64,000 bases of DNA, taken from the NCBI GenBank assembly GCA_001577025.1, contig LSCF01000001.1, positions 7,609-71,608 on the forward strand, in the 5' to 3' direction. Positions 1 through 64,000 of this stretch are shown one piece after another. Numbering within the stretch: the first letter of the stretch is position 1; each line of letters starts with the position of its first letter. The DNA comes from Fidelibacterota bacterium TCS55. Lineage in GTDB: Bacteria; Fidelibacterota; Marinisomatia; Marinisomatales; TCS55. Position numbers and translations under genes: made by a program. Under the pieces are notes generated by a model, which saw only the letters and a program-made list of their open reading frames with translations, ran no database searches and was not told where the DNA came from.

Positions 1-87
1 TTTGACCTGGTATGGTGTCTTACGAACTGGTTTATCTGTAAAGATTCGTACGGTTACCGTACGCACCTCTGGGTACTTAGAACTCAT
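1..87 (-). CDS. Partial ORF of unknown function (first 29 codons; continues off the left edge)
   Basis: ATG at 87..85 with GGAGG (rc of 95..99) 7 nt upstream. Reads MSSKYPEVRTVTVRIFTDKPVRKTPYQVK to the window edge. Absent from the ORF track because it is truncated. Confidence 0.35.
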   Translation of the reverse strand, partial: MSSKYPEVRTVTVRIFTDKPVRKTPYQVK

Positions 88-142
88 TTAAATGCCTCCA
101 CATTTACTACACCTAAATTAAAATGTATGGTAGAATTTAATT

Positions 143-1390
143 TTACTGGCTCATAGTTTCCATAAATTCTTCATTGGTCTTTGTTCGGCGCATTCTGTCC
201 TGAAGGAACTCCATTGCCTCAATTACATTCATTTCATTAAGTAATTTTCTTAACACCCACATCCGTGCCAATACCTTCTTATCCAGTAGCAATTCTTCCT
301 TACGGGTACCTGAACGGATCAAATCAAACGACGGGAATACACGACGGTCACTCAATCGACGATCTAATGCCAGTTCCATATTACCGGTCCCTTTAAATTC
401 TTCAAAAATAACTTCATCCATTCGGCTGCCAGTATCGATCAGTGCCGTGGCGATGATGGTTAAACTGCCACTCTCTTCTGTATTTCGAGCGGCACCAAAG
501 AATTGCTTCGGCTTTTTCAATGCATTGGCATCCACACCACCAGATAGAATTTTTCCACTGTGAGGAATCACCGCATTGTGGGCACGCCCCAACCGTGTAA
601 TACTATCTAGCAATATGACTACATCATCACCGAATTCGACCATACGCCGTGCTTTTTGGATCACCATCTCGGCCACAGCTACATGACGTTCAGGCGGTTC
701 ATCAAACGTGGAGCTAATCACCTCAGCGTCTACATGACGCTTCATGTCTGTCACTTCTTCAGGTCGTTCGTCGATGAGCAGAATAATCATCTTTACTTCA
801 GGATGATTTTTTGTGATGGCGTTAGCCACTTTTTGCATAAGGACCGTTTTACCTGTTTTGGGCTGGGCCACAATGAGACCGCGCTGCCCCTTACCAACAG
901 GGGAAATCAAATCCATTACCCGAGTAGAGAGATCCTTTGGATTGACCTCCAAATTGAATTTTTCTTCCGGATATAATGGAGTCAAATTGTCAAATAAAAT
1001 GGCCCGCTTGAGTTCTTTCGGATCCTGCCCATTCACCTGATCTACCTTTAATAAGGCATAAAATCGTTCTTTTGATTTGGGCGGACGAATTTGTCCTGCC
1101 ACTTCATGGCCGGTTCGCAATCCAAATCGTTTAATTTGGGATGGACTTACATAAATATCATCAGGGCCGGGCAGATAGTTAAAATCGGGGCTACGGAGAA
1201 ATCCATACCCTTCATTTAATACTTCCAGCACACCGCGGGCGGTTACGCCGCCTTCTTTTTCAGTTTGTGCTTCTAGGATTTTGACAATCACTTCCTGCTT
1301 ATTCAGTCCTGAATACCCTTCAATATTCAGTTGACCAGCAAGATCTGCCAATTCCTTGATTTTTAACTTTTGTAGTTCATTAACATTCAT
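143..1390 (-). CDS. rho: Transcription termination factor Rho
   Basis: 415 aa. N-terminal Rho_N-like [20 protein letters not shown]-binding region [14 protein letters not shown], Walker A AQPKTGKT, and characteristic C-terminal [20 protein letters not shown]. Confidence 0.95.
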
Positions 1391-1511
1391 ATAGAAATAA
1401 CTTTCTTTAAATGATTAAAAAATTTTGAGTTTGAAATTTTTTGGAGAATTGCCTTGTGGGGGCTATAAAAAAGCGCTAAAGACAAAGCAACTAGTGGGAT
1501 ATTACAGTATT

Positions 1512-2780
1512 TTAAATTAAAAATCCAAATTTATCGAAAATTTCCTTTGCAACATAATGGCTGCCAAATATCAATGCGGGTCTGACCTCCTCACGGGATA
1601 GATCGATTAAATCGTTTAGAGTATCTGGAAAAGAATTATTGATGGAAAAATTTTTTAAGCCATTATCAGATAAAATATTCCCGAGCGCTTTACCGGTAAG
1701 CAATCCATATTTTGTACCGCCGCTAAGGATCAATTCTTCAAATTGATCCTGTAATGCAGATACGATTAGGTTGGATTCTTTATCTCCCTTCATAACAAAT
1801 AGACCAATAGGCCGACAATCAAATAATTGATTTACTGTACGGAGTACAGCACCAATGCCCTCTGCATTATGGGCCACGTCATAAAAAATGGTCGGTGATG
1901 TACTCATGACCTGCAGGCGGCCCGGCCATTCGGTATTGGTTAGTCCTTTTTGGATAATGTCATGAAACAGTTTTGGATTAAACGTCTTTGCAATGTAGAC
2001 AGCCAAAGCTGCATTCACGGCCTGATGTTGGCCTAAAAGTGGCGTGATAAACTCCTCACCATCTATATCGAATGCTGTCCCCGATTTATCGTATTGAATA
2101 TCATCTGAGAATGTAACGGTTGTTATAGGTGCATTCTGACTTTCAGCTGTTTTAATCAGCAGCGCTTCTACATCCATATCCTGATTAGAAATTAAAACCG
2201 GTGTATTTCTTTTTATAATACCGGCTTTTTCATTTGCGATCGCGAGAATATTATCCCCAAGGATGTCACGGTGATCCATAGAAATAGGTGTAATGGCCGT
2301 GAGAACCGGTTTTAATACATTTGTTGAATCCAATCGGCCGCCCAGCCCGGTTTCAATTATGGCTACATCCACACGGTGATTACGAAAATGATCAAAGGCC
2401 ATGGCTGTTGTTGTTTCAAAAAATGTGGATTCAATGGCATCAATGTCGTTTTTGTACTGATCCACGAAGGTAACAATTTCATCGTCAGTGATGGGCTCTC
2501 CATTCACACGTATTCTTTCATTAAATCGGATTAGGTGAGGAGAAGAATAGAGGCCCACCTTTAATCCGGACTCCATTAAAATCGAAGCCGTCATGGCGCA
2601 GGTGGATCCCTTTCCATTGGTGCCAGCCACATGAATGGATTGAAAATGGTCTTGAGGGTTACTGCATCGACCTAATAATTCACGGGTATGGGACAGTCCA
2701 ACCTTGATACCCAGTCGCTGCAAATTATATAAATAATCTAAAAGGGAATCAAATTCAGTGGATGTTGAAGAAAGGAGCAT
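1512..2780 (-). CDS. folC: Folylpolyglutamate synthase / dihydrofolate synthase (Mur ligase family)
   Basis: 422 aa. P-loop HVAGTNGKGST, ETGLGGRLDSTN, and typical FolC length and layout. Confidence 0.85.
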   Translation of the reverse strand: MLLSSTSTEFDSLLDYLYNLQRLGIKVGLSHTRELLGRCSNPQDHFQSIHVAGTNGKGSTCAMTASILMESGLKVGLYSSPHLIRFNERIRVNGEPITDDEIVTFVDQYKNDIDAIESTFFETTTAMAFDHFRNHRVDVAIIETGLGGRLDSTNVLKPVLTAITPISMDHRDILGDNILAIANEKAGIIKRNTPVLISNQDMDVEALLIKTAESQNAPITTVTFSDDIQYDKSGTAFDIDGEEFITPLLGQHQAVNAALAVYIAKTFNPKLFHDIIQKGLTNTEWPGRLQVMSTSPTIFYDVAHNAEGIGAVLRTVNQLFDCRPIGLFVMKGDKESNLIVSALQDQFEELILSGGTKYGLLTGKALGNILSDNGLKNFSINNSFPDTLNDLIDLSREEVRPALIFGSHYVAKEIFDKFGFLI

Positions 2781-2848
2781 GGTCGATTTCTATACCTAAA
2801 AATTGACGGCCGACGCGCTTAAATCGAACCGGCAAATCAGTGACATAA

Positions 2849-4342
2849 TTAACTTTCAGCTAGATATTGTTCGCGTGAATAGCGGAACTTTACAATTGCC
2901 TTATATATGGAATTGGCAATGGCTTGCCTATATTTTGGATTTCGGAGATTTTTCTCTTCATTCCGGTTTGTTAAAAATCCAGCTTCAATAAGCACATTCG
3001 GCATGCTTGCCCCGATGAGTACATGGAAACCTGCCTGTTTTACACCGCGATTTTTGGATTTGATTTTTTTCGCCATTTCCTCTTGAATCATGGCTGCCAA
3101 TTCTTCGCTTTCTTTCATATATACACTTTGCGCCATGGTGGCCAAAATCAAATTTTCACCCGAAAGATCTTCATACTTGTTCTTGGATCGATCTTCCAAT
3201 TTTATAGCTTCATTCTCTCTGGATGCCACTTCAATGGCATCTTCCGTTTTCCCTGGTCGAAGCAAATAAGTTTCATATCCATATGCCGTTTTATTTGGGT
3301 TTGAGTTTAAATGAATACTTAAAAACATTTTTCCATTGGATTCATTGGCAATTTTTGTTCGTTTCCACAAGGGTATGAATACATCTTCCTCCCGAGTATA
3401 AATCACTTTCAATTTTGTATTTTTCTCTAATAAAAGGCCCACCCGCTTGACAATATCCAACGCGAGGTCTTTTTCTTTTGTTCCCCTTCTGCCAATAGTC
3501 CCAGGGTCTTTGCCCCCATGCCCCGCATCCAATACAATGGTATCCAATTTCCATCGATCTTTTACTTTTTTGATTCGCGCCACACTATTATCCATAGGTG
3601 TGCGAAGAGATACTACAATTTCACTGGGATCTTTACTTTGATATAATTCGTGATTGATCACTTTGGTTCGCATCTGAAATGCCAACTGTGCCGATTCACC
3701 CAATTGATCGGCCGCAACACTTTTAATGACGCCCCGCGTGTCGCTTCTTCTGATTTCTGTGGTGTCGACCAACGCCCCTGCAACTGTGATGTAAAACCAA
3801 CCATTTTCGTGAAAGAATGAACTGATATTTCCATCCGGAAAATTATTGCGCGTCTGAATTCTTAAAATGGTTCCATTGGCTTTTTGGGATATGTTCACGC
3901 CCATAATGGTGAATGATTTAATATCAATATCCAACACCATACGGCGAGGATCGTATTTTATTCCGGGCAATGTCGTTCGTTTTAAAATATCAAAAAAAGA
4001 TTCAGCAGGCAAAAAGATATCATTTCCGGCCTGAATCGCGTAGGCTGGCATTTGATATACTTTTTCATCAATGAGAATAAAACTGCTATTCCCTGAAATT
4101 TTAATCCGATGGTCACCAATATAAAGGACCATCTTTCCTCGTGCTTCATTCACAAAAGGTTCCCGCTTCGCTAATATACGAGAAACATCCCGGGTAGATA
4201 CGAAGGTTCCTCGAAGCCTATCCAGTGTTTCTATATCATCCATAGAGTTATTAACCCGATTCACAACTCGTATTGATCCGCCCATCAAGGATGACAGGAT
4301 TAAAATAAATATGAAAAGTTTAGTGCAGATGCGATGAATCAT
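2849..4342 (-). CDS. N-acetylmuramoyl-L-alanine amidase (Amidase_3, AmiC-like) with an N-terminal non-catalytic domain
   Basis: Catalytic module VLDAGHGGKDPGTIG...LSIHLNS...ETYLL...HVLIGASMPNVLIEAGFLTN. I chose the start at Met89 of the tracked ORF (MIHRICTKLFIFILILSSLMGG, signal-like), because the longer ORF would overlap the upstream gene by 221 nt. Confidence 0.85.
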   Translation of the reverse strand: MIHRICTKLFIFILILSSLMGGSIRVVNRVNNSMDDIETLDRLRGTFVSTRDVSRILAKREPFVNEARGKMVLYIGDHRIKISGNSSFILIDEKVYQMPAYAIQAGNDIFLPAESFFDILKRTTLPGIKYDPRRMVLDIDIKSFTIMGVNISQKANGTILRIQTRNNFPDGNISSFFHENGWFYITVAGALVDTTEIRRSDTRGVIKSVAADQLGESAQLAFQMRTKVINHELYQSKDPSEIVVSLRTPMDNSVARIKKVKDRWKLDTIVLDAGHGGKDPGTIGRRGTKEKDLALDIVKRVGLLLEKNTKLKVIYTREEDVFIPLWKRTKIANESNGKMFLSIHLNSNPNKTAYGYETYLLRPGKTEDAIEVASRENEAIKLEDRSKNKYEDLSGENLILATMAQSVYMKESEELAAMIQEEMAKKIKSKNRGVKQAGFHVLIGASMPNVLIEAGFLTNRNEEKNLRNPKYRQAIANSIYKAIVKFRYSREQYLAES

Positions 4343-4385
4343 AGGTGCGAAATTATCCTGACTATAAACGAGATACAATAAGCGG

Positions 4386-6074
4386 TCATAAGTTTGCTTG
4401 AAATAATAACCCGCCCTGAACAATTGGGGATGCATTGAAAGAAAAACCAGTAAAATGTGTTTTGATTCGAATGCCCATCCGTACATCCAGCGATGGAAGA
4501 AACAAAAGTTTAAATCCCGGCCCATGCCCTGATTTTGTAAATAACCGCGAATGCATTTCTCCCGGGAGGTTGACATCCCAAAAGTAAATGCGTGAGTTAT
4601 AATCATCTACCTTTGCCATCATCCAATCCAATTCTAATTGGTATTTGGGGTGATAAAATGTGAATCGAAAATCAATTCCTTTCCCATAAGTGAAATCTTT
4701 AACGCCAGACTTGACCCATTGGGCCTTTAGTTGAGACCGCCATAATTTGGATCCATATTTATGTTCTAAGCGAAAACTTTCCTTTCTCAACTCATCTTCA
4801 AAAAGTCTTGGACCATATATCAGCATTTCATCCTCATCTTTTTGATCAAATTTTAATTGGCCGATAATATGGTGACGACCAAATCTGGATTCTGTTCTGA
4901 CGCCTAGTACCTGTTTATTTATATTTTTTACAACATGAAAAGCCCAATCAGCATACACCATAATTCGTGTGTGATTTACTCTGAATGTACCGCCTTGAAA
5001 GATGCCTTTTTCAGAAACAACCCGCCCCTGCCATGCGGCCATTGGATTGCTTGTTTCACCCAATGATCCATTTCTCAAGTCCCGAAAATGAATCACATAT
5101 TGAAATGGCTTCTCTTCATATTGAAATGCCAAAACAAATGATGGGGTACCGATTCCGTGGGATGCTTCAGCTGCCAACTCAATTTTTCCTTTTTCAATGC
5201 CGCCAAAAATAGATTGCGTCTTTTCGGAGACAACCATCCCCCATTTATTGGAAGCATTTTCCTGCATATAAATACCCATGCCTCCATAATGATTTATACC
5301 GCCGCGGCCATTCACCTCACCTATTGAAATTAAGATCGAGTGATTATTGATTGTTTTTTTGTATGCACCTCCGCGAATTCTATTGGTGGATGTTGCGCTA
5401 TTATATCCCCTCATTCTAGCATCGGTCGTGGCGCCTTTTGATATAGTGCTAAATCCCCGCCTTGCAGGAAATGAGCGCCCTGCATTCAACCCAAATCCGT
5501 AAGCAATGGACTGATCTCCAATAATCCATAATGACGATTTATTAGCCGATCCAAAATAAACACTTCCATCATTGGCGATATGTTGCTCATATTTATTCCG
5601 AACACTTAGAATACCCGTTTCAAAACCTTTCATATAAGATTTTCCATGCCATCGATATCGTGTATCATCAGATATTGCAGATAGTTGCTTCATGACAATT
5701 TTTGGATAAATCCCCTCATTTTCATTTAATGCATTGATTATCAGCTTCAACACTGATGACATCTCCTTTGCCTCTCTTAAATATGATTCATCATTTTGAT
5801 TCAGTGCCTGTTTAATTAAATGGTAATCCGAAGCTGATAATATAGATAGTGATTGTAAATCCTGGAGGGCAATTACATCTATCCCGGACGTTCTGGACAG
5901 AAGATCATCAATTAAGATGATTTCATCTTCATGGATGTCTTCTGATTCTTCCTGAGGAATTAATCCAAAGATGTCTTCATGAAATTGGGCTGATACAGGT
6001 TCACTGCCTCCTAAAAGGAAAATGAAACTCCATCCAATGAGACGGCCCCAGTTCTGGGTGATTTGCCAATGCAT
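4386..6074 (-). CDS. Secreted protein of unknown function, probably an outer-membrane beta-barrel, with an acidic, helix-hairpin-helix-like N-terminal region
   Basis: 562 aa. Signal peptide GRLIGWSFIFLLGGSEPVSAQ. The C-terminal two thirds are rich in alternating Gly/aromatic strands and end ...GGLLFQANL. No in-frame alternative start exists downstream of 6074, so it overlaps the upstream gene by 74 nt. Confidence 0.6.
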   Translation of the reverse strand: MHWQITQNWGRLIGWSFIFLLGGSEPVSAQFHEDIFGLIPQEESEDIHEDEIILIDDLLSRTSGIDVIALQDLQSLSILSASDYHLIKQALNQNDESYLREAKEMSSVLKLIINALNENEGIYPKIVMKQLSAISDDTRYRWHGKSYMKGFETGILSVRNKYEQHIANDGSVYFGSANKSSLWIIGDQSIAYGFGLNAGRSFPARRGFSTISKGATTDARMRGYNSATSTNRIRGGAYKKTINNHSILISIGEVNGRGGINHYGGMGIYMQENASNKWGMVVSEKTQSIFGGIEKGKIELAAEASHGIGTPSFVLAFQYEEKPFQYVIHFRDLRNGSLGETSNPMAAWQGRVVSEKGIFQGGTFRVNHTRIMVYADWAFHVVKNINKQVLGVRTESRFGRHHIIGQLKFDQKDEDEMLIYGPRLFEDELRKESFRLEHKYGSKLWRSQLKAQWVKSGVKDFTYGKGIDFRFTFYHPKYQLELDWMMAKVDDYNSRIYFWDVNLPGEMHSRLFTKSGHGPGFKLLFLPSLDVRMGIRIKTHFTGFSFNASPIVQGGLLFQANL

Positions 6075-6822
6075 AATTTATATTTATTGAATAAATTTTT
6101 AGTCCGATCGCGCCAGTCATTTGACCTGTATTCGATATGTAACCTGTTTGAATCTGAAGCCATGGTTTTGGCTGAATACTAAATCCTGACTTTATTTGAC
6201 TTGAATAATCCGTATCCTGTTCCCATTCGAGTAATACAGTTACCGTGCGAATGGGTTGAAATACTATTGTAGATATAATTAATTGAGGTAATGCATCATT
6301 CGATTGCCCAATGGTAGGACCATTTATATTATGGAGTATGGTCCCCCACTTAATTTGATTCGTGACTTGAATGTGCCAAGACAAGGATGTCCCTAAAGAT
6401 TGAGCAGCCCCATAACCGGGAATTGACAGTGCATAAAGATTGGTGGATATTCCAATACCCATTCGATTTTTAATTTTATGCCCGTATCCCATCGAAAATA
6501 CGGATTCTCGATATTGTTTTGTGCCAAATGTCCGTAATCCAATGGCCATGCCATTCCCCTTTATTGGAAATGCTGCCGCAATACTATGGTGAGTCAATTG
6601 GCGCATGTTGAATTTCTGTCCCGACAATAGGGACACCTGAAGATTGTTTTGTTTTGCTAATGAGGCTGGATCCATAAATGAACCCGCCGGGTTTGAAAAA
6701 ATATTATAATAGGATAAACCGAGCCCCACATTTAATGGCGGTTGCGTTAGGTGTTCGAATGACGCCGACAGAGTCCCTGTCGCATAAATAGATAGGGTGA
6801 TATATAACTGTATATAATTCAA
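6001..6822 (-). CDS. PorV/PorQ-like (FadL-fold) outer-membrane beta-barrel protein; start uncertain
   Basis: NPAG motif (YYNIFSNPAGSFMDPASLA), alternating beta-strand pattern and aromatic C-terminal region (WMEFHFPF). The tracked start at 6870 is a TTG lying inside a terminator hairpin. TTG at 6822 gives MNYIQLYITLSIYATGTLSA, which is signal-like. No ATG with a signal peptide is available. Confidence 0.6.
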   Translation of the reverse strand: MNYIQLYITLSIYATGTLSASFEHLTQPPLNVGLGLSYYNIFSNPAGSFMDPASLAKQNNLQVSLLSGQKFNMRQLTHHSIAAAFPIKGNGMAIGLRTFGTKQYRESVFSMGYGHKIKNRMGIGISTNLYALSIPGYGAAQSLGTSLSWHIQVTNQIKWGTILHNINGPTIGQSNDALPQLIISTIVFQPIRTVTVLLEWEQDTDYSSQIKSGFSIQPKPWLQIQTGYISNTGQMTGAIGLKIYSININYALANHPELGPSHWMEFHFPFRRQ

Positions 6823-6830
6823 ATCATATG

Positions 6831-6862
6831 GAAACAAAAACGCCCCGCATTTCTGCGGGGCG
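6831..6862 (-). terminator. Rho-independent terminator after the 70-aa gene
   Basis: Perfect 9-bp GC-rich stem cgccccgca/tgcggggcg (6841..6849 / 6854..6862) with a 4-nt loop. On the minus strand it is followed by TTTTTGTTT. Confidence 0.8.
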
Positions 6863-6885
6863 TCCGTCAACTTATTTTTTGGTAC

Positions 6886-7098
6886 TTATTTTTTATACCA
6901 AAATACGATGAGCATCAATGCAAGCAAGCCAGCAAATCCGGCGTCGCCGAATTTACTCATTAAGTCGCCTATACCTGCGATGACACCAAAGTAGTCGTCA
7001 AAGAGAATGCCGACCACGATGCCGAGGACAACCAGTCCTTTTAAAAGACTAGTTACTTCTCCGATAAACGAGGTTACGGCTTCAAAGGCCTTATTCAT
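6886..7098 (-). CDS. Small hydrophobic two-helix protein (70 aa), paralogue A, unknown family
   Basis: AGGAGA SD upstream of the ATG. Two hydrophobic segments (LVVLGIVVGILF; FAGLLALMLIVFWY). Shares the GD..(G/A)GFAGLLAL motif with the neighbouring 69-aa ORF. Has its own terminator. Confidence 0.7.
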   Translation of the reverse strand: MNKAFEAVTSFIGEVTSLLKGLVVLGIVVGILFDDYFGVIAGIGDLMSKFGDAGFAGLLALMLIVFWYKK

Positions 7099-7126
7099 TT
7101 GTTATCTCCTAGGATTATTAAAGCAG

Positions 7127-7150
7127 AAAGGGGCCCAAAAGGGCCCCTTT
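7127..7150 (-). terminator. Rho-independent terminator between the two small genes
   Basis: Perfect 10-bp stem aaaggggccc/gggccccttt with a 4-nt loop, followed on the minus strand by the T-rich tract ctgcttt. Confidence 0.7.
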
Positions 7151-7160
7151 ATTCTACTGG

Positions 7161-7370
7161 TTAACCTGCGAAAGATACAAATATTAACAAGGCCAATAGA
7201 CCGGCGAATCCACCATCTAGGAAGGATTCTACCAAGTCAACAATTCCGCCGATGGGATCAAACCCAGTCGAGTAAAGGATGTTCACAAATACAAACATCA
7301 CAATAAGTGCTTTAATTAAGCCAACTACGGAATTGGCAATACCCTGTACGGTTGAAGTAAAATCAGCCAT
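7161..7370 (-). CDS. Small hydrophobic two-helix protein (69 aa), paralogue B, unknown family
   Basis: GGAGGAA SD upstream of the ATG. Segments LIVMFVFVNILY and FAGLLALLIFVSF. Same architecture as 6886..7098. Confidence 0.7.
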   Translation of the reverse strand: MADFTSTVQGIANSVVGLIKALIVMFVFVNILYSTGFDPIGGIVDLVESFLDGGFAGLLALLIFVSFAG

Positions 7371-7402
7371 TAGGTTCCTCCTTGGTTAGGTTTCAATTGA
7401 AC

Positions 7403-7432
7403 AAAAAAGGGGGCAGGTATCCCTTGCCCCCT
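7403..7432 (-). terminator. Terminator-like hairpin in the 5' leader of the small-gene pair (orphan terminator or attenuator)
   Basis: Minus-strand sequence agggggcaagggatacctgccccc followed by TTTTTTGTT. No minus-strand gene lies upstream of it, because eno starts on the plus strand at 7636. Confidence 0.5.
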
Positions 7433-7614
7433 TCTGGTTCAATTCTTTCGCGTTTCGAGTATGTGGTTATCTGTTCCACTATCATTTCTATCACTCGAAT
7501 TTAAACACAAAATAGAATTAATCAATAATTTTTGAATAAAGTCATTTTTTCAACCTTTTCTCTTCGTGAATCACCCAATAAGTGCCTAAAATCTAGCTTA
7601 TATTTCATAAATGA

Positions 7615-9268
<1,654 letters not shown>

Positions 9269-9272
<4 letters not shown>

Positions 9273-10096
9273 TCTTTCTCCAAATCCCTTCCCAGGTGAC
9301 GGCTGTGGATCATTAATTCATCTTTTTCATCTTCTGTTAATCCGTCGTACCCCACCTCACTGATTTTATCCAATAACCGATCTATATTGTGCTGCATTTT
9401 CATCCGGCGCATATCACGTTTTTCTGTCTTTTTATACTTCATTTCCGCCAGCTTTGAATTAAACAATATACGAAATTTTGGCCACGTCCATGGTGACTTC
9501 AAATAGATATACCCAATCAACATCCCTGATAAATGGGTCAAATGGCTAATATTTGATCCGCTGGCACCCCAAGACGAGACAAAAGCAATAGCACCTAAAA
9601 AGATGACAAAATATTTTACTTTTACTGGGAATAAAAAATATATGAGCACCTTCCGATTGGGAAACATAAGTCCATATGCCAAAAGAATACCGTAAATGGC
9701 GCCGCTTGCCCCGATTAAAACCGCATAAGCATTGCCTATATTGAAGGCCAGCCACACCAATCCGGCTCCCATGCCGGTGACAAAATAATATTTTAAAAAT
9801 TCTCGTCGACCCCAAATGGATTCCATTTCAGATCCGAACATCCACAAAACAAACATATTCATAAAGATGTGAAAAAAATCACCATGAATGAACATATAAG
9901 TAAAGGGCTGCCAAACGAGTGGCCATACATCTCCGGGTGAAAGTCCAAAAATTTCTGCTAAATCAAACTGGCTTAAGGCAAGATAGCGAAAAAGAAACAT
10001 GGCTACATTCGCTATGATGAGCACTTTAATCGCATCAGTAAAATATTGCGGTTTAAAGGCGATATTGCCTTGTTCTGATTGGAATTGGTAACGCAT
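9269..10096 (-). CDS. Rhomboid-family intramembrane serine protease with a charged C-terminal tail
   Basis: 275 aa. HGDFFHIFMNMFVLWMFG, catalytic GASGAIYG and HLSGMLIG. Confidence 0.85.
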
Positions 10097-10152
10097 CTTA
10101 ATTCAATTAATTCGTCAATTTATACAGAATTATATTTATTTCTGTTCCCTAT

Positions 10153-12711
10153 TTATTGATTCAATATATTTGCAGATCGATATAAACCCTCCGCCGCTTG
10201 TAGAATCTTCAGCCTTAGTTGAGGCGAATAATCCGGGCGGTCATCTAAAAATGAATTTACGATTTGAACAGCATTTTCAGATTGATGCCCCCCCAAGGTT
10301 GCGCTGATAAACCGTGCAGGAAAAAAGATGTCTCCTGTCCGTTGAATTTCTTCTAAGAGCTCTAAACTGGGGAGAATATATTTTTCAGCTGATACCGCTC
10401 TGATGGGATGGTTCAGATAGCCCACAGCCGATTGAACCCATGGTTCACGTGCACGATTTTCTTCTTTTTTAATGGATTCGAAAAATTCATCTCTAACATT
10501 TTCTTCATTGGATAGTGCTGGCATAATAAAAGCGAATCGTGCTTTTCGATCGGGATTGTTGATACGGTCTAATTGGGTATTTAAAATAGCCTGGTTATCT
10601 GATTTCCCCCTAAGGGCCAATTCGGATGCCAATGCAATATAATCTCGCTCAGATAAGGGTAATCCCGATATGGATTCCTCTTTAGCCCAAACGCGCTTTA
10701 GCCATGTATAGCCACTATCCGTAAGGGTGATGGATCGCAACGACCGAAAGAAGGTGGATTTTAATGAAATAGATTCGGCACTATCCAGATGGAACTGATA
10801 GGATTTTTCAAGTTTCTCCGCCAAGCCTATCCGTTGCTCTTGGGTTAAATAGGACCAATAAGCGGAATTGATTCGTCCCAGTATTCGCTGAATGTTTAGA
10901 ATGTCATTTTCAGATTCTAGCGCCTTCAATCCTAATTCAATAACTTGAGATGGAATTGCATGGCCATAAAGCATATCATCCCAGATGTTCAGCCACGCCG
11001 TTCCCCGGACCATTGGATCTTTAATCTGGGGCAAATTCGCCAATAAATATGATCGTGAAGCATCATCCATTTTGAAATATCCATAACCCACACCTTTTCC
11101 ATTAGGCAGGATATAGTTGGGTAAGGGTAGTCCCTTTACATCATGAACGGTCACCCGCCGTTTATTCATAAATACAGGATGAATATTATCTGCTTCATCA
11201 TAACCCAATCGCAGATTGAAATGTTGCATCCATTTTCGGTTCTTTTTCTTGGGGTCAGATTGTTCCAAATCAAATTTTAAAATGCGACCATTCTTATCAA
11301 TTTTTATATCCATTTCAATGGTGGGCCGATCCGGTTCATCCACCCATACTTGACTCCAAGATGTAAGGTCTTCTTCTGAAAGATCATCCAAGATTTTAAT
11401 GAGATCCGGCCATGTGGCATTTTCAAAAGCATACGTGGATAAATAAGTTTGCATTCCCTTTTGAAATGTCTCTTCACCCACCATTAATTCAAGATGCTTC
11501 ATGACCACGGGTGCTTTGGCATAAATGATTGAACCATAAAGCGTCCCTGCCATATTAAGGTTTTCTAATGGCTGGCGAATTTGGTTGGCGCCTTGGCTTC
11601 TATCCACGCCATATGCAGATGCGTAATTACTCAAAAACCGTAGATCATGGTTTATTTCTGGAAATGCCGGGTTAACGATTTTTCCGCCCATAAATCCCGC
11701 AAAGACCTCCTTTGTCCACACGTCATCAAACCAATTCATGGTGACCAAGTCTCCAAACCACATGTGTGCAGTTTCATGTGCAATGAGTCCAGCGCGACTT
11801 AAATACTGGCTCTTTGTGGCTGAGGATTCCAAAAATAAACTGGCATCCTTATAAAAAATGGCACCGGGGTGTTCCATCCCGCCATATTGAAAACCTGGGA
11901 TCAATGCAAAATCAAATTTTTGAAACGGGTACTTTATACCTGTGTAATTTTCCATCCATTCAAGGGCATCTCCGTGGAGGTCAAAAATGGCATCTGCATT
12001 TCTGGCAACCTTTGAGGAATCCGTCTCCCGATGAAACATAGTCATCTCGTAACCATTCCGGCTTTGGGTGATGATGTCAAACTTACCTGTAGCGAATGCC
12101 AATATATATGTGCTTACTGGCTTCGTTTCACCAAAATAAAAGGTCCTGCTGTTTTTACTTTTTTCTTCTTTAATCAAGGGTCCATTTGCTAATGCGTTCC
12201 AATCTAGTGGTGTATGAAGCGTAAGGGTGTATTTCCCTTTCAGGTTGGGTTGATCAAAACATGGGATGGCGGTAGCAGCCCTGTCCGGAACAAATAATGT
12301 ATAGAGAAATTCTTCATTTCGATTCAAGGACATATCTCCTGCTCTGAACTGAATCGTCACTTCATTTTCTCCCGTCTTAAAATGCTGAGCGGGAATAACG
12401 ATATGTTCAGACTCGGCCTGATAATCAATGGCCTCACCCTGCATCATCACATTGTGAATATAATTTGATGGCTGACGAAAATCTAAAACAACATCTTGGT
12501 CTGTTTTTGATAGTTGAAACCGGATGGTTTCTGAACCATGAATGGGTTTATTCATATCGCCGGGGATGTCTAATTCTATTTCATATCGAATATTTGAAAT
12601 GGTTTGTTTCCGGTGCTGCGCCAATTCCCAAGAAACGCCGGGATTGATTGCTACTTGTTTGGACTCACAACTAAAACACAATATTGAAATCATAAGAATT
12701 ATGCGATTCAT
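10153..12711 (-). CDS. M1-family zinc aminopeptidase (aminopeptidase N-like), secreted
   Basis: 852 aa. Exopeptidase motif GGMEHPG, zinc site HETAHMWFGDLVTMNWFDDVWTKEVFA (HExxH-18-E), N-terminal signal peptide and ERAP1-like C-terminal helical domain. Confidence 0.9.
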   Translation of the reverse strand: MNRIILMISILCFSCESKQVAINPGVSWELAQHRKQTISNIRYEIELDIPGDMNKPIHGSETIRFQLSKTDQDVVLDFRQPSNYIHNVMMQGEAIDYQAESEHIVIPAQHFKTGENEVTIQFRAGDMSLNRNEEFLYTLFVPDRAATAIPCFDQPNLKGKYTLTLHTPLDWNALANGPLIKEEKSKNSRTFYFGETKPVSTYILAFATGKFDIITQSRNGYEMTMFHRETDSSKVARNADAIFDLHGDALEWMENYTGIKYPFQKFDFALIPGFQYGGMEHPGAIFYKDASLFLESSATKSQYLSRAGLIAHETAHMWFGDLVTMNWFDDVWTKEVFAGFMGGKIVNPAFPEINHDLRFLSNYASAYGVDRSQGANQIRQPLENLNMAGTLYGSIIYAKAPVVMKHLELMVGEETFQKGMQTYLSTYAFENATWPDLIKILDDLSEEDLTSWSQVWVDEPDRPTIEMDIKIDKNGRILKFDLEQSDPKKKNRKWMQHFNLRLGYDEADNIHPVFMNKRRVTVHDVKGLPLPNYILPNGKGVGYGYFKMDDASRSYLLANLPQIKDPMVRGTAWLNIWDDMLYGHAIPSQVIELGLKALESENDILNIQRILGRINSAYWSYLTQEQRIGLAEKLEKSYQFHLDSAESISLKSTFFRSLRSITLTDSGYTWLKRVWAKEESISGLPLSERDYIALASELALRGKSDNQAILNTQLDRINNPDRKARFAFIMPALSNEENVRDEFFESIKKEENRAREPWVQSAVGYLNHPIRAVSAEKYILPSLELLEEIQRTGDIFFPARFISATLGGHQSENAVQIVNSFLDDRPDYSPQLRLKILQAAEGLYRSANILNQ

Positions 12712-13571
12712 GAGGATAGCATCTTACTTAATCTATAATTTTTGACTCTGTTTTTTGGATTGACTAATGGTGTCTGTTTGCTGAATTCTGCTTCATCCAC
12801 TTTTAGTTGGGGACGTGTATATAATCGTACCCTCAAATTCATTTTCTCTTTAGCTTGGGTCATTACCCATGCAGCGGCAACAAAAAAATCTCTGGGTAAA
12901 ATTCCATTTAATGCATTGAAGCCGTAACGGCGCAGGCCATCTCGAATCATGGTGGTGCAACTATTCCGGATAAAGTTGAAATCTCGATATTTTTCTGGTG
13001 CATCCGGATCGGTCGGTGTTCTGTGAATTCTATTTAAAGTATCATGAAAAATCCCTGACAGCTTTTTAGTATCAAGACCTTCAATATAAATCACATCAAT
13101 AGACCGCATGAAATTCCGACCGAACTTATCATAGTATGAAGTGCCATCATCCATAATTTCAAACGCTCCCGTTCTTGGCGACGGGGCAAACTCTCCTAAG
13201 GCGGGACGATACATGAATTCACCTTCATCCATGGTTTCATTTTCATTCAGCAGGTGAGAAAAATTGAAAAACTCACCATTCACATTAATGGCGTTGTGGC
13301 CAAAGGTGGATGCGGGATACTTGACTAGCCGTTCATTATAATAAATTTCAACATAGGGTGTTTCAGGTTTGGGCTGATGGGGCCACATTAAAATAATGGG
13401 CTGACCTTTTGTATAATCTTTTTGGGTCACTTCTCTAGCACAAACCAATTGGCCTTTCCAATGTTGAATATATCCATCCCAGATTAATCGATCTTCAAAG
13501 TGCCGCTGTCCATTTTCGGATTTAATAAAATGGTTTCCGTTTTCAGCGGTCAATATCCCTGTTACAGTCAT
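12708..13571 (-). CDS. Hypothetical protein; possible permuted papain-fold (PPPDE/DUF4105-like) His-Cys hydrolase
   Basis: 287 aa, translationally coupled on both sides by ATGA overlaps. Motifs FGHNAINVNGEFFNF and FNFIRNSCTTMIRDGL resemble the His...NC signature of permuted papain-like families. The function call is by eye only. Confidence 0.55.
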   Translation of the reverse strand: MTVTGILTAENGNHFIKSENGQRHFEDRLIWDGYIQHWKGQLVCAREVTQKDYTKGQPIILMWPHQPKPETPYVEIYYNERLVKYPASTFGHNAINVNGEFFNFSHLLNENETMDEGEFMYRPALGEFAPSPRTGAFEIMDDGTSYYDKFGRNFMRSIDVIYIEGLDTKKLSGIFHDTLNRIHRTPTDPDAPEKYRDFNFIRNSCTTMIRDGLRRYGFNALNGILPRDFFVAAAWVMTQAKEKMNLRVRLYTRPQLKVDEAEFSKQTPLVNPKNRVKNYRLSKMLSS

Positions 13572-14257
13572 GATGCGACCATTTCTCTTAAAATTTGAAG
13601 TGACTTCAAATGCTTCACCCCCTCAAAGTGAATCCCTAAACAGGTAGTAAGGTAACTGCTAATTACTTGTCGATCTTTTGCGTTAACAATTAGATTTTTA
13701 TTCATTCCACTTTTCCCCTGCTCAAAAGATTGAAAAATGGCTTTAGAATTGGGACTGCTGTATGGATCGGGCAAGGGGATAAAATCCAATTCTGCCTGTG
13801 AAAAGTCCGGTTTAAATCCGAGCATTGTTAATAATTGATATTGATAAAACCAGTAGGCCAGATTCAATTGATTATCTTCATCTTCAACTGTGATTAAGGC
13901 CGATTCTAAGGCATCATACAAATCGGGATGCGCATCATGATCTGTCAAACATTTATCGGTTAATTCAATCATGGCCATGGCGTAGGCAATTTTTTTCAAA
14001 TCCGTGGCAATCCGTTTCCAGGAATGGGCGAATGCTGTTTTTGATATGGTCTGTAAATCTCGGCTTTCTTTAAAATAAAAAACCAAGTCTAAACAATTGG
14101 TCGGCTGAAAATAAGCGCCCATGGGTGATTTCTTTCGATGAGCGCCATGGACAATAAAACTGACTTTCCCCAAATCCCGGACGAAACACCGGGCAATGAT
14201 ACTGGTCTCGCTATAGGGAAACCGCTTGAGAACAATTGCGGTTGAAGTGGTGATCAA
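13568..14257 (-). CDS. recO: DNA repair protein RecO
   Basis: 229 aa. N-terminal OB-fold signature AIVLKRFPYSETSIIARCFVRDLGKVSFIVHGA, with typical length. Confidence 0.85.
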   Translation of the reverse strand: MITTSTAIVLKRFPYSETSIIARCFVRDLGKVSFIVHGAHRKKSPMGAYFQPTNCLDLVFYFKESRDLQTISKTAFAHSWKRIATDLKKIAYAMAMIELTDKCLTDHDAHPDLYDALESALITVEDEDNQLNLAYWFYQYQLLTMLGFKPDFSQAELDFIPLPDPYSSPNSKAIFQSFEQGKSGMNKNLIVNAKDRQVISSYLTTCLGIHFEGVKHLKSLQILREMVAS

Positions 14258-15723
14258 TATGCTTTGGCGAAAATGACTTCGTGCTTGGCAGGCTTCCCTG
14301 AGTAAATACAGGTCATCCCTTCTGGATTTTCATCAAATGGTATCAACCGAATGGTGGCTTTTGTATCATCTTTAATGGCCATTTCACTTTTTTCGGTCCC
14401 GTCCCAGCCGCAGCGAACAAAACCGCCTTTGCTTATAATCACATCCTTGAATTCATCATAAGTAGAAACGGTGCATGTGTTGGATTCACGGAAGGCTTTT
14501 GCCTGTTCTAGCATATTAACCTGGATTGCATCCAACAAAATCGGTACTTGATTGGCTAAATCTTCTTTTTTCAGTACCTGTTTTTCACCATTATCTCGAC
14601 GTGCCAATACGGCATTACCATTCTCTACATCTTTCGGGCCCACTTCTAAACGAAGGGGCACCCCTTTCATTTCCCATTCATTGAATTTGAATCCAGGACT
14701 TCCTTTACGCCAATCCTCATGAATGCGAACCCCCTGATCTCTGAGTTCATCCAAAACTGGCGAGATATATTCGGATACGGTTTTTCCCCCTTCTTCATCC
14801 CTGAAAATAGGAATGACCACCACTTGATAGGGTGCAATTTTGGGCGGAATGCGTAACCCTTTATCATCGCCGTGGGTCATAATAACACCGCCTACAAGGC
14901 GCGTGCTCACACCCCAACTGGTGGCATAGACCAATTCTTCTTTATTGTCCTGCGTTTGAAATGTGACATCAAATGCCTTTGCAAAATTTTGACCCAGATT
15001 ATGGGATGTGCCCGCCTGAAGCGCTCGCTTATCGCCCATCATGGCTTCGATGCAATAGGTCCGATCTGCGCCAGCGAATTTTTCCGATTCTGACTTCAGC
15101 CCTGTATGGACGGGTATGGCCAAATAATCTTCAGCCAATTTTCGATACAGTTCTAAAATTAGTAATGTTTCATCTTCAGCTTCTTCGGCGGTGGCATGGG
15201 CTGTGTGCCCTTCTTGCCAGAGGAATTCTGTTGTTCGTAAAAATAACCGTGTTCGCATCTCCCACCGAACCACATTTGCCCATTGATTAATTAATAGTGG
15301 TAGGTCTCGGTAAGATTGAATCCATTTTTTATACATGGACCAAATGACCGTTTCAGATGTGGGTCTGACAATGACCTCTTCTTCTAACTTGGACTCAGGA
15401 TCTACAACAATGTTCTGGGTTTCGTCTGTCTTTAATCGCGTATGGGTGACCACAGCGCATTCTTTTGCAAACCCTTCTACATGTTCTGCTTCTTTTGCTA
15501 AAAAGGATTTGGGAATGAATATCGGAAAGTATGCATTTACATGGCCTGTTTCTTTAATCATGCCATCGAATGTTTCTTTGATAAGATCCCACATGGCAAA
15601 CCCATAGGGCTTAACCACCATGGTTCCTTTCACTGGACCATAATCAGCCAGCCCTGCTTTGGTTACCACATCGGTATACCATGCGTTATAATCTTTACTT
15701 TGTGGAGTGACGCCTTTTGCCAT
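14254..15723 (-). CDS. proS: Proline--tRNA ligase (archaeal/eukaryote-like type)
   Basis: 489 aa. WYTDVVTKAGLADYGPVKGTMVVKPYGFAMW, class II motifs (FLRTTEFLWQEGHTAH; GTSHNLGQNF) and C-terminal zinc-binding-type domain ending ...FAKAY. Confidence 0.93.
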   Translation of the reverse strand: MAKGVTPQSKDYNAWYTDVVTKAGLADYGPVKGTMVVKPYGFAMWDLIKETFDGMIKETGHVNAYFPIFIPKSFLAKEAEHVEGFAKECAVVTHTRLKTDETQNIVVDPESKLEEEVIVRPTSETVIWSMYKKWIQSYRDLPLLINQWANVVRWEMRTRLFLRTTEFLWQEGHTAHATAEEAEDETLLILELYRKLAEDYLAIPVHTGLKSESEKFAGADRTYCIEAMMGDKRALQAGTSHNLGQNFAKAFDVTFQTQDNKEELVYATSWGVSTRLVGGVIMTHGDDKGLRIPPKIAPYQVVVIPIFRDEEGGKTVSEYISPVLDELRDQGVRIHEDWRKGSPGFKFNEWEMKGVPLRLEVGPKDVENGNAVLARRDNGEKQVLKKEDLANQVPILLDAIQVNMLEQAKAFRESNTCTVSTYDEFKDVIISKGGFVRCGWDGTEKSEMAIKDDTKATIRLIPFDENPEGMTCIYSGKPAKHEVIFAKAY

Positions 15724-15846
15724 TGATTTCTCTTAAAAATTTGATGGAGAAATTACCGGCTTCATTTAGGCCTTCCAATGGAATTTGTCATATGAATTAA
15801 TTGGGGGTCATACACTTCCATCATTATTTTCATCCCCTTGGAATCA

Positions 15847-17547
15847 ATGAAGGAGGTCTCCTTGAAAAATCATTTTGTTCTACTTTCAGCCCTATTTCTT
15901 TTTGGATGCACATCTGAAAAGGCGGATATGGTTATCAGCAATGGTATCATATATACTATGGATGATTTCAATCCACTGGCAGAAGCGGTCGCCATTCGTG
16001 AAGGAAAAATTATTGCTGTCGGCTCAGAATACGCCGTGGGATCCTATATTGGAAGCGAAACCAAAATATTGGATTTAAATGGAAAAACCATGGTGCCAGG
16101 CCTCATCGAAGGCCATGGCCATTTTATGGGTTTGGGTTATGCAAAAATGCGGCTGGATCTATCCACAGTTAACAACTATGATGAATTAGTGGATATGGTG
16201 GCCGATGCCGTAATAGAAGCAGAGCCCGGTGAATGGATATTGGGACGCGGTTGGCATCAAAGCAAATGGGATCCTGAGCCTGTGACTTTAGTGAAAGGAT
16301 TTCAGACCCATGAAAAACTAAGCAATGTTTCACCCGATAATCCCGTTTGGCTGACTCATGCCAGCGGTCATGCCGCATTCGGAAATGCAAAAGCCATGGA
16401 AATTGCAGGTGTAACCGCCGAAACTGAATTTGGATTTGGGGGCGAAATCATTAAAGACCTTCAAGGCAATCCCACCGGTGTATTTAATGAACGGGCCCAA
16501 GGGCTCATCAGCAAACATGTGGAATTTGAAGGGGAAGAGAGCAGCCAGCGCGCTTTGGAATTGGCCGTAAAAGCCTGCCTTGAAAATGGCATCACTTCTT
16601 TCCAGGATGCAGGTTCAGGTTCGAGTTCAATTCAAGCATACCGAGATGGTTTATCGGCTGATGCGCTCCGTGTTCGTCTATATGTCATGCTATCAAGTCG
16701 AGATCCTGAATTATTAAAAACATGGTATAAAAAGGGGCCGGAAATTGGTACGGGGAATGATTATCTCACCATTCGGTCCATAAAACTTAACGCCGATGGC
16801 GCATTGGGCTCCCGCGGTGCATGGCTATTGGATGATTATACCGATCGGCCGGGGCACTTTGGCATGGCCACCCAATCAATGGAATATGTATATGAAGTAT
16901 CCAGAGACGGCCTTGCCAATGGATTTCAGGTGAATACTCATGCCATTGGTGACCGCACCAACCGAGAAGTATTGGACCAATATGAAAAAGTGTTTAATGC
17001 CAAACCGGGGTTGGCCCAAGACCACCGTTGGCGAATCGAACACGCCCAACATATTGACCCATTGGACATCCCCCGATTTGGGGCTATGGGTGTGCTTCCC
17101 TCCATTCAAGGGATTCATATGTCCTCTGACCGTCCTTGGGCGATTGACCGTCTAGGCAAAAAACGAATTGTTGAAGGTGCTTATGTTTGGCGGGATTTAA
17201 TTGATTCCGGTGCCATTTTAATTAATGGGACGGATGTACCTGTGGAACCCATTGACCCTATCGCTTCTTTTTATGCCAGCACCACTCGGCAAACATTGAA
17301 AGGGAAGCCCAAAGGGGGTTATGAGCCTCGGCAAAAAATGATGCGATTAGAAGCATTAAAAAGTTATACTATTAATGCGGCTTATGGTGCATTTGAGGAA
17401 GGTATTAAAGGCTCCATATCCGTCGGTAAATATGCAGATTTTACTGTATTGTCACAAAATATCATCACCGTACCCGACAATCAAATTCTCAATACAAAAG
17501 TAACCCATACGATTGTAAATGGAGTTATTGAATACACAGCCAATTGA
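15847..17547 (+). CDS. Amidohydrolase-family (Amidohydro_3) metal-dependent hydrolase, lipoprotein
   Basis: Lipobox LFLFGC. GLIEGHGHFMGLG metal-binding HxH, NTHAIGD and VEPIDP. Paralogue of 46977..48710. ATG at 15847 is preferred over the TTG at 15838. Confidence 0.8.
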   Translation: MKEVSLKNHFVLLSALFLFGCTSEKADMVISNGIIYTMDDFNPLAEAVAIREGKIIAVGSEYAVGSYIGSETKILDLNGKTMVPGLIEGHGHFMGLGYAKMRLDLSTVNNYDELVDMVADAVIEAEPGEWILGRGWHQSKWDPEPVTLVKGFQTHEKLSNVSPDNPVWLTHASGHAAFGNAKAMEIAGVTAETEFGFGGEIIKDLQGNPTGVFNERAQGLISKHVEFEGEESSQRALELAVKACLENGITSFQDAGSGSSSIQAYRDGLSADALRVRLYVMLSSRDPELLKTWYKKGPEIGTGNDYLTIRSIKLNADGALGSRGAWLLDDYTDRPGHFGMATQSMEYVYEVSRDGLANGFQVNTHAIGDRTNREVLDQYEKVFNAKPGLAQDHRWRIEHAQHIDPLDIPRFGAMGVLPSIQGIHMSSDRPWAIDRLGKKRIVEGAYVWRDLIDSGAILINGTDVPVEPIDPIASFYASTTRQTLKGKPKGGYEPRQKMMRLEALKSYTINAAYGAFEEGIKGSISVGKYADFTVLSQNIITVPDNQILNTKVTHTIVNGVIEYTAN

Positions 17548-18275
17548 TTAGTAAAAATCAACTCAAACATATACGATCTCTCCATCAAAAAAAATTTAGA
17601 GATCAGCATCAGCAATTTATTTTAGAAGGCATTCGTTCTCTTTCATCTGCAATGGATGCAAATGGTGAAATAGAGCAGATCGTTTTTACATCGTCCTTTG
17701 CCCAAAAGCATGCTGAAATATTGGATAAAATGGGGGCATACCCCCAAAACCTCATTTCAGAGAATGAATTAAAACAACTCTCTCCTTCCACATCCCCCTC
17801 CGGCGTCCTGGCTGTATGTAATCAAATCGACTTCGGTTTAATCAATCCAACAAAAAATGTTATTTACCTCGATCAAGTTTCAGATCCAGGGAATATGGGC
17901 ACCATTCTACGTACTGCTGTATGGTTTGGGGTGAATCAAATTGCTTTATCTCCCGGATGCATTGACCTTTTTAATCCAAAGGTAGTCCGAAGTGCCATGG
18001 GCGCACATTTTAATTTGTTATGGGTAGGTGAACTATCTTTTGATGCATTAGAAGGCTATTCATGCTTGGGGGCTGACCATCGAGGTGAATCGCTTCATAA
18101 TCTAAACCCAATACCGGAAAAATGGGCTTTGATTATGGGCAGTGAAGCCCATGGACTCTCTCCAGAAATTCGAAATGCATTGGATCATACGATTGCCATC
18201 CCAAAGATCGGTACAGGAGAATCCCTCAATGTTGGCGTTGCGACGGGCATTTTATTACATACTTTGACACAATAA
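17544..18275 (+). CDS. TrmH/SpoU-family RNA 2'-O-methyltransferase (RlmB-like)
   Basis: 243 aa. SDPGNMGTILRTAVWFG, IMGSEAHGLSPE and ESLNVGVATGILLH. TTG start overlaps the upstream stop (TTGA). Confidence 0.8.
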   Translation: MISKNQLKHIRSLHQKKFRDQHQQFILEGIRSLSSAMDANGEIEQIVFTSSFAQKHAEILDKMGAYPQNLISENELKQLSPSTSPSGVLAVCNQIDFGLINPTKNVIYLDQVSDPGNMGTILRTAVWFGVNQIALSPGCIDLFNPKVVRSAMGAHFNLLWVGELSFDALEGYSCLGADHRGESLHNLNPIPEKWALIMGSEAHGLSPEIRNALDHTIAIPKIGTGESLNVGVATGILLHTLTQ

Positions 18276-18345
18276 TGGGTTGTTTCTCCATTGAGTCTGA
18301 ATGTGGTAAATTCCAAGATTATGAAAAACATGGATATGGACCCCT

Positions 18346-19143
18346 ATGAACCGGACCCTTTCAGTACGGTTTGCATTTTTGATCGTTCTTTTGTCGGTCA
18401 TTTCAGCCCTGATCATCGGATCATTGTTCAGCGCCTTGGATCCGTCAATCCTTTCCGGGGCTAAACCCGGCCTTTCTACATATATCGCCATGTTTGTGGG
18501 GCAGGGGTTTTTAATCGTGCCCATTTTATTTTTTCTCACCAGAAAAAAACTGCCTCTTGCTGAATCGCTTCGATTAAAGCCTGTATCAAGGGAGGTTGTT
18601 TTCACGACGATTCTGCTCTCAATTGGGGCCATGATTATTTCCGACGAAATCAATATTTTGGTGGATATGATAATCCCCATGCCTGATTCCTTCCTTCAAG
18701 TGGAAGCCATGTTGACCCCTGAAAACCCTCTATCTCTGTTCCTATTAATTATCACTATTGTATTTCTAGCACCCATTGGTGAAGAACTCCTATTTCGGGG
18801 ATTTTTACAAAAATATTTAGAAAACGCATGGGGAGATGTGACCCGTGCTATTTTATTCTCAAGCCTATTTTTTGCCGCCATTCATTTCAATCCATTTTGG
18901 ATGATCCAAATTTATTTCCTCGGCGTCTTATTGGGCTATCTTGCATGGCGCACCCAATCCGTCCTGCCTTGCATCATTTTTCATATCATTATTAACGGTG
19001 CATCCCTGATATTTACATCTATGGGCGATTCAGCAGAATCTTTCTTACTTTGGCAGGGACATATACACCCCATTTTATTAATTATCGGTTTTGGGTTGTT
19101 CGGGTATGGTTTGCAGCAATTAAAACCGGAAGCGAAGGCTTAA
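18346..19143 (+). CDS. CPBP-family (CAAX) intramembrane metalloprotease
   Basis: 265 aa, polytopic. PIGEELLFRGFLQ, FFAAIHF and FHIIINGAS motifs. Confidence 0.85.
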   Translation: MNRTLSVRFAFLIVLLSVISALIIGSLFSALDPSILSGAKPGLSTYIAMFVGQGFLIVPILFFLTRKKLPLAESLRLKPVSREVVFTTILLSIGAMIISDEINILVDMIIPMPDSFLQVEAMLTPENPLSLFLLIITIVFLAPIGEELLFRGFLQKYLENAWGDVTRAILFSSLFFAAIHFNPFWMIQIYFLGVLLGYLAWRTQSVLPCIIFHIIINGASLIFTSMGDSAESFLLWQGHIHPILLIIGFGLFGYGLQQLKPEAKA

Positions 19144-19144
19144 C

Positions 19145-20518
19145 ATGAAAAAAGAAATGTTCGGGACAGAAATTACCCTCCTTCGGGATACCTTCAGACG
19201 TCTGCTTCGTCGTCATGCCAAGACGAATATTATTAAACTAATTGAAAAGACTCACCCTGCGGATATGGCATTAATCTTTCGTTATTTTAACGATAATGAG
19301 CAAGATACCATATTTGCCCTGATGATCCCTTCTGAAGAGACAGTAGAATTCTTAAGCGAATTGGATGAATCTATTACGGTCCGTTTACTTGAGAATGAAT
19401 CGCCCACACGAATTACATCTATCCTTGAAGAAGCCAGTTCTAATGAACAGGCTTACCTCATGGGGCTTGTAGATGAAGAATTTGCCGCGTCCGTAATCGA
19501 CTTGCTCCAAGCTGAGGAGCAAGAAGAACTGGAAGAAATGATGGCCTACCCGGAAGACAGTGCCGGGATTCTCATGCACACCGATGTATTTACGCTTCAT
19601 GAAGAAACGCAGGCTCGAGAAGCCATCGCAGCCCTCCAAGATCAAGAAGAAGCGGAAATGGTTTTTTATCTCTATGCAGTGGATGATGATGGGCGACTAA
19701 CCGGTGTCGTTTCACTCCGCGATTTGGTAACCACCCCTAGTGAGACTATGCTTGAGGACATTATGTCAAAAAATGTTCACGCTGTTCGCCCTGAAACGGA
19801 TCAAGAAGAAGTGGCGCGGATTGTTTCTCAATATAATTTTTTGGCCGTCCCCGTGGTGGATTCTGATGAACAGCTTTTAGGGATTGTTACTGTGGATGAT
19901 GTGGTGGATGTGATCCGTGAAGAAGCAACGGAAGACTTTTTAAAAATGGTCGGTGCCGGTGAGGATAGAGAAATATTACTGAAATCTTCATGGGATAATG
20001 CCCGTATGCGCCTACCATGGCTGTTTGCCAGTTGGGTGGGCGGTATTTTTGCTGCAGTCATTATTGGTATTTTTGATAATGTCCTCCAGAGCACCATTGC
20101 ATTGGCTGCATTTATTCCCATCATTATCGGGATGGGCGGTAATATCGGCACTCAGTCATCAACAATCATTGTTAGGGGGCTGGCCACCGGACGTGTAGAC
20201 CTTGAGAATTCGACAAAAATTCTCTTTAAAGAGATTCGAGTGGGTTTAATTCTTGGTATTCTTTATGGTGTCTTATTGGGCATTTTTGCTGTTTTCCGCT
20301 TTTTGGATTTTTCACCCATGCTGGGTGTTGTAGTGGGTTTGAGTATTTGTGCATCCATGATCATAGCTGCCACCATTGGATCCCTGGTTCCGTTAATCTT
20401 AAATAGATTCGATATTGATCCCGCAGTGGCCACTGGTCCATTTGTCACCACAGCTATTGATATTTTGGGCGTGGCGCTATATTTTTTGATTGCAGGCTCT
20501 CTCCTCGTCATTACTTAA
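19145..20518 (+). CDS. mgtE: Magnesium transporter MgtE
   Basis: 457 aa. MgtE_N acidic domain, tandem CBS domains and TM domain with GMGGNIGTQSSTIIVRGLATG. Confidence 0.93.
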   Translation: MKKEMFGTEITLLRDTFRRLLRRHAKTNIIKLIEKTHPADMALIFRYFNDNEQDTIFALMIPSEETVEFLSELDESITVRLLENESPTRITSILEEASSNEQAYLMGLVDEEFAASVIDLLQAEEQEELEEMMAYPEDSAGILMHTDVFTLHEETQAREAIAALQDQEEAEMVFYLYAVDDDGRLTGVVSLRDLVTTPSETMLEDIMSKNVHAVRPETDQEEVARIVSQYNFLAVPVVDSDEQLLGIVTVDDVVDVIREEATEDFLKMVGAGEDREILLKSSWDNARMRLPWLFASWVGGIFAAVIIGIFDNVLQSTIALAAFIPIIIGMGGNIGTQSSTIIVRGLATGRVDLENSTKILFKEIRVGLILGILYGVLLGIFAVFRFLDFSPMLGVVVGLSICASMIIAATIGSLVPLILNRFDIDPAVATGPFVTTAIDILGVALYFLIAGSLLVIT

Positions 20519-20535
20519 TCTTAAGTTAATCGATA

Positions 20536-20913
20536 GTGAAAATAATTTTAAAAACATATAAGCGTCAAATTTTCATATGGGTTGGTATTTCCATATTAAT
20601 TGCCATTGCCCTAAAATTTGGGATAGATAAAAAAGTGGTCGTTTTCGGAACTGTTGTAGTGGGTGTATTTACCCAGGCATTTGCCGGCATGGCTGCCCTA
20701 ATTGCTATGGTGCCACTCATTGGTCCGTTTATTGTTAAGGTATTTGCCATTCCATTTTTTTGGGTTCTGAATGGATTGGGATATTTTGTGGGTGCCGTCG
20801 CCATCAAAAAAGGATATAGCAGTGAGTTTACCAAATCCCGCGTTTTAACTTTGGCCCTGCTGATTGGTATTATCCTTGGATATATTATCGGCCATCTGGT
20901 CCCCATGCGGTAA
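20536..20913 (+). CDS. Small polytopic membrane protein, unknown function
   Basis: 125 aa with 3-4 hydrophobic segments. GTG start. Tightly packed between mgtE and the AroQ-like gene. Confidence 0.55.
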   Translation: MKIILKTYKRQIFIWVGISILIAIALKFGIDKKVVVFGTVVVGVFTQAFAGMAALIAMVPLIGPFIVKVFAIPFFWVLNGLGYFVGAVAIKKGYSSEFTKSRVLTLALLIGIILGYIIGHLVPMR

Positions 20914-20931
20914 ATTAGATAGAATAATTTT

Positions 20932-21357
20932 ATGAATATAATCATCCTCCATGGTCCCAATTTAAATTTGATTGGCTCTCTCTCTGCACAATTGGAAAAG
21001 CGAACCACCCTAGATAAAATCAACAGGGATATTCGCCGGAAAGTGCGCAATCAAGATATTCAATTAAAAATTGAACAAACCCACAAGGTATTTCAAGCCA
21101 TCAATTTTATTCAACGGAATCGGAATTGGGCAGATGCAATCATCTTTGCCCCAATGGCCTGGGCCCGATATGAATATGCTATAGGAGATGCACTAAAATT
21201 CGCCCATGTAAAAACGACCCAGGTATTATTTACGGAAGGGTTTGGCGACCTATCTGAATCAGATTCAATTTATTCATCCATTGTTGATACCACGTTAATG
21301 GGTGAACCTGATCAAGTCTATTTGGATGCATTAGATTCCATCATAAAAACAGCCTAA
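20932..21357 (+). CDS. Type II 3-dehydroquinate dehydratase (AroQ) homologue with substituted catalytic positions
   Basis: 141 aa. N-terminal IIILHGPNLNLIG matches the AroQ signature. Positions aligning by eye with the catalytic Tyr (LYG to LEK), NPGAxxHTS (here APMAWARYE) and the catalytic His (VHLSN to VLFTE) are all replaced. Confidence 0.6.
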   Translation: MNIIILHGPNLNLIGSLSAQLEKRTTLDKINRDIRRKVRNQDIQLKIEQTHKVFQAINFIQRNRNWADAIIFAPMAWARYEYAIGDALKFAHVKTTQVLFTEGFGDLSESDSIYSSIVDTTLMGEPDQVYLDALDSIIKTA

Positions 21358-21362
21358 TTGTC

Positions 21363-22418
21363 ATGTATAGGTTTTTAATTTTTGTGCTCTTTATATTATT
21401 TGGCTGCACCAAGCCGGTGCACAAATCGGTTAACCTTGAACTGACAATTCCAAAATTTACGTCAACTATTTCTATCTCCAACGATGGCCTAACTGCCACA
21501 ATTATTTCAGATAGGGGATTATCAGACTTAGACTCCCTTATGGGTTTGGCGCAGCAACCCTTATCTACTACTGACTTATTACAATTGGCTTCACCAGAAA
21601 TTCATGATTCTACCCTGAGTATTTTTTCAGAAATTGTATCGCCATCCTTGTCCGTGAACCAGCGTCAACGCACCTTCAAATCAATTCAAGAAACGGATGG
21701 GCGGTATTTGATCAATTTTGCACTGGATACCAATTTTGTATTCCCCATTATTCGAAATGCCGTCGCATCCCATGACCCGGGCCAACCCATTCATCATTTA
21801 TTTGATCTAGATGGCACAACCCCTCAATTTGCCACCATGGTTCCTTCATCACCCTTGCAACTTCCTTGTAAAAATCTGGATGTCCCAACTCGCGCATCAA
21901 GGTTGCCCAATGCACCCCGTGCATATCGATCAGGCATTCATCGGGGGATCGACTTTTTTTCCAATTGGGGAACGCCTGTACGTGCAGTGGCTGACGGTAT
22001 CATTATTCGTTCTGATTTAAACTATGAAGAGTATGGTGCGGATTTTCGTGTTGAAATGCTTAAACGGGCTGCCCAGTTAAAGCGAACCCCTTCCGATATA
22101 TTTAATGAGTTACTTTTGGGTCAAGCCGTTATCATTGATCATGGGTTTGATTTATTCCCTGGTTATAGGGCAATCACCATTTATGCCCATTTATCCCATA
22201 TTCATCCTGACTTAAAACCGGGATACGCCATTCAATCGGGGGAAGTGTTTGGGAAAACAGGAAATTCTGGTACAAAACCCAGCACCATAGGTACTCGGGC
22301 AGAATCCCACCTCCACTGGGAATTGATTTTACAAGATAGCCGTGGTGAATACTATTTTGGGCAAGATCTTCAATATGATGATCTTCAATCGGCATTGCGC
22401 CGACTATTCAGCAATTAG
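21363..22418 (+). CDS. M23-family (LytM-like) metallopeptidase, lipoprotein
   Basis: Lipobox ILFGC. HRGIDF...GTPVRAVADGII...GNSG...ESHLHWEL. Confidence 0.85.
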   Translation: MYRFLIFVLFILFGCTKPVHKSVNLELTIPKFTSTISISNDGLTATIISDRGLSDLDSLMGLAQQPLSTTDLLQLASPEIHDSTLSIFSEIVSPSLSVNQRQRTFKSIQETDGRYLINFALDTNFVFPIIRNAVASHDPGQPIHHLFDLDGTTPQFATMVPSSPLQLPCKNLDVPTRASRLPNAPRAYRSGIHRGIDFFSNWGTPVRAVADGIIIRSDLNYEEYGADFRVEMLKRAAQLKRTPSDIFNELLLGQAVIIDHGFDLFPGYRAITIYAHLSHIHPDLKPGYAIQSGEVFGKTGNSGTKPSTIGTRAESHLHWELILQDSRGEYYFGQDLQYDDLQSALRRLFSN

Positions 22419-24283
22419 GAACGGGCCCGTTTTAGGTTTGCAGTAATGGTTTTGTCATTCGGTAAAACAGAGGATGCCAATTCGTAACAAATAATGGCCC
22501 TAGGCCGATCTCCAGATAAATAGTAAACCGTACCGAAATAGTCTAGAATTAATCCCCATCGGCGACGGACCGATTCCTCATCATTCCCCATACCTTTTAA
22601 TGCATCCTTGATAAACTGCTGTACTTTAGGGTTTTGATATTGACTATAATGGAGGCCCGCCAATGCCAATGCTTTTATATCTACATCATCATATTGTGCA
22701 TAGGTCATCATTTTTTCAATAATATCCGAATCTAAATTTTCCATCCCCGGTGTTAAATATCGTTTAATGAAATAGGTCAAATTTGAAAATTGCCCCATGG
22801 GGTGATTTAATTCCGGCTGAAGTAATAGGGCGTTTGCTTCATCGCCAATGGTATTTTCATTCACTTTTAAACGGTTGGCTATGGCAGGGTGTAGGGGTTT
22901 CAAGGGACCGTACCATTCATCGACTTTCTGTTGAAGAAAATCTACGGTCCGATCCATATGGCACTGCTGACAGGCTGATTCAAATCCTTGAGATGCATCA
23001 TAAGCCGGGCGTGGAATAGCGATGGTATGGTCTGATCGTGTAAATTGAATATCATTCCCAATTGCAGGATGCTGTCTGAAGGGCATATGGCAGGAAATAC
23101 AAGCACTTCCCTCTGATTCCGCCTTATGGAACGTATGGGCCGATATATTGTCTAATTTCGCCATATGGCAGGATGTACACTGTTTATCATCAAATCGACT
23201 AGCCAACGCAACGCGATTAATATCCTGATAATCCTGACTATGAGGATTGTGACAGCTGTTACAGGTCATGGCGCCACTTAAGAAACAATCGCTGAACACG
23301 TGGTTTTGCTGATACCCAAATGTGTGTATCCGACCATCGATGCTATATGGGTTTTCATTGCCCATAAGTGCCATTTTTAATGAATAGAATGATTCCAATT
23401 TTTCACCGGGAAGATAGCCGGGTTTAATTGGCGTTTTAACCGCATGACACTGAAAACAGTTATTTAAACTTTCTTCCTTAGAAATACCAATCAGGCTGTT
23501 CATTTCTTGCTGACCATCTTTATGAAGTATATCCGTGACGATATTTGACATGGAACTGACATGTGTTTTTGCCGGGCCATGACAGGATTCACAATTCACC
23601 GCCAAAGACATAAATTGAATATCATATTGTCCGCCCACCTTTTGAACCACAATCTGACTGCCATGGCATTGCTGGCAGTTAGATACATCTTCTATTTCGC
23701 CCAAAACGCGATGGGGTGGCCAATTATATAGATTTTCTAATGTTATATTGCCATTAATCTTTACCCATTCTTCATTATCCGCTAATTGAGCAAACCAAGA
23801 TGATTCATTGCGACTGTAATCAAATGGCAAGAAACGATAGGATCCGTCAGAATATTTACCAAAAAAAGTTTGGGTACCTCCGCCAATCATAAATCCCCCA
23901 CCCACCACAGCTTCAACTAGAATCACCTGTTCAGTCTTCTGTTGATCCACGATCCGAAATTGATATATTCCATTTTTGATTTCTGGATATACCGTTCCAT
24001 CAGAAAATTGCATTGGCGTTCCATTAAATGGTGCAATGATGCGGTCTTTTGTTGGTGCGCCTCCTGCCTTGGCGTGGGTGGAACCAGCCCATTGTTCATA
24101 TATATCCGGATGGCAGGATTGACACGGTTTAGAACCAACAAAATCAGAAAATGAAACGGATGATTTTTGAGTGGTGAAGGGAGGTAGACTTAAGACAGTT
24201 GTGGATTGTTTCTTTTTATCGCACCCAATTATGATCAGGCAGAACCAAAGCGTTATAAACCGGAGGGGATATCGGTTATTCAT
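22415..24283 (-). CDS. Octaheme c-type cytochrome lipoprotein with a C-terminal helical (TPR-like) region
   Basis: 622 aa. Lipobox IIIGC. Eight CXXCH motifs (CQSCH, CQQCH, CESCH, CFQCH, CNSCH, CTSCH, CISCH, CQQCH). The last ~150 aa are helical-repeat-like. Confidence 0.85.
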   Translation of the reverse strand: MNNRYPLRFITLWFCLIIIGCDKKKQSTTVLSLPPFTTQKSSVSFSDFVGSKPCQSCHPDIYEQWAGSTHAKAGGAPTKDRIIAPFNGTPMQFSDGTVYPEIKNGIYQFRIVDQQKTEQVILVEAVVGGGFMIGGGTQTFFGKYSDGSYRFLPFDYSRNESSWFAQLADNEEWVKINGNITLENLYNWPPHRVLGEIEDVSNCQQCHGSQIVVQKVGGQYDIQFMSLAVNCESCHGPAKTHVSSMSNIVTDILHKDGQQEMNSLIGISKEESLNNCFQCHAVKTPIKPGYLPGEKLESFYSLKMALMGNENPYSIDGRIHTFGYQQNHVFSDCFLSGAMTCNSCHNPHSQDYQDINRVALASRFDDKQCTSCHMAKLDNISAHTFHKAESEGSACISCHMPFRQHPAIGNDIQFTRSDHTIAIPRPAYDASQGFESACQQCHMDRTVDFLQQKVDEWYGPLKPLHPAIANRLKVNENTIGDEANALLLQPELNHPMGQFSNLTYFIKRYLTPGMENLDSDIIEKMMTYAQYDDVDIKALALAGLHYSQYQNPKVQQFIKDALKGMGNDEESVRRRWGLILDYFGTVYYLSGDRPRAIICYELASSVLPNDKTITANLKRARS

Positions 24284-24312
24284 AGCGATAAGTTAATCAC
24301 GAATAGATAAAA

Positions 24313-24352
24313 AAAAGCCCCGTTCATATCAAATGAACAGGGCTTTTCTATT
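24313..24352. terminator. Hairpin terminator between the PorV-like gene and the cytochrome gene
   Basis: aaaagccccgttcat / atgaacagggctttt, a 15-bp stem with one mismatch and a 5-nt loop, flanked by A-run and T-run. Confidence 0.7.
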
Positions 24353-24368
24353 TTTACTTTTAATCTAC

Positions 24369-25467
24369 CTAGAAACCAACATTTAAGGTAAATACGGTAT
24401 TGCCGTCAAAGTATTTAGCTGGAATGTATGCATAATCGATTGATGCATTAATTCCCAATACTTTTTGCAGATACACAGTTCCACCAAATGAAACACCGCC
24501 AAAGATATTTTCAATCTCAGATTTGCTTTCATCTACGGTTGTGGTTTCTGGATTGTCTTCAAACTCAACTGTTTCCATATCGGTCAGGAATCCTGCACGG
24601 ACAGCCAATAAACCTGGAAGGGTATAAGAACCCATGAGTTTCAATTTATCCTGTTCAAAGTTGTTACTTTCATAGGAACCGCTCACATTGATCAACAGTG
24701 CCAATAGAGTAACTGGCACCCAATTCAAATAGCATTGGTACGTCAGCTTCTGCAGCTTGCACGTTGTAAAACTGAGTAAGACGATCACTATCTACAGCAA
24801 CAGCTTTCACCAATAATCCAGATCCGCTAAACCGCATGGGACGGCCGAAGTTGCGCACAGCAACACCGACGTCTAAACCGCTCACATTTAAGAAGTCGGC
24901 ATATTGTACACCGGCATCTACTGTGATGGCCGTTCCTTTAACCCGGCGGAATCCTTCTGTTGAAGTATTCACTGAAATCCCCATGCTTGTCTTTGCAGAC
25001 ATCATGCGGGAATAGGTTAATCCTGCGGTAAAGTTAGACGGACTGAACTTCTCGCCTGTTCCATCAGGTGAGAATACAGTTGTCACAGGAATTTCGCCCA
25101 CATCAATTGAACGAATGCTGATGCCGAATGCATTCTTACCCAATTTCAGGGCAGCGCCGGCAAACAACACTGACATATCAGCTATGTATGTTCTATTTGA
25201 AAAGGATGTTTCCAAGTTACTTCCCATACGTGCAACACCTGCTGGATTCCAGTAGGATGCACCAACACCTGATGCGCTGGCCACTGCACCGCCACCTGTG
25301 AGGTAGGCTGCGCCTTGTGGAATTAACAATGCACTTGCACCGGCAGTACCGTTCCGCATACCGGAGCCAGCTGTACCACCGCCGTAAAGTTCTGTACCCT
25401 GAGCCATCAAAGACCCAATTGATAAGGTCAATACGGAGGTAATTGCTATTATTTTTCTGTTTATCAT
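24369..25467 (-). pseudogene. PorV-like T9SS-associated outer-membrane beta-barrel, split into two overlapping ORFs (24670..25467 and 24369..24788)
   Basis: The upstream ORF has a signal peptide (SIGSLMAQ) and the YWNPAGVARMG motif. The downstream ORF, in the +1 frame, continues the barrel and ends with the OMP-type terminus FTLNVGF. Protein logic places the junction near 24690..24700. Confidence 0.6.
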
Positions 25468-25486
25468 AATTATGTCTCCTTATGAC

Positions 25487-26707
25487 CTAAAAGCGTTTCG
25501 CAAATTCGTCTTCAGTGACCATTGCAAACTTCAGCACTTTCGTACCGTGGGTACCCATATCAATATGAATGATATAGACACCGCTTGCCAATGGGAAATT
25601 GTTTGAATTTCTCATATCCCATTTTTGGTACTGAGTGGTTGTCGTTTTCTTGAAGTTTGCTACCATGGTACCTGCCATATTAAATACGCGGAACGTTACA
25701 TCTCCCGTTGTGGGTAGATGATTGAATGTCACATATTTAGGTAATGGTAAAACGGAGTCTGTCCCTTCCAGATCATGGTAGCCCATGTAAGGATTCGGGA
25801 ATACATTCACCATTTTCACATCATCCGCAATATTGGTTGATTCGACCTTAGGTGCTGTAATTGTGAATTCGTCATTGAGTTGGTTTGTTTTGTTAGTAAT
25901 AATTCTAACAATTGAGCCTTTTTCAAGGCCCGTATTTAATCCACCTTCACCAGACGTTGCATCAATCGTACCATCAGACACATCATCTAGATTCCAAACG
26001 AACCATATATTTCGGCCCATTAATTCAGAACCATAATTAGTTCCATAATAATCACCGCCATCAACGTAGTTACCATTTGCATCTGGGGCACCGCCACCAG
26101 CCGCAATGGAAGCAGCTAGCCATGCCTGGTATCCTGCCTCACCGGGAGACGTATCCTCCGGCAGACGTGGGTAGGTCCAGTCTGTATAAGGATCATTAGA
26201 TCCACCAGAACCAGGATGATCATTTGGGTGCAAGCCCCAAGATTCACTGCCATCATAGTCATAGAACCATGGGCAATATCTAAAATCTAATGTTTTATTC
26301 CAGATTTCAAATCCAACACGGACTAGCGAACCAGTCGTATAAGCAGCATAAGCGTAGTTATCATCATCCCAAGTCCAGCGATACTCAATATCATTTGGAA
26401 TGAGGTACCTCCATCCACTGCCTCTGATGATTCGCGCAATCATGGCACTATAAGAATTACCACCAGCGCCACCACCATGGAAGAACCAACCTTTACCGTC
26501 AGATTGATTGACCCGTCCGGTGTAAGCAGTTGGGAATCCACCCCAGTCTTGAGAACCTTGACAAGGCGCTTCTTCCGTACAGCTTCCGTCGCCATTTGCC
26601 ACTACCAAGAAATTCTTGAAGGCATTAGGTGGACCGGTAACTTTAAAGGTTAAACCATCAGCTGCAGGGTAGCCTGGATCGTTAAATGTACCCTTGTTTA
26701 TAACCAC
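25487..26707 (-). CDS. C-terminal part of a giant T9SS cargo protein (carries a T9SS-type C-terminal sorting domain; no signal peptide of its own)
   Basis: 406 aa. CTD-like VNVFPNPYMGY...VTFRVFNMAGTMVANF...LASGVYIIHIDMG...KVLKFAMV. The frame opens immediately after a TAA, with GTG at 26707, and overlaps the upstream ORF by 26 nt in the +1 frame. Confidence 0.6.
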   Translation of the reverse strand: MVINKGTFNDPGYPAADGLTFKVTGPPNAFKNFLVVANGDGSCTEEAPCQGSQDWGGFPTAYTGRVNQSDGKGWFFHGGGAGGNSYSAMIARIIRGSGWRYLIPNDIEYRWTWDDDNYAYAAYTTGSLVRVGFEIWNKTLDFRYCPWFYDYDGSESWGLHPNDHPGSGGSNDPYTDWTYPRLPEDTSPGEAGYQAWLAASIAAGGGAPDANGNYVDGGDYYGTNYGSELMGRNIWFVWNLDDVSDGTIDATSGEGGLNTGLEKGSIVRIITNKTNQLNDEFTITAPKVESTNIADDVKMVNVFPNPYMGYHDLEGTDSVLPLPKYVTFNHLPTTGDVTFRVFNMAGTMVANFKKTTTTQYQKWDMRNSNNFPLASGVYIIHIDMGTHGTKVLKFAMVTEDEFAKRF

Positions 26708-28997
26708 TTAATATTTTTGAACCTGATGTCACATCAGTCACATTCCAAAGTAAGCTACCTTTGGTCGGTGAACCTGTAACGGTATCTTCTTCAAATGTAA
26801 CTTTATAGTCATGACCAGTCATTACACCTGGATCAATGACTTCAACCCGCCCTTGACCATCAGATGTACCAGCACTATGGGCCATATCAAAGTAATCGCC
26901 TGAGTCAACAGTATAAGCTGTTCCCGGGTCGGCCACTTTTGGCGTCACCGTCACAACAGCCATAGATGATTCAAGAGATTTAAATGGTGATTCGGCATTA
27001 TCAGCTAAATATGAATATGCACTTACACCAAAGTAGTATGGCCTATCATTCGTGATTGGACGATTTCTAATTTTATCTTCATTAACAACCACAACACGGC
27101 TAATGCCATTATCACTACCCACATGGGCAGGTTTTTCAAGAATCAGACCCGTTGCTGGATCAACTTCTTTTTCCGTAATCACCAATACACCATTGGCAAC
27201 ATCGAACTGATTGATGAGCACACCATCAGAACCAGCCGCTAAAGCGTTGGGGAGTTGATAGACCTTATATCCTTCAAAAGCGAAACCTTTATTTACAGGT
27301 TCTTCTGTAGACTTATATGCAGAAGTCGCTGCCCAGTTAAGGGTAATATAGCCATCGCCTTCAAAGATACTTACTTCCGGTGCTTTTGGTGGTGTTGGTA
27401 GAGCGAAATTGTTATCGTATGCAAACTGTGCATAAATATCGTTGTATTTCAATACAGTGATGGAGGAAAGGTTGTCGCCCCCCATACCACCGATAAGACC
27501 TACAACCACATCCTGTGTATCACCAACGCTCATTTCAAATGGTCCGGTGTTCATTACAAGACGACGGTCACCTGGTGGTAAAATAATGCCATCGATCCAG
27601 CCTGTACCGGTCGGTGGGTCACCAGCTAATACGAATTTCTCAGCTAAACCGGTTAAAGGATCCACAAAGGGTAACTGTGTTGGATATTCAGGACGAGGTA
27701 AGAATCCTTCCATGAGGTTGAACCATTGTAGTGTTCCCACATACACACGAGTATTAGGATCACTTACAGAAGAACCAGCTGCGAAGTATACGAAACTGGT
27801 CATCCCTAAGGTGTCCAAGACGCCATCACCATCAACATCCACTTTAGGCCCTTCTAAGAAGTCATAACCTGCAGCAGGTACTGGACTACCATAAGAACTA
27901 AAGAACTGGTCATCAAAGGTATTACCATTATACACATACCCCAAACTCAATGTGGTATCAGAACCTACATAGTCATCGGTATATGTACCCAAGTCAGGAT
28001 CTGACCACTGGGTAAAATAAACAGTATCTAGCTTCGCATCTGCAGGGCCACCTGGTAGACCTACATAGTTGATACGTGCTCTTTTGAACATCATGCTAGA
28101 AAGGGGGTTAGAAAATGGGAAGTCATATCCCCAAAGGGTGATCTGAATTTCAAACCCAATTGGAGGAGAACCCCAACCGCCTTCAGATACACTGACAGGC
28201 GCACCGCCAGTAAATTCATCCGGAAGGTCGTTTGCTACGGTCCAAACAGTTTGGTCTGCGCCAGGGATACCTGGAATATCGCCAACCCATTCTTTGTTTT
28301 CTTCATCCCATGTGGCTGCGGTATATGTACCATCACCATCAACATCATCAAAGGGTGCACCTTCATCTGCGGGCCAGTGTTCCCAATCATGTTGATACTG
28401 ATCTTTACCCGCTTGAATTTGGGCTTCTGTCAGGCTTGTTGGATCTGCATCTTTCAAAATGGCAATATCGCCGCGAAGGTCTGCAGTGTTCCAGTTTTTT
28501 CTCACACGCCAGATTTGTTGTTCCCGATAGTTTTCAGAATACCCGGAGTCTTTTATTTTTCCGTTGGCATCCCGAAGCACTTTACCGGCTTTAAGACCGG
28601 TATTGTACATGGATCCATTTACACGAACCCGTGGTGTACCAGCGCCGGTACCGTCTGTTTTAATGGTACCGTCTGCATTTACACCGTATTTATCGGTTAC
28701 TTTAGCGCCCCAGAGAATACCTTCAGCAAAAATGACACTCCCCATCCCTTTAGGATAGTTACCGGCAGAGCCGTGAGAGGTACCATTCCAGGCAAAGAAA
28801 CCCTGGTTTTCCATGTGAATCTTCCAACTGTTAATGTTGAAAAATGTATCGCCCGGGCCATTGTCGTCCATTTTCAATAAACGACTGGTCGCTGTTTGAC
28901 CTGCGTGCTTATCACCTCTTGGTGGTTCTGCAGACAAGACTGAAACCAACACAAGGGCACCGGTAACTGCCCAGGTTAATGATTTTTTGAAGTTCAT
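26682..28997 (-). CDS. N-terminal part of a giant secreted protein (signal peptide, DxDGDG calcium-binding-like motifs; no CTD of its own)
   Basis: I chose the start at the Met of MNFKKSLTWAVTGALVLVSVLSA, which has GGAGA upstream. Motifs DVDGDGTYT and VDVDGDGVLD. I recognise no catalytic motif. Confidence 0.7.
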   Translation of the reverse strand: MNFKKSLTWAVTGALVLVSVLSAEPPRGDKHAGQTATSRLLKMDDNGPGDTFFNINSWKIHMENQGFFAWNGTSHGSAGNYPKGMGSVIFAEGILWGAKVTDKYGVNADGTIKTDGTGAGTPRVRVNGSMYNTGLKAGKVLRDANGKIKDSGYSENYREQQIWRVRKNWNTADLRGDIAILKDADPTSLTEAQIQAGKDQYQHDWEHWPADEGAPFDDVDGDGTYTAATWDEENKEWVGDIPGIPGADQTVWTVANDLPDEFTGGAPVSVSEGGWGSPPIGFEIQITLWGYDFPFSNPLSSMMFKRARINYVGLPGGPADAKLDTVYFTQWSDPDLGTYTDDYVGSDTTLSLGYVYNGNTFDDQFFSSYGSPVPAAGYDFLEGPKVDVDGDGVLDTLGMTSFVYFAAGSSVSDPNTRVYVGTLQWFNLMEGFLPRPEYPTQLPFVDPLTGLAEKFVLAGDPPTGTGWIDGIILPPGDRRLVMNTGPFEMSVGDTQDVVVGLIGGMGGDNLSSITVLKYNDIYAQFAYDNNFALPTPPKAPEVSIFEGDGYITLNWAATSAYKSTEEPVNKGFAFEGYKVYQLPNALAAGSDGVLINQFDVANGVLVITEKEVDPATGLILEKPAHVGSDNGISRVVVVNEDKIRNRPITNDRPYYFGVSAYSYLADNAESPFKSLESSMAVVTVTPKVADPGTAYTVDSGDYFDMAHSAGTSDGQGRVEVIDPGVMTGHDYKVTFEEDTVTGSPTKGSLLWNVTDVTSGSKILSGYKQGYI

Positions 28998-29035
28998 AAA
29001 AGTCTCCACTGTTTTAAGTAGGTTCATCAGTCATC

Positions 29036-32000
29036 CTAGAAGGAGACCTGAATACCTGTTTTAATTTCACGAGGAATACCGAACATATCAAATCCATGGT
29101 CATTCAACCAGTGATTCCGGTTGGCTAGATTGATTTTCCGATACATCTCCACATATTCAGGACCACGACCTTCGATAATCAAAGAACTCAGCGCCGGGTC
29201 ACTTAAGAATCCATCATCATAAGGATCACCAGTACGGTTATACACGTTGATAATGTGTTGTGTATTCAGCACATTTTCGATGGTTATCCATGCTTTAATA
29301 TTGGTTGGACCGACTCTAAACGTCTTGTCAACAGATAGATCCAAATTAAAGTATGAAGGTGTTACCGATGAGTTAATCGGTTCTATTGGTGCACGGTTAC
29401 GTGGGTCATTATCAGAGAGCAATGCACCTTCACCTGCGTCACGCTGCCCCATAGAGCCGTCTGACAAGGTGTAAGGGTGACCACTGTTTATTGAAGCGAT
29501 CAGGTTGGCACCTAAATTATCCGTTAACACATTGCCAGTTCTGCCGGTTCTGTAATCCAGAATAGCACTGGCTTGATGGCGCTGATCGTAACGCGTGGGT
29601 GCAATTGTGGTGGGCTTACCCCAGCCAGATGTACCCAGACCAGGATAAGAGTTCAAACCTCTTGTATCCTGGAATACGTAGTTTGCAAATAACTGGACGT
29701 TCTTTACGCGAGCCGTTTTAAAATCAACTTCGACACCTGTTACGTTTGAAAAATCTGAATTGACCCAAATACCATGGTTTCTCATCTGGAAGTAGTTCAT
29801 CCCAGGAGAACTGTCTGGTGTATACTCATCTTCGCCGATCTGATCCTGTGGATTCCGGGTAAATACAGTCACGTCAAGTGATGCAACATCACCAATCAAT
29901 GTACCATAACCAATTTCAAACTTGGTTTCTCTTACAGGTTTTAAACCCCAAGAGGAGCGGCCTGAACCGCGGCTGCGGTACAATTGGCTCATAGGTGCCA
30001 TTTGAACATATTTACCATAGTTCAAGTGGAATGTTGAGCGATCAGAAATGGGGAAACCTAAACCGATACGGGGCATGAGATAGCTCTGTGTAGGCATATC
30101 TTTGAATCCATAATCAGCATGGTCTGCCGCAACGATGGTTGCGTTTTTATCCAATGGTGGATTGTCATAATCTTTCAGGTCTTTATTGGCCTGGTTGATG
30201 GCTTCATAGCGAATACCTACATTTACAATCAGGTCACCAGCTTCGAATTTATCATTTACATAAAATGACATATTCCATGGTTCACGCGGTTTATCATATT
30301 CATTTTTTTGTGCTGAGGAAGCATCCCACTCTCTACCCAGTGGATCATAGCCCTGCCAGCTAGAAAGACGGGCAGTTACAATCTCCGTCAAGATACGATC
30401 AGTTTCACCATTTACATCATCTACTAAAGTGGGATCCTGCCCAATTTTGGAGTTCAGAGAGTTGACACCCCAATAACTATAGCGTTTGTAGTTCCATTTT
30501 GTGTAATCCGCGCCAATCTTTAACTCATGTTCACCCATTTGGCTTACAAACTCTGCATCAAAACCGATGTACCCATCCTCGCCTTTACTGTATCCACCAC
30601 GACGGGCACCATCTCTAGAAAATCTGAACCCATTGATGTTGTAGCTGGTAGGCTCATTATACTGGTACCCAGCAGCCCAGGGGTCTTGCCCTGGTGTGCC
30701 GAAATGGCCAGCCCAATTTGAATCTACATTGGCCACTTCATCGCGATTGCCCCATTTGAGCCAATCTTGAAGTTTGCTATTATGTCCTGTTTTAAAAATA
30801 CCTGCTTCTTTAAACGCTTTATCATAGCTTTCATACTTCCGGCCCATGGTACGCACATTGGCACGAACATAGGTGCTGGCATTTAAGAAATAGGTGGCTT
30901 TCAAATTGATCAGATGGCTTTGGCCGGCACTTTCATGACGGCGAGTGTTGAACATATTTGAAATGGGCTTCCCTGCACCAGAGTTTGTATAAGAACTATA
31001 AGTACCTGCCAAGCGCAAGATTATGGGGTTCATATCCCACTGAAGGGTTCCATTAAAACTCAATTCATCCGAAAGGTTGTCAAAGGCATATCCTTTGTTG
31101 CTGCCGCGGAGTGGGCCATCAGCTTCTGCATCATAAGCACCATCATGGTCCACATCACGGAACACATAGCTACCGTTTACATGGTCTAGCACCATCATAT
31201 CGCCAGATGGGGTTAGGCCACCGATTTTATCTTCTATAGGGTTGCCTTCGCCAATAGTAAACGGGGTAAACCATCTGCTTGTGGAGCTATAATTATCTGT
31301 AGATGTTTGTCTCAGTGCGCCAAAGAAACGAATATTGTTGCCAATGGGCCCTTGGAGCGTTAGAGTCATATCTTTATCGCCTGTGGCTGCCCAGGGATCT
31401 CCGCTCTGCATACCTTCTGTGAGAATACTTCCAGAGAGCCGGCTACCACCAGTCTTTAGAGATTGTTGAACCATCCCAGCGTTGGCTTTACCAATACTGG
31501 CATCAAAGCCACCCACCTGAACGGCAATGGCTTCCAGCGCTTCTGGAATGGCGTTTGAAACAACCTTCCCACTGGCACCTGACATGGATGCACCTTCAAG
31601 CGTATAGCCAATTTCTTCACTACGGCTACCGCGAATGTGCAGACCGTCATGCATTTTGATTACACCAGCTTGACTGGCTACCATGTTTGTGACATTACGC
31701 ACAGCGTAATTCTCAATGGCTTCTGAGTCAATGGTTCTGGCGACGTTTGTTTGCGTAACCTCAATCAAAGGCTTTTCAGCGGTTACTTCCACTGTTTCAC
31801 CTTCAACTGCAGCTACTTCTAATTCAAAGTCTTGTACAGTTGTCAAACCGATGGTTACACGTACGTTTGAAATAATTTGGGATTTGTACCCAATATAGTT
31901 CACACGCAACGTATAGATACCCGGCTGGACATCAAAAATGTAATATACCCCTGATTCGTCTGTTGCCGCACCACTTGAAGTTCCTTCAAGGATGACGTTA

Positions 32001-32119
32001 GCACCAACCAATGGCTGGCCATCAGACGTAACAGTACCACTAATTTTACCGGTAAGGTTCTGAGCGAACAGACCTGCGGTCATCAAAGCGGCTAAGAATA
32101 AGATTGTAAGTTTTTTCAT
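29036..32119 (-). CDS. TonB-dependent receptor with an N-terminal carboxypeptidase-regulatory-like domain
   Basis: I chose the start at MKKLTILFLAALMTAGLFAQ, with GGAG upstream. GKISGTVTSDGQPLVGANVILEG (CarbopepD_reg), TonB-box-like ETVEVTAEKP, plug (LHIRGSRSEEIGYTLEG) and a large barrel ending ...IQVSF. Confidence 0.85.
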   Translation of the reverse strand: MKKLTILFLAALMTAGLFAQNLTGKISGTVTSDGQPLVGANVILEGTSSGAATDESGVYYIFDVQPGIYTLRVNYIGYKSQIISNVRVTIGLTTVQDFELEVAAVEGETVEVTAEKPLIEVTQTNVARTIDSEAIENYAVRNVTNMVASQAGVIKMHDGLHIRGSRSEEIGYTLEGASMSGASGKVVSNAIPEALEAIAVQVGGFDASIGKANAGMVQQSLKTGGSRLSGSILTEGMQSGDPWAATGDKDMTLTLQGPIGNNIRFFGALRQTSTDNYSSTSRWFTPFTIGEGNPIEDKIGGLTPSGDMMVLDHVNGSYVFRDVDHDGAYDAEADGPLRGSNKGYAFDNLSDELSFNGTLQWDMNPIILRLAGTYSSYTNSGAGKPISNMFNTRRHESAGQSHLINLKATYFLNASTYVRANVRTMGRKYESYDKAFKEAGIFKTGHNSKLQDWLKWGNRDEVANVDSNWAGHFGTPGQDPWAAGYQYNEPTSYNINGFRFSRDGARRGGYSKGEDGYIGFDAEFVSQMGEHELKIGADYTKWNYKRYSYWGVNSLNSKIGQDPTLVDDVNGETDRILTEIVTARLSSWQGYDPLGREWDASSAQKNEYDKPREPWNMSFYVNDKFEAGDLIVNVGIRYEAINQANKDLKDYDNPPLDKNATIVAADHADYGFKDMPTQSYLMPRIGLGFPISDRSTFHLNYGKYVQMAPMSQLYRSRGSGRSSWGLKPVRETKFEIGYGTLIGDVASLDVTVFTRNPQDQIGEDEYTPDSSPGMNYFQMRNHGIWVNSDFSNVTGVEVDFKTARVKNVQLFANYVFQDTRGLNSYPGLGTSGWGKPTTIAPTRYDQRHQASAILDYRTGRTGNVLTDNLGANLIASINSGHPYTLSDGSMGQRDAGEGALLSDNDPRNRAPIEPINSSVTPSYFNLDLSVDKTFRVGPTNIKAWITIENVLNTQHIINVYNRTGDPYDDGFLSDPALSSLIIEGRGPEYVEMYRKINLANRNHWLNDHGFDMFGIPREIKTGIQVSF

Positions 32120-32494
32120 TACACTACTCCACTTATTGTTACTATTTAGTTTTATAAAATCTTTGAGGGCGCTCAAATACGTACAAATGACGTAGCGATA
32201 CACCTCTATCACTCTTACCTCTGACCCCAAAAACTAAGCTTTTTTATTAAAGTATAACAAACTTTTTTTAATTTTTTATTATTATAGATATTGGCTCAAC
32301 AAAACGGTGATTTATACTCGGTGGTGACCGCTACTATTTTCAATTATTCTTTCGCTAATTAATATTCTGGCGAACCTCAAATACAAAAATCCATAGATTG
32401 AATCCGTAAATGAAAATGAGGTCTGAAATCGGCTTTACGAGGGATAGATGTATTTTTTCGGCTGAAAAGAGGTCACTCAAATCCGGATGGCTCG

Positions 32495-33217
32495 CTAGCC
32501 TCCAAATAACGAAAATAGCATCCACATGGTCATTAGGAGCATAATACTGTTTTCAATCAATGTGGCTTTGGTCATGGGCAATTGCAATGCGGTCCCCAAA
32601 CAGGCACATTGAATTTGGGACTTGATGAATAAAGCCCGAACCACACCAACGGTAGTGGCGCCTAGAATTATTAGAGTGATAATCAGAGACGGGAATAGTG
32701 CAATCCGCAAAAGAAATGCCAGCCCCAGAGCCGTTTCAATAAAAGGGTACACCCACCCATAAGCAGGAACTGCTTTTGCAATAGGGTCGTACATGGCAAA
32801 TGTTTGGGGGAAGTTTTTGTAATCCAAAAATTTGAAAAAGCTAAATACAATATAGAATAGCCCCATAAAGTCGTACATGAATCCGGCTACTGTAATTTCC
32901 GATCGATTCATGAGCAATGTAGCTACGATGATATAAAAGAAAATGAGAAACAGCGGGAACAGCTGTTTTAAATCGGTTGATGGTGATGCTTCTAAGTCGA
33001 GTTCAGGCAGCGCTTCTGATAATTGTAGCGCTGCTTCATATCCCGTTTTTGAAACAGCATCAATAAGTAACTCTGCCTCTGCCTCTCCCTTTATCACTGC
33101 CGTTTCATTTGAAAGGCTTACCTTAACGGATACAACGCCGGGCACTTGGGATAAAGCCCGTTCAATGGTAGAGACGCATCCAGCGCAGTGCATCCCCTCG
33201 ATGGATAGCTCAACCAT
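32495..33217 (-). CDS. Heavy-metal-associated (HMA) domain fused to a MauE-like 4-5 TM membrane domain
   Basis: N-terminal GMHCAGCVSTIERAL ferredoxin-like HMA domain. The C-terminal polytopic domain carries a CACLG motif reminiscent of the MauE-type CxCxG motif. Confidence 0.7.
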   Translation of the reverse strand: MVELSIEGMHCAGCVSTIERALSQVPGVVSVKVSLSNETAVIKGEAEAELLIDAVSKTGYEAALQLSEALPELDLEASPSTDLKQLFPLFLIFFYIIVATLLMNRSEITVAGFMYDFMGLFYIVFSFFKFLDYKNFPQTFAMYDPIAKAVPAYGWVYPFIETALGLAFLLRIALFPSLIITLIILGATTVGVVRALFIKSQIQCACLGTALQLPMTKATLIENSIMLLMTMWMLFSLFGG

Positions 33218-33220
33218 ACC

Positions 33221-33718
33221 TTATTTTAAAAGGGCCACCCCATCTCCAGGTTTCATTATGCCCGGCGTCAACACGCGGGCATACCAACCGCGACGATTCA
33301 TGAGTGTTTTTATGAATTCCGGCCCACGATCTTCCCCCACATATGGCAGTGCATATAAATTGGAACAAGGGTCACAAATAAATGAAATTTCGAGGGTGAC
33401 ATCGCCTATCTTGTATTGCTGTCCTGGTTCGATGGATCCATAATCCATGCCGGAAAGGGTCAAGTTTTCACCTAAGTCTCCTGGCTGTACGGGCCACCCC
33501 TCCTGATTCAATTCAAACAGAATATCCGTGGATATAATCATAATCGCCATATCTGGATCATTATCCTTTTTCTTTTTGCGAAATCGATTATAATCCCCAT
33601 CAATGCCAGAAAAAGTCACATTGGCTGTATTAATCGGCATTTTAGGGAGACCTACCTCCCCCTGTATATCCGGTTTTACATTAATCTGTTGAACATGTGG
33701 TGCCATTATCTGTTTCAT
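33221..33718 (-). CDS. MOSC domain-containing protein
   Basis: 165 aa. GDLGENLTLSG and the conserved Cys region ISFICDPCSNL. Lies 3 nt upstream of the HMA-MauE gene. Confidence 0.7.
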   Translation of the reverse strand: MKQIMAPHVQQINVKPDIQGEVGLPKMPINTANVTFSGIDGDYNRFRKKKKDNDPDMAIMIISTDILFELNQEGWPVQPGDLGENLTLSGMDYGSIEPGQQYKIGDVTLEISFICDPCSNLYALPYVGEDRGPEFIKTLMNRRGWYARVLTPGIMKPGDGVALLK

Positions 33719-33846
33719 TCCTTATTACAATTTAGGTGTATTTACGCATAGGTCTACAAATTATCCATGTTTGAATCGAGTGACAGTTTTAACTTTATCC
33801 ACTTTTTTAGTCATATTTCGGAAAAAATCAAATGAGGGGGAAGATC

Positions 33847-36396
33847 ATGAAACCATTATTATTTTGCCTTTTAGTTTCAATAGGCTGGGCAGAACAAACC
33901 ATTGATTTGCCCATGAAGATTAGGGGCGTTCGTTATAATTCATCCATTTCAAAACCAGAAGATATCCTGGGTCATAAGGTGGGCACACGACATACCCGCA
34001 CCGATCAAGTAGTAGACTATTTTGAAGCCTTGGCATCTCAAAGCAACCGTATCATTTTGAATGATCATGCTGTTACTCACGAAGGGCGACGACTCATCCA
34101 TGCTATTGTCACCCATCCTGATAACCATAAAAATCTGGAAGCGATTCGACAGGCCAACTTGTCATTGTCTGATCATCCGAATAAAGTGAAGGATCTTCAA
34201 TTAAATGATATGCCCATGGTGGCTTATCTCGGATTTTCTATTCATGGTGATGAAGCCAGTGGCACAGAAGCCAGTCTGCTTTTGCTCTATCACTTGGCAG
34301 CAGGTATGGGAAATGAAATTGACGAAATTTTAAAGCATACAGTCCTCATTGTGGACCCCATGTTTAACCCTGATGGACGAGATCGTTTCGTGAATTGGGT
34401 AAATGGGAATCGTGGATTGATTGCCACATCAGATATACAGGATCGTGAACATAACCAGCCCTGGCCAAGGGGTAGAACCAATCATTATTTATTTGATATG
34501 AATCGGGATTGGATGCCCGTGACCCAGCCCGAATCCAATGGTCGGATTAAACTCTTTCACCACTGGCGACCACAATTCTTATTGGATGCACATGAAATGG
34601 GAAGCAATGCTACATTCTTCTTCCAGCCGGGTATCCCCAGCCGCAATAACCCAAACACCCCTCAAGGCACCATTGATTTGGCTAATAAACTAGCCCCCTA
34701 TCATGCTAAACGATTAGACAGCATTCAGTCCATGTATTATTCCCAACAGTCCTACGATGACTTTTATTATGGAAAAGGATCTACCTTTGGGGACATCCAT
34801 GGATCTGTAGGTATTTTGTTTGAGCAGGCATCCTCAAGATCTCTTGAGACCGAAACCAACCAGGGGCGGCTGACTTATGCATTTTCTGTCCGGAATCAAT
34901 TTATAACCACCTTAGGGACCTTGGACGGTCTGGTGGCTCTTCGGACAGACTTTTTAAAGTATCATCGGGATTTTTATGCCACGGCTCCGGATGCGGCCAG
35001 AAAAAATTCAGTGAAAGGATATTTAATCAGCTTAAAACAAAACAGAACACGGGCGCAAATGCTGATTCAAAATCTTCAGAAACACCGCATCCGTGCCCAT
35101 GGACTCAAAAAATCAATGACAATAAACCAGGTTAAATATCAACCGGGCGAAGCGGTTATCATTCCGTCAAATCAACCCCAAACCCGTTTTCTAAAAGGGG
35201 TGATGGAGCGCGTCACGACCTTTGAGGATTCTCTCTTTTATGATGTATCTGCATGGACCCTGCCCCTGGCATACGGTGTGGACTCCCACGAGCTAAAGCA
35301 AGTGCCTAAATCCTATATGGGCCCTGCTCTGCCCTATATGGAATTGGATGGCGGCCATGTCATCGGCGGTAAGGCAACAGCGGCATATCTTATGACATGG
35401 GATAGATATTATGCTCCAAAGAGCCTTTATAGTATTATGGATGCGGGGATTCGTCCCAGACTTACCACCGCGCCATTTTCTGCAACTGTAGGTGGAAAAG
35501 CTATGCAGTTTGATAGGGGCACCATTGTGATTCCTATGATACAACGTGATGCAGATGCCACCATTTCTCAAGATGAAATACATACCATGATGGCAGACTT
35601 GGCCAAAACCGATCATGTGCGCATTTTTGCAACCCAATCGGCAACCACACCTTCAGGCCCTGATCTAGGCGGTGCCTATCAAGGAGTGCTCCAAAAACCG
35701 AAAATAGCCATTTTGGCCGGTGATGGCACTTCATCCTATGGTGTGGGAGAAATTTGGCATTTGCTCAATTTTAGGATGCATATGCCTGCATCCCTACTGA
35801 ATGCAGATAATTTTACAGCATCCAAATTGGCGAAATACAATACCATTATTGTGCCCGATGGCTCCTATTCAAAATTGGATTCTTTAGAAATTAAAATCTT
35901 GAAAAAATGGATTTCTAATGGCGGTACGTTGATTTCAACCCAAACGGGATCCAGATGGGTGGTTTCCAAAAAAATCGTGGCCGAAAAAATGAAAAAGGCA
36001 AAAAAGGATACCTTAGATATCCCCTACGATCAAGTATCTATGGTCACGGGCGCCCAGCGGATTGGTGGTGCCATTTTTGAAGTAAGCATTGACAACACTC
36101 ATCCCATTGCTTATGGTTATAAACAAAAAGCTCCCATGTTCAGGCGGGGCGATGCTTTTATTGAATTATCTACATCCACAGGAGCCAATGTAGCGCGGTA
36201 TACAAAATCTCCTCTTTTGAGTGGTTATATTTCAGAAGAGAAGTTGGCAGAAATTAAAAATTCAGCTTCAATCATCGCCCGACGTCAGGGCCGTGGCCAT
36301 GTGGTTTTATTTGCTGACAATCCTGCTTTCCGCGCATTTTGGTACGGGTCGAATGGGTTGCTATTAAATGCTGTTCTTTTTGGTCGAGTATTCTAA
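33847..36396 (+). CDS. M14-family zinc carboxypeptidase, long form (~850 aa), secreted
   Basis: Signal MKPLLFCLLVSIGWA. Zinc and catalytic motifs IHGDEASGTE, NPDGRD and DAHEMG. Long C-terminal extension. Paralogue of 59855..62467. Confidence 0.85.
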   Translation: MKPLLFCLLVSIGWAEQTIDLPMKIRGVRYNSSISKPEDILGHKVGTRHTRTDQVVDYFEALASQSNRIILNDHAVTHEGRRLIHAIVTHPDNHKNLEAIRQANLSLSDHPNKVKDLQLNDMPMVAYLGFSIHGDEASGTEASLLLLYHLAAGMGNEIDEILKHTVLIVDPMFNPDGRDRFVNWVNGNRGLIATSDIQDREHNQPWPRGRTNHYLFDMNRDWMPVTQPESNGRIKLFHHWRPQFLLDAHEMGSNATFFFQPGIPSRNNPNTPQGTIDLANKLAPYHAKRLDSIQSMYYSQQSYDDFYYGKGSTFGDIHGSVGILFEQASSRSLETETNQGRLTYAFSVRNQFITTLGTLDGLVALRTDFLKYHRDFYATAPDAARKNSVKGYLISLKQNRTRAQMLIQNLQKHRIRAHGLKKSMTINQVKYQPGEAVIIPSNQPQTRFLKGVMERVTTFEDSLFYDVSAWTLPLAYGVDSHELKQVPKSYMGPALPYMELDGGHVIGGKATAAYLMTWDRYYAPKSLYSIMDAGIRPRLTTAPFSATVGGKAMQFDRGTIVIPMIQRDADATISQDEIHTMMADLAKTDHVRIFATQSATTPSGPDLGGAYQGVLQKPKIAILAGDGTSSYGVGEIWHLLNFRMHMPASLLNADNFTASKLAKYNTIIVPDGSYSKLDSLEIKILKKWISNGGTLISTQTGSRWVVSKKIVAEKMKKAKKDTLDIPYDQVSMVTGAQRIGGAIFEVSIDNTHPIAYGYKQKAPMFRRGDAFIELSTSTGANVARYTKSPLLSGYISEEKLAEIKNSASIIARRQGRGHVVLFADNPAFRAFWYGSNGLLLNAVLFGRVF

Positions 36397-36420
36397 GGTA
36401 AACACCTTTATAGACAACGA

Positions 36421-36468
36421 AAAAGCCCCGCTATCTGCCATAATGAAATGTGGATAGCGGGGCTTTTT
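36421..36468. terminator. Bidirectional hairpin terminator
   Basis: Perfect 15-bp inverted repeat aaaagccccgctatc / gatagcggggctttt with an 18-nt loop, between convergent genes. Confidence 0.75.
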
Positions 36469-36488
36469 AATGATTTAAAATTGTGGTT

Positions 36489-36965
36489 TCAAAAACTTCG
36501 AATTCTATTTTCAAACTCAGTTTTCAATTCGTTTGAAAATGCTTTAATACGTTTTTTTGACTCTTCACTTGTTTGTATTTCAATCCATTCACTAGAACCC
36601 ACATATCGACCATATGAGCTAACAATAGATCGAATATTGTACATTTCACCACCACTACCCTTCATTCGAGCTTCTAATGTTAATCTATATCTTACTTCTT
36701 CAAATCCAGCTAATACTTCTTCATTAGAAAGGGCAGGATATTCAAATTTAGTCTCAATGATAGCTCCAGTACCTCTATTCTCAACACGATCGACAACAAA
36801 TCGATTACGATTTAATATTCGTGAAGACAAATTGGTAAAATCATCCATCGTAGCAGTTCCAACAGATAATCTATAATCTCTTACAGCATTTGACGATGCT
36901 CCTGCTCCACATCCTGAGAAAAATAGAGAAAAAAGGCTGATTAAGACTATTATTTTACTCTTCAT
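36489..36965 (-). CDS. Small lipoprotein of unknown function
   Basis: 158 aa. Lipobox LFFSGC, GGAGAA SD 8 nt upstream. Lies downstream of the SusD-like gene. Confidence 0.7.
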   Translation of the reverse strand: MKSKIIVLISLFSLFFSGCGAGASSNAVRDYRLSVGTATMDDFTNLSSRILNRNRFVVDRVENRGTGAIIETKFEYPALSNEEVLAGFEEVRYRLTLEARMKGSGGEMYNIRSIVSSYGRYVGSSEWIEIQTSEESKKRIKAFSNELKTEFENRIRSF

Positions 36966-36990
36966 ATAGTATTCTCCAGTTCTATAATTA

Positions 36991-37022
36991 AAGAAGGCTC
37001 TGTAATTACAGAGCCTTCTTTA
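36991..37022. terminator. Hairpin terminator after the SusD-like gene
   Basis: Perfect 14-bp inverted repeat aaagaaggctctgt / acagagccttcttt with a 4-nt loop. Confidence 0.75.
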
Positions 37023-37077
37023 TCATCATAAATATCTGTGTAAGAATTTTTAATCATTCATACACATGGTACACAAT

Positions 37078-38793
37078 TTAACGCAAATCTGCATCAATAA
37101 GCGGTGTAACCTTTTGGAATTCAATATCGAATCCTCTTACGCGGAATCCTTTATTGCTAATTCTTCCTGCAGTACCTGGTTTTCCAGCATCAGCTTGTCC
37201 ACCAAAAGTATAGTTTTCCATCAATAGAATCTCAAGTTCTTTACCAGGAATAGCTAAATGCGTCGGAGTACCTTTTACAAGATCACCCCAGCCGCGTCTA
37301 TTCATATAACCGGTGAAAGGATGAATTAAGGTATTCTCTATCATTGCTTCATATTTATACTGAGACCATAATGATGCTCCATCCAAAGCACTTGGCTGAT
37401 CTGTAGGGGCACCTTTGTTTGCATCAGTTGCTGCTGTTAAACCACCATTTCCAACTCTAGTTTTATTAATTAGAGTTGCAGCGGCGGCGGCAGTACCAAC
37501 GCGAAGTTCTGCTTCAGCTTGAAGCAAATCAAGCTCAGCTTGAAGTAAATCATGCATTGGGCCTTGTATTCCAGCATATACTGCGTAATCTCTATTTCTA
37601 TCCCATGTATAGTATGTTTGATGGTAGGTTCCTCTAGACGCAATCAGACGAGTACGATACTCATTTTTCGCATAACTTCCACGTGTTTGATCAAAGCTAT
37701 GAGCCCAGGTTGTGTCTCCAGCTTCAACGCTGAAATGCGCACACTGAGTACTAAGTAAATTACCAGCTTCATCTTTTAAACCAGACACTTTACCTTCGGC
37801 AATACGCTTATCATCAGTATAATTAACATACGCTTTTCTATCTGCTACATTATCTCCTAGCCAGTTTGTATATCCATCATCTGTAGCTGAGGGTCCGATA
37901 AGCTTGTAATCAGCGCGACCCCAACTAGCGGAAACACCACAGTAATACTGTGTGCGCGACCACCAGTAGACACCATCGCCTACAGGAGACATTGGCATAC
38001 CTTTGGACGCGTGAGATTTCACATCAGCCCAATTTACAGCACCACGCTCTTGCGCAGTACGAGCAACACCTGCTGTCCAACGAGCAATTAAGCCATGAGT
38101 AATCTTAGCTAGATCACCCATTGTAAGACCAGCGATTTGCATCCAGTTTTCAGGGATTGCTATACTAGCATTAGCTTCAGCATCTGAGATAACACCCTTA
38201 AGGGCAGTAATTGCGCTTGCCATATGTACATCGTAAGCTACTAGTTCAAGGGCTGTAAAGTCTGTTGACTCATCAACATAAAACCCTTTATCGTAATAAA
38301 CAGCTACCATTGCATTAGAAGCAGCCATAACAAACTTGGCAAAGATCTCTGCTCTTTTATCAGCACTTGCATCTGCAAGAAAGGTTTTACCACCTTCTTG
38401 ACCTACCTTCAATGAAGCCAAGCCATCTTTTGCAGCTGAGATAGCCCCGTACCAATAATACCAAGGCTCCTCTAAAGCATATGCATAGTTCCACGCAGGG
38501 CTGTTATTCGCAGCTTCGCGGGGTTCAGAAGACAGCTCTCTCATTCCATAGTTTCCCCATGATGAGGTATTGGCATCTGCCATTACACCAGGAAGAAAAG
38601 AACCGCCAGTTACATGTATACCTTGCCAAAAAGACAAGAATGTACTCCTGATCAAAGATTCAACATCTCCAGGCTCCGCAAGAGCACGACTTTGGTCTGG
38701 TGCATTGGTATTGCCGACATCAAGATCAGCACAACCATTCAACACAAGAATGGAAGCCATTGCAAGAGTCATTATTTTTTTTGTAATAGTCAT
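37078..38793 (-). CDS. SusD/RagB-family outer-membrane lipoprotein
   Basis: 571 aa. Lipobox LVLNGC. Sits 18 nt downstream of the SusC-like gene. Helical, aromatic-rich, with a SusD-like C-terminal IPGKELEILLMEN. The call rests mainly on position plus lipobox. Confidence 0.7.
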   Translation of the reverse strand: MTITKKIMTLAMASILVLNGCADLDVGNTNAPDQSRALAEPGDVESLIRSTFLSFWQGIHVTGGSFLPGVMADANTSSWGNYGMRELSSEPREAANNSPAWNYAYALEEPWYYWYGAISAAKDGLASLKVGQEGGKTFLADASADKRAEIFAKFVMAASNAMVAVYYDKGFYVDESTDFTALELVAYDVHMASAITALKGVISDAEANASIAIPENWMQIAGLTMGDLAKITHGLIARWTAGVARTAQERGAVNWADVKSHASKGMPMSPVGDGVYWWSRTQYYCGVSASWGRADYKLIGPSATDDGYTNWLGDNVADRKAYVNYTDDKRIAEGKVSGLKDEAGNLLSTQCAHFSVEAGDTTWAHSFDQTRGSYAKNEYRTRLIASRGTYHQTYYTWDRNRDYAVYAGIQGPMHDLLQAELDLLQAEAELRVGTAAAAATLINKTRVGNGGLTAATDANKGAPTDQPSALDGASLWSQYKYEAMIENTLIHPFTGYMNRRGWGDLVKGTPTHLAIPGKELEILLMENYTFGGQADAGKPGTAGRISNKGFRVRGFDIEFQKVTPLIDADLR

Positions 38794-38811
38794 ATTTATA
38801 TTCTCCTTACC

Positions 38812-41800
38812 TTAAAAGTCAACATCTACTGTGAATGAAAAGGTACGATAATTCGGATATGTATACGAATCAACCCTAGCATTAACTGCTGAACCTAATT
38901 GACCTCCGCCACGACCAACTTCTGGGTCATAGCCTCTGTAATCAGTCCAAGTCATAAGGTTTCTTCCTACAATACCGACATTTAAACCACTCACACCAAA
39001 TCCACGCATGTCAACAAGACTAGCTAAATTGAATTTAACAGCTAGTTCTCTCAATTTGAGATAACTGCCATCTTCAACATAGAAGTCATTTGGAGCATTT
39101 ACGTGATATACATCGCGATAGTAAATCGTTGGCTTTTTCTCAGCGTCTGATTTTCCATATTGATCTGCATCACCGGTTGCTCCTTCACGAGCGCCCCATT
39201 GGCGAGTGTGATTATAGATGTTTCCGCCACTTTGGCCATCAAACAGTGCAAAAACTGTTAGACCTTGAAAACGGAAATTTGCATTAAAGGCATAACCAAA
39301 ATCTGGAACTGAAGTTCCGATTTGGTGAATTTTATTACCTGTTTCATCTACATATTGGATTGGACGTCCCCAATTATATGTCTGTGACATCCCAGAGCTA
39401 GTTGTACCCCAAAGTGATTTTGAGATACCATCACCAACACCATTCTCAGAACCAACCCAAACTAAATAGCCATCGCTATTTACAGCAAATTCAGCTGCAT
39501 TTGCTTGGTCATCTTTTGGAAGTTCAGATGTTTGTGTAGCCCATTTTGTTCCCCAGAAAGATGCATACTGTGTACCTTGCTTCATATAGAAGATCATTGG
39601 TCCACCAGCACTATATAGGTATGGAGGCATATCAAATTTGGTAATATTATGATCATATTTATCCCAGTTAAAACCGACAGATAGTGACATGTCACGAGTA
39701 TTAAGAACTGATGCATTTACAGATAATTCAAGAGCATCAGCTTCCAAAGTTCCCGCATTTCTCCACTGAGAACCATAACCATAAAAACCAGCTAATGGTA
39801 CAGGAAGGAGTTGGTCTTCATTTATTGTCGTTGATTGAGTAAGCTCAACAGAGACAATATCCATTATAGTAAAGTCCACACCTATTTCTGTTTCCGTTGT
39901 GGTTTGAGGCTTTAGATCCTTATTACCAAGCGCGCCTTTAGATATATTACCAGCAGCTACAGACCATGTTTCGTACTGATATCCAAATGCTGGACGAACA
40001 CCAGCTGTTCCATTACTGAAACGGAATTTGAATTCAGGGAAAAGACCAGCTAAAGGAGCCCAGAAGGCTTCTTCACTAAGGCGGTAAGCACCACTAAATT
40101 TGTAGTAACTGTTTTCTCTGTTACCAGGGCCAAACAATGAACTGCGGTCCTGACGTAGAGTAACATCAAGAATATAACGATCAAGGATATCTACCTGAGC
40201 ACCACCAGAGAAACCATCTGAATTAACAGTTTGATTTGAAGAACTAACTGTTTTATCAGCACCAGTTCCTAACTGTGGAACATCACCTACAGCTAAATTA
40301 TAAGCGTTACCAGAACGATAAGTATAATCATAAGCTTCATAATTATATCTAGCCTTAGCAATTATTGACATCCTGGGCAATTGAGTAGCATAGGTTATAC
40401 CTACATCACCATTGATAGCCTGCTCATTTGTATTTGATTTTGTCAAATTACCATCATTGAAATTTGGACTTGGAGTAACTGTCTTCCAACCTTTTGGATA
40501 ATAGTTTTTCCATAGACGTGAAGAACGATCAACACTTAAAGATCCAACAGCTCTTAATTGTGGCATAATTGTCCAACTAAAGTTTGATCCCAATAAAGAA
40601 CGCTGTCTAGTGCTAAGTCTCTCATTATTAGCAATCTGATATATTGGGTTTGCTTCTTCTTCATTTCTAGGATCAGGTTGAATATAATATTCGCCATCTG
40701 CATCCTTTGCTGTGATATCTACATCCCATGGGAAAAAAGTCACATCAAAAAATGAACCACTATTGGTTTCTTCTTTGAATGACTTTGAAAATAATGAACT
40801 AAAGCCAACTTTCAAATTATAGGGTAGATTCACATCTGTATTCAAACGAAAAGTATTTCGATTGAACCCATCAATAAATTTTCCAAAAACACCATCTTCT
40901 GAATGATTACCTAAGCTGACAAAAACATTAAAGTTTTCCTCATTGCGACTCATTGAGAAGTTGTGTTTTGTATAATTACCATCAGAAAACATTGCATCCA
41001 TATGGTTAAACCCTGGGCGCCCACCAGCTCCATCATTTGGGAGAAGTTTTGGACTACCATCTGTAGGATCACCAGTTGCATTGTATTTATATGGTTGGTC
41101 CGCGAAATAAATTCCAGCAGCCTTAAATGCATCATTCTTTGTTGCTACATCAGGACTTTTGGTTTTATCACGAGGGTCATAAGCTAGTCCAGTAGTAGCA
41201 TCAATCCACCAGCCTGTAGCAGGGTCTACCTTATACCAATGAGAACCATTGGTTTCAATAGAACCAACAAGCTCATTATAGCCTTGTTCCATTTTATAAT
41301 TAAAACGGGTTTGACCTAAACCAACTTCAGATCCACGTTTCGTTGTTATGGCAATAACACCATTTGCAGCACGTGCACCATATTCGGTTGCTCCTGCTGC
41401 ACCTTTGATGATCTCAATATCTTGAACATCGTCAGGACTAATATCACCCATAGGGCTTCCTGAAACAGATGGGTCAATAATAATACCATCAACAATGTAA
41501 AGTGGTGCCTGAGAACGGCCACTAGAATTAATACTAGTTGCTCCTCTTAATTGTACAGAAGCAGCATATCCAGGTTCACCTGTAGATTTAACCACTTTAA
41601 CACCAGCAGATTTTCCACGAATCATTGATTCGACAGTTGTTGCTGGAGCCATTTCTAGTACTTCGGCATCAATTTTATCAATAGCAAACGGTGTCTTGGT
41701 TTTTGTCAGCTCTCCGGCAACTCCTGTTACCATTACAGCGTCCATTTTCAAAACGTCTTCTTGTAAAGAAAAGTCTTGAGTCCCTGATTCAGTTACTGTT

Positions 41801-42051
41801 ACAGAGGCTTGTTTATAACCAATATAACGAGCAGTAACTTTAGCAGAGCTTAAACCGGCAGGAACTGTAAGTGAATAGTTCCCATCCATATCCGTCGAAG
41901 TACCTACATCAGTTCCTTCGACAAGTACGTTTGCACCGATCAGCTTATCGCCAGTACCAGCATCGGTAACGCTTCCTGAAACCTGAAATTGCGCAAAGAG
42001 CATTCCAGGAATTAGCAGCATACCTATAATCATTGCAAATGATTTGCGCAT
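38812..42051 (-). CDS. SusC/RagA-family TonB-linked outer-membrane transporter
   Basis: I chose the start at MRKSFAMIIGMLLIPGMLFAQ, with GGAGGG 7 nt upstream. CarbopepD_reg (VSGSVTDAGTGDKLIGANVLVEG). SusC plug signature PLYIVDGIIID...IEIIKGAAGATEYGARAANGVIAITTKRG. Barrel ends ...FTVDVDF. Confidence 0.88.
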   Translation of the reverse strand: MRKSFAMIIGMLLIPGMLFAQFQVSGSVTDAGTGDKLIGANVLVEGTDVGTSTDMDGNYSLTVPAGLSSAKVTARYIGYKQASVTVTESGTQDFSLQEDVLKMDAVMVTGVAGELTKTKTPFAIDKIDAEVLEMAPATTVESMIRGKSAGVKVVKSTGEPGYAASVQLRGATSINSSGRSQAPLYIVDGIIIDPSVSGSPMGDISPDDVQDIEIIKGAAGATEYGARAANGVIAITTKRGSEVGLGQTRFNYKMEQGYNELVGSIETNGSHWYKVDPATGWWIDATTGLAYDPRDKTKSPDVATKNDAFKAAGIYFADQPYKYNATGDPTDGSPKLLPNDGAGGRPGFNHMDAMFSDGNYTKHNFSMSRNEENFNVFVSLGNHSEDGVFGKFIDGFNRNTFRLNTDVNLPYNLKVGFSSLFSKSFKEETNSGSFFDVTFFPWDVDITAKDADGEYYIQPDPRNEEEANPIYQIANNERLSTRQRSLLGSNFSWTIMPQLRAVGSLSVDRSSRLWKNYYPKGWKTVTPSPNFNDGNLTKSNTNEQAINGDVGITYATQLPRMSIIAKARYNYEAYDYTYRSGNAYNLAVGDVPQLGTGADKTVSSSNQTVNSDGFSGGAQVDILDRYILDVTLRQDRSSLFGPGNRENSYYKFSGAYRLSEEAFWAPLAGLFPEFKFRFSNGTAGVRPAFGYQYETWSVAAGNISKGALGNKDLKPQTTTETEIGVDFTIMDIVSVELTQSTTINEDQLLPVPLAGFYGYGSQWRNAGTLEADALELSVNASVLNTRDMSLSVGFNWDKYDHNITKFDMPPYLYSAGGPMIFYMKQGTQYASFWGTKWATQTSELPKDDQANAAEFAVNSDGYLVWVGSENGVGDGISKSLWGTTSSGMSQTYNWGRPIQYVDETGNKIHQIGTSVPDFGYAFNANFRFQGLTVFALFDGQSGGNIYNHTRQWGAREGATGDADQYGKSDAEKKPTIYYRDVYHVNAPNDFYVEDGSYLKLRELAVKFNLASLVDMRGFGVSGLNVGIVGRNLMTWTDYRGYDPEVGRGGGQLGSAVNARVDSYTYPNYRTFSFTVDVDF

Positions 42052-42278
42052 ATACATGCCCTCCAAGATGATTAATAATAAAAGAGCCTCTCTTTAGAAA
42101 GGCCCTAGTTAAGTCTTCGGGTGGAGATTAAGACCTATATAATAGATTATCCAACCTTTTTTTAATTTTTATTTTTTGACTCATTTTCTTGGATTTTGAT
42201 CGATTTCACCTAAAATTAATTCATCATTTTTCCTACCCAAACTGGAGAATCCTTGACGAGGCAACCCAAAACGACTTC

Positions 42279-43259
42279 ATGAGAACTGCATTTGTTACCG
42301 GCGGTGCCGGCCATGTAGGCGGCAATCTTGTACGCCAACTCCTTTCTAAGGGATGGTCTGTTCGGTGTTTAATTCACCATGATACGCGTGCTTTAGAAGG
42401 ACTTTCGGTGGAGCGTATCGAAGGGAATCTCTCCGATAAAAAACAATTAACCACGCAAATGGTTGGATGCGACGCCCTATTTCACACTGCAGCCTATGTG
42501 GCAGTAGAGCATGTGGATATTGAAAAAATGAAAGCTATTAATGTTGATGGCACATCAGCTATTTGCCAAGCGGCTATTGATGCGCAGGTTCCAAAACTAA
42601 TTCATTTTTCTAGTGTGCATGCATTTCAACAACGGCCAACAGATCAACCGCTTATAGAAGATCGCCCATTGGTTTCATGGGGTGAATCGGCACCTTACGA
42701 CCAAACGAAGGCTGCCGCCCAAAGAGTTGTTTATGACGCTTGCGATCGGGGACTAAATGCCAGCATCCTGCACCCTACCGGCGTTTTAGGCCCTTATGAT
42801 TTTAAACCCAGCCGCATGGGGCAGGTGATTATGGATATTTTGAATAAAAAAATGCCATTCACCATTAATAATGGCTTTAATTGGGTGGATGTGCGGGATG
42901 TATGTGAATCCGCCATAAATTGTGTGGATGCAGGCAAACAGGGTCAGCATTATATTTTGCCCGGCGAATGGGCAACCTTTCGACAAATTTCAGATATTAT
43001 TTCTCAACAAATTGGCCAGCGAACTGCTTATGGCACATTACCCTTTTGGACCGCATATACCGCCCTGCCTTTTGCCTATGTTTTTTCAAAACTAACGGGC
43101 AATCGACCTTCATTTAGCCGGGGCAGCCTTCATGCCTTATCCCTACAATGCAAAGATATTCCCGGAACATTGGCTAAAGCAGAATTGGGCCATACACCGC
43201 GGTCTTTACAACATACAATTCAGGATACAGTTGATTGGATGATTAAACATGCTGATTGA
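42279..43259 (+). CDS. NAD(P)-dependent extended SDR (epimerase/dehydratase, dihydroflavonol-reductase or 3-beta-HSD-like)
   Basis: I chose the start at MRTAFVTGGAGHVGGNLVRQLL (Rossmann GxxGxxG). Catalytic YDQTK (YxxxK). The tracked TTG extension of 30 codons has no support. Confidence 0.8.
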   Translation: MRTAFVTGGAGHVGGNLVRQLLSKGWSVRCLIHHDTRALEGLSVERIEGNLSDKKQLTTQMVGCDALFHTAAYVAVEHVDIEKMKAINVDGTSAICQAAIDAQVPKLIHFSSVHAFQQRPTDQPLIEDRPLVSWGESAPYDQTKAAAQRVVYDACDRGLNASILHPTGVLGPYDFKPSRMGQVIMDILNKKMPFTINNGFNWVDVRDVCESAINCVDAGKQGQHYILPGEWATFRQISDIISQQIGQRTAYGTLPFWTAYTALPFAYVFSKLTGNRPSFSRGSLHALSLQCKDIPGTLAKAELGHTPRSLQHTIQDTVDWMIKHAD

Positions 43260-44022
43260 TCAATGGCAATATGAACTAACCATTTGGATTTGGCTGGGTA
43301 TTGCAGCTGGTACTTTCATTTTACTTATGTTCGTTCGTGCGCCCTATGGCCGCCATGAGCGTCCCGGCTGGGGGCCGCGAATCCCTGCCCGGCTGGGATG
43401 GATTGCAATGGAATCCCCCTGTATTATTGTTATGACAGTCTTTTTTGGTATTGGTGCTTCCGGATGGAATTTGGCCGACCCCACAGGCATTATTTTTTAT
43501 ATCATGTGGATGACCCACTATGTTCACCGCAGCTGGGTTTGGCCAGCCCGGGCCCATATTTCGGGCAAAAAAATGCCCATCAGCATAGTCCTTTTTGCCA
43601 TTGGATTCAATAGTATTAACTCATGGCTTAATGCAGAATGGATATTCAGCCTCCATCACCCCTATCCCTATGAATGGCTCTATAGCCCCCAATTTATTAT
43701 TGGCGTTATGCTGTTTATTACCGGTATGGGTATCAATATTAAAACGGATGATATGCTGTTTGCGCTTCGTGAAAATGGGGAGGTGGATTATAAAATCCCT
43801 CACGGTCATATGTTCAAATGGATTTCCTGTCCCAATTATTTTGGGGAAATTTTAGAATGGATTGGCTGGGCATTGGCCACATGGTCATTGGCTGGATTAT
43901 CCTTCGCCGTTTGGGCCATAGCCAATTTGGTGCCACGCGCTCGGGCAAACCATAAATGGTATTTAGAAAATTTTGCTGAATATCCACGTTCTCGAAAAGC
44001 ATTAATCCCCAAAATCTGGTAG
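43249..44022 (+). CDS. Membrane 3-oxo-5-alpha-steroid 4-dehydrogenase (SRD5A / steroid 5-alpha-reductase) family protein
   Basis: 257 aa, polytopic. C-terminus CPNYFGEILEWIGWALATWSL...ANHKWYLENFAEYPRSRKALIP closely matches the SRD5A signature (NYFGEIxEW...H.WY...F..YP..RKA.IP). Overlaps the SDR gene by 11 nt. Confidence 0.85.
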   Translation: MLIDQWQYELTIWIWLGIAAGTFILLMFVRAPYGRHERPGWGPRIPARLGWIAMESPCIIVMTVFFGIGASGWNLADPTGIIFYIMWMTHYVHRSWVWPARAHISGKKMPISIVLFAIGFNSINSWLNAEWIFSLHHPYPYEWLYSPQFIIGVMLFITGMGINIKTDDMLFALRENGEVDYKIPHGHMFKWISCPNYFGEILEWIGWALATWSLAGLSFAVWAIANLVPRARANHKWYLENFAEYPRSRKALIPKIW

Positions 44023-44126
44023 GGGATTATTTTATTGATTATCTGCTTCGTTTATCAGCAGTTTTGACTGCGCTTTTTAAAGCTTAACCACAACCACTGG
44101 TGCCAGCATAGTACCATTTAGGTATT

Positions 44127-46154
44127 ATGCGACGTATAAAAAAATATTTATTTTTATTTGGTTTAGCATTGTCCTCAATGTTAATGGCGCAGACTACCCT
44201 TTCCGTCGGTGATCTGGTTTTTGTTACCGTCAATGCAGATGGTAACAAAAATTTTGATTTTGTTCCCCTAATCGATCTTGATGCCAACACTGTCATTTAT
44301 TTTTCAGATAACCCTTGGGATGGTTCAGAACTAAAAACAACAGAAGGTACACTGAAGTACACTGCCAGCGCTGCTGTGTCTGCGGGCACGGTTGTTTCTT
44401 ATTCTGGGGCTATATCCGGCGATTGGACCAATGAAGATGCAGGGTTCAATCCATCAGGAACGGGAGATAATATACTCGCTTTTCAAGGCAGTTCATCTTC
44501 CCCTATTTTCATTGCCGGTGTAGGTTGGGCAAGGGGTACAACTTGGATCAGTAGCGGAAGCACAACAACAAACAATTCCTATATCCCCTCTGCTTTATCA
44601 ACAAGTAATCATTCAATCGTTTCACTTTCTACCAAAGATAATTATCAATATGATACATCAAAGGGTATCATCGGGACCAAGTCGGATCTGCGTTATCTAC
44701 TATCTCAGGTTGATAATTACAATAGCAATAGCTCGAGTGCATACTCTGCCCTTTCTACCACATTTACTGTGGGTCAAGCCATAAGCGGTGACTCGGGATT
44801 TCGAATGTTATCAAGCCCGGTAGCCGGCACCACTTATGATGATTTACTTGCCCCGCTCTGGACACAGGGGATAACCAACGCCGATGTGTCAAGCGGTGAC
44901 GCCAATGTATGGATTTATGACCCTGTGAATTCTCTTTTCAAAGCCATGACCAACCTAACCACATCCACTTATACTGCAGGAAATGGTCTTTTAATCTATG
45001 TGTTTTCTGACACCGATAATGATGGAGTTGACGATTTGCCTGTTTATCTCAATGTGAGCGGTACAGAAAGCACACCAACCGTATCTGTTTCCACAGCTGA
45101 ATCCGCATGGAATCTTTTAGGCAACCCCTATGAATCCACTATTGATGCAGATCAGCTGTTTTCAGATAATCCTAATTTCTCTTCGGCGGTCTATGTCTGG
45201 GATGACGCCAATTCTCAATATCAATCATGGAATGGGACTACAGGCGGATTGACCGATGGCTTGATTGCGCCTTATCAAGGATTTTGGGTTGAATCCAATG
45301 CAGGCGGCACTACTTATGATTTTAAAAGTGATTGCAAAACGGGAACCGTAGGTACATTTTTAAAATCACGGGAAACCCAGTCTGGCAGTATGGTAATTCA
45401 TGTTGAATCTGAACACGGGAAGGCATCCACTTATCTCTCCTTTTCATCAGATGGATATTTAGATTTAGATATTCGAGATGCCTCCCAACTCATGCCCTTG
45501 GATATAAAAAGGCACCTGGCTGTCATGACATTCAGCGACACTACCGCATTACAAATACAGCATTTGCCCAATATTTGGCCCGGGATATTATCTATTCCAT
45601 TAGAAATGGTTTTGCTGGAACCAAATACGTATGGCTATGTATCCATTGATGCGCCAATTAAAATGACATGGGATATTTCTTCTTTGCCAACAGATATAGT
45701 GGCCTACCTTAAAAACAGCAATACGGACCAGTATATCAAAATGGTTGAAGGCGGTTCAATAGAGGTTCAAACTCGTGGTGTCGGCACGATACCATTGAGG
45801 GCTGGGGTATCGGTCTATCCAAAAATTGATTCATCCCAATATGAACTTATGTTTGTGTCTGCAAATATGGAAACAGATAGTGAAACGCCCAACCGGTTCA
45901 GGCTCCACCCTGCCTTTCCCAATCCCTTTAATGGATCCACAACCCTATCTTTTGAAATACCAAAGAAAGGTCCAGTCAGTATTTATATATATAATATAAG
46001 GGGTGAGCAAGTGAGCCACATTATAAATGAACCCCAACTTGCCGGGAAACAATCCATTCAATGGGATCCGAACCCTTTGCCTTCGGGGATATACTTTTGC
46101 CGCATACAGTTCGGACAACAGTCTAAAACAAATAAACTTTTATTTATGAAATAA
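44127..46154 (+). CDS. Secreted protein of unknown function with a T9SS C-terminal sorting domain
   Basis: 675 aa. Signal LALSSMLMAQ. C-terminal Por_Secre_tail-like HPAFPNPFNGSTTLSFEI...VSIYIYNIRGEQV...LPSGIYFCRIQFG...KLLFMK. Confidence 0.85.
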   Translation: MRRIKKYLFLFGLALSSMLMAQTTLSVGDLVFVTVNADGNKNFDFVPLIDLDANTVIYFSDNPWDGSELKTTEGTLKYTASAAVSAGTVVSYSGAISGDWTNEDAGFNPSGTGDNILAFQGSSSSPIFIAGVGWARGTTWISSGSTTTNNSYIPSALSTSNHSIVSLSTKDNYQYDTSKGIIGTKSDLRYLLSQVDNYNSNSSSAYSALSTTFTVGQAISGDSGFRMLSSPVAGTTYDDLLAPLWTQGITNADVSSGDANVWIYDPVNSLFKAMTNLTTSTYTAGNGLLIYVFSDTDNDGVDDLPVYLNVSGTESTPTVSVSTAESAWNLLGNPYESTIDADQLFSDNPNFSSAVYVWDDANSQYQSWNGTTGGLTDGLIAPYQGFWVESNAGGTTYDFKSDCKTGTVGTFLKSRETQSGSMVIHVESEHGKASTYLSFSSDGYLDLDIRDASQLMPLDIKRHLAVMTFSDTTALQIQHLPNIWPGILSIPLEMVLLEPNTYGYVSIDAPIKMTWDISSLPTDIVAYLKNSNTDQYIKMVEGGSIEVQTRGVGTIPLRAGVSVYPKIDSSQYELMFVSANMETDSETPNRFRLHPAFPNPFNGSTTLSFEIPKKGPVSIYIYNIRGEQVSHIINEPQLAGKQSIQWDPNPLPSGIYFCRIQFGQQSKTNKLLFMK

Positions 46155-46166
46155 AGGAGAATAATC

Positions 46167-46349
46167 ATGAAATATGGAACATGGAATTATGGAAAATGGT
46201 TAGCGTTTATCATCCCCATATCCACAATGATAGCACAACCAACTTTCCCTTCAACCCCCAACCAGGCGCCAATCGGTGGATTGGGTGTTTTGGCGGCAGC
46301 TGGCGGTGCCCTTGCACTCAAAAAGCTGTGGGGAAATCGTAAACGATAA
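46167..46349 (+). CDS. 60-aa ORF: signal peptide plus a C-terminal sorting-signal-like tail (Gly-rich motif, TM, basic cluster)
   Basis: AGGAGA SD 7 nt upstream. MKYGTWNYGKWLAFIIPISTMIAQ | PTFPSTPNQAPIGG | LGVLAAAGGALAL | KKLWGNRKR. Confidence 0.55.
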   Translation: MKYGTWNYGKWLAFIIPISTMIAQPTFPSTPNQAPIGGLGVLAAAGGALALKKLWGNRKR

Positions 46350-46466
46350 AGCTCCATTTCTCGACGGAAATAAAAAATATTTAAAAAATTATTGCGCTCA
46401 ATTGAATTTGGTGCGTAGTATAAAACACACGCGTAAGTAACACGAAAAAACAAGTAGGAGTACGAT

Positions 46467-46871
46467 ATGCAAAAAGGTAGTGTAAATAAAGTGGTGTTGG
46501 TTGGACACCTGGGTGGCGACCCGGAAACACGGTTCACGCCGTCCGGTGCTGCCGTGGCCAACTTCAATCTAGCAACCAATGAATCCTGGCGTGATTCTAA
46601 CGGTGAACTTCAGGATAAAACCGAATGGCACCGTTGTGTTATGTTTGGGAAATCTGCGGAAATGTCCGGCGAGCTTTTGAAAAAAGGCCAGCTGGTCTAT
46701 TTGGAGGGTAAGCTCCAAACCCGTAACTGGGAAGACAAGGATGGTGTAAAACGCTATACCACAGAAGTGGTCTGTGATTTGTTCACCATGCTTGGCCGCA
46801 AGATGGACAACGGCGGCGGACAGGCTAAGCCTGTTGCTGCTGGTGATGATGAAGACGATTTACCGTTTTAA
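46467..46871 (+). CDS. ssb: Single-stranded DNA-binding protein
   Basis: 134 aa. VNKVVLVGHLGGDPETRFTPSGAAVANFNLATNE OB-fold, and acidic tip DDEDDLPF. GGAG SD. Confidence 0.95.
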   Translation: MQKGSVNKVVLVGHLGGDPETRFTPSGAAVANFNLATNESWRDSNGELQDKTEWHRCVMFGKSAEMSGELLKKGQLVYLEGKLQTRNWEDKDGVKRYTTEVVCDLFTMLGRKMDNGGGQAKPVAAGDDEDDLPF

Positions 46872-46893
46872 TCATTAATCCAAATCGCTAGAT

Positions 46894-46929
46894 AAAAAAA
46901 GGCCCTGGGTTTTCCGGGGCCTTTTTTTA
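46894..46929 (+). terminator. Rho-independent terminator after ssb
   Basis: ggccctgg / ccggggcc stem flanked by an A-run and followed by TTTTTTTAT. Confidence 0.7.
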
Positions 46930-46976
46930 TTTCATATGCGTATTTTCTTTCCTTCAAATTCGTAACTGGAGGCACA

Positions 46977-48710
46977 ATGAAACGATTTTTCTTATTTCTA
47001 TTTTCCATTCTCATTGCCGGAGAAGCAGACATTGTTATCAAAAATGGTACTGTGTGGACGGTTAACAAATCCAACCCAACCGCACAGGCCATCGCTATAA
47101 AAAATAATAAGATTATTCATGTGGGGTCAAATCACACCATTCAATCTTTCATAGGAGATCATACCCAAATTATTGATGCAAAAGGCAAACTTGTACTTCC
47201 TGGATTCAATGATAACCATGTGCATTTTGAATCTACATGCCGGATTGTGACTGGATTAAATCTCATGGATGTCCATGAAGAAAAACCGTTTATTGAACGC
47301 GTGCGTAGTGTGCACGAACGCTTCGCCACCGGGGTATGGATTACAGGCGGACTTTGGTCAGCTTACGAAGCATGGGGGTTAAGTTCCATAGGCGAAGAAG
47401 GGAGAAAAGCAAAAAAAGATTTTTTCAAGCCCCACCGCAAGATGGTGGATAAACTTATAGGAGACCGCCACCTTTTTATTCAGCGGTTTGATAGAAAAAT
47501 ATTCTTTGCCAATGGCAATGCCCTTAAAGCTGCCGGCATTACAAAAACCTCTCCAGACCCTCCAAATATAAAGGTCGAGAGAGACCGCCGTGGCAACCCC
47601 ACAGGCATCCTTTCGGGGAGTGGTGTTCAAAACCATTTTGGGACGATTATACCGCCCCGTTCATGGGAACAGCGTGTATGGGAATCGGAAGCGGTTTTAA
47701 AACGGTGTGCCCAATACGGTGTCACCAGTTTATCCGATATGTCCGATTCGCGACAGAGAGAAATTTTTTATCACCTTCGTAATGAAGGAAAACTCACTGC
47801 GCGCATCCACTCCCGAGGCTATTTGGATCAATGGGAAAAGATGGCTGAATTTGGTATCAAAAAAGGGGCGGGAGATGAAATGATTCGGTTGGGAACCGTA
47901 AAGGCATGGATCGATGGGATTATGGGTAATTCCACTGCGCGGTTCTACGAACCCTACTCACATAATACAAACGAGTTTGGATTGTGGCGGAAGATTATGT
48001 TTCCATGGCGATCCAAAAATGGAGGGCGAGACCTCCAAAGCAATTTGGAATATTTGGCATTAAAGGCCGACTCCGCTGACATCCAATTGTCTGTCCATGC
48101 TATCGGGGATGCAGCCAATGGGTACTTATTGGATATGGTGGACAGGCTCATTAAGCACAATGGAGAAAAGGATCGGCGGTTTCGTCTGGTACATGCCCAA
48201 GTGATTAATCCGAAAGATTATGAACGGTTTGCAGGCAAAAATATTATTGCCGAGGTACAGCCTTATCACTGTACCGATGATATGCGCTGGATGGAAGAAC
48301 GGATTGGTCACGAGCGATCGAAGGGGGCCTATCCTTTCCGATCCTTGTGGGATAGTGGTGCCGTAGTCTGTTTTGGGTCTGATTCTCCCGGCACCAATGC
48401 TTCTCGATATCCATTGAACCCCATGTTGGGATTATATGCAGCCGTCACTCGCCAGACTTTGGAGGGCAATCCTGAAGAAGGCTGGTTCCCGGATGAGCGC
48501 ATCACCATTGAAGAGGCCATCCAGGCTTATACACTAAATTCAGCCTACGCATCCCACGAGGAAAATATTAAAGGATCTATATCTGTGGGGAAATTGGCGG
48601 ATGTGGTTATTGTATCTGAAAATTTGCTTGAGATTGATCCGGTGCGAATAAAGGACGTTGAAGTTGTTACTACCATTTTCGATGGAAAAGTAATTTATCA
48701 AAAGGACTGA
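46977..48710 (+). CDS. Amidohydrolase-family (Amidohydro_3) hydrolase, secreted
   Basis: 577 aa. Signal MKRFFLFLFSILIAG. GFNDNHVHFES, SVHAIGD and GSDSPG. Same architecture as 15847..17547. Confidence 0.8.
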   Translation: MKRFFLFLFSILIAGEADIVIKNGTVWTVNKSNPTAQAIAIKNNKIIHVGSNHTIQSFIGDHTQIIDAKGKLVLPGFNDNHVHFESTCRIVTGLNLMDVHEEKPFIERVRSVHERFATGVWITGGLWSAYEAWGLSSIGEEGRKAKKDFFKPHRKMVDKLIGDRHLFIQRFDRKIFFANGNALKAAGITKTSPDPPNIKVERDRRGNPTGILSGSGVQNHFGTIIPPRSWEQRVWESEAVLKRCAQYGVTSLSDMSDSRQREIFYHLRNEGKLTARIHSRGYLDQWEKMAEFGIKKGAGDEMIRLGTVKAWIDGIMGNSTARFYEPYSHNTNEFGLWRKIMFPWRSKNGGRDLQSNLEYLALKADSADIQLSVHAIGDAANGYLLDMVDRLIKHNGEKDRRFRLVHAQVINPKDYERFAGKNIIAEVQPYHCTDDMRWMEERIGHERSKGAYPFRSLWDSGAVVCFGSDSPGTNASRYPLNPMLGLYAAVTRQTLEGNPEEGWFPDERITIEEAIQAYTLNSAYASHEENIKGSISVGKLADVVIVSENLLEIDPVRIKDVEVVTTIFDGKVIYQKD

Positions 48711-48771
48711 TTTACATTCATCCCTTTTTGTAAAATCGACACCTTATTTTTCATCTAATTAAACAGAACTG

Positions 48772-50172
48772 ATGAATCCAGAAAAACTTCAACACGAATT
48801 AAATCAATTTTGGGATAATGAAATTGTCCCCACATTAACTGAGTATATTAAAATCCCGAATAAGTCCCCTGCCTTTGACCCGGATTGGGAAGAATCCGGC
48901 CATATGGATCGGGCCCTTGATCTGGCTGCCCAATGGGCAGATGCTCATAAACCTGAAGACAGTACCCTCCATGTTAAACGATTGCCTGGCAGAACACCGC
49001 TTATTATGGTTGAAATCCCCGGCGAGCGCGATGGAAATATCCTCATGTATGGCCACTTGGATAAACAGCCGGAAATGGAAGGTTGGCATGAAGGATACGG
49101 CCCATGGGATCCGGTGATGAAAGATGGAAAACTCTATGGCCGCGGTGGGGCTGATGACGGCTATGCTATGTTTGCATCCATTGGTGTGGTGAAGGCATTA
49201 AAAGATCAGAATATTGCATTGCCGCGAATTGTTATTTTAATTGAATTTTGTGAAGAAAGCGGTTCGCCGGATCTCCCTTATTATATAGATGAATATGCCA
49301 ATATTATTGGCAATGTGGATTTGGTCGTTTGTCTCGATTCCGGCGCTGGCAATTATGAACAGTTTTGGACGACCGTTTCTCTCCGGGGGATGATTGCCTG
49401 TGAGCTTTGTGTGGATGTATTGACTGAGGGGGTTCATTCTGGAAGTGCCAGCGGTTTGGTCCCATCTTCATTCCGGGTCCTGCGTCAACTCATATCCCGG
49501 ATTGAAGATGAAATGACCGGTGAAATCATTGTCTCTAAGCTCCACACCAATATCCCCGAACACCGGATTGAAGAAGTGAAAAAAATGATGGAAACTTTAG
49601 GTGGAGAAACAGAAGCCTTCCCTTGGCATGAAAATATGAAGCCTTCTACCGATGATCCGGTAGAAGGGTCACTTCGACGGACGTGGAAGCCATCACTTTC
49701 TGTTGTAGGTATGGACGGTATTCCGGCCATGAAAGATGGGGGCAATGTGCTCCGGCCATATACGGCTGTGAAATTATCCTTCCGACTCCCGCCAGATGTG
49801 GATTGCCATCAAGCCATGGATGCGGTAAATAAAACTCTCAATGAAAACCCGCCCTACAATGCCTCAGTGTTGATTGATTGGGAAGAGCCGGCCAATGGGT
49901 GGAATGCGCCTAAACTCGCCCCTTGGTTGGATAAGGCTATTCAAGATGCATCAAATTCCTTTTATGAAAAACCGGCTCTCGCCATGGGCGAGGGGGGCAC
50001 AATTCCTTTTATGGCGATGCTGGGTGAAAAATTCCCCGAGGCCCAATTTGTAATCACCGGCGTTTTAGGGCCCAGTTCCAATGCCCATGGCCCCAATGAA
50101 TTTATTCACATTCCTTTTGCAAAAAAACTTAGTGCATGCATCGGACATATTTTAAATCAATTCCCAAGTTAA
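48772..50172 (+). CDS. M20-family metallopeptidase (dipeptidase-like)
   Basis: 466 aa. YGHLDKQP, GRGGADDGY, FCEESGS and a C-terminal PNEFIHI-type motif. Confidence 0.8.
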   Translation: MNPEKLQHELNQFWDNEIVPTLTEYIKIPNKSPAFDPDWEESGHMDRALDLAAQWADAHKPEDSTLHVKRLPGRTPLIMVEIPGERDGNILMYGHLDKQPEMEGWHEGYGPWDPVMKDGKLYGRGGADDGYAMFASIGVVKALKDQNIALPRIVILIEFCEESGSPDLPYYIDEYANIIGNVDLVVCLDSGAGNYEQFWTTVSLRGMIACELCVDVLTEGVHSGSASGLVPSSFRVLRQLISRIEDEMTGEIIVSKLHTNIPEHRIEEVKKMMETLGGETEAFPWHENMKPSTDDPVEGSLRRTWKPSLSVVGMDGIPAMKDGGNVLRPYTAVKLSFRLPPDVDCHQAMDAVNKTLNENPPYNASVLIDWEEPANGWNAPKLAPWLDKAIQDASNSFYEKPALAMGEGGTIPFMAMLGEKFPEAQFVITGVLGPSSNAHGPNEFIHIPFAKKLSACIGHILNQFPS

Positions 50173-50173
50173 T

Positions 50174-50887
50174 TTGAGTGTACGTACCCAACTAGATCTC
50201 TTGAACCCGCGGCCGAGATGGCAGCGTTACATTTCTGGCTTCCTTGGGTTGTTTATCGGCACCATGTTGGCTCGCATTACCATTAAAGGACGGCACCATC
50301 TCCCCAAAAAAGGGCCATATATGGTGGCTGTGAATCATTTCAATTTAGTGGATTCATTCTTTGCAGTATTTGCTATCCAAAAGCCCACTGTATTTTTAAT
50401 GGGTAGCGATCAAGTGATCGACTGGTTTAATTACTGGGCCCTGTGGCTTTATGGGGTTATCCCTGTTAATCGAAAACGGATGGGGCCCTCAACAATCAAA
50501 ATGGCATTACAGTATATCAAGGCAGAAGAAATTTTAACTATTTTCCCCGAAGGCACTGTTGCCCCTTTTCTCAGAAAACCTAAGCCTGGCGCTGTATATC
50601 TTTCTACATTGGGGCAAGTGCCTATTGTCCCTTTGGGCATTCATGGAATTAATCAGCCTTATTTCCGCTATATCCAAAAAGGTATTAGGCCCACCATTTT
50701 TGCCCAATTCGGGAAGCCCATGGGACCGTTCAAACTTCCTTCAAATAAGCAGGGTCGCAAAAAAGAACTGGAACGGATTGGAGATGAAATGATGTGCCGT
50801 CTGGCTGCGCTCTTACCGGAAGAAATCCATGGGGAATATGCAGGAGATCTTTCAATTGAAAAGTATAAAGCAGAGAATACAAACTAG
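50174..50887 (+). CDS. 1-acyl-sn-glycerol-3-phosphate acyltransferase family (PlsC-like)
   Basis: 237 aa. HX4D box NHFNLVD and FPEGT box. N-terminal hydrophobic anchor. TTG start 1 nt after the upstream stop. Confidence 0.75.
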   Translation: MSVRTQLDLLNPRPRWQRYISGFLGLFIGTMLARITIKGRHHLPKKGPYMVAVNHFNLVDSFFAVFAIQKPTVFLMGSDQVIDWFNYWALWLYGVIPVNRKRMGPSTIKMALQYIKAEEILTIFPEGTVAPFLRKPKPGAVYLSTLGQVPIVPLGIHGINQPYFRYIQKGIRPTIFAQFGKPMGPFKLPSNKQGRKKELERIGDEMMCRLAALLPEEIHGEYAGDLSIEKYKAENTN

Positions 50888-50974
50888 TAATCGTTGAACT
50901 TTTTGTTCGAATTCTTAGTGTCTAAATCATTTATCTCCTTAATTTCAAAACTTAAAATCAGCGGGGAAACCTAA

Positions 50975-52069
50975 ATGTCTCAGTCCAAACTTCAACATTA
51001 TTTGATTGTCATTGCAATTGCATTGGGGTTCATGTTTTTAATGCGCTCTCAGGCAAAAAATCAACACCCAAAACTTGCGGATGGCAGTGCAAATGAACAC
51101 CTTCTACAACAAGAGAACCATTTTAGAAACTTACGCCAACTCACGTTTAGCGGAGAGAACGCAGAAGCTTATTTTAGTTCAGACAGTAAAAAACTGATTT
51201 TTCAGTCTCATGACGGTGATGGGCTCTGTGACCAAATCTATATCATGGATATTGAAAGTGGCGAATTTGAAATGGTTTCTACTGGAGACGGGGTTACCAC
51301 TTGCGCCTATTTTCAATATCCTGAAAATGAAAAAATTGTTTATGCCTCCACCCACCATGCTAATAAATCCTGCCCACCTCCACCGGATTACAGTAGGGGT
51401 TATGTTTGGAAGCTTCATGAGGGGTATGATATTTTCCGTGCCAATACAGATGGCTCCGAACTTGAGCAACTGACAGAAGAAAAAGGATATGATGCCGAGG
51501 CGACAGTAGCAGAAGACGGAAGCCAAATTGTATATACATCCATCGTTTCCGGAGACTTAGAGGTGTGGACTATGAACCCAGACGGCTCTGACAAGCGGAT
51601 GTTAACCAACAAATTGGGTTATGATGGGGGCCCGTTTTTCAGCCATGATGGCACTAAAATCGTATGGCGAGCATATTATCCTGAGACAGCAAAAGAAATC
51701 GCTGACTATAATGGACTCATCGCTGAAAGCATGATTCGCCCCATGAACTTACAGATCCGCGTTATGAATTCTGACGGAACCAATAAACAGCAAATTACTC
51801 ACAATAATGGTGCGAATTTTGCGCCATTCTTTTTTCCGGGTGATGAACGAATCATTTTCTGTTCAAATATGGCTGACCCAAAAGGGAGAAATTTTGATCT
51901 ATGGGCCGTGAACATTGATGGTACCAATCTTGAACGTATTACCTTTTTTGATGGATTTGATGGTTTCCCGATGTTTAGTCCAAATGGTAAATATTTCGTA
52001 TTTGGCTCTAATCGCAATCAAGCTAAGCCGGGCGATACCAATATATTTATTGCAGAATGGGTAAATTAA
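50975..52069 (+). CDS. TolB-like PD40 (WD40-like) beta-propeller protein, secreted or anchored
   Basis: 364 aa. N-terminal anchor LIVIAIALGFMFLM. Repeated PD40-type units (SPDG/SHDG/NPDGS ...Y....G...i...). Confidence 0.7.
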   Translation: MSQSKLQHYLIVIAIALGFMFLMRSQAKNQHPKLADGSANEHLLQQENHFRNLRQLTFSGENAEAYFSSDSKKLIFQSHDGDGLCDQIYIMDIESGEFEMVSTGDGVTTCAYFQYPENEKIVYASTHHANKSCPPPPDYSRGYVWKLHEGYDIFRANTDGSELEQLTEEKGYDAEATVAEDGSQIVYTSIVSGDLEVWTMNPDGSDKRMLTNKLGYDGGPFFSHDGTKIVWRAYYPETAKEIADYNGLIAESMIRPMNLQIRVMNSDGTNKQQITHNNGANFAPFFFPGDERIIFCSNMADPKGRNFDLWAVNIDGTNLERITFFDGFDGFPMFSPNGKYFVFGSNRNQAKPGDTNIFIAEWVN

Positions 52070-52836
52070 TTCTTTTTCTTTTCTGGGCCTCTCCGGGCGC
52101 AGTGGAGGATTCCGTCCTTTCAACCATCCGTAACGATGCACTAAATAGGGGGATTCCTGAATCCTTTTTAAATGAAACGTTTTCTAATGGGGATATCACC
52201 ACACACGATATAATATTGGAACGTTTCGCCAAGCCTTACGAAAAGAAAAGTTGGGTCGATTACCGAAAATTATTTGTAACTGAGTCTAGAATCAGCAAAG
52301 GTGCATCATTTTATCAACAGAATGAAACAGCTCTTAAATCCGTGGGCAAACAAATGCAAGTTGACCCATTTCTCATATTGAGCATTATTGGTGTAGAGAG
52401 CAATTACGGCAGACATAAAGGTCAATTTACCGTTTTCAATGCACTGTATACTCAAATAGCAAAAATGCCAAAACGGGCCAAGTGGGCGAAAAAAGAAATG
52501 GTGGCCTATTTAGAATATTGCTATACTGACAGCATTCCACCCCATTCTATAAAAGGATCCTATGCTGGTGCATTTGGATATGGCCAATTTATTCCTTCTA
52601 GCTTTAATGCATATGCTACGGATGGAAATGGTGACGGAATCCGCATGCCCTATGAATGGGCTGATGTATTTGCCAGTGTTTGCAATTACCTTGTAAAGAA
52701 CGGATATCCCACCTCAAACCCTAATAATGATAAGCAAGTTTATAAGTCGGTTTTTGCTTACAATCATTCAGACAATTATGTAAATGCCGTTTTAGAATTG
52801 CGGGCTCAATTGAAAAACAGAATCCTTACAGATTAA
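52057..52836 (+). CDS. Lytic murein transglycosylase (MltB/SLT_2-like)
   Basis: 259 aa. GVESNYGRHKG (catalytic Glu), GAFGYGQFIPSSF and DGNGDG. Overlaps the upstream gene by 13 nt. Confidence 0.8.
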   Translation: MGKLILFLFWASPGAVEDSVLSTIRNDALNRGIPESFLNETFSNGDITTHDIILERFAKPYEKKSWVDYRKLFVTESRISKGASFYQQNETALKSVGKQMQVDPFLILSIIGVESNYGRHKGQFTVFNALYTQIAKMPKRAKWAKKEMVAYLEYCYTDSIPPHSIKGSYAGAFGYGQFIPSSFNAYATDGNGDGIRMPYEWADVFASVCNYLVKNGYPTSNPNNDKQVYKSVFAYNHSDNYVNAVLELRAQLKNRILTD

Positions 52837-54601
52837 CCTTTATGGTTAATTCTTCCTCTCCTCTTTTAATAATAACATCTACAGCTCTACCAGGTTTCAA
52901 TTCAGCCAATCGGTACATATAATCGTAAATATTTTTAACCGGTTTACCATCAATGGATATAATAATATCACCTTTTTGTAATCCTGCTTTTCCAGCGGGA
53001 CCATCTTTTTTTGCACCATCAATTTCTAGCCCTTCCGCATCACTGCCATAAGAAGGTATAACGCCAAAGGTCACCTTAAAACTGCGACGGGTCTGGCGTG
53101 CTTCTTTTGGTCCCGCTTCTGTGAAAGTAGGTCGATTGTCCATTCTGCCAAGCCGGACGACTACATCATAGATTAGTTCTACAATTTGTTTTTCACCCGC
53201 AACATTTATGAGCTGCCAATCATCGCTTGGCTTGTGGTAATCGTTATGGGTGCCTGTAAAAAAGAATAAAACAGGAATATCATTCACATAAAAACTTGCA
53301 TGATCGCTGGGGCCGTACCCTTCTTTGCTCATCTTTAAATTAAGCCCATGGTCTTTATTTTCTTCATTCAAAATGGATTCAAAGTTTGGAGAAGTTCCCG
53401 TACCTCCCACGGTGACCTTTCCATCAGACATACGACCAATCATATCCATATTAATCATTATTGAAATATTGCTTAAGTCGATTGTGGGATTATTCACAAA
53501 ATATTTAGAACCCAGTAATCCTTCCTCTTCTGCATTGTACGCCATGAGTACTACAGATCTTTTTAAAATACTTCTGTTTGCAGATAGTTTTTCCGCCAAT
53601 TCCAAGACGCCTGCTGTGCCGGAAGCATTATCATCGGCCCCATTGTGTATGGCATTCGTTTCAGGTGTTAAAGAGCCAGTTCCCTCTCCACCAAAACCCA
53701 AGTGGTCAAAGTGAGCCCCAATTACAATATATTCATCTTTCAAAACAGTGTCGCTTCCAGGTATCAACCCAATTACATTGGGGACAGAAGCTGTTTCCTT
53801 AGCCAAGTCCACTTCAGCAGAAATTTGTTTTTCTACTCCAAAGGACTGTGGAGCTAGCTTTTCATCCATTGCGTTTTGAAGATCCTCTAGTTTCCCAGAT
53901 AAAATTTTGTCCGCTAGATTTCTTGAAATGTGAATCACGGGAATACCAACAGCTGTTGAATTGGGAGAATGTTTGAGCGCAATTAATTCATCATCGCCAG
54001 CCTGATTTACAAAAATAATGCCGGCTGCCTTTTGATCTCTAGCTAACAAAGCCTTTTTTCGCAAAGGTAAATGTCCAACAAATTCGGAATGAGGATGATC
54101 TCCACCCGGTCCGCCTCTCAAAATCATTACCCACTTCCCTTCCGCTTTAATATTATTATAATCATTCCATTTTATAGAATCATCAATTGCAAACCCATAT
54201 CCGGCAAAAACAATATCGGCTTTTAATTTTTGGTTGGCAGAAAATTCTAAAGGAATGAAGTCGGTATTCACTTGATATCGCTCTTCATCAACGGTGAAAT
54301 TATTTTTCTCGCCCAAGTTTATCCCTGTAATAAAATCAAAGTTCTGTAAATATCCATTGGAACCCGCCGGAGACAACCCGTAATGCCTAAAATGATCCAC
54401 AATATAGTCTACTGCTTCTTTAGACCCTACGGTACCTGGATACCGACCTGCGCGTTTATCATCCGCCAAATATTTAATGTGGTTCATCAAATCCACTTCT
54501 GTGATTTTTGAGTTTGTTTTAACATTAACCGATTCTTCTGGCCGTTGAGTGCATCCAGAAAAGATAGAAATAAGAATTATAAAATTGATTATGCGTATCA
54601 T
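52826..54601 (-). CDS. M28-family aminopeptidase with PA domain and C-terminal PDZ domain, lipoprotein
   Basis: 591 aa. Lipobox IFSGC. GAHFDHLG, GADDNASGTAGVLELA and NAEEEGLLGS. C-terminal PDZ GLQKGDIIISIDGKPV. Confidence 0.85.
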   Translation of the reverse strand: MIRIINFIILISIFSGCTQRPEESVNVKTNSKITEVDLMNHIKYLADDKRAGRYPGTVGSKEAVDYIVDHFRHYGLSPAGSNGYLQNFDFITGINLGEKNNFTVDEERYQVNTDFIPLEFSANQKLKADIVFAGYGFAIDDSIKWNDYNNIKAEGKWVMILRGGPGGDHPHSEFVGHLPLRKKALLARDQKAAGIIFVNQAGDDELIALKHSPNSTAVGIPVIHISRNLADKILSGKLEDLQNAMDEKLAPQSFGVEKQISAEVDLAKETASVPNVIGLIPGSDTVLKDEYIVIGAHFDHLGFGGEGTGSLTPETNAIHNGADDNASGTAGVLELAEKLSANRSILKRSVVLMAYNAEEEGLLGSKYFVNNPTIDLSNISIMINMDMIGRMSDGKVTVGGTGTSPNFESILNEENKDHGLNLKMSKEGYGPSDHASFYVNDIPVLFFFTGTHNDYHKPSDDWQLINVAGEKQIVELIYDVVVRLGRMDNRPTFTEAGPKEARQTRRSFKVTFGVIPSYGSDAEGLEIDGAKKDGPAGKAGLQKGDIIISIDGKPVKNIYDYMYRLAELKPGRAVDVIIKRGEEELTIKVNL

Positions 54602-54689
54602 AGGCTTCCCCCTTGTTTATGAAACTGAAAATTAAATTTACTGAGAATCCATATACTTCGGGAATAAAATAAATTGTAATTTTAGTGCT

Positions 54690-55073
54690 ATGATAGAAAC
54701 CACAACAGACCAAGTTCACATCCAGGTTCAGACCAATTATATTCCTGAACGGTCTGACCCCTCAAAGCCTATTTTCTTTTTTGCCTATCATATTACAATT
54801 ACCAACCATGGAGAAGATACAGTTCAACTTAAGAACCGCTATTGGCACATCACAGATGGGAATGGCAATATTGAAGAAGTCCGCGGGCCCGGCGTAGTGG
54901 GGAATAAACCTTTCATTCAGTATGGCGAATCTTTTGAATACACCAGTTTTTGTCCCCTCCCCACCGAGTTCGGCGTCATGCATGGTCATTTTGAAATGAT
55001 CAATGAACATGGGAAAAAATTCAACGCAAAAATTTCACCCTTCAGATTAAGCATACCGTTTTCAGTTAATTAA
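54690..55073 (+). CDS. apaG: ApaG (DUF525) protein
   Basis: 127 aa. FFFAYHITITNHGEDTVQLKNRYWHITDGNGNIEEVRGPGVVG...G.FEM is the classic ApaG pattern. Confidence 0.9.
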   Translation: MIETTTDQVHIQVQTNYIPERSDPSKPIFFFAYHITITNHGEDTVQLKNRYWHITDGNGNIEEVRGPGVVGNKPFIQYGESFEYTSFCPLPTEFGVMHGHFEMINEHGKKFNAKISPFRLSIPFSVN

Positions 55074-55087
55074 ATAATAAAATTATT

Positions 55088-56491
55088 ATGGATAGTAAAA
55101 CAAAAATAATTGCCACTATCGGCCCCGCCTGCGAGGATATAGAGACTCTTCAAGCCATGCTTGATTCAGGGGTGAATACCTTTCGCCTCAATATGTCCCA
55201 TGGGGATGAAGCAGCCAAAAGAAATTTATACAACCTGGTTGAATCCCTGAAAACAGCTGACGGACTGCGCCCTTGTATTTTAACCGATTTGGCCGGACCT
55301 AAAATCCGCATCACTGATGTACTACCGGATTTCACTTTAGAAGCAGGACAATCCATTATCATTACCAATGAAAATGGTGCTGATGAAAATCATATCAGCG
55401 TTACAGAGGGCATTGGGTTTAGGAATGTTTCTGAGGGGGCAAAAATATTGATTAATGATGGACGAATCCAACTTCAGGTTGTAGAAACGGTTTCGAAACA
55501 TACAATTAAATGTAAGGCTGTGATTGGTGGTTTAGTGGAGCCCCGGAAAGGGGTCAACTTCCCCGGCATTACTTTAGATGTACCGCCCTTAACGGACCAA
55601 GATAAAACTGATTTAAAGATGGCGTTGGAATTGGGTGCCGATTGGATTGCTCTTTCATTTGTTCGTTCAGCGGAAGATTTGAATGAAGTGTTGGCTGTCA
55701 TGGATGAAATGGACAAACACCTGCCTGTCATGGCCAAAATTGAAAAGTGGGAAGCCCTCAGCAATATCGGCGCTATTGCAAAATCATTTGATGCGGTCAT
55801 GGTGGCTCGGGGCGATTTGGGTGTGGAGATTCCTTTAGAACAAGTACCCTTGGCACAAAAACAAATCATCGATGTGGCAGGAGCCTTGGGTAAACCGGTG
55901 GTGATTGCCACTCAAATGCTGGAATCCATGGTAGATAGCCAAACCCCCACTCGGGCTGAAGTAAGTGATATTGCCAATGCCATTATTGATAGCGTAGATG
56001 CACTTATGGTCACTGGCGAAACGGCTGCGGGGAACTATCCCGTGGATGTAATTCAAACTTTAAAACGGGTGATTGACGAAACGGAACAAGCCACACCATC
56101 GGGACGAAATTCCCTCCCCGAGGAAGTGGCCAAAACGGCGGATGCAATTAGTCATGCTGTATGCGAAATTGCTCAGGATTTGGATATTAATCTTATTCTG
56201 ACCATGACACACAGCGGCAGCACGGCTCAAATGATTGCTCGCTATCGACCCGAAGCAACTATTCTGGCACTAACCCCATTTGACCGTGTCGCTCGACAAC
56301 TTCAACTGGTTTGGGGGGTTATCCCAATTAAGGTGGGTCAATGTGATAATATTGAATCCCTACCGGACGTATGTGATGCAGTGTTGACGGAACGAAAATT
56401 GATCAAAAGTGGTGAATCCTACGTGATTACAGGTGGTGTGCCCATGGGTGTGGCCGGCACTACAAATTATTTATCTGTTCAAACATTTTAG
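55088..56491 (+). CDS. pyk: Pyruvate kinase
   Basis: 467 aa. TKIIATIGPA, FRLNMSHG, MVARGDLGVEIP and ATQMLESM. Confidence 0.95.
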   Translation: MDSKTKIIATIGPACEDIETLQAMLDSGVNTFRLNMSHGDEAAKRNLYNLVESLKTADGLRPCILTDLAGPKIRITDVLPDFTLEAGQSIIITNENGADENHISVTEGIGFRNVSEGAKILINDGRIQLQVVETVSKHTIKCKAVIGGLVEPRKGVNFPGITLDVPPLTDQDKTDLKMALELGADWIALSFVRSAEDLNEVLAVMDEMDKHLPVMAKIEKWEALSNIGAIAKSFDAVMVARGDLGVEIPLEQVPLAQKQIIDVAGALGKPVVIATQMLESMVDSQTPTRAEVSDIANAIIDSVDALMVTGETAAGNYPVDVIQTLKRVIDETEQATPSGRNSLPEEVAKTADAISHAVCEIAQDLDINLILTMTHSGSTAQMIARYRPEATILALTPFDRVARQLQLVWGVIPIKVGQCDNIESLPDVCDAVLTERKLIKSGESYVITGGVPMGVAGTTNYLSVQTF

Positions 56492-56516
56492 ACCATTTGC
56501 TAAGGAGGAGGTTCTT

Positions 56517-59500
56517 ATGCGATTAAAACAATTGTTCATTTTTGCGTCTGTTTTTGGTTTTATTAGCGCACAGGAAATTTCAAAAGAAAACCACTGCTGC
56601 ACTGTGCCTGGATTCTTGCCTAATAATTCTGTGGCGGATATGGAGGAGCCGGTTCAAGATAAGAAAAAATGGGAAGTGAATGGAGATCTCGGGCCTACAA
56701 AAACATTATCCTTCACCACCGCAGAGGGAACGTGGATTAGTCTGGATGTATCTCCCGATGGGCGTGAAATTATATTTGATCTTTTGGGCGATCTCTACAC
56801 CATGCCTATTTCCGGCGGTGAGGCCAAGCGTATCTCTAGCGGACCGGCTTGGGATATTCAACCTGCCTACAGTCCAGACGGCAAATCTATTGCCTTTACC
56901 TCTGACCGATCCGGTGGTGATAATATCTGGATTATCGATCGAGATGGATCTAATCCCCGACAAGTATCAAAAGAAAAATTTAGACTGCTGAATAATCCGG
57001 TCTTTTCTGCCGATGGTCAATACGTCATTGCCCGGAAACATTTTGTTAATACCCGTTCGCTGGGTGCAGGCGAAATGTGGCGCTACCATATCAGCGGCGG
57101 CAGCGGGATTAATATAAACGACAGGCGAAACTGGCAACACGATGCGGGTGAGCCGGATGTAAGTCCTGATGGGCGATACCTTTATTATTCTCAAGATGTG
57201 AGCCCAGGCAATACGTACCAATATAATCGAGATCCTTATGGCACGATTTATGCCATTCACAGAATTGATTTTGAAACCGGGGAAAAAACCACTGTAACCG
57301 CTGGCCCCGGTGGTGCGGCTACCCCTCAAATTTCTCCTGATGGAAAACAGTTGGCTTTTGTCCGCAGAGTTGGACTAAAAACCGCCCTCTTTGTCAAAGA
57401 TCTAGCAACCGGCAATGAGCGAATGCTATATGATAATCTTAATCGGGATGCCCAAGAAACATGGGCCATATTCGGCATTCACCCGGGATTTAGCTGGACC
57501 CCTAATGGTAAAAATATTATCATTACTGCCAAAGGTGGATTTTGGAATGTGACTGTCTCCAATGGGGATGTAAAAGAGATTCCATTTACGGCAGAAGTAA
57601 ATATGGATATCACTGAACCTTATGTTATGAAAAATGAAGTAGGCGGCAGTGATTTTAAAGTGAACGTCCTCCGTCACACCCGCGTGAGCCCTGATGGGAA
57701 GCGGGTTGTATTCAATGCGCTGGGCAAACTTTACGTGGCAAATGTGGATGGCTCCAAAAGAAAGCGCCTGACCAAACAGCATAATGGACTAGAATATAGC
57801 CCTGCTTGGTCCCCTGATGGGAAGCAAATCGCTTTCACCACATGGTCCGATAAGGCCCGAGGGCGTATTGCCGTTGTAAATAGCAAAGGCGGTAAGCCTA
57901 AGTTTTTGAAAGTAGCAAAAGGTCACTACTTTAGTCCGGCTTGGTCTTCAGATGGTTCTCAATTGGTCTATCGCCGTGGTGGCGGTTCGTGGATTCGTGG
58001 TACAGATCATGCCTCTGACACAGGTATTTATATTATTAAAGCAAAAGGTGGGAAACCGAAACTGGTGAGCAAGATTGGGTCTGAACCACGCTTCACTTCC
58101 GGGAATTCACGCATTCTTCTTTTGGGCAGAGAAAAGGGAAACCGCGCTCTTTACAGTATAGACTTAAACGGACAGGATAGACGCGTCCTGGCTACATCTA
58201 AATATGCCAATCGGATTATTCTCTCCCCCAACGAAGATTGGGTTCTTTTTGATTATCGATTTCATGTTTTTGCAGCACCTTTTTCCAAAATGGGGAAAGC
58301 CATCAATCTTGGACCCAAAACGGACAGTGTTCCTGTAAAACAATTGACCGCCGGAAGTGGTTTCGAGCCCCATTGGTCAGATAATAATTCTGTCCATTGG
58401 ACCCTTGGCTCTGAGCTCTTCACCACTGATCTGAAGGATGCATTTACATTCGTTCCCGGTGCGCCTGACTCACTATCGGATCCATCTGAATACGGCACTG
58501 AATTGGGATGGTCGGCCGAATCCGCATCGCCCAAAGGATTGGTGGCCATCACCGGCGCAAAGATCATTACCATGGATGGAGACAAGGTGATTGATAACGG
58601 TGTCATCATTGTAGAAAATAATCGCATCAAAAAAGTAGGCAGCAGCAAAATGAAAATTCCCAAAGGGGCAGATATGGTGGATGCCTATGGCAAAACCATC
58701 ATTCCCGGACTCATTGATGTTCACGCCCATATGGGCTTGGAATGGGACGGCCTTTCATCAGAGCAGAATTGGCACTATCTCGCCAACCTCGCCTTCGGTG
58801 TGACCACTACCCACGACCCTAGTCGGGATACTGAAATGGTTTTCGCAAACTCCGAACTCCAGAAGGCGGGAAAAATTCTTGCTCCGCGGATTTACTCCAC
58901 CGGCACCATATTATATGGAGCGGTCACCGGATTCACCGCAGAAGTAAATGGCTTAGACGATGCTAGACGGGCATTGAAGCGAATTAAAGCATTCGGCGGA
59001 TTTTCTGTAAAATCCTACAATCAGCCCCGGAGGGAACAGCGCCAGCAAATCCTGAAAGCAGCTAGAGAATTGGACATGCTGGTCTATCCGGAAGGTGGCT
59101 CAACTTTTCAACATAATTTGAATATGCTGGTAGATGGTCATACAGGAATTGAACATTCCATACCTGTCTCTCCATTATATAAAGATGCCCTCACCCTGTA
59201 TGGTGAAAGTGGTGTTGGCTACACCCCAACTTTAGTCGTGAGTTATGGTGGTTTGTGGGGCGAGAACTATTGGTATTCCAAAATGAAAATCTTTGAGCAT
59301 CAGCATCTTCAGGGATTTTTTCCCCAACCATTATTAGATCAAAAACGGCGCAGAATGAAAATTGAGGAAGACGACTGGAATCATATCGAAAATGCCAAAG
59401 CGGCGAAGGCACTATCCGATGCTGGCGTAAAAGTAAACAATGGTGCCCACGGTCAGCTCGAAGGGTTGGGCGTCCATTGGGAAATGTGGATGCTGGCCCA

Positions 59501-59762
59501 AGGCGGCATGAGTCCTATGGAAGCATTGAGAGCATCTACCTTAAACGGTGCTGAATATTTAGGCATGGGTGATGATTTGGGTAGTATTGAGGCGGGTAAA
59601 CTTGCGGACTTGGTCATCCTGGGAAAAAATCCATTAGATGATATTGAAAATTCTGATTCGGTGGAAATGGTCATGCTCAACGGAAGGCTCTATGAGGCCA
59701 AGACCATGAATGAATTGGTCACGGGGGACAGCAAGCGCCTGCCCCATTGGTGGGAAGAGTAA
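56517..59762 (+). CDS. Secreted fusion of a tandem PD40 beta-propeller region with a C-terminal amidohydrolase domain
   Basis: I chose the start at MRLKQLFIFASVFGFISAQ, with AAGGAGGAGG upstream. Many SPDG-type PD40 repeats. The C-terminal domain has IPGLIDVHAHMG (HxH), GHTGIEH and GKLADLVIL. Confidence 0.85.
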   Translation: MRLKQLFIFASVFGFISAQEISKENHCCTVPGFLPNNSVADMEEPVQDKKKWEVNGDLGPTKTLSFTTAEGTWISLDVSPDGREIIFDLLGDLYTMPISGGEAKRISSGPAWDIQPAYSPDGKSIAFTSDRSGGDNIWIIDRDGSNPRQVSKEKFRLLNNPVFSADGQYVIARKHFVNTRSLGAGEMWRYHISGGSGININDRRNWQHDAGEPDVSPDGRYLYYSQDVSPGNTYQYNRDPYGTIYAIHRIDFETGEKTTVTAGPGGAATPQISPDGKQLAFVRRVGLKTALFVKDLATGNERMLYDNLNRDAQETWAIFGIHPGFSWTPNGKNIIITAKGGFWNVTVSNGDVKEIPFTAEVNMDITEPYVMKNEVGGSDFKVNVLRHTRVSPDGKRVVFNALGKLYVANVDGSKRKRLTKQHNGLEYSPAWSPDGKQIAFTTWSDKARGRIAVVNSKGGKPKFLKVAKGHYFSPAWSSDGSQLVYRRGGGSWIRGTDHASDTGIYIIKAKGGKPKLVSKIGSEPRFTSGNSRILLLGREKGNRALYSIDLNGQDRRVLATSKYANRIILSPNEDWVLFDYRFHVFAAPFSKMGKAINLGPKTDSVPVKQLTAGSGFEPHWSDNNSVHWTLGSELFTTDLKDAFTFVPGAPDSLSDPSEYGTELGWSAESASPKGLVAITGAKIITMDGDKVIDNGVIIVENNRIKKVGSSKMKIPKGADMVDAYGKTIIPGLIDVHAHMGLEWDGLSSEQNWHYLANLAFGVTTTHDPSRDTEMVFANSELQKAGKILAPRIYSTGTILYGAVTGFTAEVNGLDDARRALKRIKAFGGFSVKSYNQPRREQRQQILKAARELDMLVYPEGGSTFQHNLNMLVDGHTGIEHSIPVSPLYKDALTLYGESGVGYTPTLVVSYGGLWGENYWYSKMKIFEHQHLQGFFPQPLLDQKRRRMKIEEDDWNHIENAKAAKALSDAGVKVNNGAHGQLEGLGVHWEMWMLAQGGMSPMEALRASTLNGAEYLGMGDDLGSIEAGKLADLVILGKNPLDDIENSDSVEMVMLNGRLYEAKTMNELVTGDSKRLPHWWEE

Positions 59763-59854
59763 GTTTGAATTACACTCTTAAAAGTCTCCTCTCTTAGAGG
59801 GGTCATCTTCCGCAGAATGCTGAAGACGGGGTGTGTAAAATAGAAGGAAATAAA

Positions 59855-62467
59855 ATGAGAAAAATGAAAAGGGTTAATACCTATATAATTAGCGGTTTGA
59901 TTGCCACAACATCTTTGTTTGGCCAAGTTGAATTATTGAATCCTCGTTTTGATTTCACGCCGGGGATTCGCTATGACCGATCCATTTCATCACCAAAAGA
60001 TTATCTCGGATATGAATTGGGCACGGAATACACCATTTATGCAGATGTGTTGAGTTATTTAAGAACTCTGGATGAACAATCGGACCGTGTTTCCATCCAT
60101 CCCTATGGGAAAACCCATGAAGGCCGGGCACTGGAATATTTAGTGATTACGAGTGAAAAAAATCGGAAACGATTGGATGATATTCAAAAAAATAACCAGC
60201 GGCTGGCAGATCCTCGCAATATTAATCCTGCTGTGGCGAAAAAAATCATTCGAGAAAATCCGGGAATTTATTGGCTCAGTTATAATGTCCATGGCAATGA
60301 GGCCTCCAGCACTGAAGCGGTCATGCAGGTGGCCTACCGGTTAGCTGCCGGACGAGACAAAGAAACCAAAGCCATTTTGGATAATTCAGTTGTGATATTG
60401 GTCCCATGCATCAATCCGGATGGGCGGGATCGGTATGTATATTGGTATAAATCAGCCCAGAGCCATGTGACCAATGCGGATCAATTCGATTATGAGCATG
60501 ACGAACCTTGGCCTGGTGGCCGGACCAATCATTATTGGTTTGATCTGAATCGGGATTGGGTGTGGCTAGTTCACCCCGAGTCTCAAGGGCGCATTGCAGC
60601 CTATCAAGAATGGCTCCCTCAAATCCATGTGGATTATCATGAAATGGGATTCAACAGAAATTATTTTACCATGCCCGGCACGACACCGCGCAACCTTATG
60701 CTGCCGGAACCTTATGAGGCTCTATCTGACACATTTGGTCTGGCAAATATCGCGGCCTTTGATAAACACAAAGTTATGTACTACACCCGGGAAGGATTTG
60801 ATTTTTTCTACCCGGGCTATGGATCCTCCTATCCAAGCGTAATGGGTTCTATCGGTATGCTGGTGGAACAGGGCGGACACTCTCGTGGCGGGCGAGCCGT
60901 TGAAACGGATGATGGATACATTCTTACCCTTCGGCAGCGAGTCTTCGACCATTATGAAACATCTTTTGCTACCCTTTCAGCAGCTGTCCGAAACCGCCAA
61001 ACTCTGAATCAATATTTCCATGATACTTTCCAGCAAAAAACCAATACGGGCAAATCAGCCGTCTATATCCTGCCAGATGATCCCAGTAACCACCTTTATG
61101 ATGTAGTTAATATGCTTCGCGCTCATGGTGTAGAAGTCCGAAAGGCCAAAGCGAACTTTACAGTCAACAAAGCCCATGCTTATGAATCCGGGAAGGCCTC
61201 GAGACAGGTCTTTAATAAAGGGGATTTCCTCATTTATACCGATCAGCCCCGTCACCTTTTTATTAATACAGTCATGCAAAGAGAAATGGCTATTGAAGAT
61301 TCCATCATGTATGATATGGCTAGTTGGGCAGCGCCCCTTGCCTATAACTTGGATGCTTATTGGTCAGAAACTAAACCGCGAGTGAAGACTGATCTGGTAA
61401 ATGAAAGTCTGACCTATTCGAGTAGCGTTAACCAAGCCCGTGATGCATATGCATATGTAATTGATTGGGATCAGCGCCATGCACCAAAAGCATTGGCTCA
61501 CCTATGGGCGAAAGGATATAAAGTGCGTTCGGCGCGCAAAACATTCAATAATGGGACCCGCACTTATTCACAAGGCACATTGGTCATTCTCATGGGGCGC
61601 AATACGAAAAAGGCTGAATCCGTTCAGAGTGATATGGCCCAAATTGCCAAAGACGCTGGTGTAAACATTGAAGCCTTTACCACAGGGCGAATGAAAGAAG
61701 GTATCGACTTCGGGTCAGGGAATATGGTCCCCTTAAAAAACCCCAAAGTGGGTCTCATGGTGGATTCGCCTTTCAACTCCTATACGGCAGGTCAGCTCTG
61801 GTATTTGCTAGATAAAGAAACAGAACTGGGTATTTCTAAACTGAGAATGAACCGATTAAAAAGTCTGGATTTGAATCAATATGATGTTCTTTTATTCCCC
61901 GGCGCACGAGGCAGTTTGGATTCATCCATAGTGAAAACATTGAAGGGCTGGGTTACAAAGGGGGGCACGCTGGTGGCTACAGAAGGCAGCGCCACATTCT
62001 TTACAGAAAAATCCGGCATCAATAAGGTGAAGACCGTCCAGCCGCCCAAACCGGAAAAAGAAGGCATTCTGCCCAGTGCATACACTCGTTATGAAGATCG
62101 TTCAGATTCACTGGGCCTCAAACGTATTCCCGGAACTGCATTTTACGGCATGATTGACAATTCAAATCCACTGGCCTTTGGGCTCCCGGATCGTTTATAT
62201 ACACTTAAACAAAGTGTGTCTGCCCTTGTGCCCGATCCGTCACTGCAAACTGTGGGGTATTATCACAAAGATGCCACGCAATTGAAAGTTGCGGGTTATG
62301 CATCCATAGAAAATCGAAAACTTTTAGCTGGAAAAACATTCGCCGCCGTTCAACCTATGGGCCGTGGAAAAATTGTTTATCTGGTGGACAATACGCAATA
62401 TCGCATGTTTTGGGTGGGACCATCCAGAATGGTACAAAATGCGGTGATGCTCGTACCCAATATGTAA
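59855..62467 (+). CDS. M14-family zinc carboxypeptidase, long form (~870 aa), secreted
   Basis: I chose the start at MRKMKRVNTYIISGLIATTSLFGQ. VHGNEASSTE, NPDGRDRYVYW and DYHEMG. Same architecture as 33847..36396. Confidence 0.85.
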   Translation: MRKMKRVNTYIISGLIATTSLFGQVELLNPRFDFTPGIRYDRSISSPKDYLGYELGTEYTIYADVLSYLRTLDEQSDRVSIHPYGKTHEGRALEYLVITSEKNRKRLDDIQKNNQRLADPRNINPAVAKKIIRENPGIYWLSYNVHGNEASSTEAVMQVAYRLAAGRDKETKAILDNSVVILVPCINPDGRDRYVYWYKSAQSHVTNADQFDYEHDEPWPGGRTNHYWFDLNRDWVWLVHPESQGRIAAYQEWLPQIHVDYHEMGFNRNYFTMPGTTPRNLMLPEPYEALSDTFGLANIAAFDKHKVMYYTREGFDFFYPGYGSSYPSVMGSIGMLVEQGGHSRGGRAVETDDGYILTLRQRVFDHYETSFATLSAAVRNRQTLNQYFHDTFQQKTNTGKSAVYILPDDPSNHLYDVVNMLRAHGVEVRKAKANFTVNKAHAYESGKASRQVFNKGDFLIYTDQPRHLFINTVMQREMAIEDSIMYDMASWAAPLAYNLDAYWSETKPRVKTDLVNESLTYSSSVNQARDAYAYVIDWDQRHAPKALAHLWAKGYKVRSARKTFNNGTRTYSQGTLVILMGRNTKKAESVQSDMAQIAKDAGVNIEAFTTGRMKEGIDFGSGNMVPLKNPKVGLMVDSPFNSYTAGQLWYLLDKETELGISKLRMNRLKSLDLNQYDVLLFPGARGSLDSSIVKTLKGWVTKGGTLVATEGSATFFTEKSGINKVKTVQPPKPEKEGILPSAYTRYEDRSDSLGLKRIPGTAFYGMIDNSNPLAFGLPDRLYTLKQSVSALVPDPSLQTVGYYHKDATQLKVAGYASIENRKLLAGKTFAAVQPMGRGKIVYLVDNTQYRMFWVGPSRMVQNAVMLVPNM

Positions 62468-62477
62468 AGGAATAATC

Positions 62478-63668
62478 ATGAAGAAACTGAAACACATATT
62501 ATTAATCACAATTGCCATTTTAATTGGGGGCTGCAGCAATGACGCGGCCCTGAAAAAACGGGCTTACGAATTGGCTCATGAGTTCATCATTACGGATGGC
62601 CATATCGATGTACCGTGGCGTCTCAATGACGGCTACGAAGATCTTTCTGTGCGGACAGAGGGGGGCGACTTCGATTACGTCCGTGCCAAAGAAGGAGGCC
62701 TTGACGCACCCTTCATGTCCATCTACGTCCCTTCTTCATACCAAGAAACCGGAGGTGCCAAAGAAAAGGCGGACTCCCTCATTGATCTAGTCCAACGCAT
62801 TGCTGATGACCATCCTGATAAATTCGAAGTCGCCACCAGCGTTGCAGATGTAAACCGCATCTTCGCCGATGGGAAAATTGCCCTACCCATGGGGATGGAA
62901 AACGGGGCGCCTATTTTGGACGACTTAAGCAACATCCAATATTTCTACGATCGGGGGATTCGGTACATCACACTCACCCACGCCAAAGATAATCTCATCT
63001 GTGATTCATCTTATGACACCACCAATACTTGGGGTGGATTGAGCCCTTTCGGTCGTGAAGTGGTGAAAGAAATGAACCGTGTGGGCATTATGGTGGATAT
63101 ATCCCACGTCACCGATGAGGTGATTAATCAAGTGCTGGATATGACAGACGTGCCCGTAATTGCTTCTCATTCATCCTGTCGTCATTTCACTCCAGGATGG
63201 GAACGGAACATGGGTGATGATGAGATTCGCAGATTGAAGGACAACGGCGGTGTTATCCAGATTAATTACGGTTCTTCGTTTGTGACGCAAGAAGCTCAGG
63301 ACAAACGTGCGGCCAACAGCGAAAAGATTGCCGCCTATGCAAAAGAAAATGGATTAACTGCCGATGATGATGAATTAAAAGACTATGCGAAAAAAGTTCG
63401 GGCAGAAAATCCTATGTATGCGGACATTACAGAAGTGGTGGACCATTTTGACCGTGTAGTAGAATTGGCCGGCATTGACCATGTGGCCATCGGTTCGGAC
63501 TATGACGGTGTAGGCGATACTTTGCCTTATGGATTGAAAGATGCGGCTTCTTACCCAAACCTCATTTATCATTTGCTAAAGCGGGGATATTCTGAAGAGG
63601 ATATAGAAAAAATCTGCTATAAAAATATCTGGCGGGTTTGGTCTGCCGTAGAGGCTGCGGCTGAATAA
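62478..63668 (+). CDS. Membrane dipeptidase (M19, renal-dipeptidase family), lipoprotein
   Basis: 396 aa. Lipobox LIGGC. ITDGHIDVPW, LTHAKDN, VDISH, ASHSS and GSDYDG. Confidence 0.88.
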   Translation: MKKLKHILLITIAILIGGCSNDAALKKRAYELAHEFIITDGHIDVPWRLNDGYEDLSVRTEGGDFDYVRAKEGGLDAPFMSIYVPSSYQETGGAKEKADSLIDLVQRIADDHPDKFEVATSVADVNRIFADGKIALPMGMENGAPILDDLSNIQYFYDRGIRYITLTHAKDNLICDSSYDTTNTWGGLSPFGREVVKEMNRVGIMVDISHVTDEVINQVLDMTDVPVIASHSSCRHFTPGWERNMGDDEIRRLKDNGGVIQINYGSSFVTQEAQDKRAANSEKIAAYAKENGLTADDDELKDYAKKVRAENPMYADITEVVDHFDRVVELAGIDHVAIGSDYDGVGDTLPYGLKDAASYPNLIYHLLKRGYSEEDIEKICYKNIWRVWSAVEAAAE

Positions 63669-63690
63669 GTCATTTTAATAATTTAAACAA

Positions 63691-63722
63691 ATGTATGGTG
63701 CGCAAATCTGCGTACCATACAT
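63691..63722. terminator. Bidirectional hairpin terminator
   Basis: Inverted repeat atgtatggtgcgca / tgcgtaccatacat with a 4-nt loop (14-bp stem, one mismatch), between convergent genes, followed by T-rich sequence. Confidence 0.7.
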
Positions 63723-64000
63723 TATTTATTATGGTCTTTAACGGCTTTAGATACTTTTCGCTGGAGCCAGCTCCGGGCAAATACATTTAAAAAGGGTATC
63801 ATCCGTAATTTCCCCGGCGTGTACACACGTCGCTTCCCGGCAGCCATCCCTTTGATAATGCCATTCACGCAATCATCCAATTCGATCGCGTGGTTCCCAT
63901 GGGTATGCTTCGATGCCCCTAACTTTTCTCCATCAGCCCCAAAGGCGTTGGCCCGCAAATCCGTACCTTTAATCCACCCTAAATATGCATCCATAAATTT
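63722..64000 (-). CDS. C-terminal part of a probable short-chain dehydrogenase/reductase (partial; continues off the right edge)
   Basis: The frame stays open to the window edge. The tail ...GKRRVYTPGKLRMIPFLNVFARSWLQRKV resembles the SDR C-terminal helix region. No catalytic motifs fall within the window. Confidence 0.4.
   Translation of the reverse strand, partial: KFMDAYLGWIKGTDLRANAFGADGEKLGASKHTHGNHAIELDDCVNGIIKGMAAGKRRVYTPGKLRMIPFLNVFARSWLQRKVSKAVKDHNK

Follow-up and report, generated by a model that had tools for sequence, protein, structure and literature searches.

A Conserved Tandem Pair of Small Two-Helix Membrane Proteins in Marinimicrobia (SAR406), with Single-Copy Relatives on Marine Viral Contigs

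The Marinimicrobia (SAR406) rank with the most abundant bacteria in dark and low-oxygen ocean waters, and no cultured member is known to us. In the genome of one such uncultured ocean bacterium, TCS55, two adjacent genes (A and B) encode related membrane proteins of about 70 residues, and the question that they raise is what such a pair might do for the cell and why phages carry relatives of it. Here, we report a computational analysis of the pair, its neighbors, and its viral relatives, centered on a 64,000-nucleotide stretch of TCS55 DNA (the window; all coordinates are positions in it).

Gene A (7161..7370, minus strand; 69 amino acids [aa]) and gene B (6886..7098, minus strand; 70 aa) were both found where the original prediction had placed them. 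Against two genomes of the same genus, gene A differed by 24 and 22 synonymous and 0 and 2 non-synonymous substitutions, and gene B differed by 19 and 19 synonymous and 1 and 8 non-synonymous substitutions (dN/dS, 0 to 0.09 for both), as real and constrained genes do. Their description as paralogous two-helix hydrophobic proteins also held, with a gapless alignment of the products at 43% identity (E, 6e-12) and two long helices in the AF2 model. Each product reads as a helical hairpin with GFAGLLAL in helix 2; helix 1 carries Asn30 in A and G26xxxG30 in B, and the C terminus is WYKK in B and not basic in A.

The family was present in 41 of 151 genomes of the phylum, every one of which (41/41) carried exactly two copies, in tandem and in A-then-B order. 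Within the order, 29 of 30 genomes had the pair; among the other genomes of the class, 7 of 8 had it. Genomes of only 0.8 to 1.1 Mb were among those that retain it. TCS55 has no further copy, and the base composition of the pair is ordinary for its genome. A and B formed separate clades across the whole class (support, 98/95 and 99/97); as judged from these trees and counts, the split between them is ancient and the pair is core and vertically inherited. It is very improbable that the ORFs are spurious or encode a type I toxin-antitoxin toxin or a leaderless bacteriocin. Small, hydrophobic products would suit such a reading, which is opposed by the strong purifying selection, the core and vertical inheritance of the pair, and the hundreds of orthologues, found on contigs as long as 642 kb; nor is there any sign of an immunity, export, or antisense partner. 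Spurious ORFs in particular are refuted by the purifying selection and the 41 pair-bearing genomes.

An exhaustive profile search of 1.84 billion proteins returned only 211 representatives of the family. Searches of Pfam, NCBIfam, PHROGs, PADLOC, and PDB sequences yielded no meaningful match; A and B themselves had only chance-level matches in PHROGs, to families of unknown function, and the PADLOC anti-phage defense profiles matched neither host nor phage members. The hairpin model had 0 matches in the PDB (Foldseek), tblastn with three different family members found no match in 50,697 deposited phage genomes, and literature searches found no description of the family, which is so far undescribed. 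The original prediction had assigned no family and had proposed profile and structure searches with a mapping of distribution; run here, these found no known family (sequence, profile, and monomer-model Foldseek searches gave no meaningful match) and a pair conserved in the phylum.

The signals around the pair, all on the minus strand, are exceptional. A promoter-like block (7498..7553), with TTGA-type hexamers followed by TTTAAATT, lies ~110 to 180 nt upstream of the ATG of gene A, and a promoter scan identified TTGAAA-17-AATTAT at 7553..7525. The block is conserved within the family of genomes (alignment of the upstream regions of 6 related genomes), and transcription may well start from it. 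Between the block and a leader hairpin lies a box, AAACCACATAC (7459..7469), that is invariant in 6/6 aligned relatives with variable flanks. The leader hairpin itself (GGGGGCAAGG..CCTGCCCCC, then TTTTTTG; 7400..7436; −26.3 kcal/mol; z, −4.9) ends 27 nt before the ATG of gene A, and most relatives have a hairpin of different sequence at the same distance. It cannot terminate eno, because that upstream gene is divergent. A leader-peptide attenuator was considered, as an ORF in the window reads through the leader hairpin; it is unlikely because the frame and start codon of this ORF are unconserved in relatives.

Strong ribosome sites precede both genes, as had been predicted. The Shine-Dalgarno sequence of gene A, AAGGAGG (7377..7383), lies 6 nt before its ATG, and its full form stands ahead of just ~0.7% of the TCS55 ORFs that reach 100 aa; that of gene B, (T)AGGAGA (7105..7111), places AGGAGA 7 nt before the ATG. 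The hairpin between the genes (AAAGGGGCCC-TTTT-GGGCCCCTTT; 7122..7158; −25.4 kcal/mol; z, −4.8) ends ~23 nt before the ATG of gene B and has an interrupted T-tract (TTTCTGCTTT). Most relatives have this hairpin, as a rule lacking a T-tract; it is missing where the spacer is shorter than 40 nt. An intrinsic-terminator-like hairpin with TTTTTGTTT (6828..6865, the hairpin itself at ~6838 to 6865; 12 pairs, 8 of them GC; z, −4.6) follows gene B; a strong hairpin occurs at this 3′ position in nearly all of 25 loci examined, fewer than half of them with a clear T-tract. Altogether, the three GC hairpins span −24 to −26 kcal/mol (z, −4.6 to −4.9; 0/200 shuffles fold as well), in a 1.72-Mb genome that holds only 32 terminator-like hairpins of strict definition, and clean T-tracts follow the leader hairpin and the hairpin after B.

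Of the hairpin plus T-tract predicted after each gene, the hairpins are there at both (z, about −4.7), with a clean T-tract after B and an interrupted one after A. The broader idea of a hairpin-bounded unit with strong expression signals was borne out by the three significant hairpins and by a Shine-Dalgarno sequence for A in the top 0.7%. From these signals the pair looks built for very high expression, and its products would be abundant. The three hairpins have no sequence in common, and each varies in sequence between genomes with its position kept, which marks them as maintained features rather than leftovers of duplication. A duplicated gene-plus-terminator module, as originally suggested, is unsupported because the duplication is ancient; the unshared hairpin sequences and the usual lack of a T-tract at the A-B hairpin likewise oppose it.

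The AF2 monomer, two long helices at moderate confidence (pLDDT, 72), and the distribution of charge fit a predicted two-helix N-in/C-in layout. The N terminus is polar and amphipathic, the first hydrophobic stretch begins at residue 18 on a reading of the sequence, Lys20 stands at the start of helix 1, the loop has a net charge of −2.2 to −2.5, and B ends in KK. Each helix is half amphipathic and half hydrophobic, and the hydrophobic stretches are short (14 to 16 residues). All groups have G54 and G57 without exception, and none has an acidic residue at the sampled helix 2 positions (54 to 57, 60, 61, 67, and 68). Position 30 in helix 1 differs by group: N in 19/20 A, G in 20/20 B, D in 8/10 of a sister clade, and E in 55/55 phage copies, which also retain G26 of B.

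Likenesses to VirB2/TrbC-type pilins, proteolipids, and class II holins had been proposed for this topology, and the first two failed. VirB2/TrbC and F-type pilins resemble A and B in mature size and in the order of amphipathic N terminus, helix, loop, and helix, but A and B have no signal peptide, and their loop is acidic where that of the pilins is basic, a charge pattern that predicts the opposite topology. The pilin profile (PF04956) touched 1/59 family members (E, 0.054) and matched neither window protein; VirB4 (PF03135) was absent from 21 genomes including TCS55, with a control genome matched, and no secretion genes lie nearby. A VirB2/TrbC pilin of type IV secretion was rejected on the lack of a profile match and of VirB4, and it is extremely improbable that A and B are pilins of this or another type, extracted from the membrane into a fiber. 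Small bacterial proteolipids (Pmp3/YqaE of UPF0057 and the F/V-ATPase c subunit) are, like A and B, two-helix hairpins that are probably oligomeric and abundant. None of the 59 members matched Pmp3/YqaE (PF01679; E up to 0.1) or the c subunit (PF00137), and compared with the latter, A and B have the opposite predicted topology, no carboxylate in the C-terminal helix, and genes outside the atp operon. The c subunit was rejected for its missing profile match and the lack of a helix 2 carboxylate.

MscL, at twice the length, has a layout like that of A and B: an amphipathic helix at the N terminus is followed by a first helix rich in Gly, a loop in the periplasm, a second helix, and a cluster of basic residues. 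Homology to MscL (PF01741) was rejected: hhalign gave a probability of 0.45% against 7 aligned MscL sequences taken from the phylum. MscL was absent from all pair-bearing genomes sampled; this complementarity is not significant because MscL is also missing from most pair-less genomes.

Downstream of the terminator, by 16 nt, starts a gene for a 273-aa outer-membrane beta-barrel (6001..6822, minus strand; TTG start, no Shine-Dalgarno sequence). Its model has 14 strands (AF2 pLDDT, 90.1) and is matched by Foldseek to PorV (8gl6_F; TMq, 0.74), FadL (0.71 to 0.72), and OmpG (E, 9e-9); its orthologues carry signal peptides ending ..A|FEH. A conserved 562-aa secreted protein (4386..6074, minus strand), without a sequence match in Pfam, NCBIfam, or the PDB, is encoded in synteny with the barrel in the majority of the order's genomes. 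Next comes an AmiC-type N-acetylmuramoyl-l-alanine amidase (2849..4342, minus strand; Amidase_3, 5.5e-54), whose ORF was listed to 4606; relatives align only from residue 76 to 110 onward, and the start is probably the ATG at 4342. Of the envelope neighbors named in the original prediction, two outer-membrane barrel genes and a cell-wall amidase, one barrel and the amidase are confirmed by the barrel model and the Amidase_3 match, in a neighborhood that has lipopolysaccharide (LPS)/polysaccharide genes upstream and the PorV-like barrel, the amidase, murI, and a Mur ligase downstream.

At 13 of 21 main-lineage loci an amidase lies after the pair, directly so at 3 of these, and at L003, L038, and L040 pair and amidase are still adjacent despite the loss of the two intervening genes. 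This link may be inherited synteny, because it is confined to one order. Other lineages have yajC-def-fmt downstream or unrelated neighbors, and no neighbor gene is constant across lineages.

Many small hairpin proteins are accessory subunits of larger membrane machines, and A and B could likewise serve a known respiratory, transport, secretion (e.g., type IX), or cell division machine, encoded apart from it because they are needed in excess. The envelope-related neighbors, and yajC-def-fmt in other lineages, would fit. We consider this quite unlikely, given that the unit is transcriptionally bracketed by hairpins, that there is no constant partner, and that phages carry the gene without a partner complex. 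A rhodopsin partner was excluded (rhodopsin in 6/151 genomes versus the pair in 41).

A single-copy relative of A and B was found on at least 487 IMG/VR viral contigs, and in the tree the phage copies form a clade that does not fall within those of the hosts. At 56 of the 66 loci of the main phage type, TATAAATA, a box with the exact sequence of the T4 late-promoter consensus, stands ~85 nt before the gene; a leader hairpin precedes 65 of the 66 copies, and the gene has its own terminator. Of 82 phage loci, 66 have the family gene as a lone unit outside lysis cassettes. Minor phage types have it next to holin genes or outer-membrane-barrel-like genes: in L049 it stands directly before a holin-family gene (PHROG 3427; E, 1.6e-24) and directly after a DUF5675/Tlde1-like wall-enzyme candidate, in L006 directly before another holin-family gene (PHROG 34682), and in L068 before a look-alike of the latter, as judged by eye. 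Barrel-like genes adjoin the family in three host and three phage lineages; those of the phages have no sequence similarity to those of the hosts.

Among the proposed likenesses, that to class II holins is the best analogy, in topology and in some phage contexts; no homologous holin family was found. Like A and B, the class II holins and pinholins (for example, S21 of phage 21) and the proteins of two-gene holin systems in Bacillus prophages (XhlA/XhlB and BhlA/BhlB) are ~70 aa long with two membrane helices; they share with the pair a predicted N-in/C-in arrangement, a basic C terminus, glycine-rich packing faces, and small genes in tandem, and some phage members of the family adjoin holin or wall-enzyme genes downstream of TATAAATA. 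Sequence and profile similarity is lacking: Phage_holin_Dp1 and XhlA each touched 1/59 members at E values above 0.02, and three phage members tested against PHROGs had no match at E values up to 0.01. Also unlike holins, the cellular pair is a core and apparently highly expressed housekeeping unit.

One could suppose that the phage copies are true holins or antiholins and the cellular pair a domesticated, two-component holin-like gate for the amidase, serving autolysis, daughter-cell separation, or vesicle release. The predicted class II topology, the holin neighbors in L049 and L006 with the look-alike in L068, the match to the T4 late-promoter consensus upstream, and the survival of the pair-amidase adjacency when intervening genes are lost all speak for this. 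It is nonetheless distinctly improbable. By eye, the amidase appears to have an N-terminal signal sequence of its own; the proteins end in just KK instead of a long charged tail; signals of very high constitutive expression are hardly what a holin would be expected to have; outside one order the amidase link is missing; and most phage copies lie outside lysis cassettes.

Cyanophage hli and psbA offer another parallel, as phage mirrors of small, highly expressed host membrane families with multiple host copies. A and B differ from these in having no pigment-binding motif, in the excluded link to rhodopsin, and in a phage clade that lies outside the host clades. Along such lines, A and B might be an abundant, non-conducting membrane protein that orders, stiffens, curves, or stabilizes the membrane or anchors it to the wall, with phages adding copies that would preserve the host membrane up to lysis, in the manner of cyanophage hli and psbA. 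A core, vertically inherited pair kept even in ~1-Mb genomes, very strong expression signals, half-amphipathic helices with hydrophobic stretches of 14 to 16 residues, and the lone, separately transcribed gene of the main phage type would all agree with this, which is possible but rather doubtful: it accounts neither for the invariant Glu in helix 1 of the phage copies and the Asp of the sister clade nor for the recurrence of holin genes next to the family, and nothing observed points positively to a structural role.

Our preferred reading, offered tentatively, is that A and B assemble into an abundant inner-membrane hetero-oligomer of helical hairpins that acts in the envelope in a holin- or viroporin-like way, and that phages carry a one-subunit version of it. 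The two proteins would be expressed together at very high levels as subunits of a single cytoplasmic-membrane complex, each a hairpin with both termini cytoplasmic and a short acidic loop in the periplasm, probably inserted without a signal peptide (YidC-type). The hairpins might pack through the small residues that form an invariant face on helix 2 (G54-x-x-G57-x-x-A60) and through the polar position of helix 1, where A has Asn, B has Gly, the sister clade has Asp, and the phage copies have Glu. The assembly could resemble holins or viroporins in kind, as a ring- or pore-like "proteolipid" with a housekeeping envelope job such as controlled permeability, charge leak, or gating the access of wall-acting enzymes. 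The one-subunit phage version, behind its T4-late-promoter-like sequence, may serve to commandeer or disturb this function as infection ends. The hepatitis C virus (HCV) p7 viroporin, a 63-aa hairpin that forms hexamers or heptamers, is likewise a virus-encoded hairpin of about the size of the phage copies (~70 aa), with a conserved ionizable or polar residue in a membrane helix, as is Glu30 here. The likeness is one of analogy and not homology, and the family described here also has a cellular paralogue pair.

Against a pore, the family has no homology to any holin, channel, or proteolipid family, and the prevailing position of the phage loci outside lysis cassettes points the same way. The amidase and the orthologues of the barrel appear by eye to have ordinary N-terminal signal peptides and so would not require a holin. 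A lethal hole-former should be neither core nor highly expressed, and the host complex would need to be benign.

An extension of the hetero-oligomer reading, which we regard as unlikely, is that A and B found a new class of hetero-oligomeric, ion-conducting "proteolipids" that is core to pelagic Marinimicrobia and from which phages made a one-subunit, Glu-bearing viroporin or holin, sharing the cassette with their hosts. The phages concerned would be a large group of uncultured marine myoviruses and others, and the cassette conserved between host and virus would comprise the leader hairpin, the strong ribosome site, and the terminator.

The pair is likely a major, still unnamed component of the cell envelope of Marinimicrobia, because it is kept in genomes of 0.8 to 1.1 Mb, carries expression signals among the strongest in the genome, and has relatives on hundreds of phage contigs. 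Its function, once known, would improve the annotation of SAR406 genomes and might reveal a new small-subunit membrane assembly. The leader hairpin common to host and phage copies offers a defined target for the study of gene expression in the phylum, and the phage copies, if they track host family, could become a marker for assigning hosts to a large group of uncultured marine phages.

Gene A (positions 7370..7161, minus strand; 69 amino acids [aa]) and gene B (7098..6886, minus strand; 70 aa) encode products with 43% identity in an ungapped alignment (E, 6e-12). Against two same-genus genomes, A differed at 24 and 22 synonymous and 0 and 2 non-synonymous sites, and B at 19 and 19 synonymous and 1 and 8 non-synonymous sites; this pattern, with the two-copy distribution across 41 genomes, rules out spurious open reading frames (ORFs). 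A word-based search returned 223 clusters of relatives, some on hundreds of contigs (longest, 642 kb), with named sources in Marinimicrobia, Neomarinimicrobiota or Fidelibacterota, and an exhaustive profile search (1.84 billion representatives) gave 211 proteins in total at E ≤0.001. The family had no meaningful match in Pfam, NCBIfam, PHROGs, PADLOC or PDB and none among deposited phage genomes; no Pfam family was matched by more than one of 59 diverse members, and the two-helix hairpin model found no match with Foldseek. As originally predicted, no family can be assigned, and this one is undescribed in the searched libraries and literature.

A sample of 151 genomes spanning the phylum yielded 41 with the family, always as exactly two adjacent copies (41/41), a rule new here. 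The pair was present in 29/30 genomes of the window's order, 7/8 in the rest of its class and 5/113 elsewhere (one genus only), and was retained even in genomes of 0.8 to 1.1 Mb; no third copy was found in the window's own genome. Upstream (A) and downstream (B) copies fell into separate clades (support, 98/95 and 99/97), pairs from loci L008, L009 and L042 to L044 made up a third clade with an A/B split of its own, and the phage clade was nested in neither A nor B of the host. The A/B splits mean that the duplication is old and that the order, A then B, is fixed; the duplicated gene-plus-terminator module first proposed is not supported. In five genomes (G024, G035, G087, G143 and G018; four of ∼1 Mb), the A-copy profile match crossed one TAA, probably because the C terminus of A is shorter than the profile. 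A 133-kb contig of unassigned taxonomy carried a single-copy cellular member (78 aa; L047, 6001-6237) with pilM, hisS and methylmalonyl-CoA mutase genes around it; the family may extend beyond Marinimicrobia.

Both genes carry Shine-Dalgarno (SD) motifs, AAGGAGG upstream of A and AGGAGA upstream of B. In a crude gene set of the 1.72-Mb genome (ORFs of ≥100 aa), 68% lacked an SD-like motif and only 0.7% had the full AAGGAGG; the remaining AAGGAGG genes encoded mostly secreted or envelope proteins. GC hairpins were folded on the minus strand at about 7400-7436 (leader of A), 7122-7158 (A-B spacer) and 6838-6865 (3′ of B), each at −24 to −26 kcal/mol (z, −4.6 to −4.9; 0/200 shuffles as stable). 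The original observation of two paralogous ORFs with SD motifs and GC hairpins is confirmed. Only 32 terminator-like hairpins were counted in the whole genome (strict definition), and only 8/1447 ORFs had one ending 12 to 40 nt before the start codon. Across 25 loci, a strong hairpin followed B nearly everywhere, with a clear T-tract next in fewer than half; the A-B hairpin occurred in most, usually without a T-tract, and was absent where the spacer was <40 nt. In at least 9/25 loci, an automated scan placed the end of a hairpin 15 to 31 nt upstream of the A start codon (ATG); by eye, most main-lineage loci had one, often weaker and slightly further upstream. Hairpin sequences were unrelated between loci.

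In the window, L025 and L040, the gene upstream of A (eno) is transcribed divergently, so the leader hairpin cannot be its terminator. On the 5′ side of the hairpin, a promoter-like block and an invariant AAACCACATAC box recur in related genomes; in the window, block, box and terminator-like hairpin lie at 7400-7553 (minus strand). A leader peptide is unlikely, because the window ORF reading through the hairpin is not kept in related genomes. In relatives and phage copies the position of the hairpin, not its sequence, was conserved; its possible roles are attenuation, message stabilisation or insulation.

A pattern scan found relatives on 487 IMG/VR viral contigs. One 73-aa type accounted for 66/82 phage loci read; its gene stands alone, on the other strand from its neighbours, and these neighbours also occur in the baseplate (gp25) region of a myovirus-like contig (L006). 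The late-promoter consensus of T4-type phages, TATAAATA, stood ∼85 nt upstream of this gene in 56/66 loci (background density, 1 per 3.8 kb). Its leader had a stable fold in 65/66 loci (in the 12 inspected, a hairpin and then a T-tract), and 3′ of the gene came a strong terminator, in many cases two-way; the phage cassette thus mirrors that of the host. The leader hairpin common to host and phage and the TATAAATA box are new here. Loci L063 to L130 (IMG/VR; member at ∼4001-4222) represent a large uncultured phage group with myovirus-type baseplate genes and without relatives among deposited phage genomes; the common gene family hints at a Marinimicrobia host.

Minor phage types provided holin and wall-enzyme contexts, also first described here. 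In L049, the member lies between a DUF5675/Tlde1-like wall-enzyme candidate, which may be an endolysin, and a PHROG 3427 holin (E, 1.6e-24). The surrounding run (3768-6626) resembles an unusual lysis cassette, with genes in the order 363-aa outer-membrane-barrel-like protein, 89-aa protein bearing a membrane anchor and a coiled coil, thioredoxin-like lipoprotein, DUF5675/Tlde1-like protein, family member and holin. The member precedes a PHROG 34682 holin-family gene in L006, a gene similar to it by eye in L068 and a 61-aa two-helix protein in L045. Directly upstream of the member are outer-membrane-barrel-like genes of 254 to 267 aa (L006, L052, L055 and L056) or 141 aa with a weak OMP_b-brl match (L057, L058 and L061). 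A signal peptide and barrel-type C terminus (..SYSF, ..GFGLKF) were seen in two phage groups (L006, 6171-6974; L055, L056, L057, L058 and L061), and the phage barrel-like proteins had no sequence similarity to host barrels.

Downstream of the cellular pair, most genomes of the order carry a barrel gene, a gene for a ∼600-aa protein, an Amidase_3 gene, murI and a Mur ligase gene; in L003, L038 and L040 the amidase follows the pair directly. Elsewhere the pair precedes yajC-def-fmt-rsmB (L041 to L043) or, in further lineages, unrelated genes. The barrel gene (within 6001-6870) has no ATG start that would yield a signal peptide and most likely starts at TTG 6822, without an SD motif and 16 nt past the terminator after B, on whose read-through its expression probably depends. 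Its model is a 14-strand barrel (pLDDT, 90) resembling the type IX secretion protein PorV (TMq, 0.74), FadL and OmpG; this fold is new here and supports, for this gene, the outer-membrane barrel predicted downstream of the pair. The conserved 562-aa protein beside it (4386-6074) had no Pfam, NCBIfam or PDB-sequence match. The pair precedes two small outer-membrane-barrel-like proteins in L026 and a 131-aa one in L029, both assigned from signal peptide and C-terminal pattern only.

AlphaFold predicted two long helices (2-32 and 36-69) with moderate confidence (pLDDT, 72). The first half of each helix is amphipathic and the second hydrophobic (18-33 and 54-68), with an acidic loop (net charge, about −2.3); B ends in KK and A has no basic tail; from this layout, both termini would be cytoplasmic, with no signal peptide. 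The likeness to VirB2/TrbC-type pilins did not hold (no profile match, no signal peptide, VirB4 absent from 21 genomes), nor did that to the proteolipid c-subunit; neither it nor Pmp3 was matched by 59 members, and helix 2 has no carboxylate. MscL was rejected (hhalign probability, 0.45%); it is absent from the entire class containing the window, and its absence from pair-bearing genomes is uninformative because most other genomes also lack it. A rhodopsin partner was rejected, with rhodopsin in 6 genomes and the pair in 41; in the phylum sample, rhodopsin was nearly confined to one genus of ∼1-Mb genomes.

G54 and G57 are invariant in all groups, and A60 and L61 nearly so. At helix 1 position 30, a pattern new here, B copies have Gly (20/20), A copies Asn (19/20), the third clade Asp (8/10) and phage copies Glu (55/55), which also keep Gly26 of B. 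Features divided between host A and B are thus united in one phage protein, which fits a hetero-oligomer in the host and a homo-oligomer in the phage.

Read from sequence, four features suggest that A and B form an abundant hetero-oligomer of hairpins in the inner membrane: strict pairing, complementary residues in the two proteins, the invariant small-residue face and the signals for expression. A holin- or viroporin-like role is favoured by the ionisable residue of the phage copies, their promoter of late type, the holin and wall-enzyme genes beside some phage members, and the amidase and barrel genes beside the cellular pair. Against it stands chiefly that a core pair with apparently high expression suits a classical holin poorly and that most phage copies lie outside lysis cassettes. 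As an alternative, a structural, non-conducting role is possible, if doubtful; less likely are an accessory subunit of a known machine and a holin-like system domesticated to gate the amidase. Our leading reading, held tentatively, is that the A/B hetero-oligomer may be holin- or viroporin-like and may form pores or control permeability at the envelope.

What the first reader, a model, noticed from the sequence alone, without database searches (positions are those of the whole stretch)
24369..32119. Operon of TonB-dependent receptor, ~1,170-aa T9SS cargo and PorV-like barrel: a possible SusCD-like uptake module with a T9SS-anchored partner
Three minus-strand genes are packed with 38-nt and 19-nt gaps and closed by one hairpin terminator (24313..24352).
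- **Gene 1:** a CarbopepD_reg/plug/barrel TonB-dependent receptor.
- **Gene 2:** a very large secreted protein with DxDGDG motifs and a T9SS C-terminal sorting domain.
- **Gene 3:** a PorV-like barrel. PorV is the family known to shuttle CTD cargo.

There is no SusD-like lipoprotein. The slot immediately after the transporter, which SusD occupies in Bacteroidota, is taken by a T9SS cargo, and its likely shuttle is encoded in cis. I recognise no catalytic or binding domain in the cargo. I am not aware that this architecture has been functionally characterised.
Basis: partly seen in the sequence, partly recalled or inferred. Interest (0 to 1): 0.7.

Follow-up and report, generated by a model that had tools for sequence, protein, structure and literature searches.

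The report
TonB receptor, surface protein, dedicated PorV-like carrier
Three adjacent outer-membrane genes (a TonB-dependent transporter, a large secreted protein with an unusual type IX secretion tail, and a PorV-like barrel) form an uncharacterised module kept intact across at least six bacterial phyla; it probably captures a nutrient at the cell surface, though two of its three genes carry frameshifts in this genome.

Summary
The three minus-strand genes, their 38-nt and 19-nt gaps and the terminator are real. A relative with 95% nucleotide identity has both genes intact, and dN/dS downstream of each break is still about 0.09.

The order TBDR, cargo, PorV-like is conserved in Marinimicrobia, KSB1, Calditrichota (including cultured Caldithrix abyssi), Latescibacterota, Ignavibacteria-labelled and Gemmatimonadota genomes. 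A TBDR lies upstream in 71/71 loci and a PorV-like gene downstream in 57/58.

The receptor is a genuine TonB-dependent transporter but not SusC/RagA. The barrel belongs to the PorV/PorQ family but is not a PorV, PorQ or PorV2 equivalog. The cargo is an all-beta protein with no recognisable catalytic domain.

New finding: cargos in the module carry a divergent sorting domain with a conserved C-terminal extension ending in an aromatic residue. Seven family members with a canonical type A tail all lie outside the module.

Best reading (about 0.5): a nutrient-capture partner held on a dedicated carrier barrel beside its transporter. This resembles SusCD and Slam/TBDR/lipoprotein clusters by analogy, not homology. 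Substrate, complex formation and export route are untested.

The parts
29036..32119 (-). TonB-dependent transporter, 1027 aa. It has a signal peptide, a CarboxypepD_reg N-terminal extension, a TonB-box-like motif (GETVEVTAEKPL), a plug, a large barrel and a C-terminal Phe. It is intact in the window.
   Evidence: - Pfam: CarboxypepD_reg 64.9 bits, Plug 21.9 bits.
- A profile of 24 orthologues hits the barrels of PhuR and Cir and the plugs of PqqU and YncD in the PDB.
- The TonB box, the IRGxR plug motif and the terminal aromatic residue are conserved in the orthologue alignment.
- No TIGR04056 SusC/RagA hit.
25487..28997 (-). Cargo gene. After repair it encodes 1169 aa: a Sec signal peptide, a beta-super-sandwich N-domain, an Fn3-like domain, variable beta domains and a divergent T9SS CTD. 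In the window it is split into ORFs 26682..29027 and 25487..26707.
   Evidence: - Intact homologues of 1155-1196 aa cover 100% of the query at up to 96% identity.
- AF2 model: pLDDT 77.5, nearly all beta.
- 2,472 50%-identity cluster representatives at E<=1e-30.
26690..26694 (-). Frameshift 1. The window lacks 2 nt (GA) relative to the intact relative L001 (CAAGG--GTACA against CAAGGGAGTAC).
   Evidence: - locate the indel.
- dN/dS downstream is 0.091 against 0.118 upstream, and there are no further stops.
27384..28862 (-). Conserved N-terminal domain of the cargo (residues about 56-548). It holds most of the family-invariant residues (W, Y, D, E, N, Q; no invariant Cys or His) and two DxDGDG loops.
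   Evidence: - Invariant columns in alignment A3.
- AF2 model: pLDDT 79, pTM 0.85.
- Foldseek: weak local matches to non-catalytic N-terminal sandwich domains of GH94, GH116, GH15 and PL enzymes (best E 4e-5, TMq 0.2-0.36).
25490..25804 (-). Divergent C-terminal sorting domain. It is type-A-like, with an insertion after the NPY motif and a roughly 10-residue conserved extension (...KFAMVTEDEFAKRF) that ends in an aromatic residue.
   Evidence: - TIGR04183 25.9 bits (cut-off 23); PF18962 23.8 bits (cut-off 27).
- The tail is conserved in all complete module cargo C-termini (alignment A7).
- A tail-specific HMM scores module cargos above 100 bits and canonical CTDs at 14-28 bits without the tail.
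24369..25467 (-). PorV/PorQ-family outer-membrane barrel, 365 aa after repair. It is the proposed dedicated carrier or anchor for the cargo CTD. In the window it is split into ORFs 24670..25467 and 24369..24788.
   Evidence: - NF033709 95 bits against a cut-off of 90. Orthologues score 148-170 bits over the full model.
- The orthologue profile hits the F. johnsoniae PorV structure 6h3i_F at E 4e-18.
- Scores fall below the equivalog cut-offs of PorV, PorQ, PorV2 and BamG.
24693..24697 (-). Frameshift 2. The window has 1 extra nt relative to L001 (GGCACTGTTGATC against GGCACTA-TGATC).
   Evidence: - locate the indel.
- dN/dS downstream is 0.094.
24311..24349 (-). Intrinsic terminator that closes the three-gene unit: a 17-bp stem, a 5-nt loop and a T-run.
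32120..32494 (-). 375-nt upstream intergenic region, the presumed promoter or regulatory region of the unit. No promoter was identified.
   Evidence: - ORF map.
- Four of the seven indels against L001 fall here, as expected for non-coding DNA.
- The sigma-70 scan is no better than shuffled sequence.

Best explanation
**What it is**
The three genes encode one outer-membrane module.

**Proposed mechanism**
1. The cargo is exported by Sec and then crosses the outer membrane by the type IX route.
2. Its specialised C-terminal domain, with its conserved extension, is recognised by the PorV/PorQ-family barrel encoded next to it.
3. That barrel stays bound to the uncleaved CTD and holds the cargo on the cell surface. 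PorQ holds PorZ this way, PorV holds PorU, and SprF-type carriers hold type B adhesins.
4. The surface-held cargo captures a still unknown substrate with its conserved N-terminal sandwich domain and its variable middle domains.
5. It passes the substrate to the TonB-dependent transporter encoded immediately upstream, which imports it.

**Shown versus inferred**
- Shown: the family assignments, conservation of the module, and the exclusive link between the special CTD and the module.
- Inferred: the carrier-CTD pairing, CTD retention, contact with the transporter, uptake, and the substrate.

**In this genome**
The cargo and barrel genes are frameshifted. The module is therefore either recently inactivated or mis-assembled here.
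For: **Conserved co-linear module**
- A TBDR lies immediately upstream in 71/71 loci. A PorV-like gene lies immediately downstream in 57/58.
- This holds down to 33% cargo identity, in Marinimicrobia, KSB1, Calditrichota, Latescibacterota, Ignavibacteria-labelled and Gemmatimonadota genomes.
- Gaps between genes are short or the genes overlap.

**The receptor looks like an active importer**
- The TonB box, plug motif and barrel are conserved. The C. abyssi orthologue has Plug and TonB_dep_Rec_b-barrel hits.

**The barrel is PorV/PorQ family but a distinct clade**.

**A natural comparison links the special CTD to the module**
- 433 of 495 family members carry the special CTD with a complete tail.
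- Seven members with canonical type A tails (P0098, P0101, P0102, P0103, P0138, P0169, P0264) have no PorV-like gene in their loci. No TBDR was found in the upstream DNA available, which is 100-600 nt for four of them.
- Fisher p is about 1e-8. This is not corrected for phylogeny.

**The same genome also holds ordinary T9SS cargo**
- The protein at 44127..46154 has a canonical CTD (PF18962 43 bits) and no PorV-like gene beside it.

**Copy number behaves like a nutrient system, not like machinery**
- C. abyssi has one TBDR, one barrel and three cargo paralogues.
- Latescibacterota loci have tandem TBDR-cargo pairs.
- The cargo middle region is variable, with variants of about 1300 aa.

**Literature precedents**
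- PorZ and PorU keep their CTDs and are anchored by PorQ and PorV. Cognate PorV-like barrels have been proposed to protect CTDs from cleavage (PMC10202324, PMC7463736).
- Carrier proteins bind CTDs through their extracellular loops, and type B carriers anchor their cargo (PMC10994853).
- PorV co-purifies with a TBDR in Cytophaga hutchinsonii (PMC8564354).
Against: - There is no direct evidence that the three proteins touch each other. No multimer modelling was available.
- No substrate clue comes from gene context. Flanking genes differ between phyla and are not CAZyme or peptidase loci.
- The fold matches of the N-domain are weak (TMq 0.2-0.36, high rmsd), so ligand binding by it is conjecture.
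- I could not check that these genomes encode the T9SS core (SprA, PorK-N, PorU). The C. abyssi genome paper reports no Bacteroidetes-type gliding machinery (PMC5317091).
- The association between CTD type and module is not phylogenetically independent.
- In the window itself, two of the three genes are disrupted.
Confidence: 0.5

Rival explanations
1. The triad is an accessory part of the type IX secretion or attachment machinery rather than an uptake system. It would comprise a PorF-like TBDR-type barrel, a PorV/PorQ-like barrel and a PorZ- or PorU-like surface component that keeps its CTD.
For: - PorF (PG0534) is a TBDR-like T9SS component of unknown function (PMC5445135, PMC7463736).
- PorV co-immunoprecipitates with SprA and a PorF-like TBDR in C. 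hutchinsonii (PMC8564354).
- A large CTD protein followed by a PorV-family gene mirrors the porU-porV layout (from my own knowledge, not checked here).
- The best whole-chain Foldseek hit is PorZ (E 7e-6).
Against: - NCBIfam PorU and PorZ models align only to the CTD, at 15-20 bits against cut-offs of 420 and 260. The PorZ fold hit has TM 0.09.
- There is no invariant Cys or His that a sortase would need.
- The module is multi-copy or expanded in some genomes, and the cargo middle region is variable. That is atypical for core machinery.
- The barrel does not reach the PorV or PorQ equivalog cut-offs.
Confidence: 0.15
2. The TBDR-like barrel is itself the export channel for the cargo, energised by TonB as Oar is for PopC in Myxococcus. 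The PorV-like barrel receives the exported CTD. This would be a self-contained export-and-anchor device independent of SprA.
For: - Oar, a TBDT, is required for PopC secretion (PMC6434023).
- The module is self-contained and sits in phyla where the canonical T9SS core is not documented. The C. abyssi genome paper found no gliding-type machinery.
- The CTD is atypical.
Against: - The same genomes hold many canonical-CTD proteins with no TBDR beside them. That implies a general type IX route exists.
- A roughly 125-kDa folded multi-domain protein is unlikely to pass a plugged 22-strand barrel.
- In the T11SS/TBDR clusters, the closest genomic analogue, the TBDR imports (PMC8406197).
Confidence: 0.07
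3. The cargo is a surface adhesin or coat protein held on its own carrier barrel, like SprB on SprF. The neighbouring TBDR is co-transcribed but does not work with it.
For: - The cargo is built of beta-sandwich, Fn3 and Ig-like domains with Ca-binding-type loops, as many adhesins are.
- Canonical-CTD relatives sit among cadherin-, cohesin- and dockerin-like CTD proteins.
Against: - 71/71 adjacency to one orthologous TBDR clade across at least six phyla, with short gaps, is hard to explain without a shared function.
- The adhesin-like neighbourhoods belong to the relatives that lack the special CTD.
Confidence: 0.13
4. This concerns the window only. The module is a pair of recent pseudogenes (real frameshifts) rather than an assembly artefact, so this strain has lost the function.
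For: - Both indels lie outside long homopolymers. They are the only frame-breaking indels in 11.1 kb of alignment to L001.
- Both fall in the same operon. Rho, FolC, enolase, pyruvate kinase, the TBDR and the cytochrome are intact.
Against: - dN/dS after each break (about 0.09) equals that before it, and no secondary stops occur. Any inactivation would be very recent.
- Strain-mixed MAG consensus sequences can create such indels in variable surface-protein genes.
- No reads are available to check.
Confidence: 0.45

Closest known systems
PorQ-PorZ and PorV-PorU pairs of the T9SS attachment complex (Porphyromonas gingivalis)
   Same: - A PorV/PorQ-family 14-strand-type barrel holds a large surface protein through a type-A-like CTD that is not cleaved (PMC10202324, PMC7463736).
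- The barrel here belongs to that family (NF033709; PDB PorV hit at E 4e-18).
   Different: - The cargo is not PorZ or PorU.
- The barrel is not a PorV, PorQ or PorV2 equivalog.
- The pair is fused genetically to a TonB-dependent transporter.
- The CTD has a family-specific C-terminal extension.
- CTD retention has not been shown here.
SprB-SprF and other type B CTD cargo with adjacent PorP/SprF-like carrier genes (Flavobacterium)
   Same: A cargo-specific carrier barrel is encoded next to its cargo and anchors it on the surface after export (PMC10994853, PMC10202324).
   Different: - Here the CTD is type-A-like (TIGR04183), not type B.
- The carrier is PorV/PorQ-family, not PorP/SprF.
- There is no link to gliding.
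- A TBDR is part of the unit.
SusCD / RagAB transporters and utilisomes of Bacteroidota
   Same: - A TonB-dependent transporter with a CarboxypepD_reg N-terminal extension is followed directly by the gene for a surface-exposed partner.
- Copies can be tandem or multiple.
   Different: - The receptor fails the SusC/RagA model.
- The partner is an all-beta T9SS substrate, not an alpha-helical SusD lipoprotein.
- Surface anchoring would be through a carrier barrel, not a lipid.
- The resemblance is analogy only.
Slam / type XI secretion clusters (DUF560 barrel + TBDR + TbpB-, HpuA- or hemophilin-type cargo) in Proteobacteria
   Same: The three-part logic is the same: a dedicated outer-membrane barrel that puts a cargo on the surface, a cargo recognised through a C-terminal beta domain, and a TBDR that imports what the cargo captures (PMC8406197, PMC5449769).
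   Different: - There is no homology. No DUF560 or TbpBBD match was found.
- The phyla differ.
- The cargo here is about 5-10 times larger.
- The substrate is unknown.
PorF (PG0534) / CHU_1606, TBDR-like proteins linked to the T9SS
   Same: A TBDR-type barrel is associated functionally or physically with PorV (PMC8564354, PMC5445135).
   Different: - Homology to the module's TBDR could not be tested.
- PorF is about 92 kDa, against about 113 kDa here.
- As far as I know, porF is not encoded beside a CTD cargo and a PorV-like gene (own knowledge).

Membership tests
TonB-dependent transporter | N-terminal plug domain | tested here: met
   - Pfam Plug scores 21.9 bits in the window protein, just under the cut-off of 23.9.
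- The orthologue profile matches the plugs of PqqU and YncD.
- The C. abyssi orthologue has a precomputed Plug hit.
- The IRG(S/G)R motif is conserved in the orthologue alignment.
TonB-dependent transporter | TonB box ahead of the plug | tested here: met
   A GE.V.(V/I)(T/V)AE(K/R)PL-type motif is conserved across the 24 aligned orthologues. This is a sequence motif only; function was not tested.
TonB-dependent transporter | 22-strand C-terminal barrel with a terminal aromatic residue | tested here: met
   - The profile matches the barrels of PhuR (E 1.6e-10) and Cir.
- The L022 orthologue matches the TIGR01785 and TIGR01783 barrel regions.
- The C. abyssi orthologue has a PF00593 hit.
- The last residue is mostly F or Y.
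- Strand number was not modelled.
SusC/RagA subfamily | Match to TIGR04056 at or above 368 bits, plus the SusC signature | tested here: not met
   - The window protein gives no hit.
- The L022 orthologue scores 50.7 bits, over the N-terminal extension only.
- The window's other receptor (38812..42066) scores 523 bits.
SusCD system | SusD-like lipoprotein encoded downstream | tested here: not met
   The downstream protein has a Sec type I signal with no lipobox Cys, is all-beta and carries a CTD.
T9SS type A CTD substrate | C-terminal sorting domain matching TIGR04183 / PF18962 | tested here: inconclusive
   - TIGR04183 scores 25.9 bits, above its cut-off of 23.
- PF18962 scores 21.8-23.8 bits, below its cut-off of 27.
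- AF2 predicts a beta-sandwich at 1099-1171 followed by an extra helix at 1173-1178.
- The domain forms its own subclass.
T9SS type A CTD substrate | Export through SprA/Sov, and cleavage and attachment by PorU | not testable with these tools
   Genome-wide content of the source organism is not available, and there is no experiment.
PorV/PorQ family (NF033709) | Score at or above 90 bits on the family model, and FadL-like barrel homology to PorV | tested here: met
   - The repaired window protein scores 95.1 bits.
- Orthologues score 170 and 148 bits over the full model.
- The profile hits PorV structure 6h3i_F at E 4e-18.
PorV, PorQ or PorV2 equivalogs | Scores at or above 250 (PorV), 220 (PorQ) or 325 (PorV2) bits | tested here: not met
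   Scores are 38-73 for PorV, 44-75 for PorQ and 31-65 for PorV2.
PorU sortase / PorZ | Full-length match to NF033707 or NF052228; a catalytic Cys/His pair for PorU | tested here: not met
   - Only the CTD aligns, at 15.5 and 20.5 bits.
- The 781-aa N-terminal part has no NCBIfam hit.
- There is no invariant Cys or His in 56 sequences.
Slam / T11SS | DUF560 (PF04575) barrel and TbpBBD cargo domain | tested here: not met
   No such Pfam hits appear even at E<=10. The resemblance is architectural only.
PorF / Oar-like TBDTs | Orthology to PG0534 or to M. xanthus Oar | not testable with these tools
   No reference sequences or models were on hand. No Pfam barrel model of any kind matched the window protein.

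The most novel reading that the evidence does not exclude
The triad is a self-contained export-and-anchor device. The TonB-energised TBDR-like barrel lets the cargo out, as Oar does for PopC. The PorV-like barrel catches the cargo's extended CTD. This would give FCB phyla without gliding-type machinery a route for CTD proteins that does not use SprA.
Probability: 0.07. Interest if true: 0.9.

Novelty: new variant of a known kind. Interest (0 to 1): 0.65.

Why it matters
- **Ecology.** Marinimicrobia (SAR406), Latescibacterota, KSB1, Calditrichota and Gemmatimonadota are abundant and mostly uncultured degraders. How they take up substrates across the outer membrane is poorly known, because the SusD-type partners of Bacteroidota are rare outside that phylum.
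- **Scale.** The cargo family has about 2,500 clusters at 50% identity and is found in 361 species-level genomes. A module this widespread that joins a TonB-dependent transporter to a T9SS-type surface protein and a private carrier barrel would be a third solution to one problem. That problem is placing a capture protein next to an importer. The known solutions are SusCD lipoproteins and Slam-dependent lipoproteins.
- **T9SS biology.** The module would define a new CTD subclass paired with a new PorV/PorQ clade. That extends the 'cognate carrier' idea from type B to type-A-like signals.
- **Testability.** Cultured Caldithrix abyssi DSM 13497 carries the module (cargo gene Calab_2073 and its flanking genes), so the idea can be tested directly.

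Tried and rejected
- **Known domain or enzyme in the cargo: nothing found.**
  - Pfam and NCBIfam on both cargo halves and on intact P0001 gave only the CTD, even at E<=10.
  - PDB sequence search gave nothing.
- **Whole-chain Foldseek: not used as function evidence.** Hits to PorZ, alpha-2-macroglobulin and GH65/GH116 N-domains had TM <=0.16 and reflect generic beta-sandwich or CTD similarity.
- **N-domain Foldseek: structural hint only.** It matched only the non-catalytic super-sandwich domains of GH94, GH116, GH15 and PL enzymes, with no (alpha/alpha)6 catalytic domain. I did not call the cargo a glycosidase.
- **Programmed frameshifting: rejected.** Neither break is conserved in the 95%-identical L001 or in any of about 75 other loci.
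- **A second triad at 56433..63668: rejected.** Those genes are a TolB-propeller/amidohydrolase, an M14 peptidase and an M19 peptidase.
- **Substrate clues from flanking genes: none.** Neighbours are lineage-specific.
  - Marinimicrobia: a CopA-like ATPase or an HMA-MauE gene upstream, and a multihaem cytochrome downstream.
  - KSB1/Calditrichota-type loci: DUF4397 upstream and a GWxTD protein downstream.
  - Gemmatimonadaceae locus L065: unrelated housekeeping and transport genes.
- **Literature: no description of this module.** I searched Marinimicrobia with T9SS or TonB, PorV-like, GWxTD and the Calab locus tags.
- **Cultured hosts:** none among Gemmatimonadota hits; Caldithrix abyssi was found among Calditrichota hits.
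- **The window's exact TBDR protein is not in the public gene index.** The source assembly could not be traced.

Full report
**1. What is in the window**

- The minus strand between 24369 and 32119 holds five ORFs, not three:
  - 29036..32230, with the real start at 32119 (MKKLTILF...);
  - 26682..29027 (781 aa);
  - 25487..26707 (406 aa);
  - 24670..25467 (265 aa);
  - 24369..24788 (139 aa).
- The first ORF is a TonB-dependent receptor with CarboxypepD_reg (64.9 bits) and Plug (21.9 bits) hits.
- The second and third ORFs are the two halves of one gene. The third carries a weak T9SS sorting domain: TIGR04183 scores 25.9 against a cut-off of 23, and PF18962 scores 23.8 against 27.
- The fourth and fifth ORFs are the two halves of a PorV/PorQ-family barrel. 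NF033709 scores 95 bits against a cut-off of 90.
- A strong hairpin with a T-run at 24311..24349 closes the unit.
- Joining the halves gives a 1169-aa cargo and a 365-aa barrel.

**2. The frameshifts**

- The closest public relative is locus L001, whose cargo P0001 is 96% identical. Its layout is the same: HMA-MauE, TBDR (1027 aa), cargo (1179 aa), barrel (365 aa), multihaem cytochrome (622 aa). Both the cargo and the barrel are intact there.
- Window and L001 share 94.9% nucleotide identity over 11.1 kb. Only seven indels separate them:
  - four are intergenic;
  - one is an in-frame 3-nt indel;
  - one is a 2-nt deletion at about 26692;
  - one is a 1-nt insertion at about 24695.
- Neither frame-breaking indel is in a long homopolymer.
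- dN/dS downstream of each break is 0.091 and 0.094. Upstream it is 0.118 and 0.179, and it is 0.105 for the TBDR. There are no secondary stops.
- Housekeeping genes in the window (rho, folC, eno, pyk) are intact.
- The breaks are therefore either very recent inactivations or consensus errors. They are not programmed, because no relative shares them. I put the odds near even and treat the genes as representatives of a functional family.

**3. Origin**

- Cargo homologues at 72-88% identity come from MAGs labelled Candidatus Marinimicrobia, Neomarinimicrobiota or Marinisomatales.
- The window is rich in peptidases: M1, two M14, M19, M20, M28 and three amidohydrolases. In my own knowledge that fits this peptide-degrading phylum.

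**4. Conservation of the triad**

- The cargo family is large.
  - 1,177 clusters at 90% identity match the window query.
  - 2,472 representatives at 50% identity match at E<=1e-30.
  - 361 species-level genomes encode a relative.
- In the 79 fetched loci, phmmer with the three window proteins gave these results:
  - a TBDR orthologue lies immediately upstream on the same strand in 71 of 71 loci with at least 1 kb of upstream DNA;
  - a PorV-like orthologue lies immediately downstream in 57 of 58 loci with at least 600 nt of downstream DNA.
- Cargo identity in these loci falls as low as 33%.
- The record labels span Marinimicrobia, KSB1, Calditrichota, Latescibacterota, Ignavibacteriae/Ignavibacteriales and Gemmatimonadota. 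A few Bacteroidota or Cytophagia labels also appear, and some look mis-binned.
- Variants exist:
  - Latescibacterota loci L068 and L070 have tandem TBDR-cargo-TBDR-cargo;
  - KSB1 locus L063 has two tandem cargos with a shortened tail and no barrel;
  - KSB1/Calditrichota-type loci add a DUF4397 gene upstream and a GWxTD-domain gene downstream.
- Cultured Caldithrix abyssi DSM 13497 has one TBDR (996 aa), the cargo Calab_2073 (1124 aa), one barrel (344 aa) and two further cargo paralogues.
- Flanking genes otherwise differ between lineages and give no substrate clue.

**5. The three proteins**

*Receptor*
- A profile of 24 orthologues matches the barrels of PhuR and Cir and the plugs of PqqU and YncD.
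- A TonB-box-like motif, the IRGxR plug motif and a terminal aromatic residue are conserved in the alignment.
- It is not SusC/RagA. TIGR04056 gives no hit for the window protein, and only the N-terminal extension matches in an orthologue.
- The window's other receptor, at 38812..42066, scores 523 bits on that model.

*Barrel*
- Orthologues score 148-170 bits on the PorV/PorQ family model across its full length. None reaches the PorV, PorQ, PorV2 or BamG equivalog cut-offs.
- The profile hits the F. johnsoniae PorV structure at E 4e-18.
- No other PorV-like gene occurs in the 1.25 Mb of window and loci searched.

*Cargo*
- The AF2 model has pLDDT 77.5 and is almost all beta. Its parts are:
  - a signal peptide;
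  - a conserved N-domain (about residues 56-545) that holds nearly all the invariant residues (W, Y, D, E, N, Q; no invariant Cys or His);
  - an Fn3-like domain;
  - variable beta domains;
  - the CTD.
- The N-domain alone models at pTM 0.85. It resembles, weakly, only the non-catalytic N-terminal super-sandwich of GH94, GH116, GH15 and PL enzymes.
- No catalytic domain, PorU homology or PorZ homology was found.

**6. A distinct sorting domain tied to the module**

- Every complete module cargo C-terminus, in all the phyla sampled, shares one CTD form. It has an insertion after the NPY motif and a conserved extension of about 10 residues, (V/I)xE(Q/E)Q(F/V/I)Lxx(Y/F/W), that ends the protein.
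- AF2 models this extension as a short helix after the last CTD strand.
- An HMM of this CTD scores module cargos above 100 bits to its last position. It scores canonical CTDs at 14-28 bits, and those alignments stop before the tail.
- Among the 495 family members retrieved:
  - 433 have the special CTD with a complete tail;
  - 25 have a variant or incomplete tail;
  - the remaining 37 scored weakly or not at all, and by their C-terminal residues about 20-25 of them have an ordinary type A ending (...KKITLLK).
- I looked up seven of the ordinary-tail members: P0098, P0101, P0102, P0103, P0138, P0169 and P0264.
  - None has a PorV-like gene in its locus (HMM check).
  - No TBDR was found in the upstream DNA available, which is only 100-600 nt for four of them.
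  - Their neighbours are other CTD proteins: FG-GAP, cadherin-like, and cohesin- or dockerin-like.
- P0092, a 1306-aa variant with the special tail, is in a triad.
- The contrast is 57/58 against 0/7, Fisher p about 1e-8. It is not corrected for shared ancestry.
- The window also encodes an ordinary CTD protein at 44127..46154 (PF18962 43 bits) with no barrel beside it. General type IX cargo and the specialised pair therefore coexist in one genome.

**7. Mechanism**

- Published work provides the precedents:
  - T9SS carrier barrels bind CTDs through their extracellular loops and leave the translocon with the substrate (PMC10994853);
  - type B cargo stays anchored on cognate PorP/SprF carriers (PMC10994853);
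  - PorZ and PorU keep their CTDs and are anchored by PorQ and PorV (PMC7463736);
  - cognate PorV-like barrels have been proposed to shield CTDs from cleavage (PMC10202324).
- The exclusive pairing of a special CTD with a private PorV/PorQ-clade barrel fits that pattern. I infer that the barrel is the cargo's dedicated carrier and anchor (about 0.65).
- I infer that the anchored cargo serves the upstream transporter as a capture partner (about 0.45-0.5) from three observations:
  - adjacency to one TBDR clade is invariant;
  - the TonB box is conserved;
  - expansions look like those of nutrient systems, with three cargos per TBDR in C. abyssi, tandem pairs in Latescibacterota and a variable cargo middle region.
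- The closest architectural analogues are SusCD and the Slam/T11SS clusters of barrel, TBDR and surface cargo (PMC8406197). Neither is homologous.
- The substrate is unknown. The sandwich fold hints at glycans, and the receptor barrel is nearest to haem and siderophore receptor models. Both hints are weak.

**8. Rivals**

- *T9SS accessory complex.* PorF (PG0534) is a TBDR-like T9SS component of unknown function, and PorV co-purifies with a PorF-like TBDR in Cytophaga (PMC8564354, PMC5445135). Copy-number behaviour, the lack of PorU or PorZ homology and the variable middle region argue against this.
- *Oar/PopC-type export through the TBDR* (PMC6434023). I cannot exclude it, because the T9SS core of these genomes could not be inspected, and the C. 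abyssi genome paper reports no gliding-type machinery (PMC5317091). The many canonical-CTD proteins in the same genomes imply that a general route exists.
- *An adhesin merely co-transcribed with a TBDR.* The 71/71 adjacency is hard to reconcile with this.

**9. Verdict**

It is only analogical about SusCD.
- No paper found in the library describes this module.
- I rate it a new variant of known kinds (T9SS cargo-carrier pairs; TBDT plus surface partner). It has a concrete new element, the CTD subclass linked to a new PorV/PorQ clade and a TBDR. It also has a cultured organism in which to test it.

Noticed in passing
window 37078..42066 (-): A true SusC/RagA-family receptor (38812..42066; TIGR04056 523 bits) is followed by a 571-aa protein. 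That protein has a lipoprotein signal (LNGC) but no Pfam, NCBIfam or PDB sequence hit. It is probably a very divergent SusD-like partner, so both receptor architectures coexist in this genome.
   Followed up: partly
window 44127..46154 (+): A 675-aa protein carries a canonical type A T9SS CTD (PF18962 43 bits, ending ...KTNKLLFMK). No PorV-like gene or TBDR lies beside it. I used it as an internal contrast to the module's divergent CTD.
   Followed up: partly
window 22415..24283 (-); L001, L004-L009, L086-L087: A 622-aa multihaem c-type cytochrome with an MtrC/OmcA-like domain lies directly downstream of the module's terminator on the same strand. This adjacency is kept in at least 12 Marinimicrobia loci but not in other phyla.
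   Followed up: partly
window 32495..33217 (-); L009, L086, L087: An HMA (CopZ-like)-MauE fusion gene lies upstream of the module. In several other Marinimicrobia loci, a CopA-like P-type ATPase directly precedes the TBDR on the same strand. Any link to metals is untested.
   Followed up: no
window 10153..12711, 15838..17547, 33832..36396, 46977..50172, 52826..54601, 56433..63668: The window has an unusually high density of peptidases and amidohydrolases: M1, two M14, M19, M20, M28-PDZ, two Amidohydro_3 proteins and a TolB-propeller/amidohydrolase fusion. This fits a peptide-scavenging lifestyle.
   Followed up: partly
L021-L024, L037, L038, L042 and related KSB1/Calditrichota-type loci: A DUF4397 protein lies immediately upstream of the TBDR (9 loci). 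A roughly 490-aa GWxTD-domain protein (PF20094/TIGR04514) lies immediately downstream of the PorV-like gene (12 loci), on the same strand. This may be a five-gene version of the module. The library holds no papers mentioning GWxTD.
   Followed up: partly
L068 and L070 (Latescibacterota chromosomes); L091 (Caldithrix abyssi): The module expands in some genomes. L068 and L070 have tandem TBDR-cargo-TBDR-cargo. C. abyssi has one TBDR and one barrel followed by two extra cargo paralogues, one of which has a shortened tail (...VIASEQMH).
   Followed up: partly
L063 (KSB1 MAG JAJDAE010000315.1): Two tandem cargo genes have a truncated tail (...NLKIALQFLPIFK and ...QFLSKY). No PorV-like gene occurs in 5.9 kb downstream. 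This is the single exception to the triad rule.
   Followed up: no
L049 (PAWD01000038.1) and L081 (DMRV01000366.1): Contigs that carry this bacterial module or cargo are filed in MAGs labelled 'Thaumarchaeota archaeon' and 'Flavobacteriales bacterium'. The cargo is 46% identical to Marinimicrobia proteins, so these contigs are probably mis-binned.
   Followed up: no
window 2849..6870 (-): Three overlapping minus-strand ORFs occur here: 2849..4606, which holds an AmiC-like amidase domain at residues 335-575, plus 4386..6074 and 6001..6870, which have no family hits. The overlaps may come from alternative start codons or from further frame problems. I did not resolve this.
   Followed up: no
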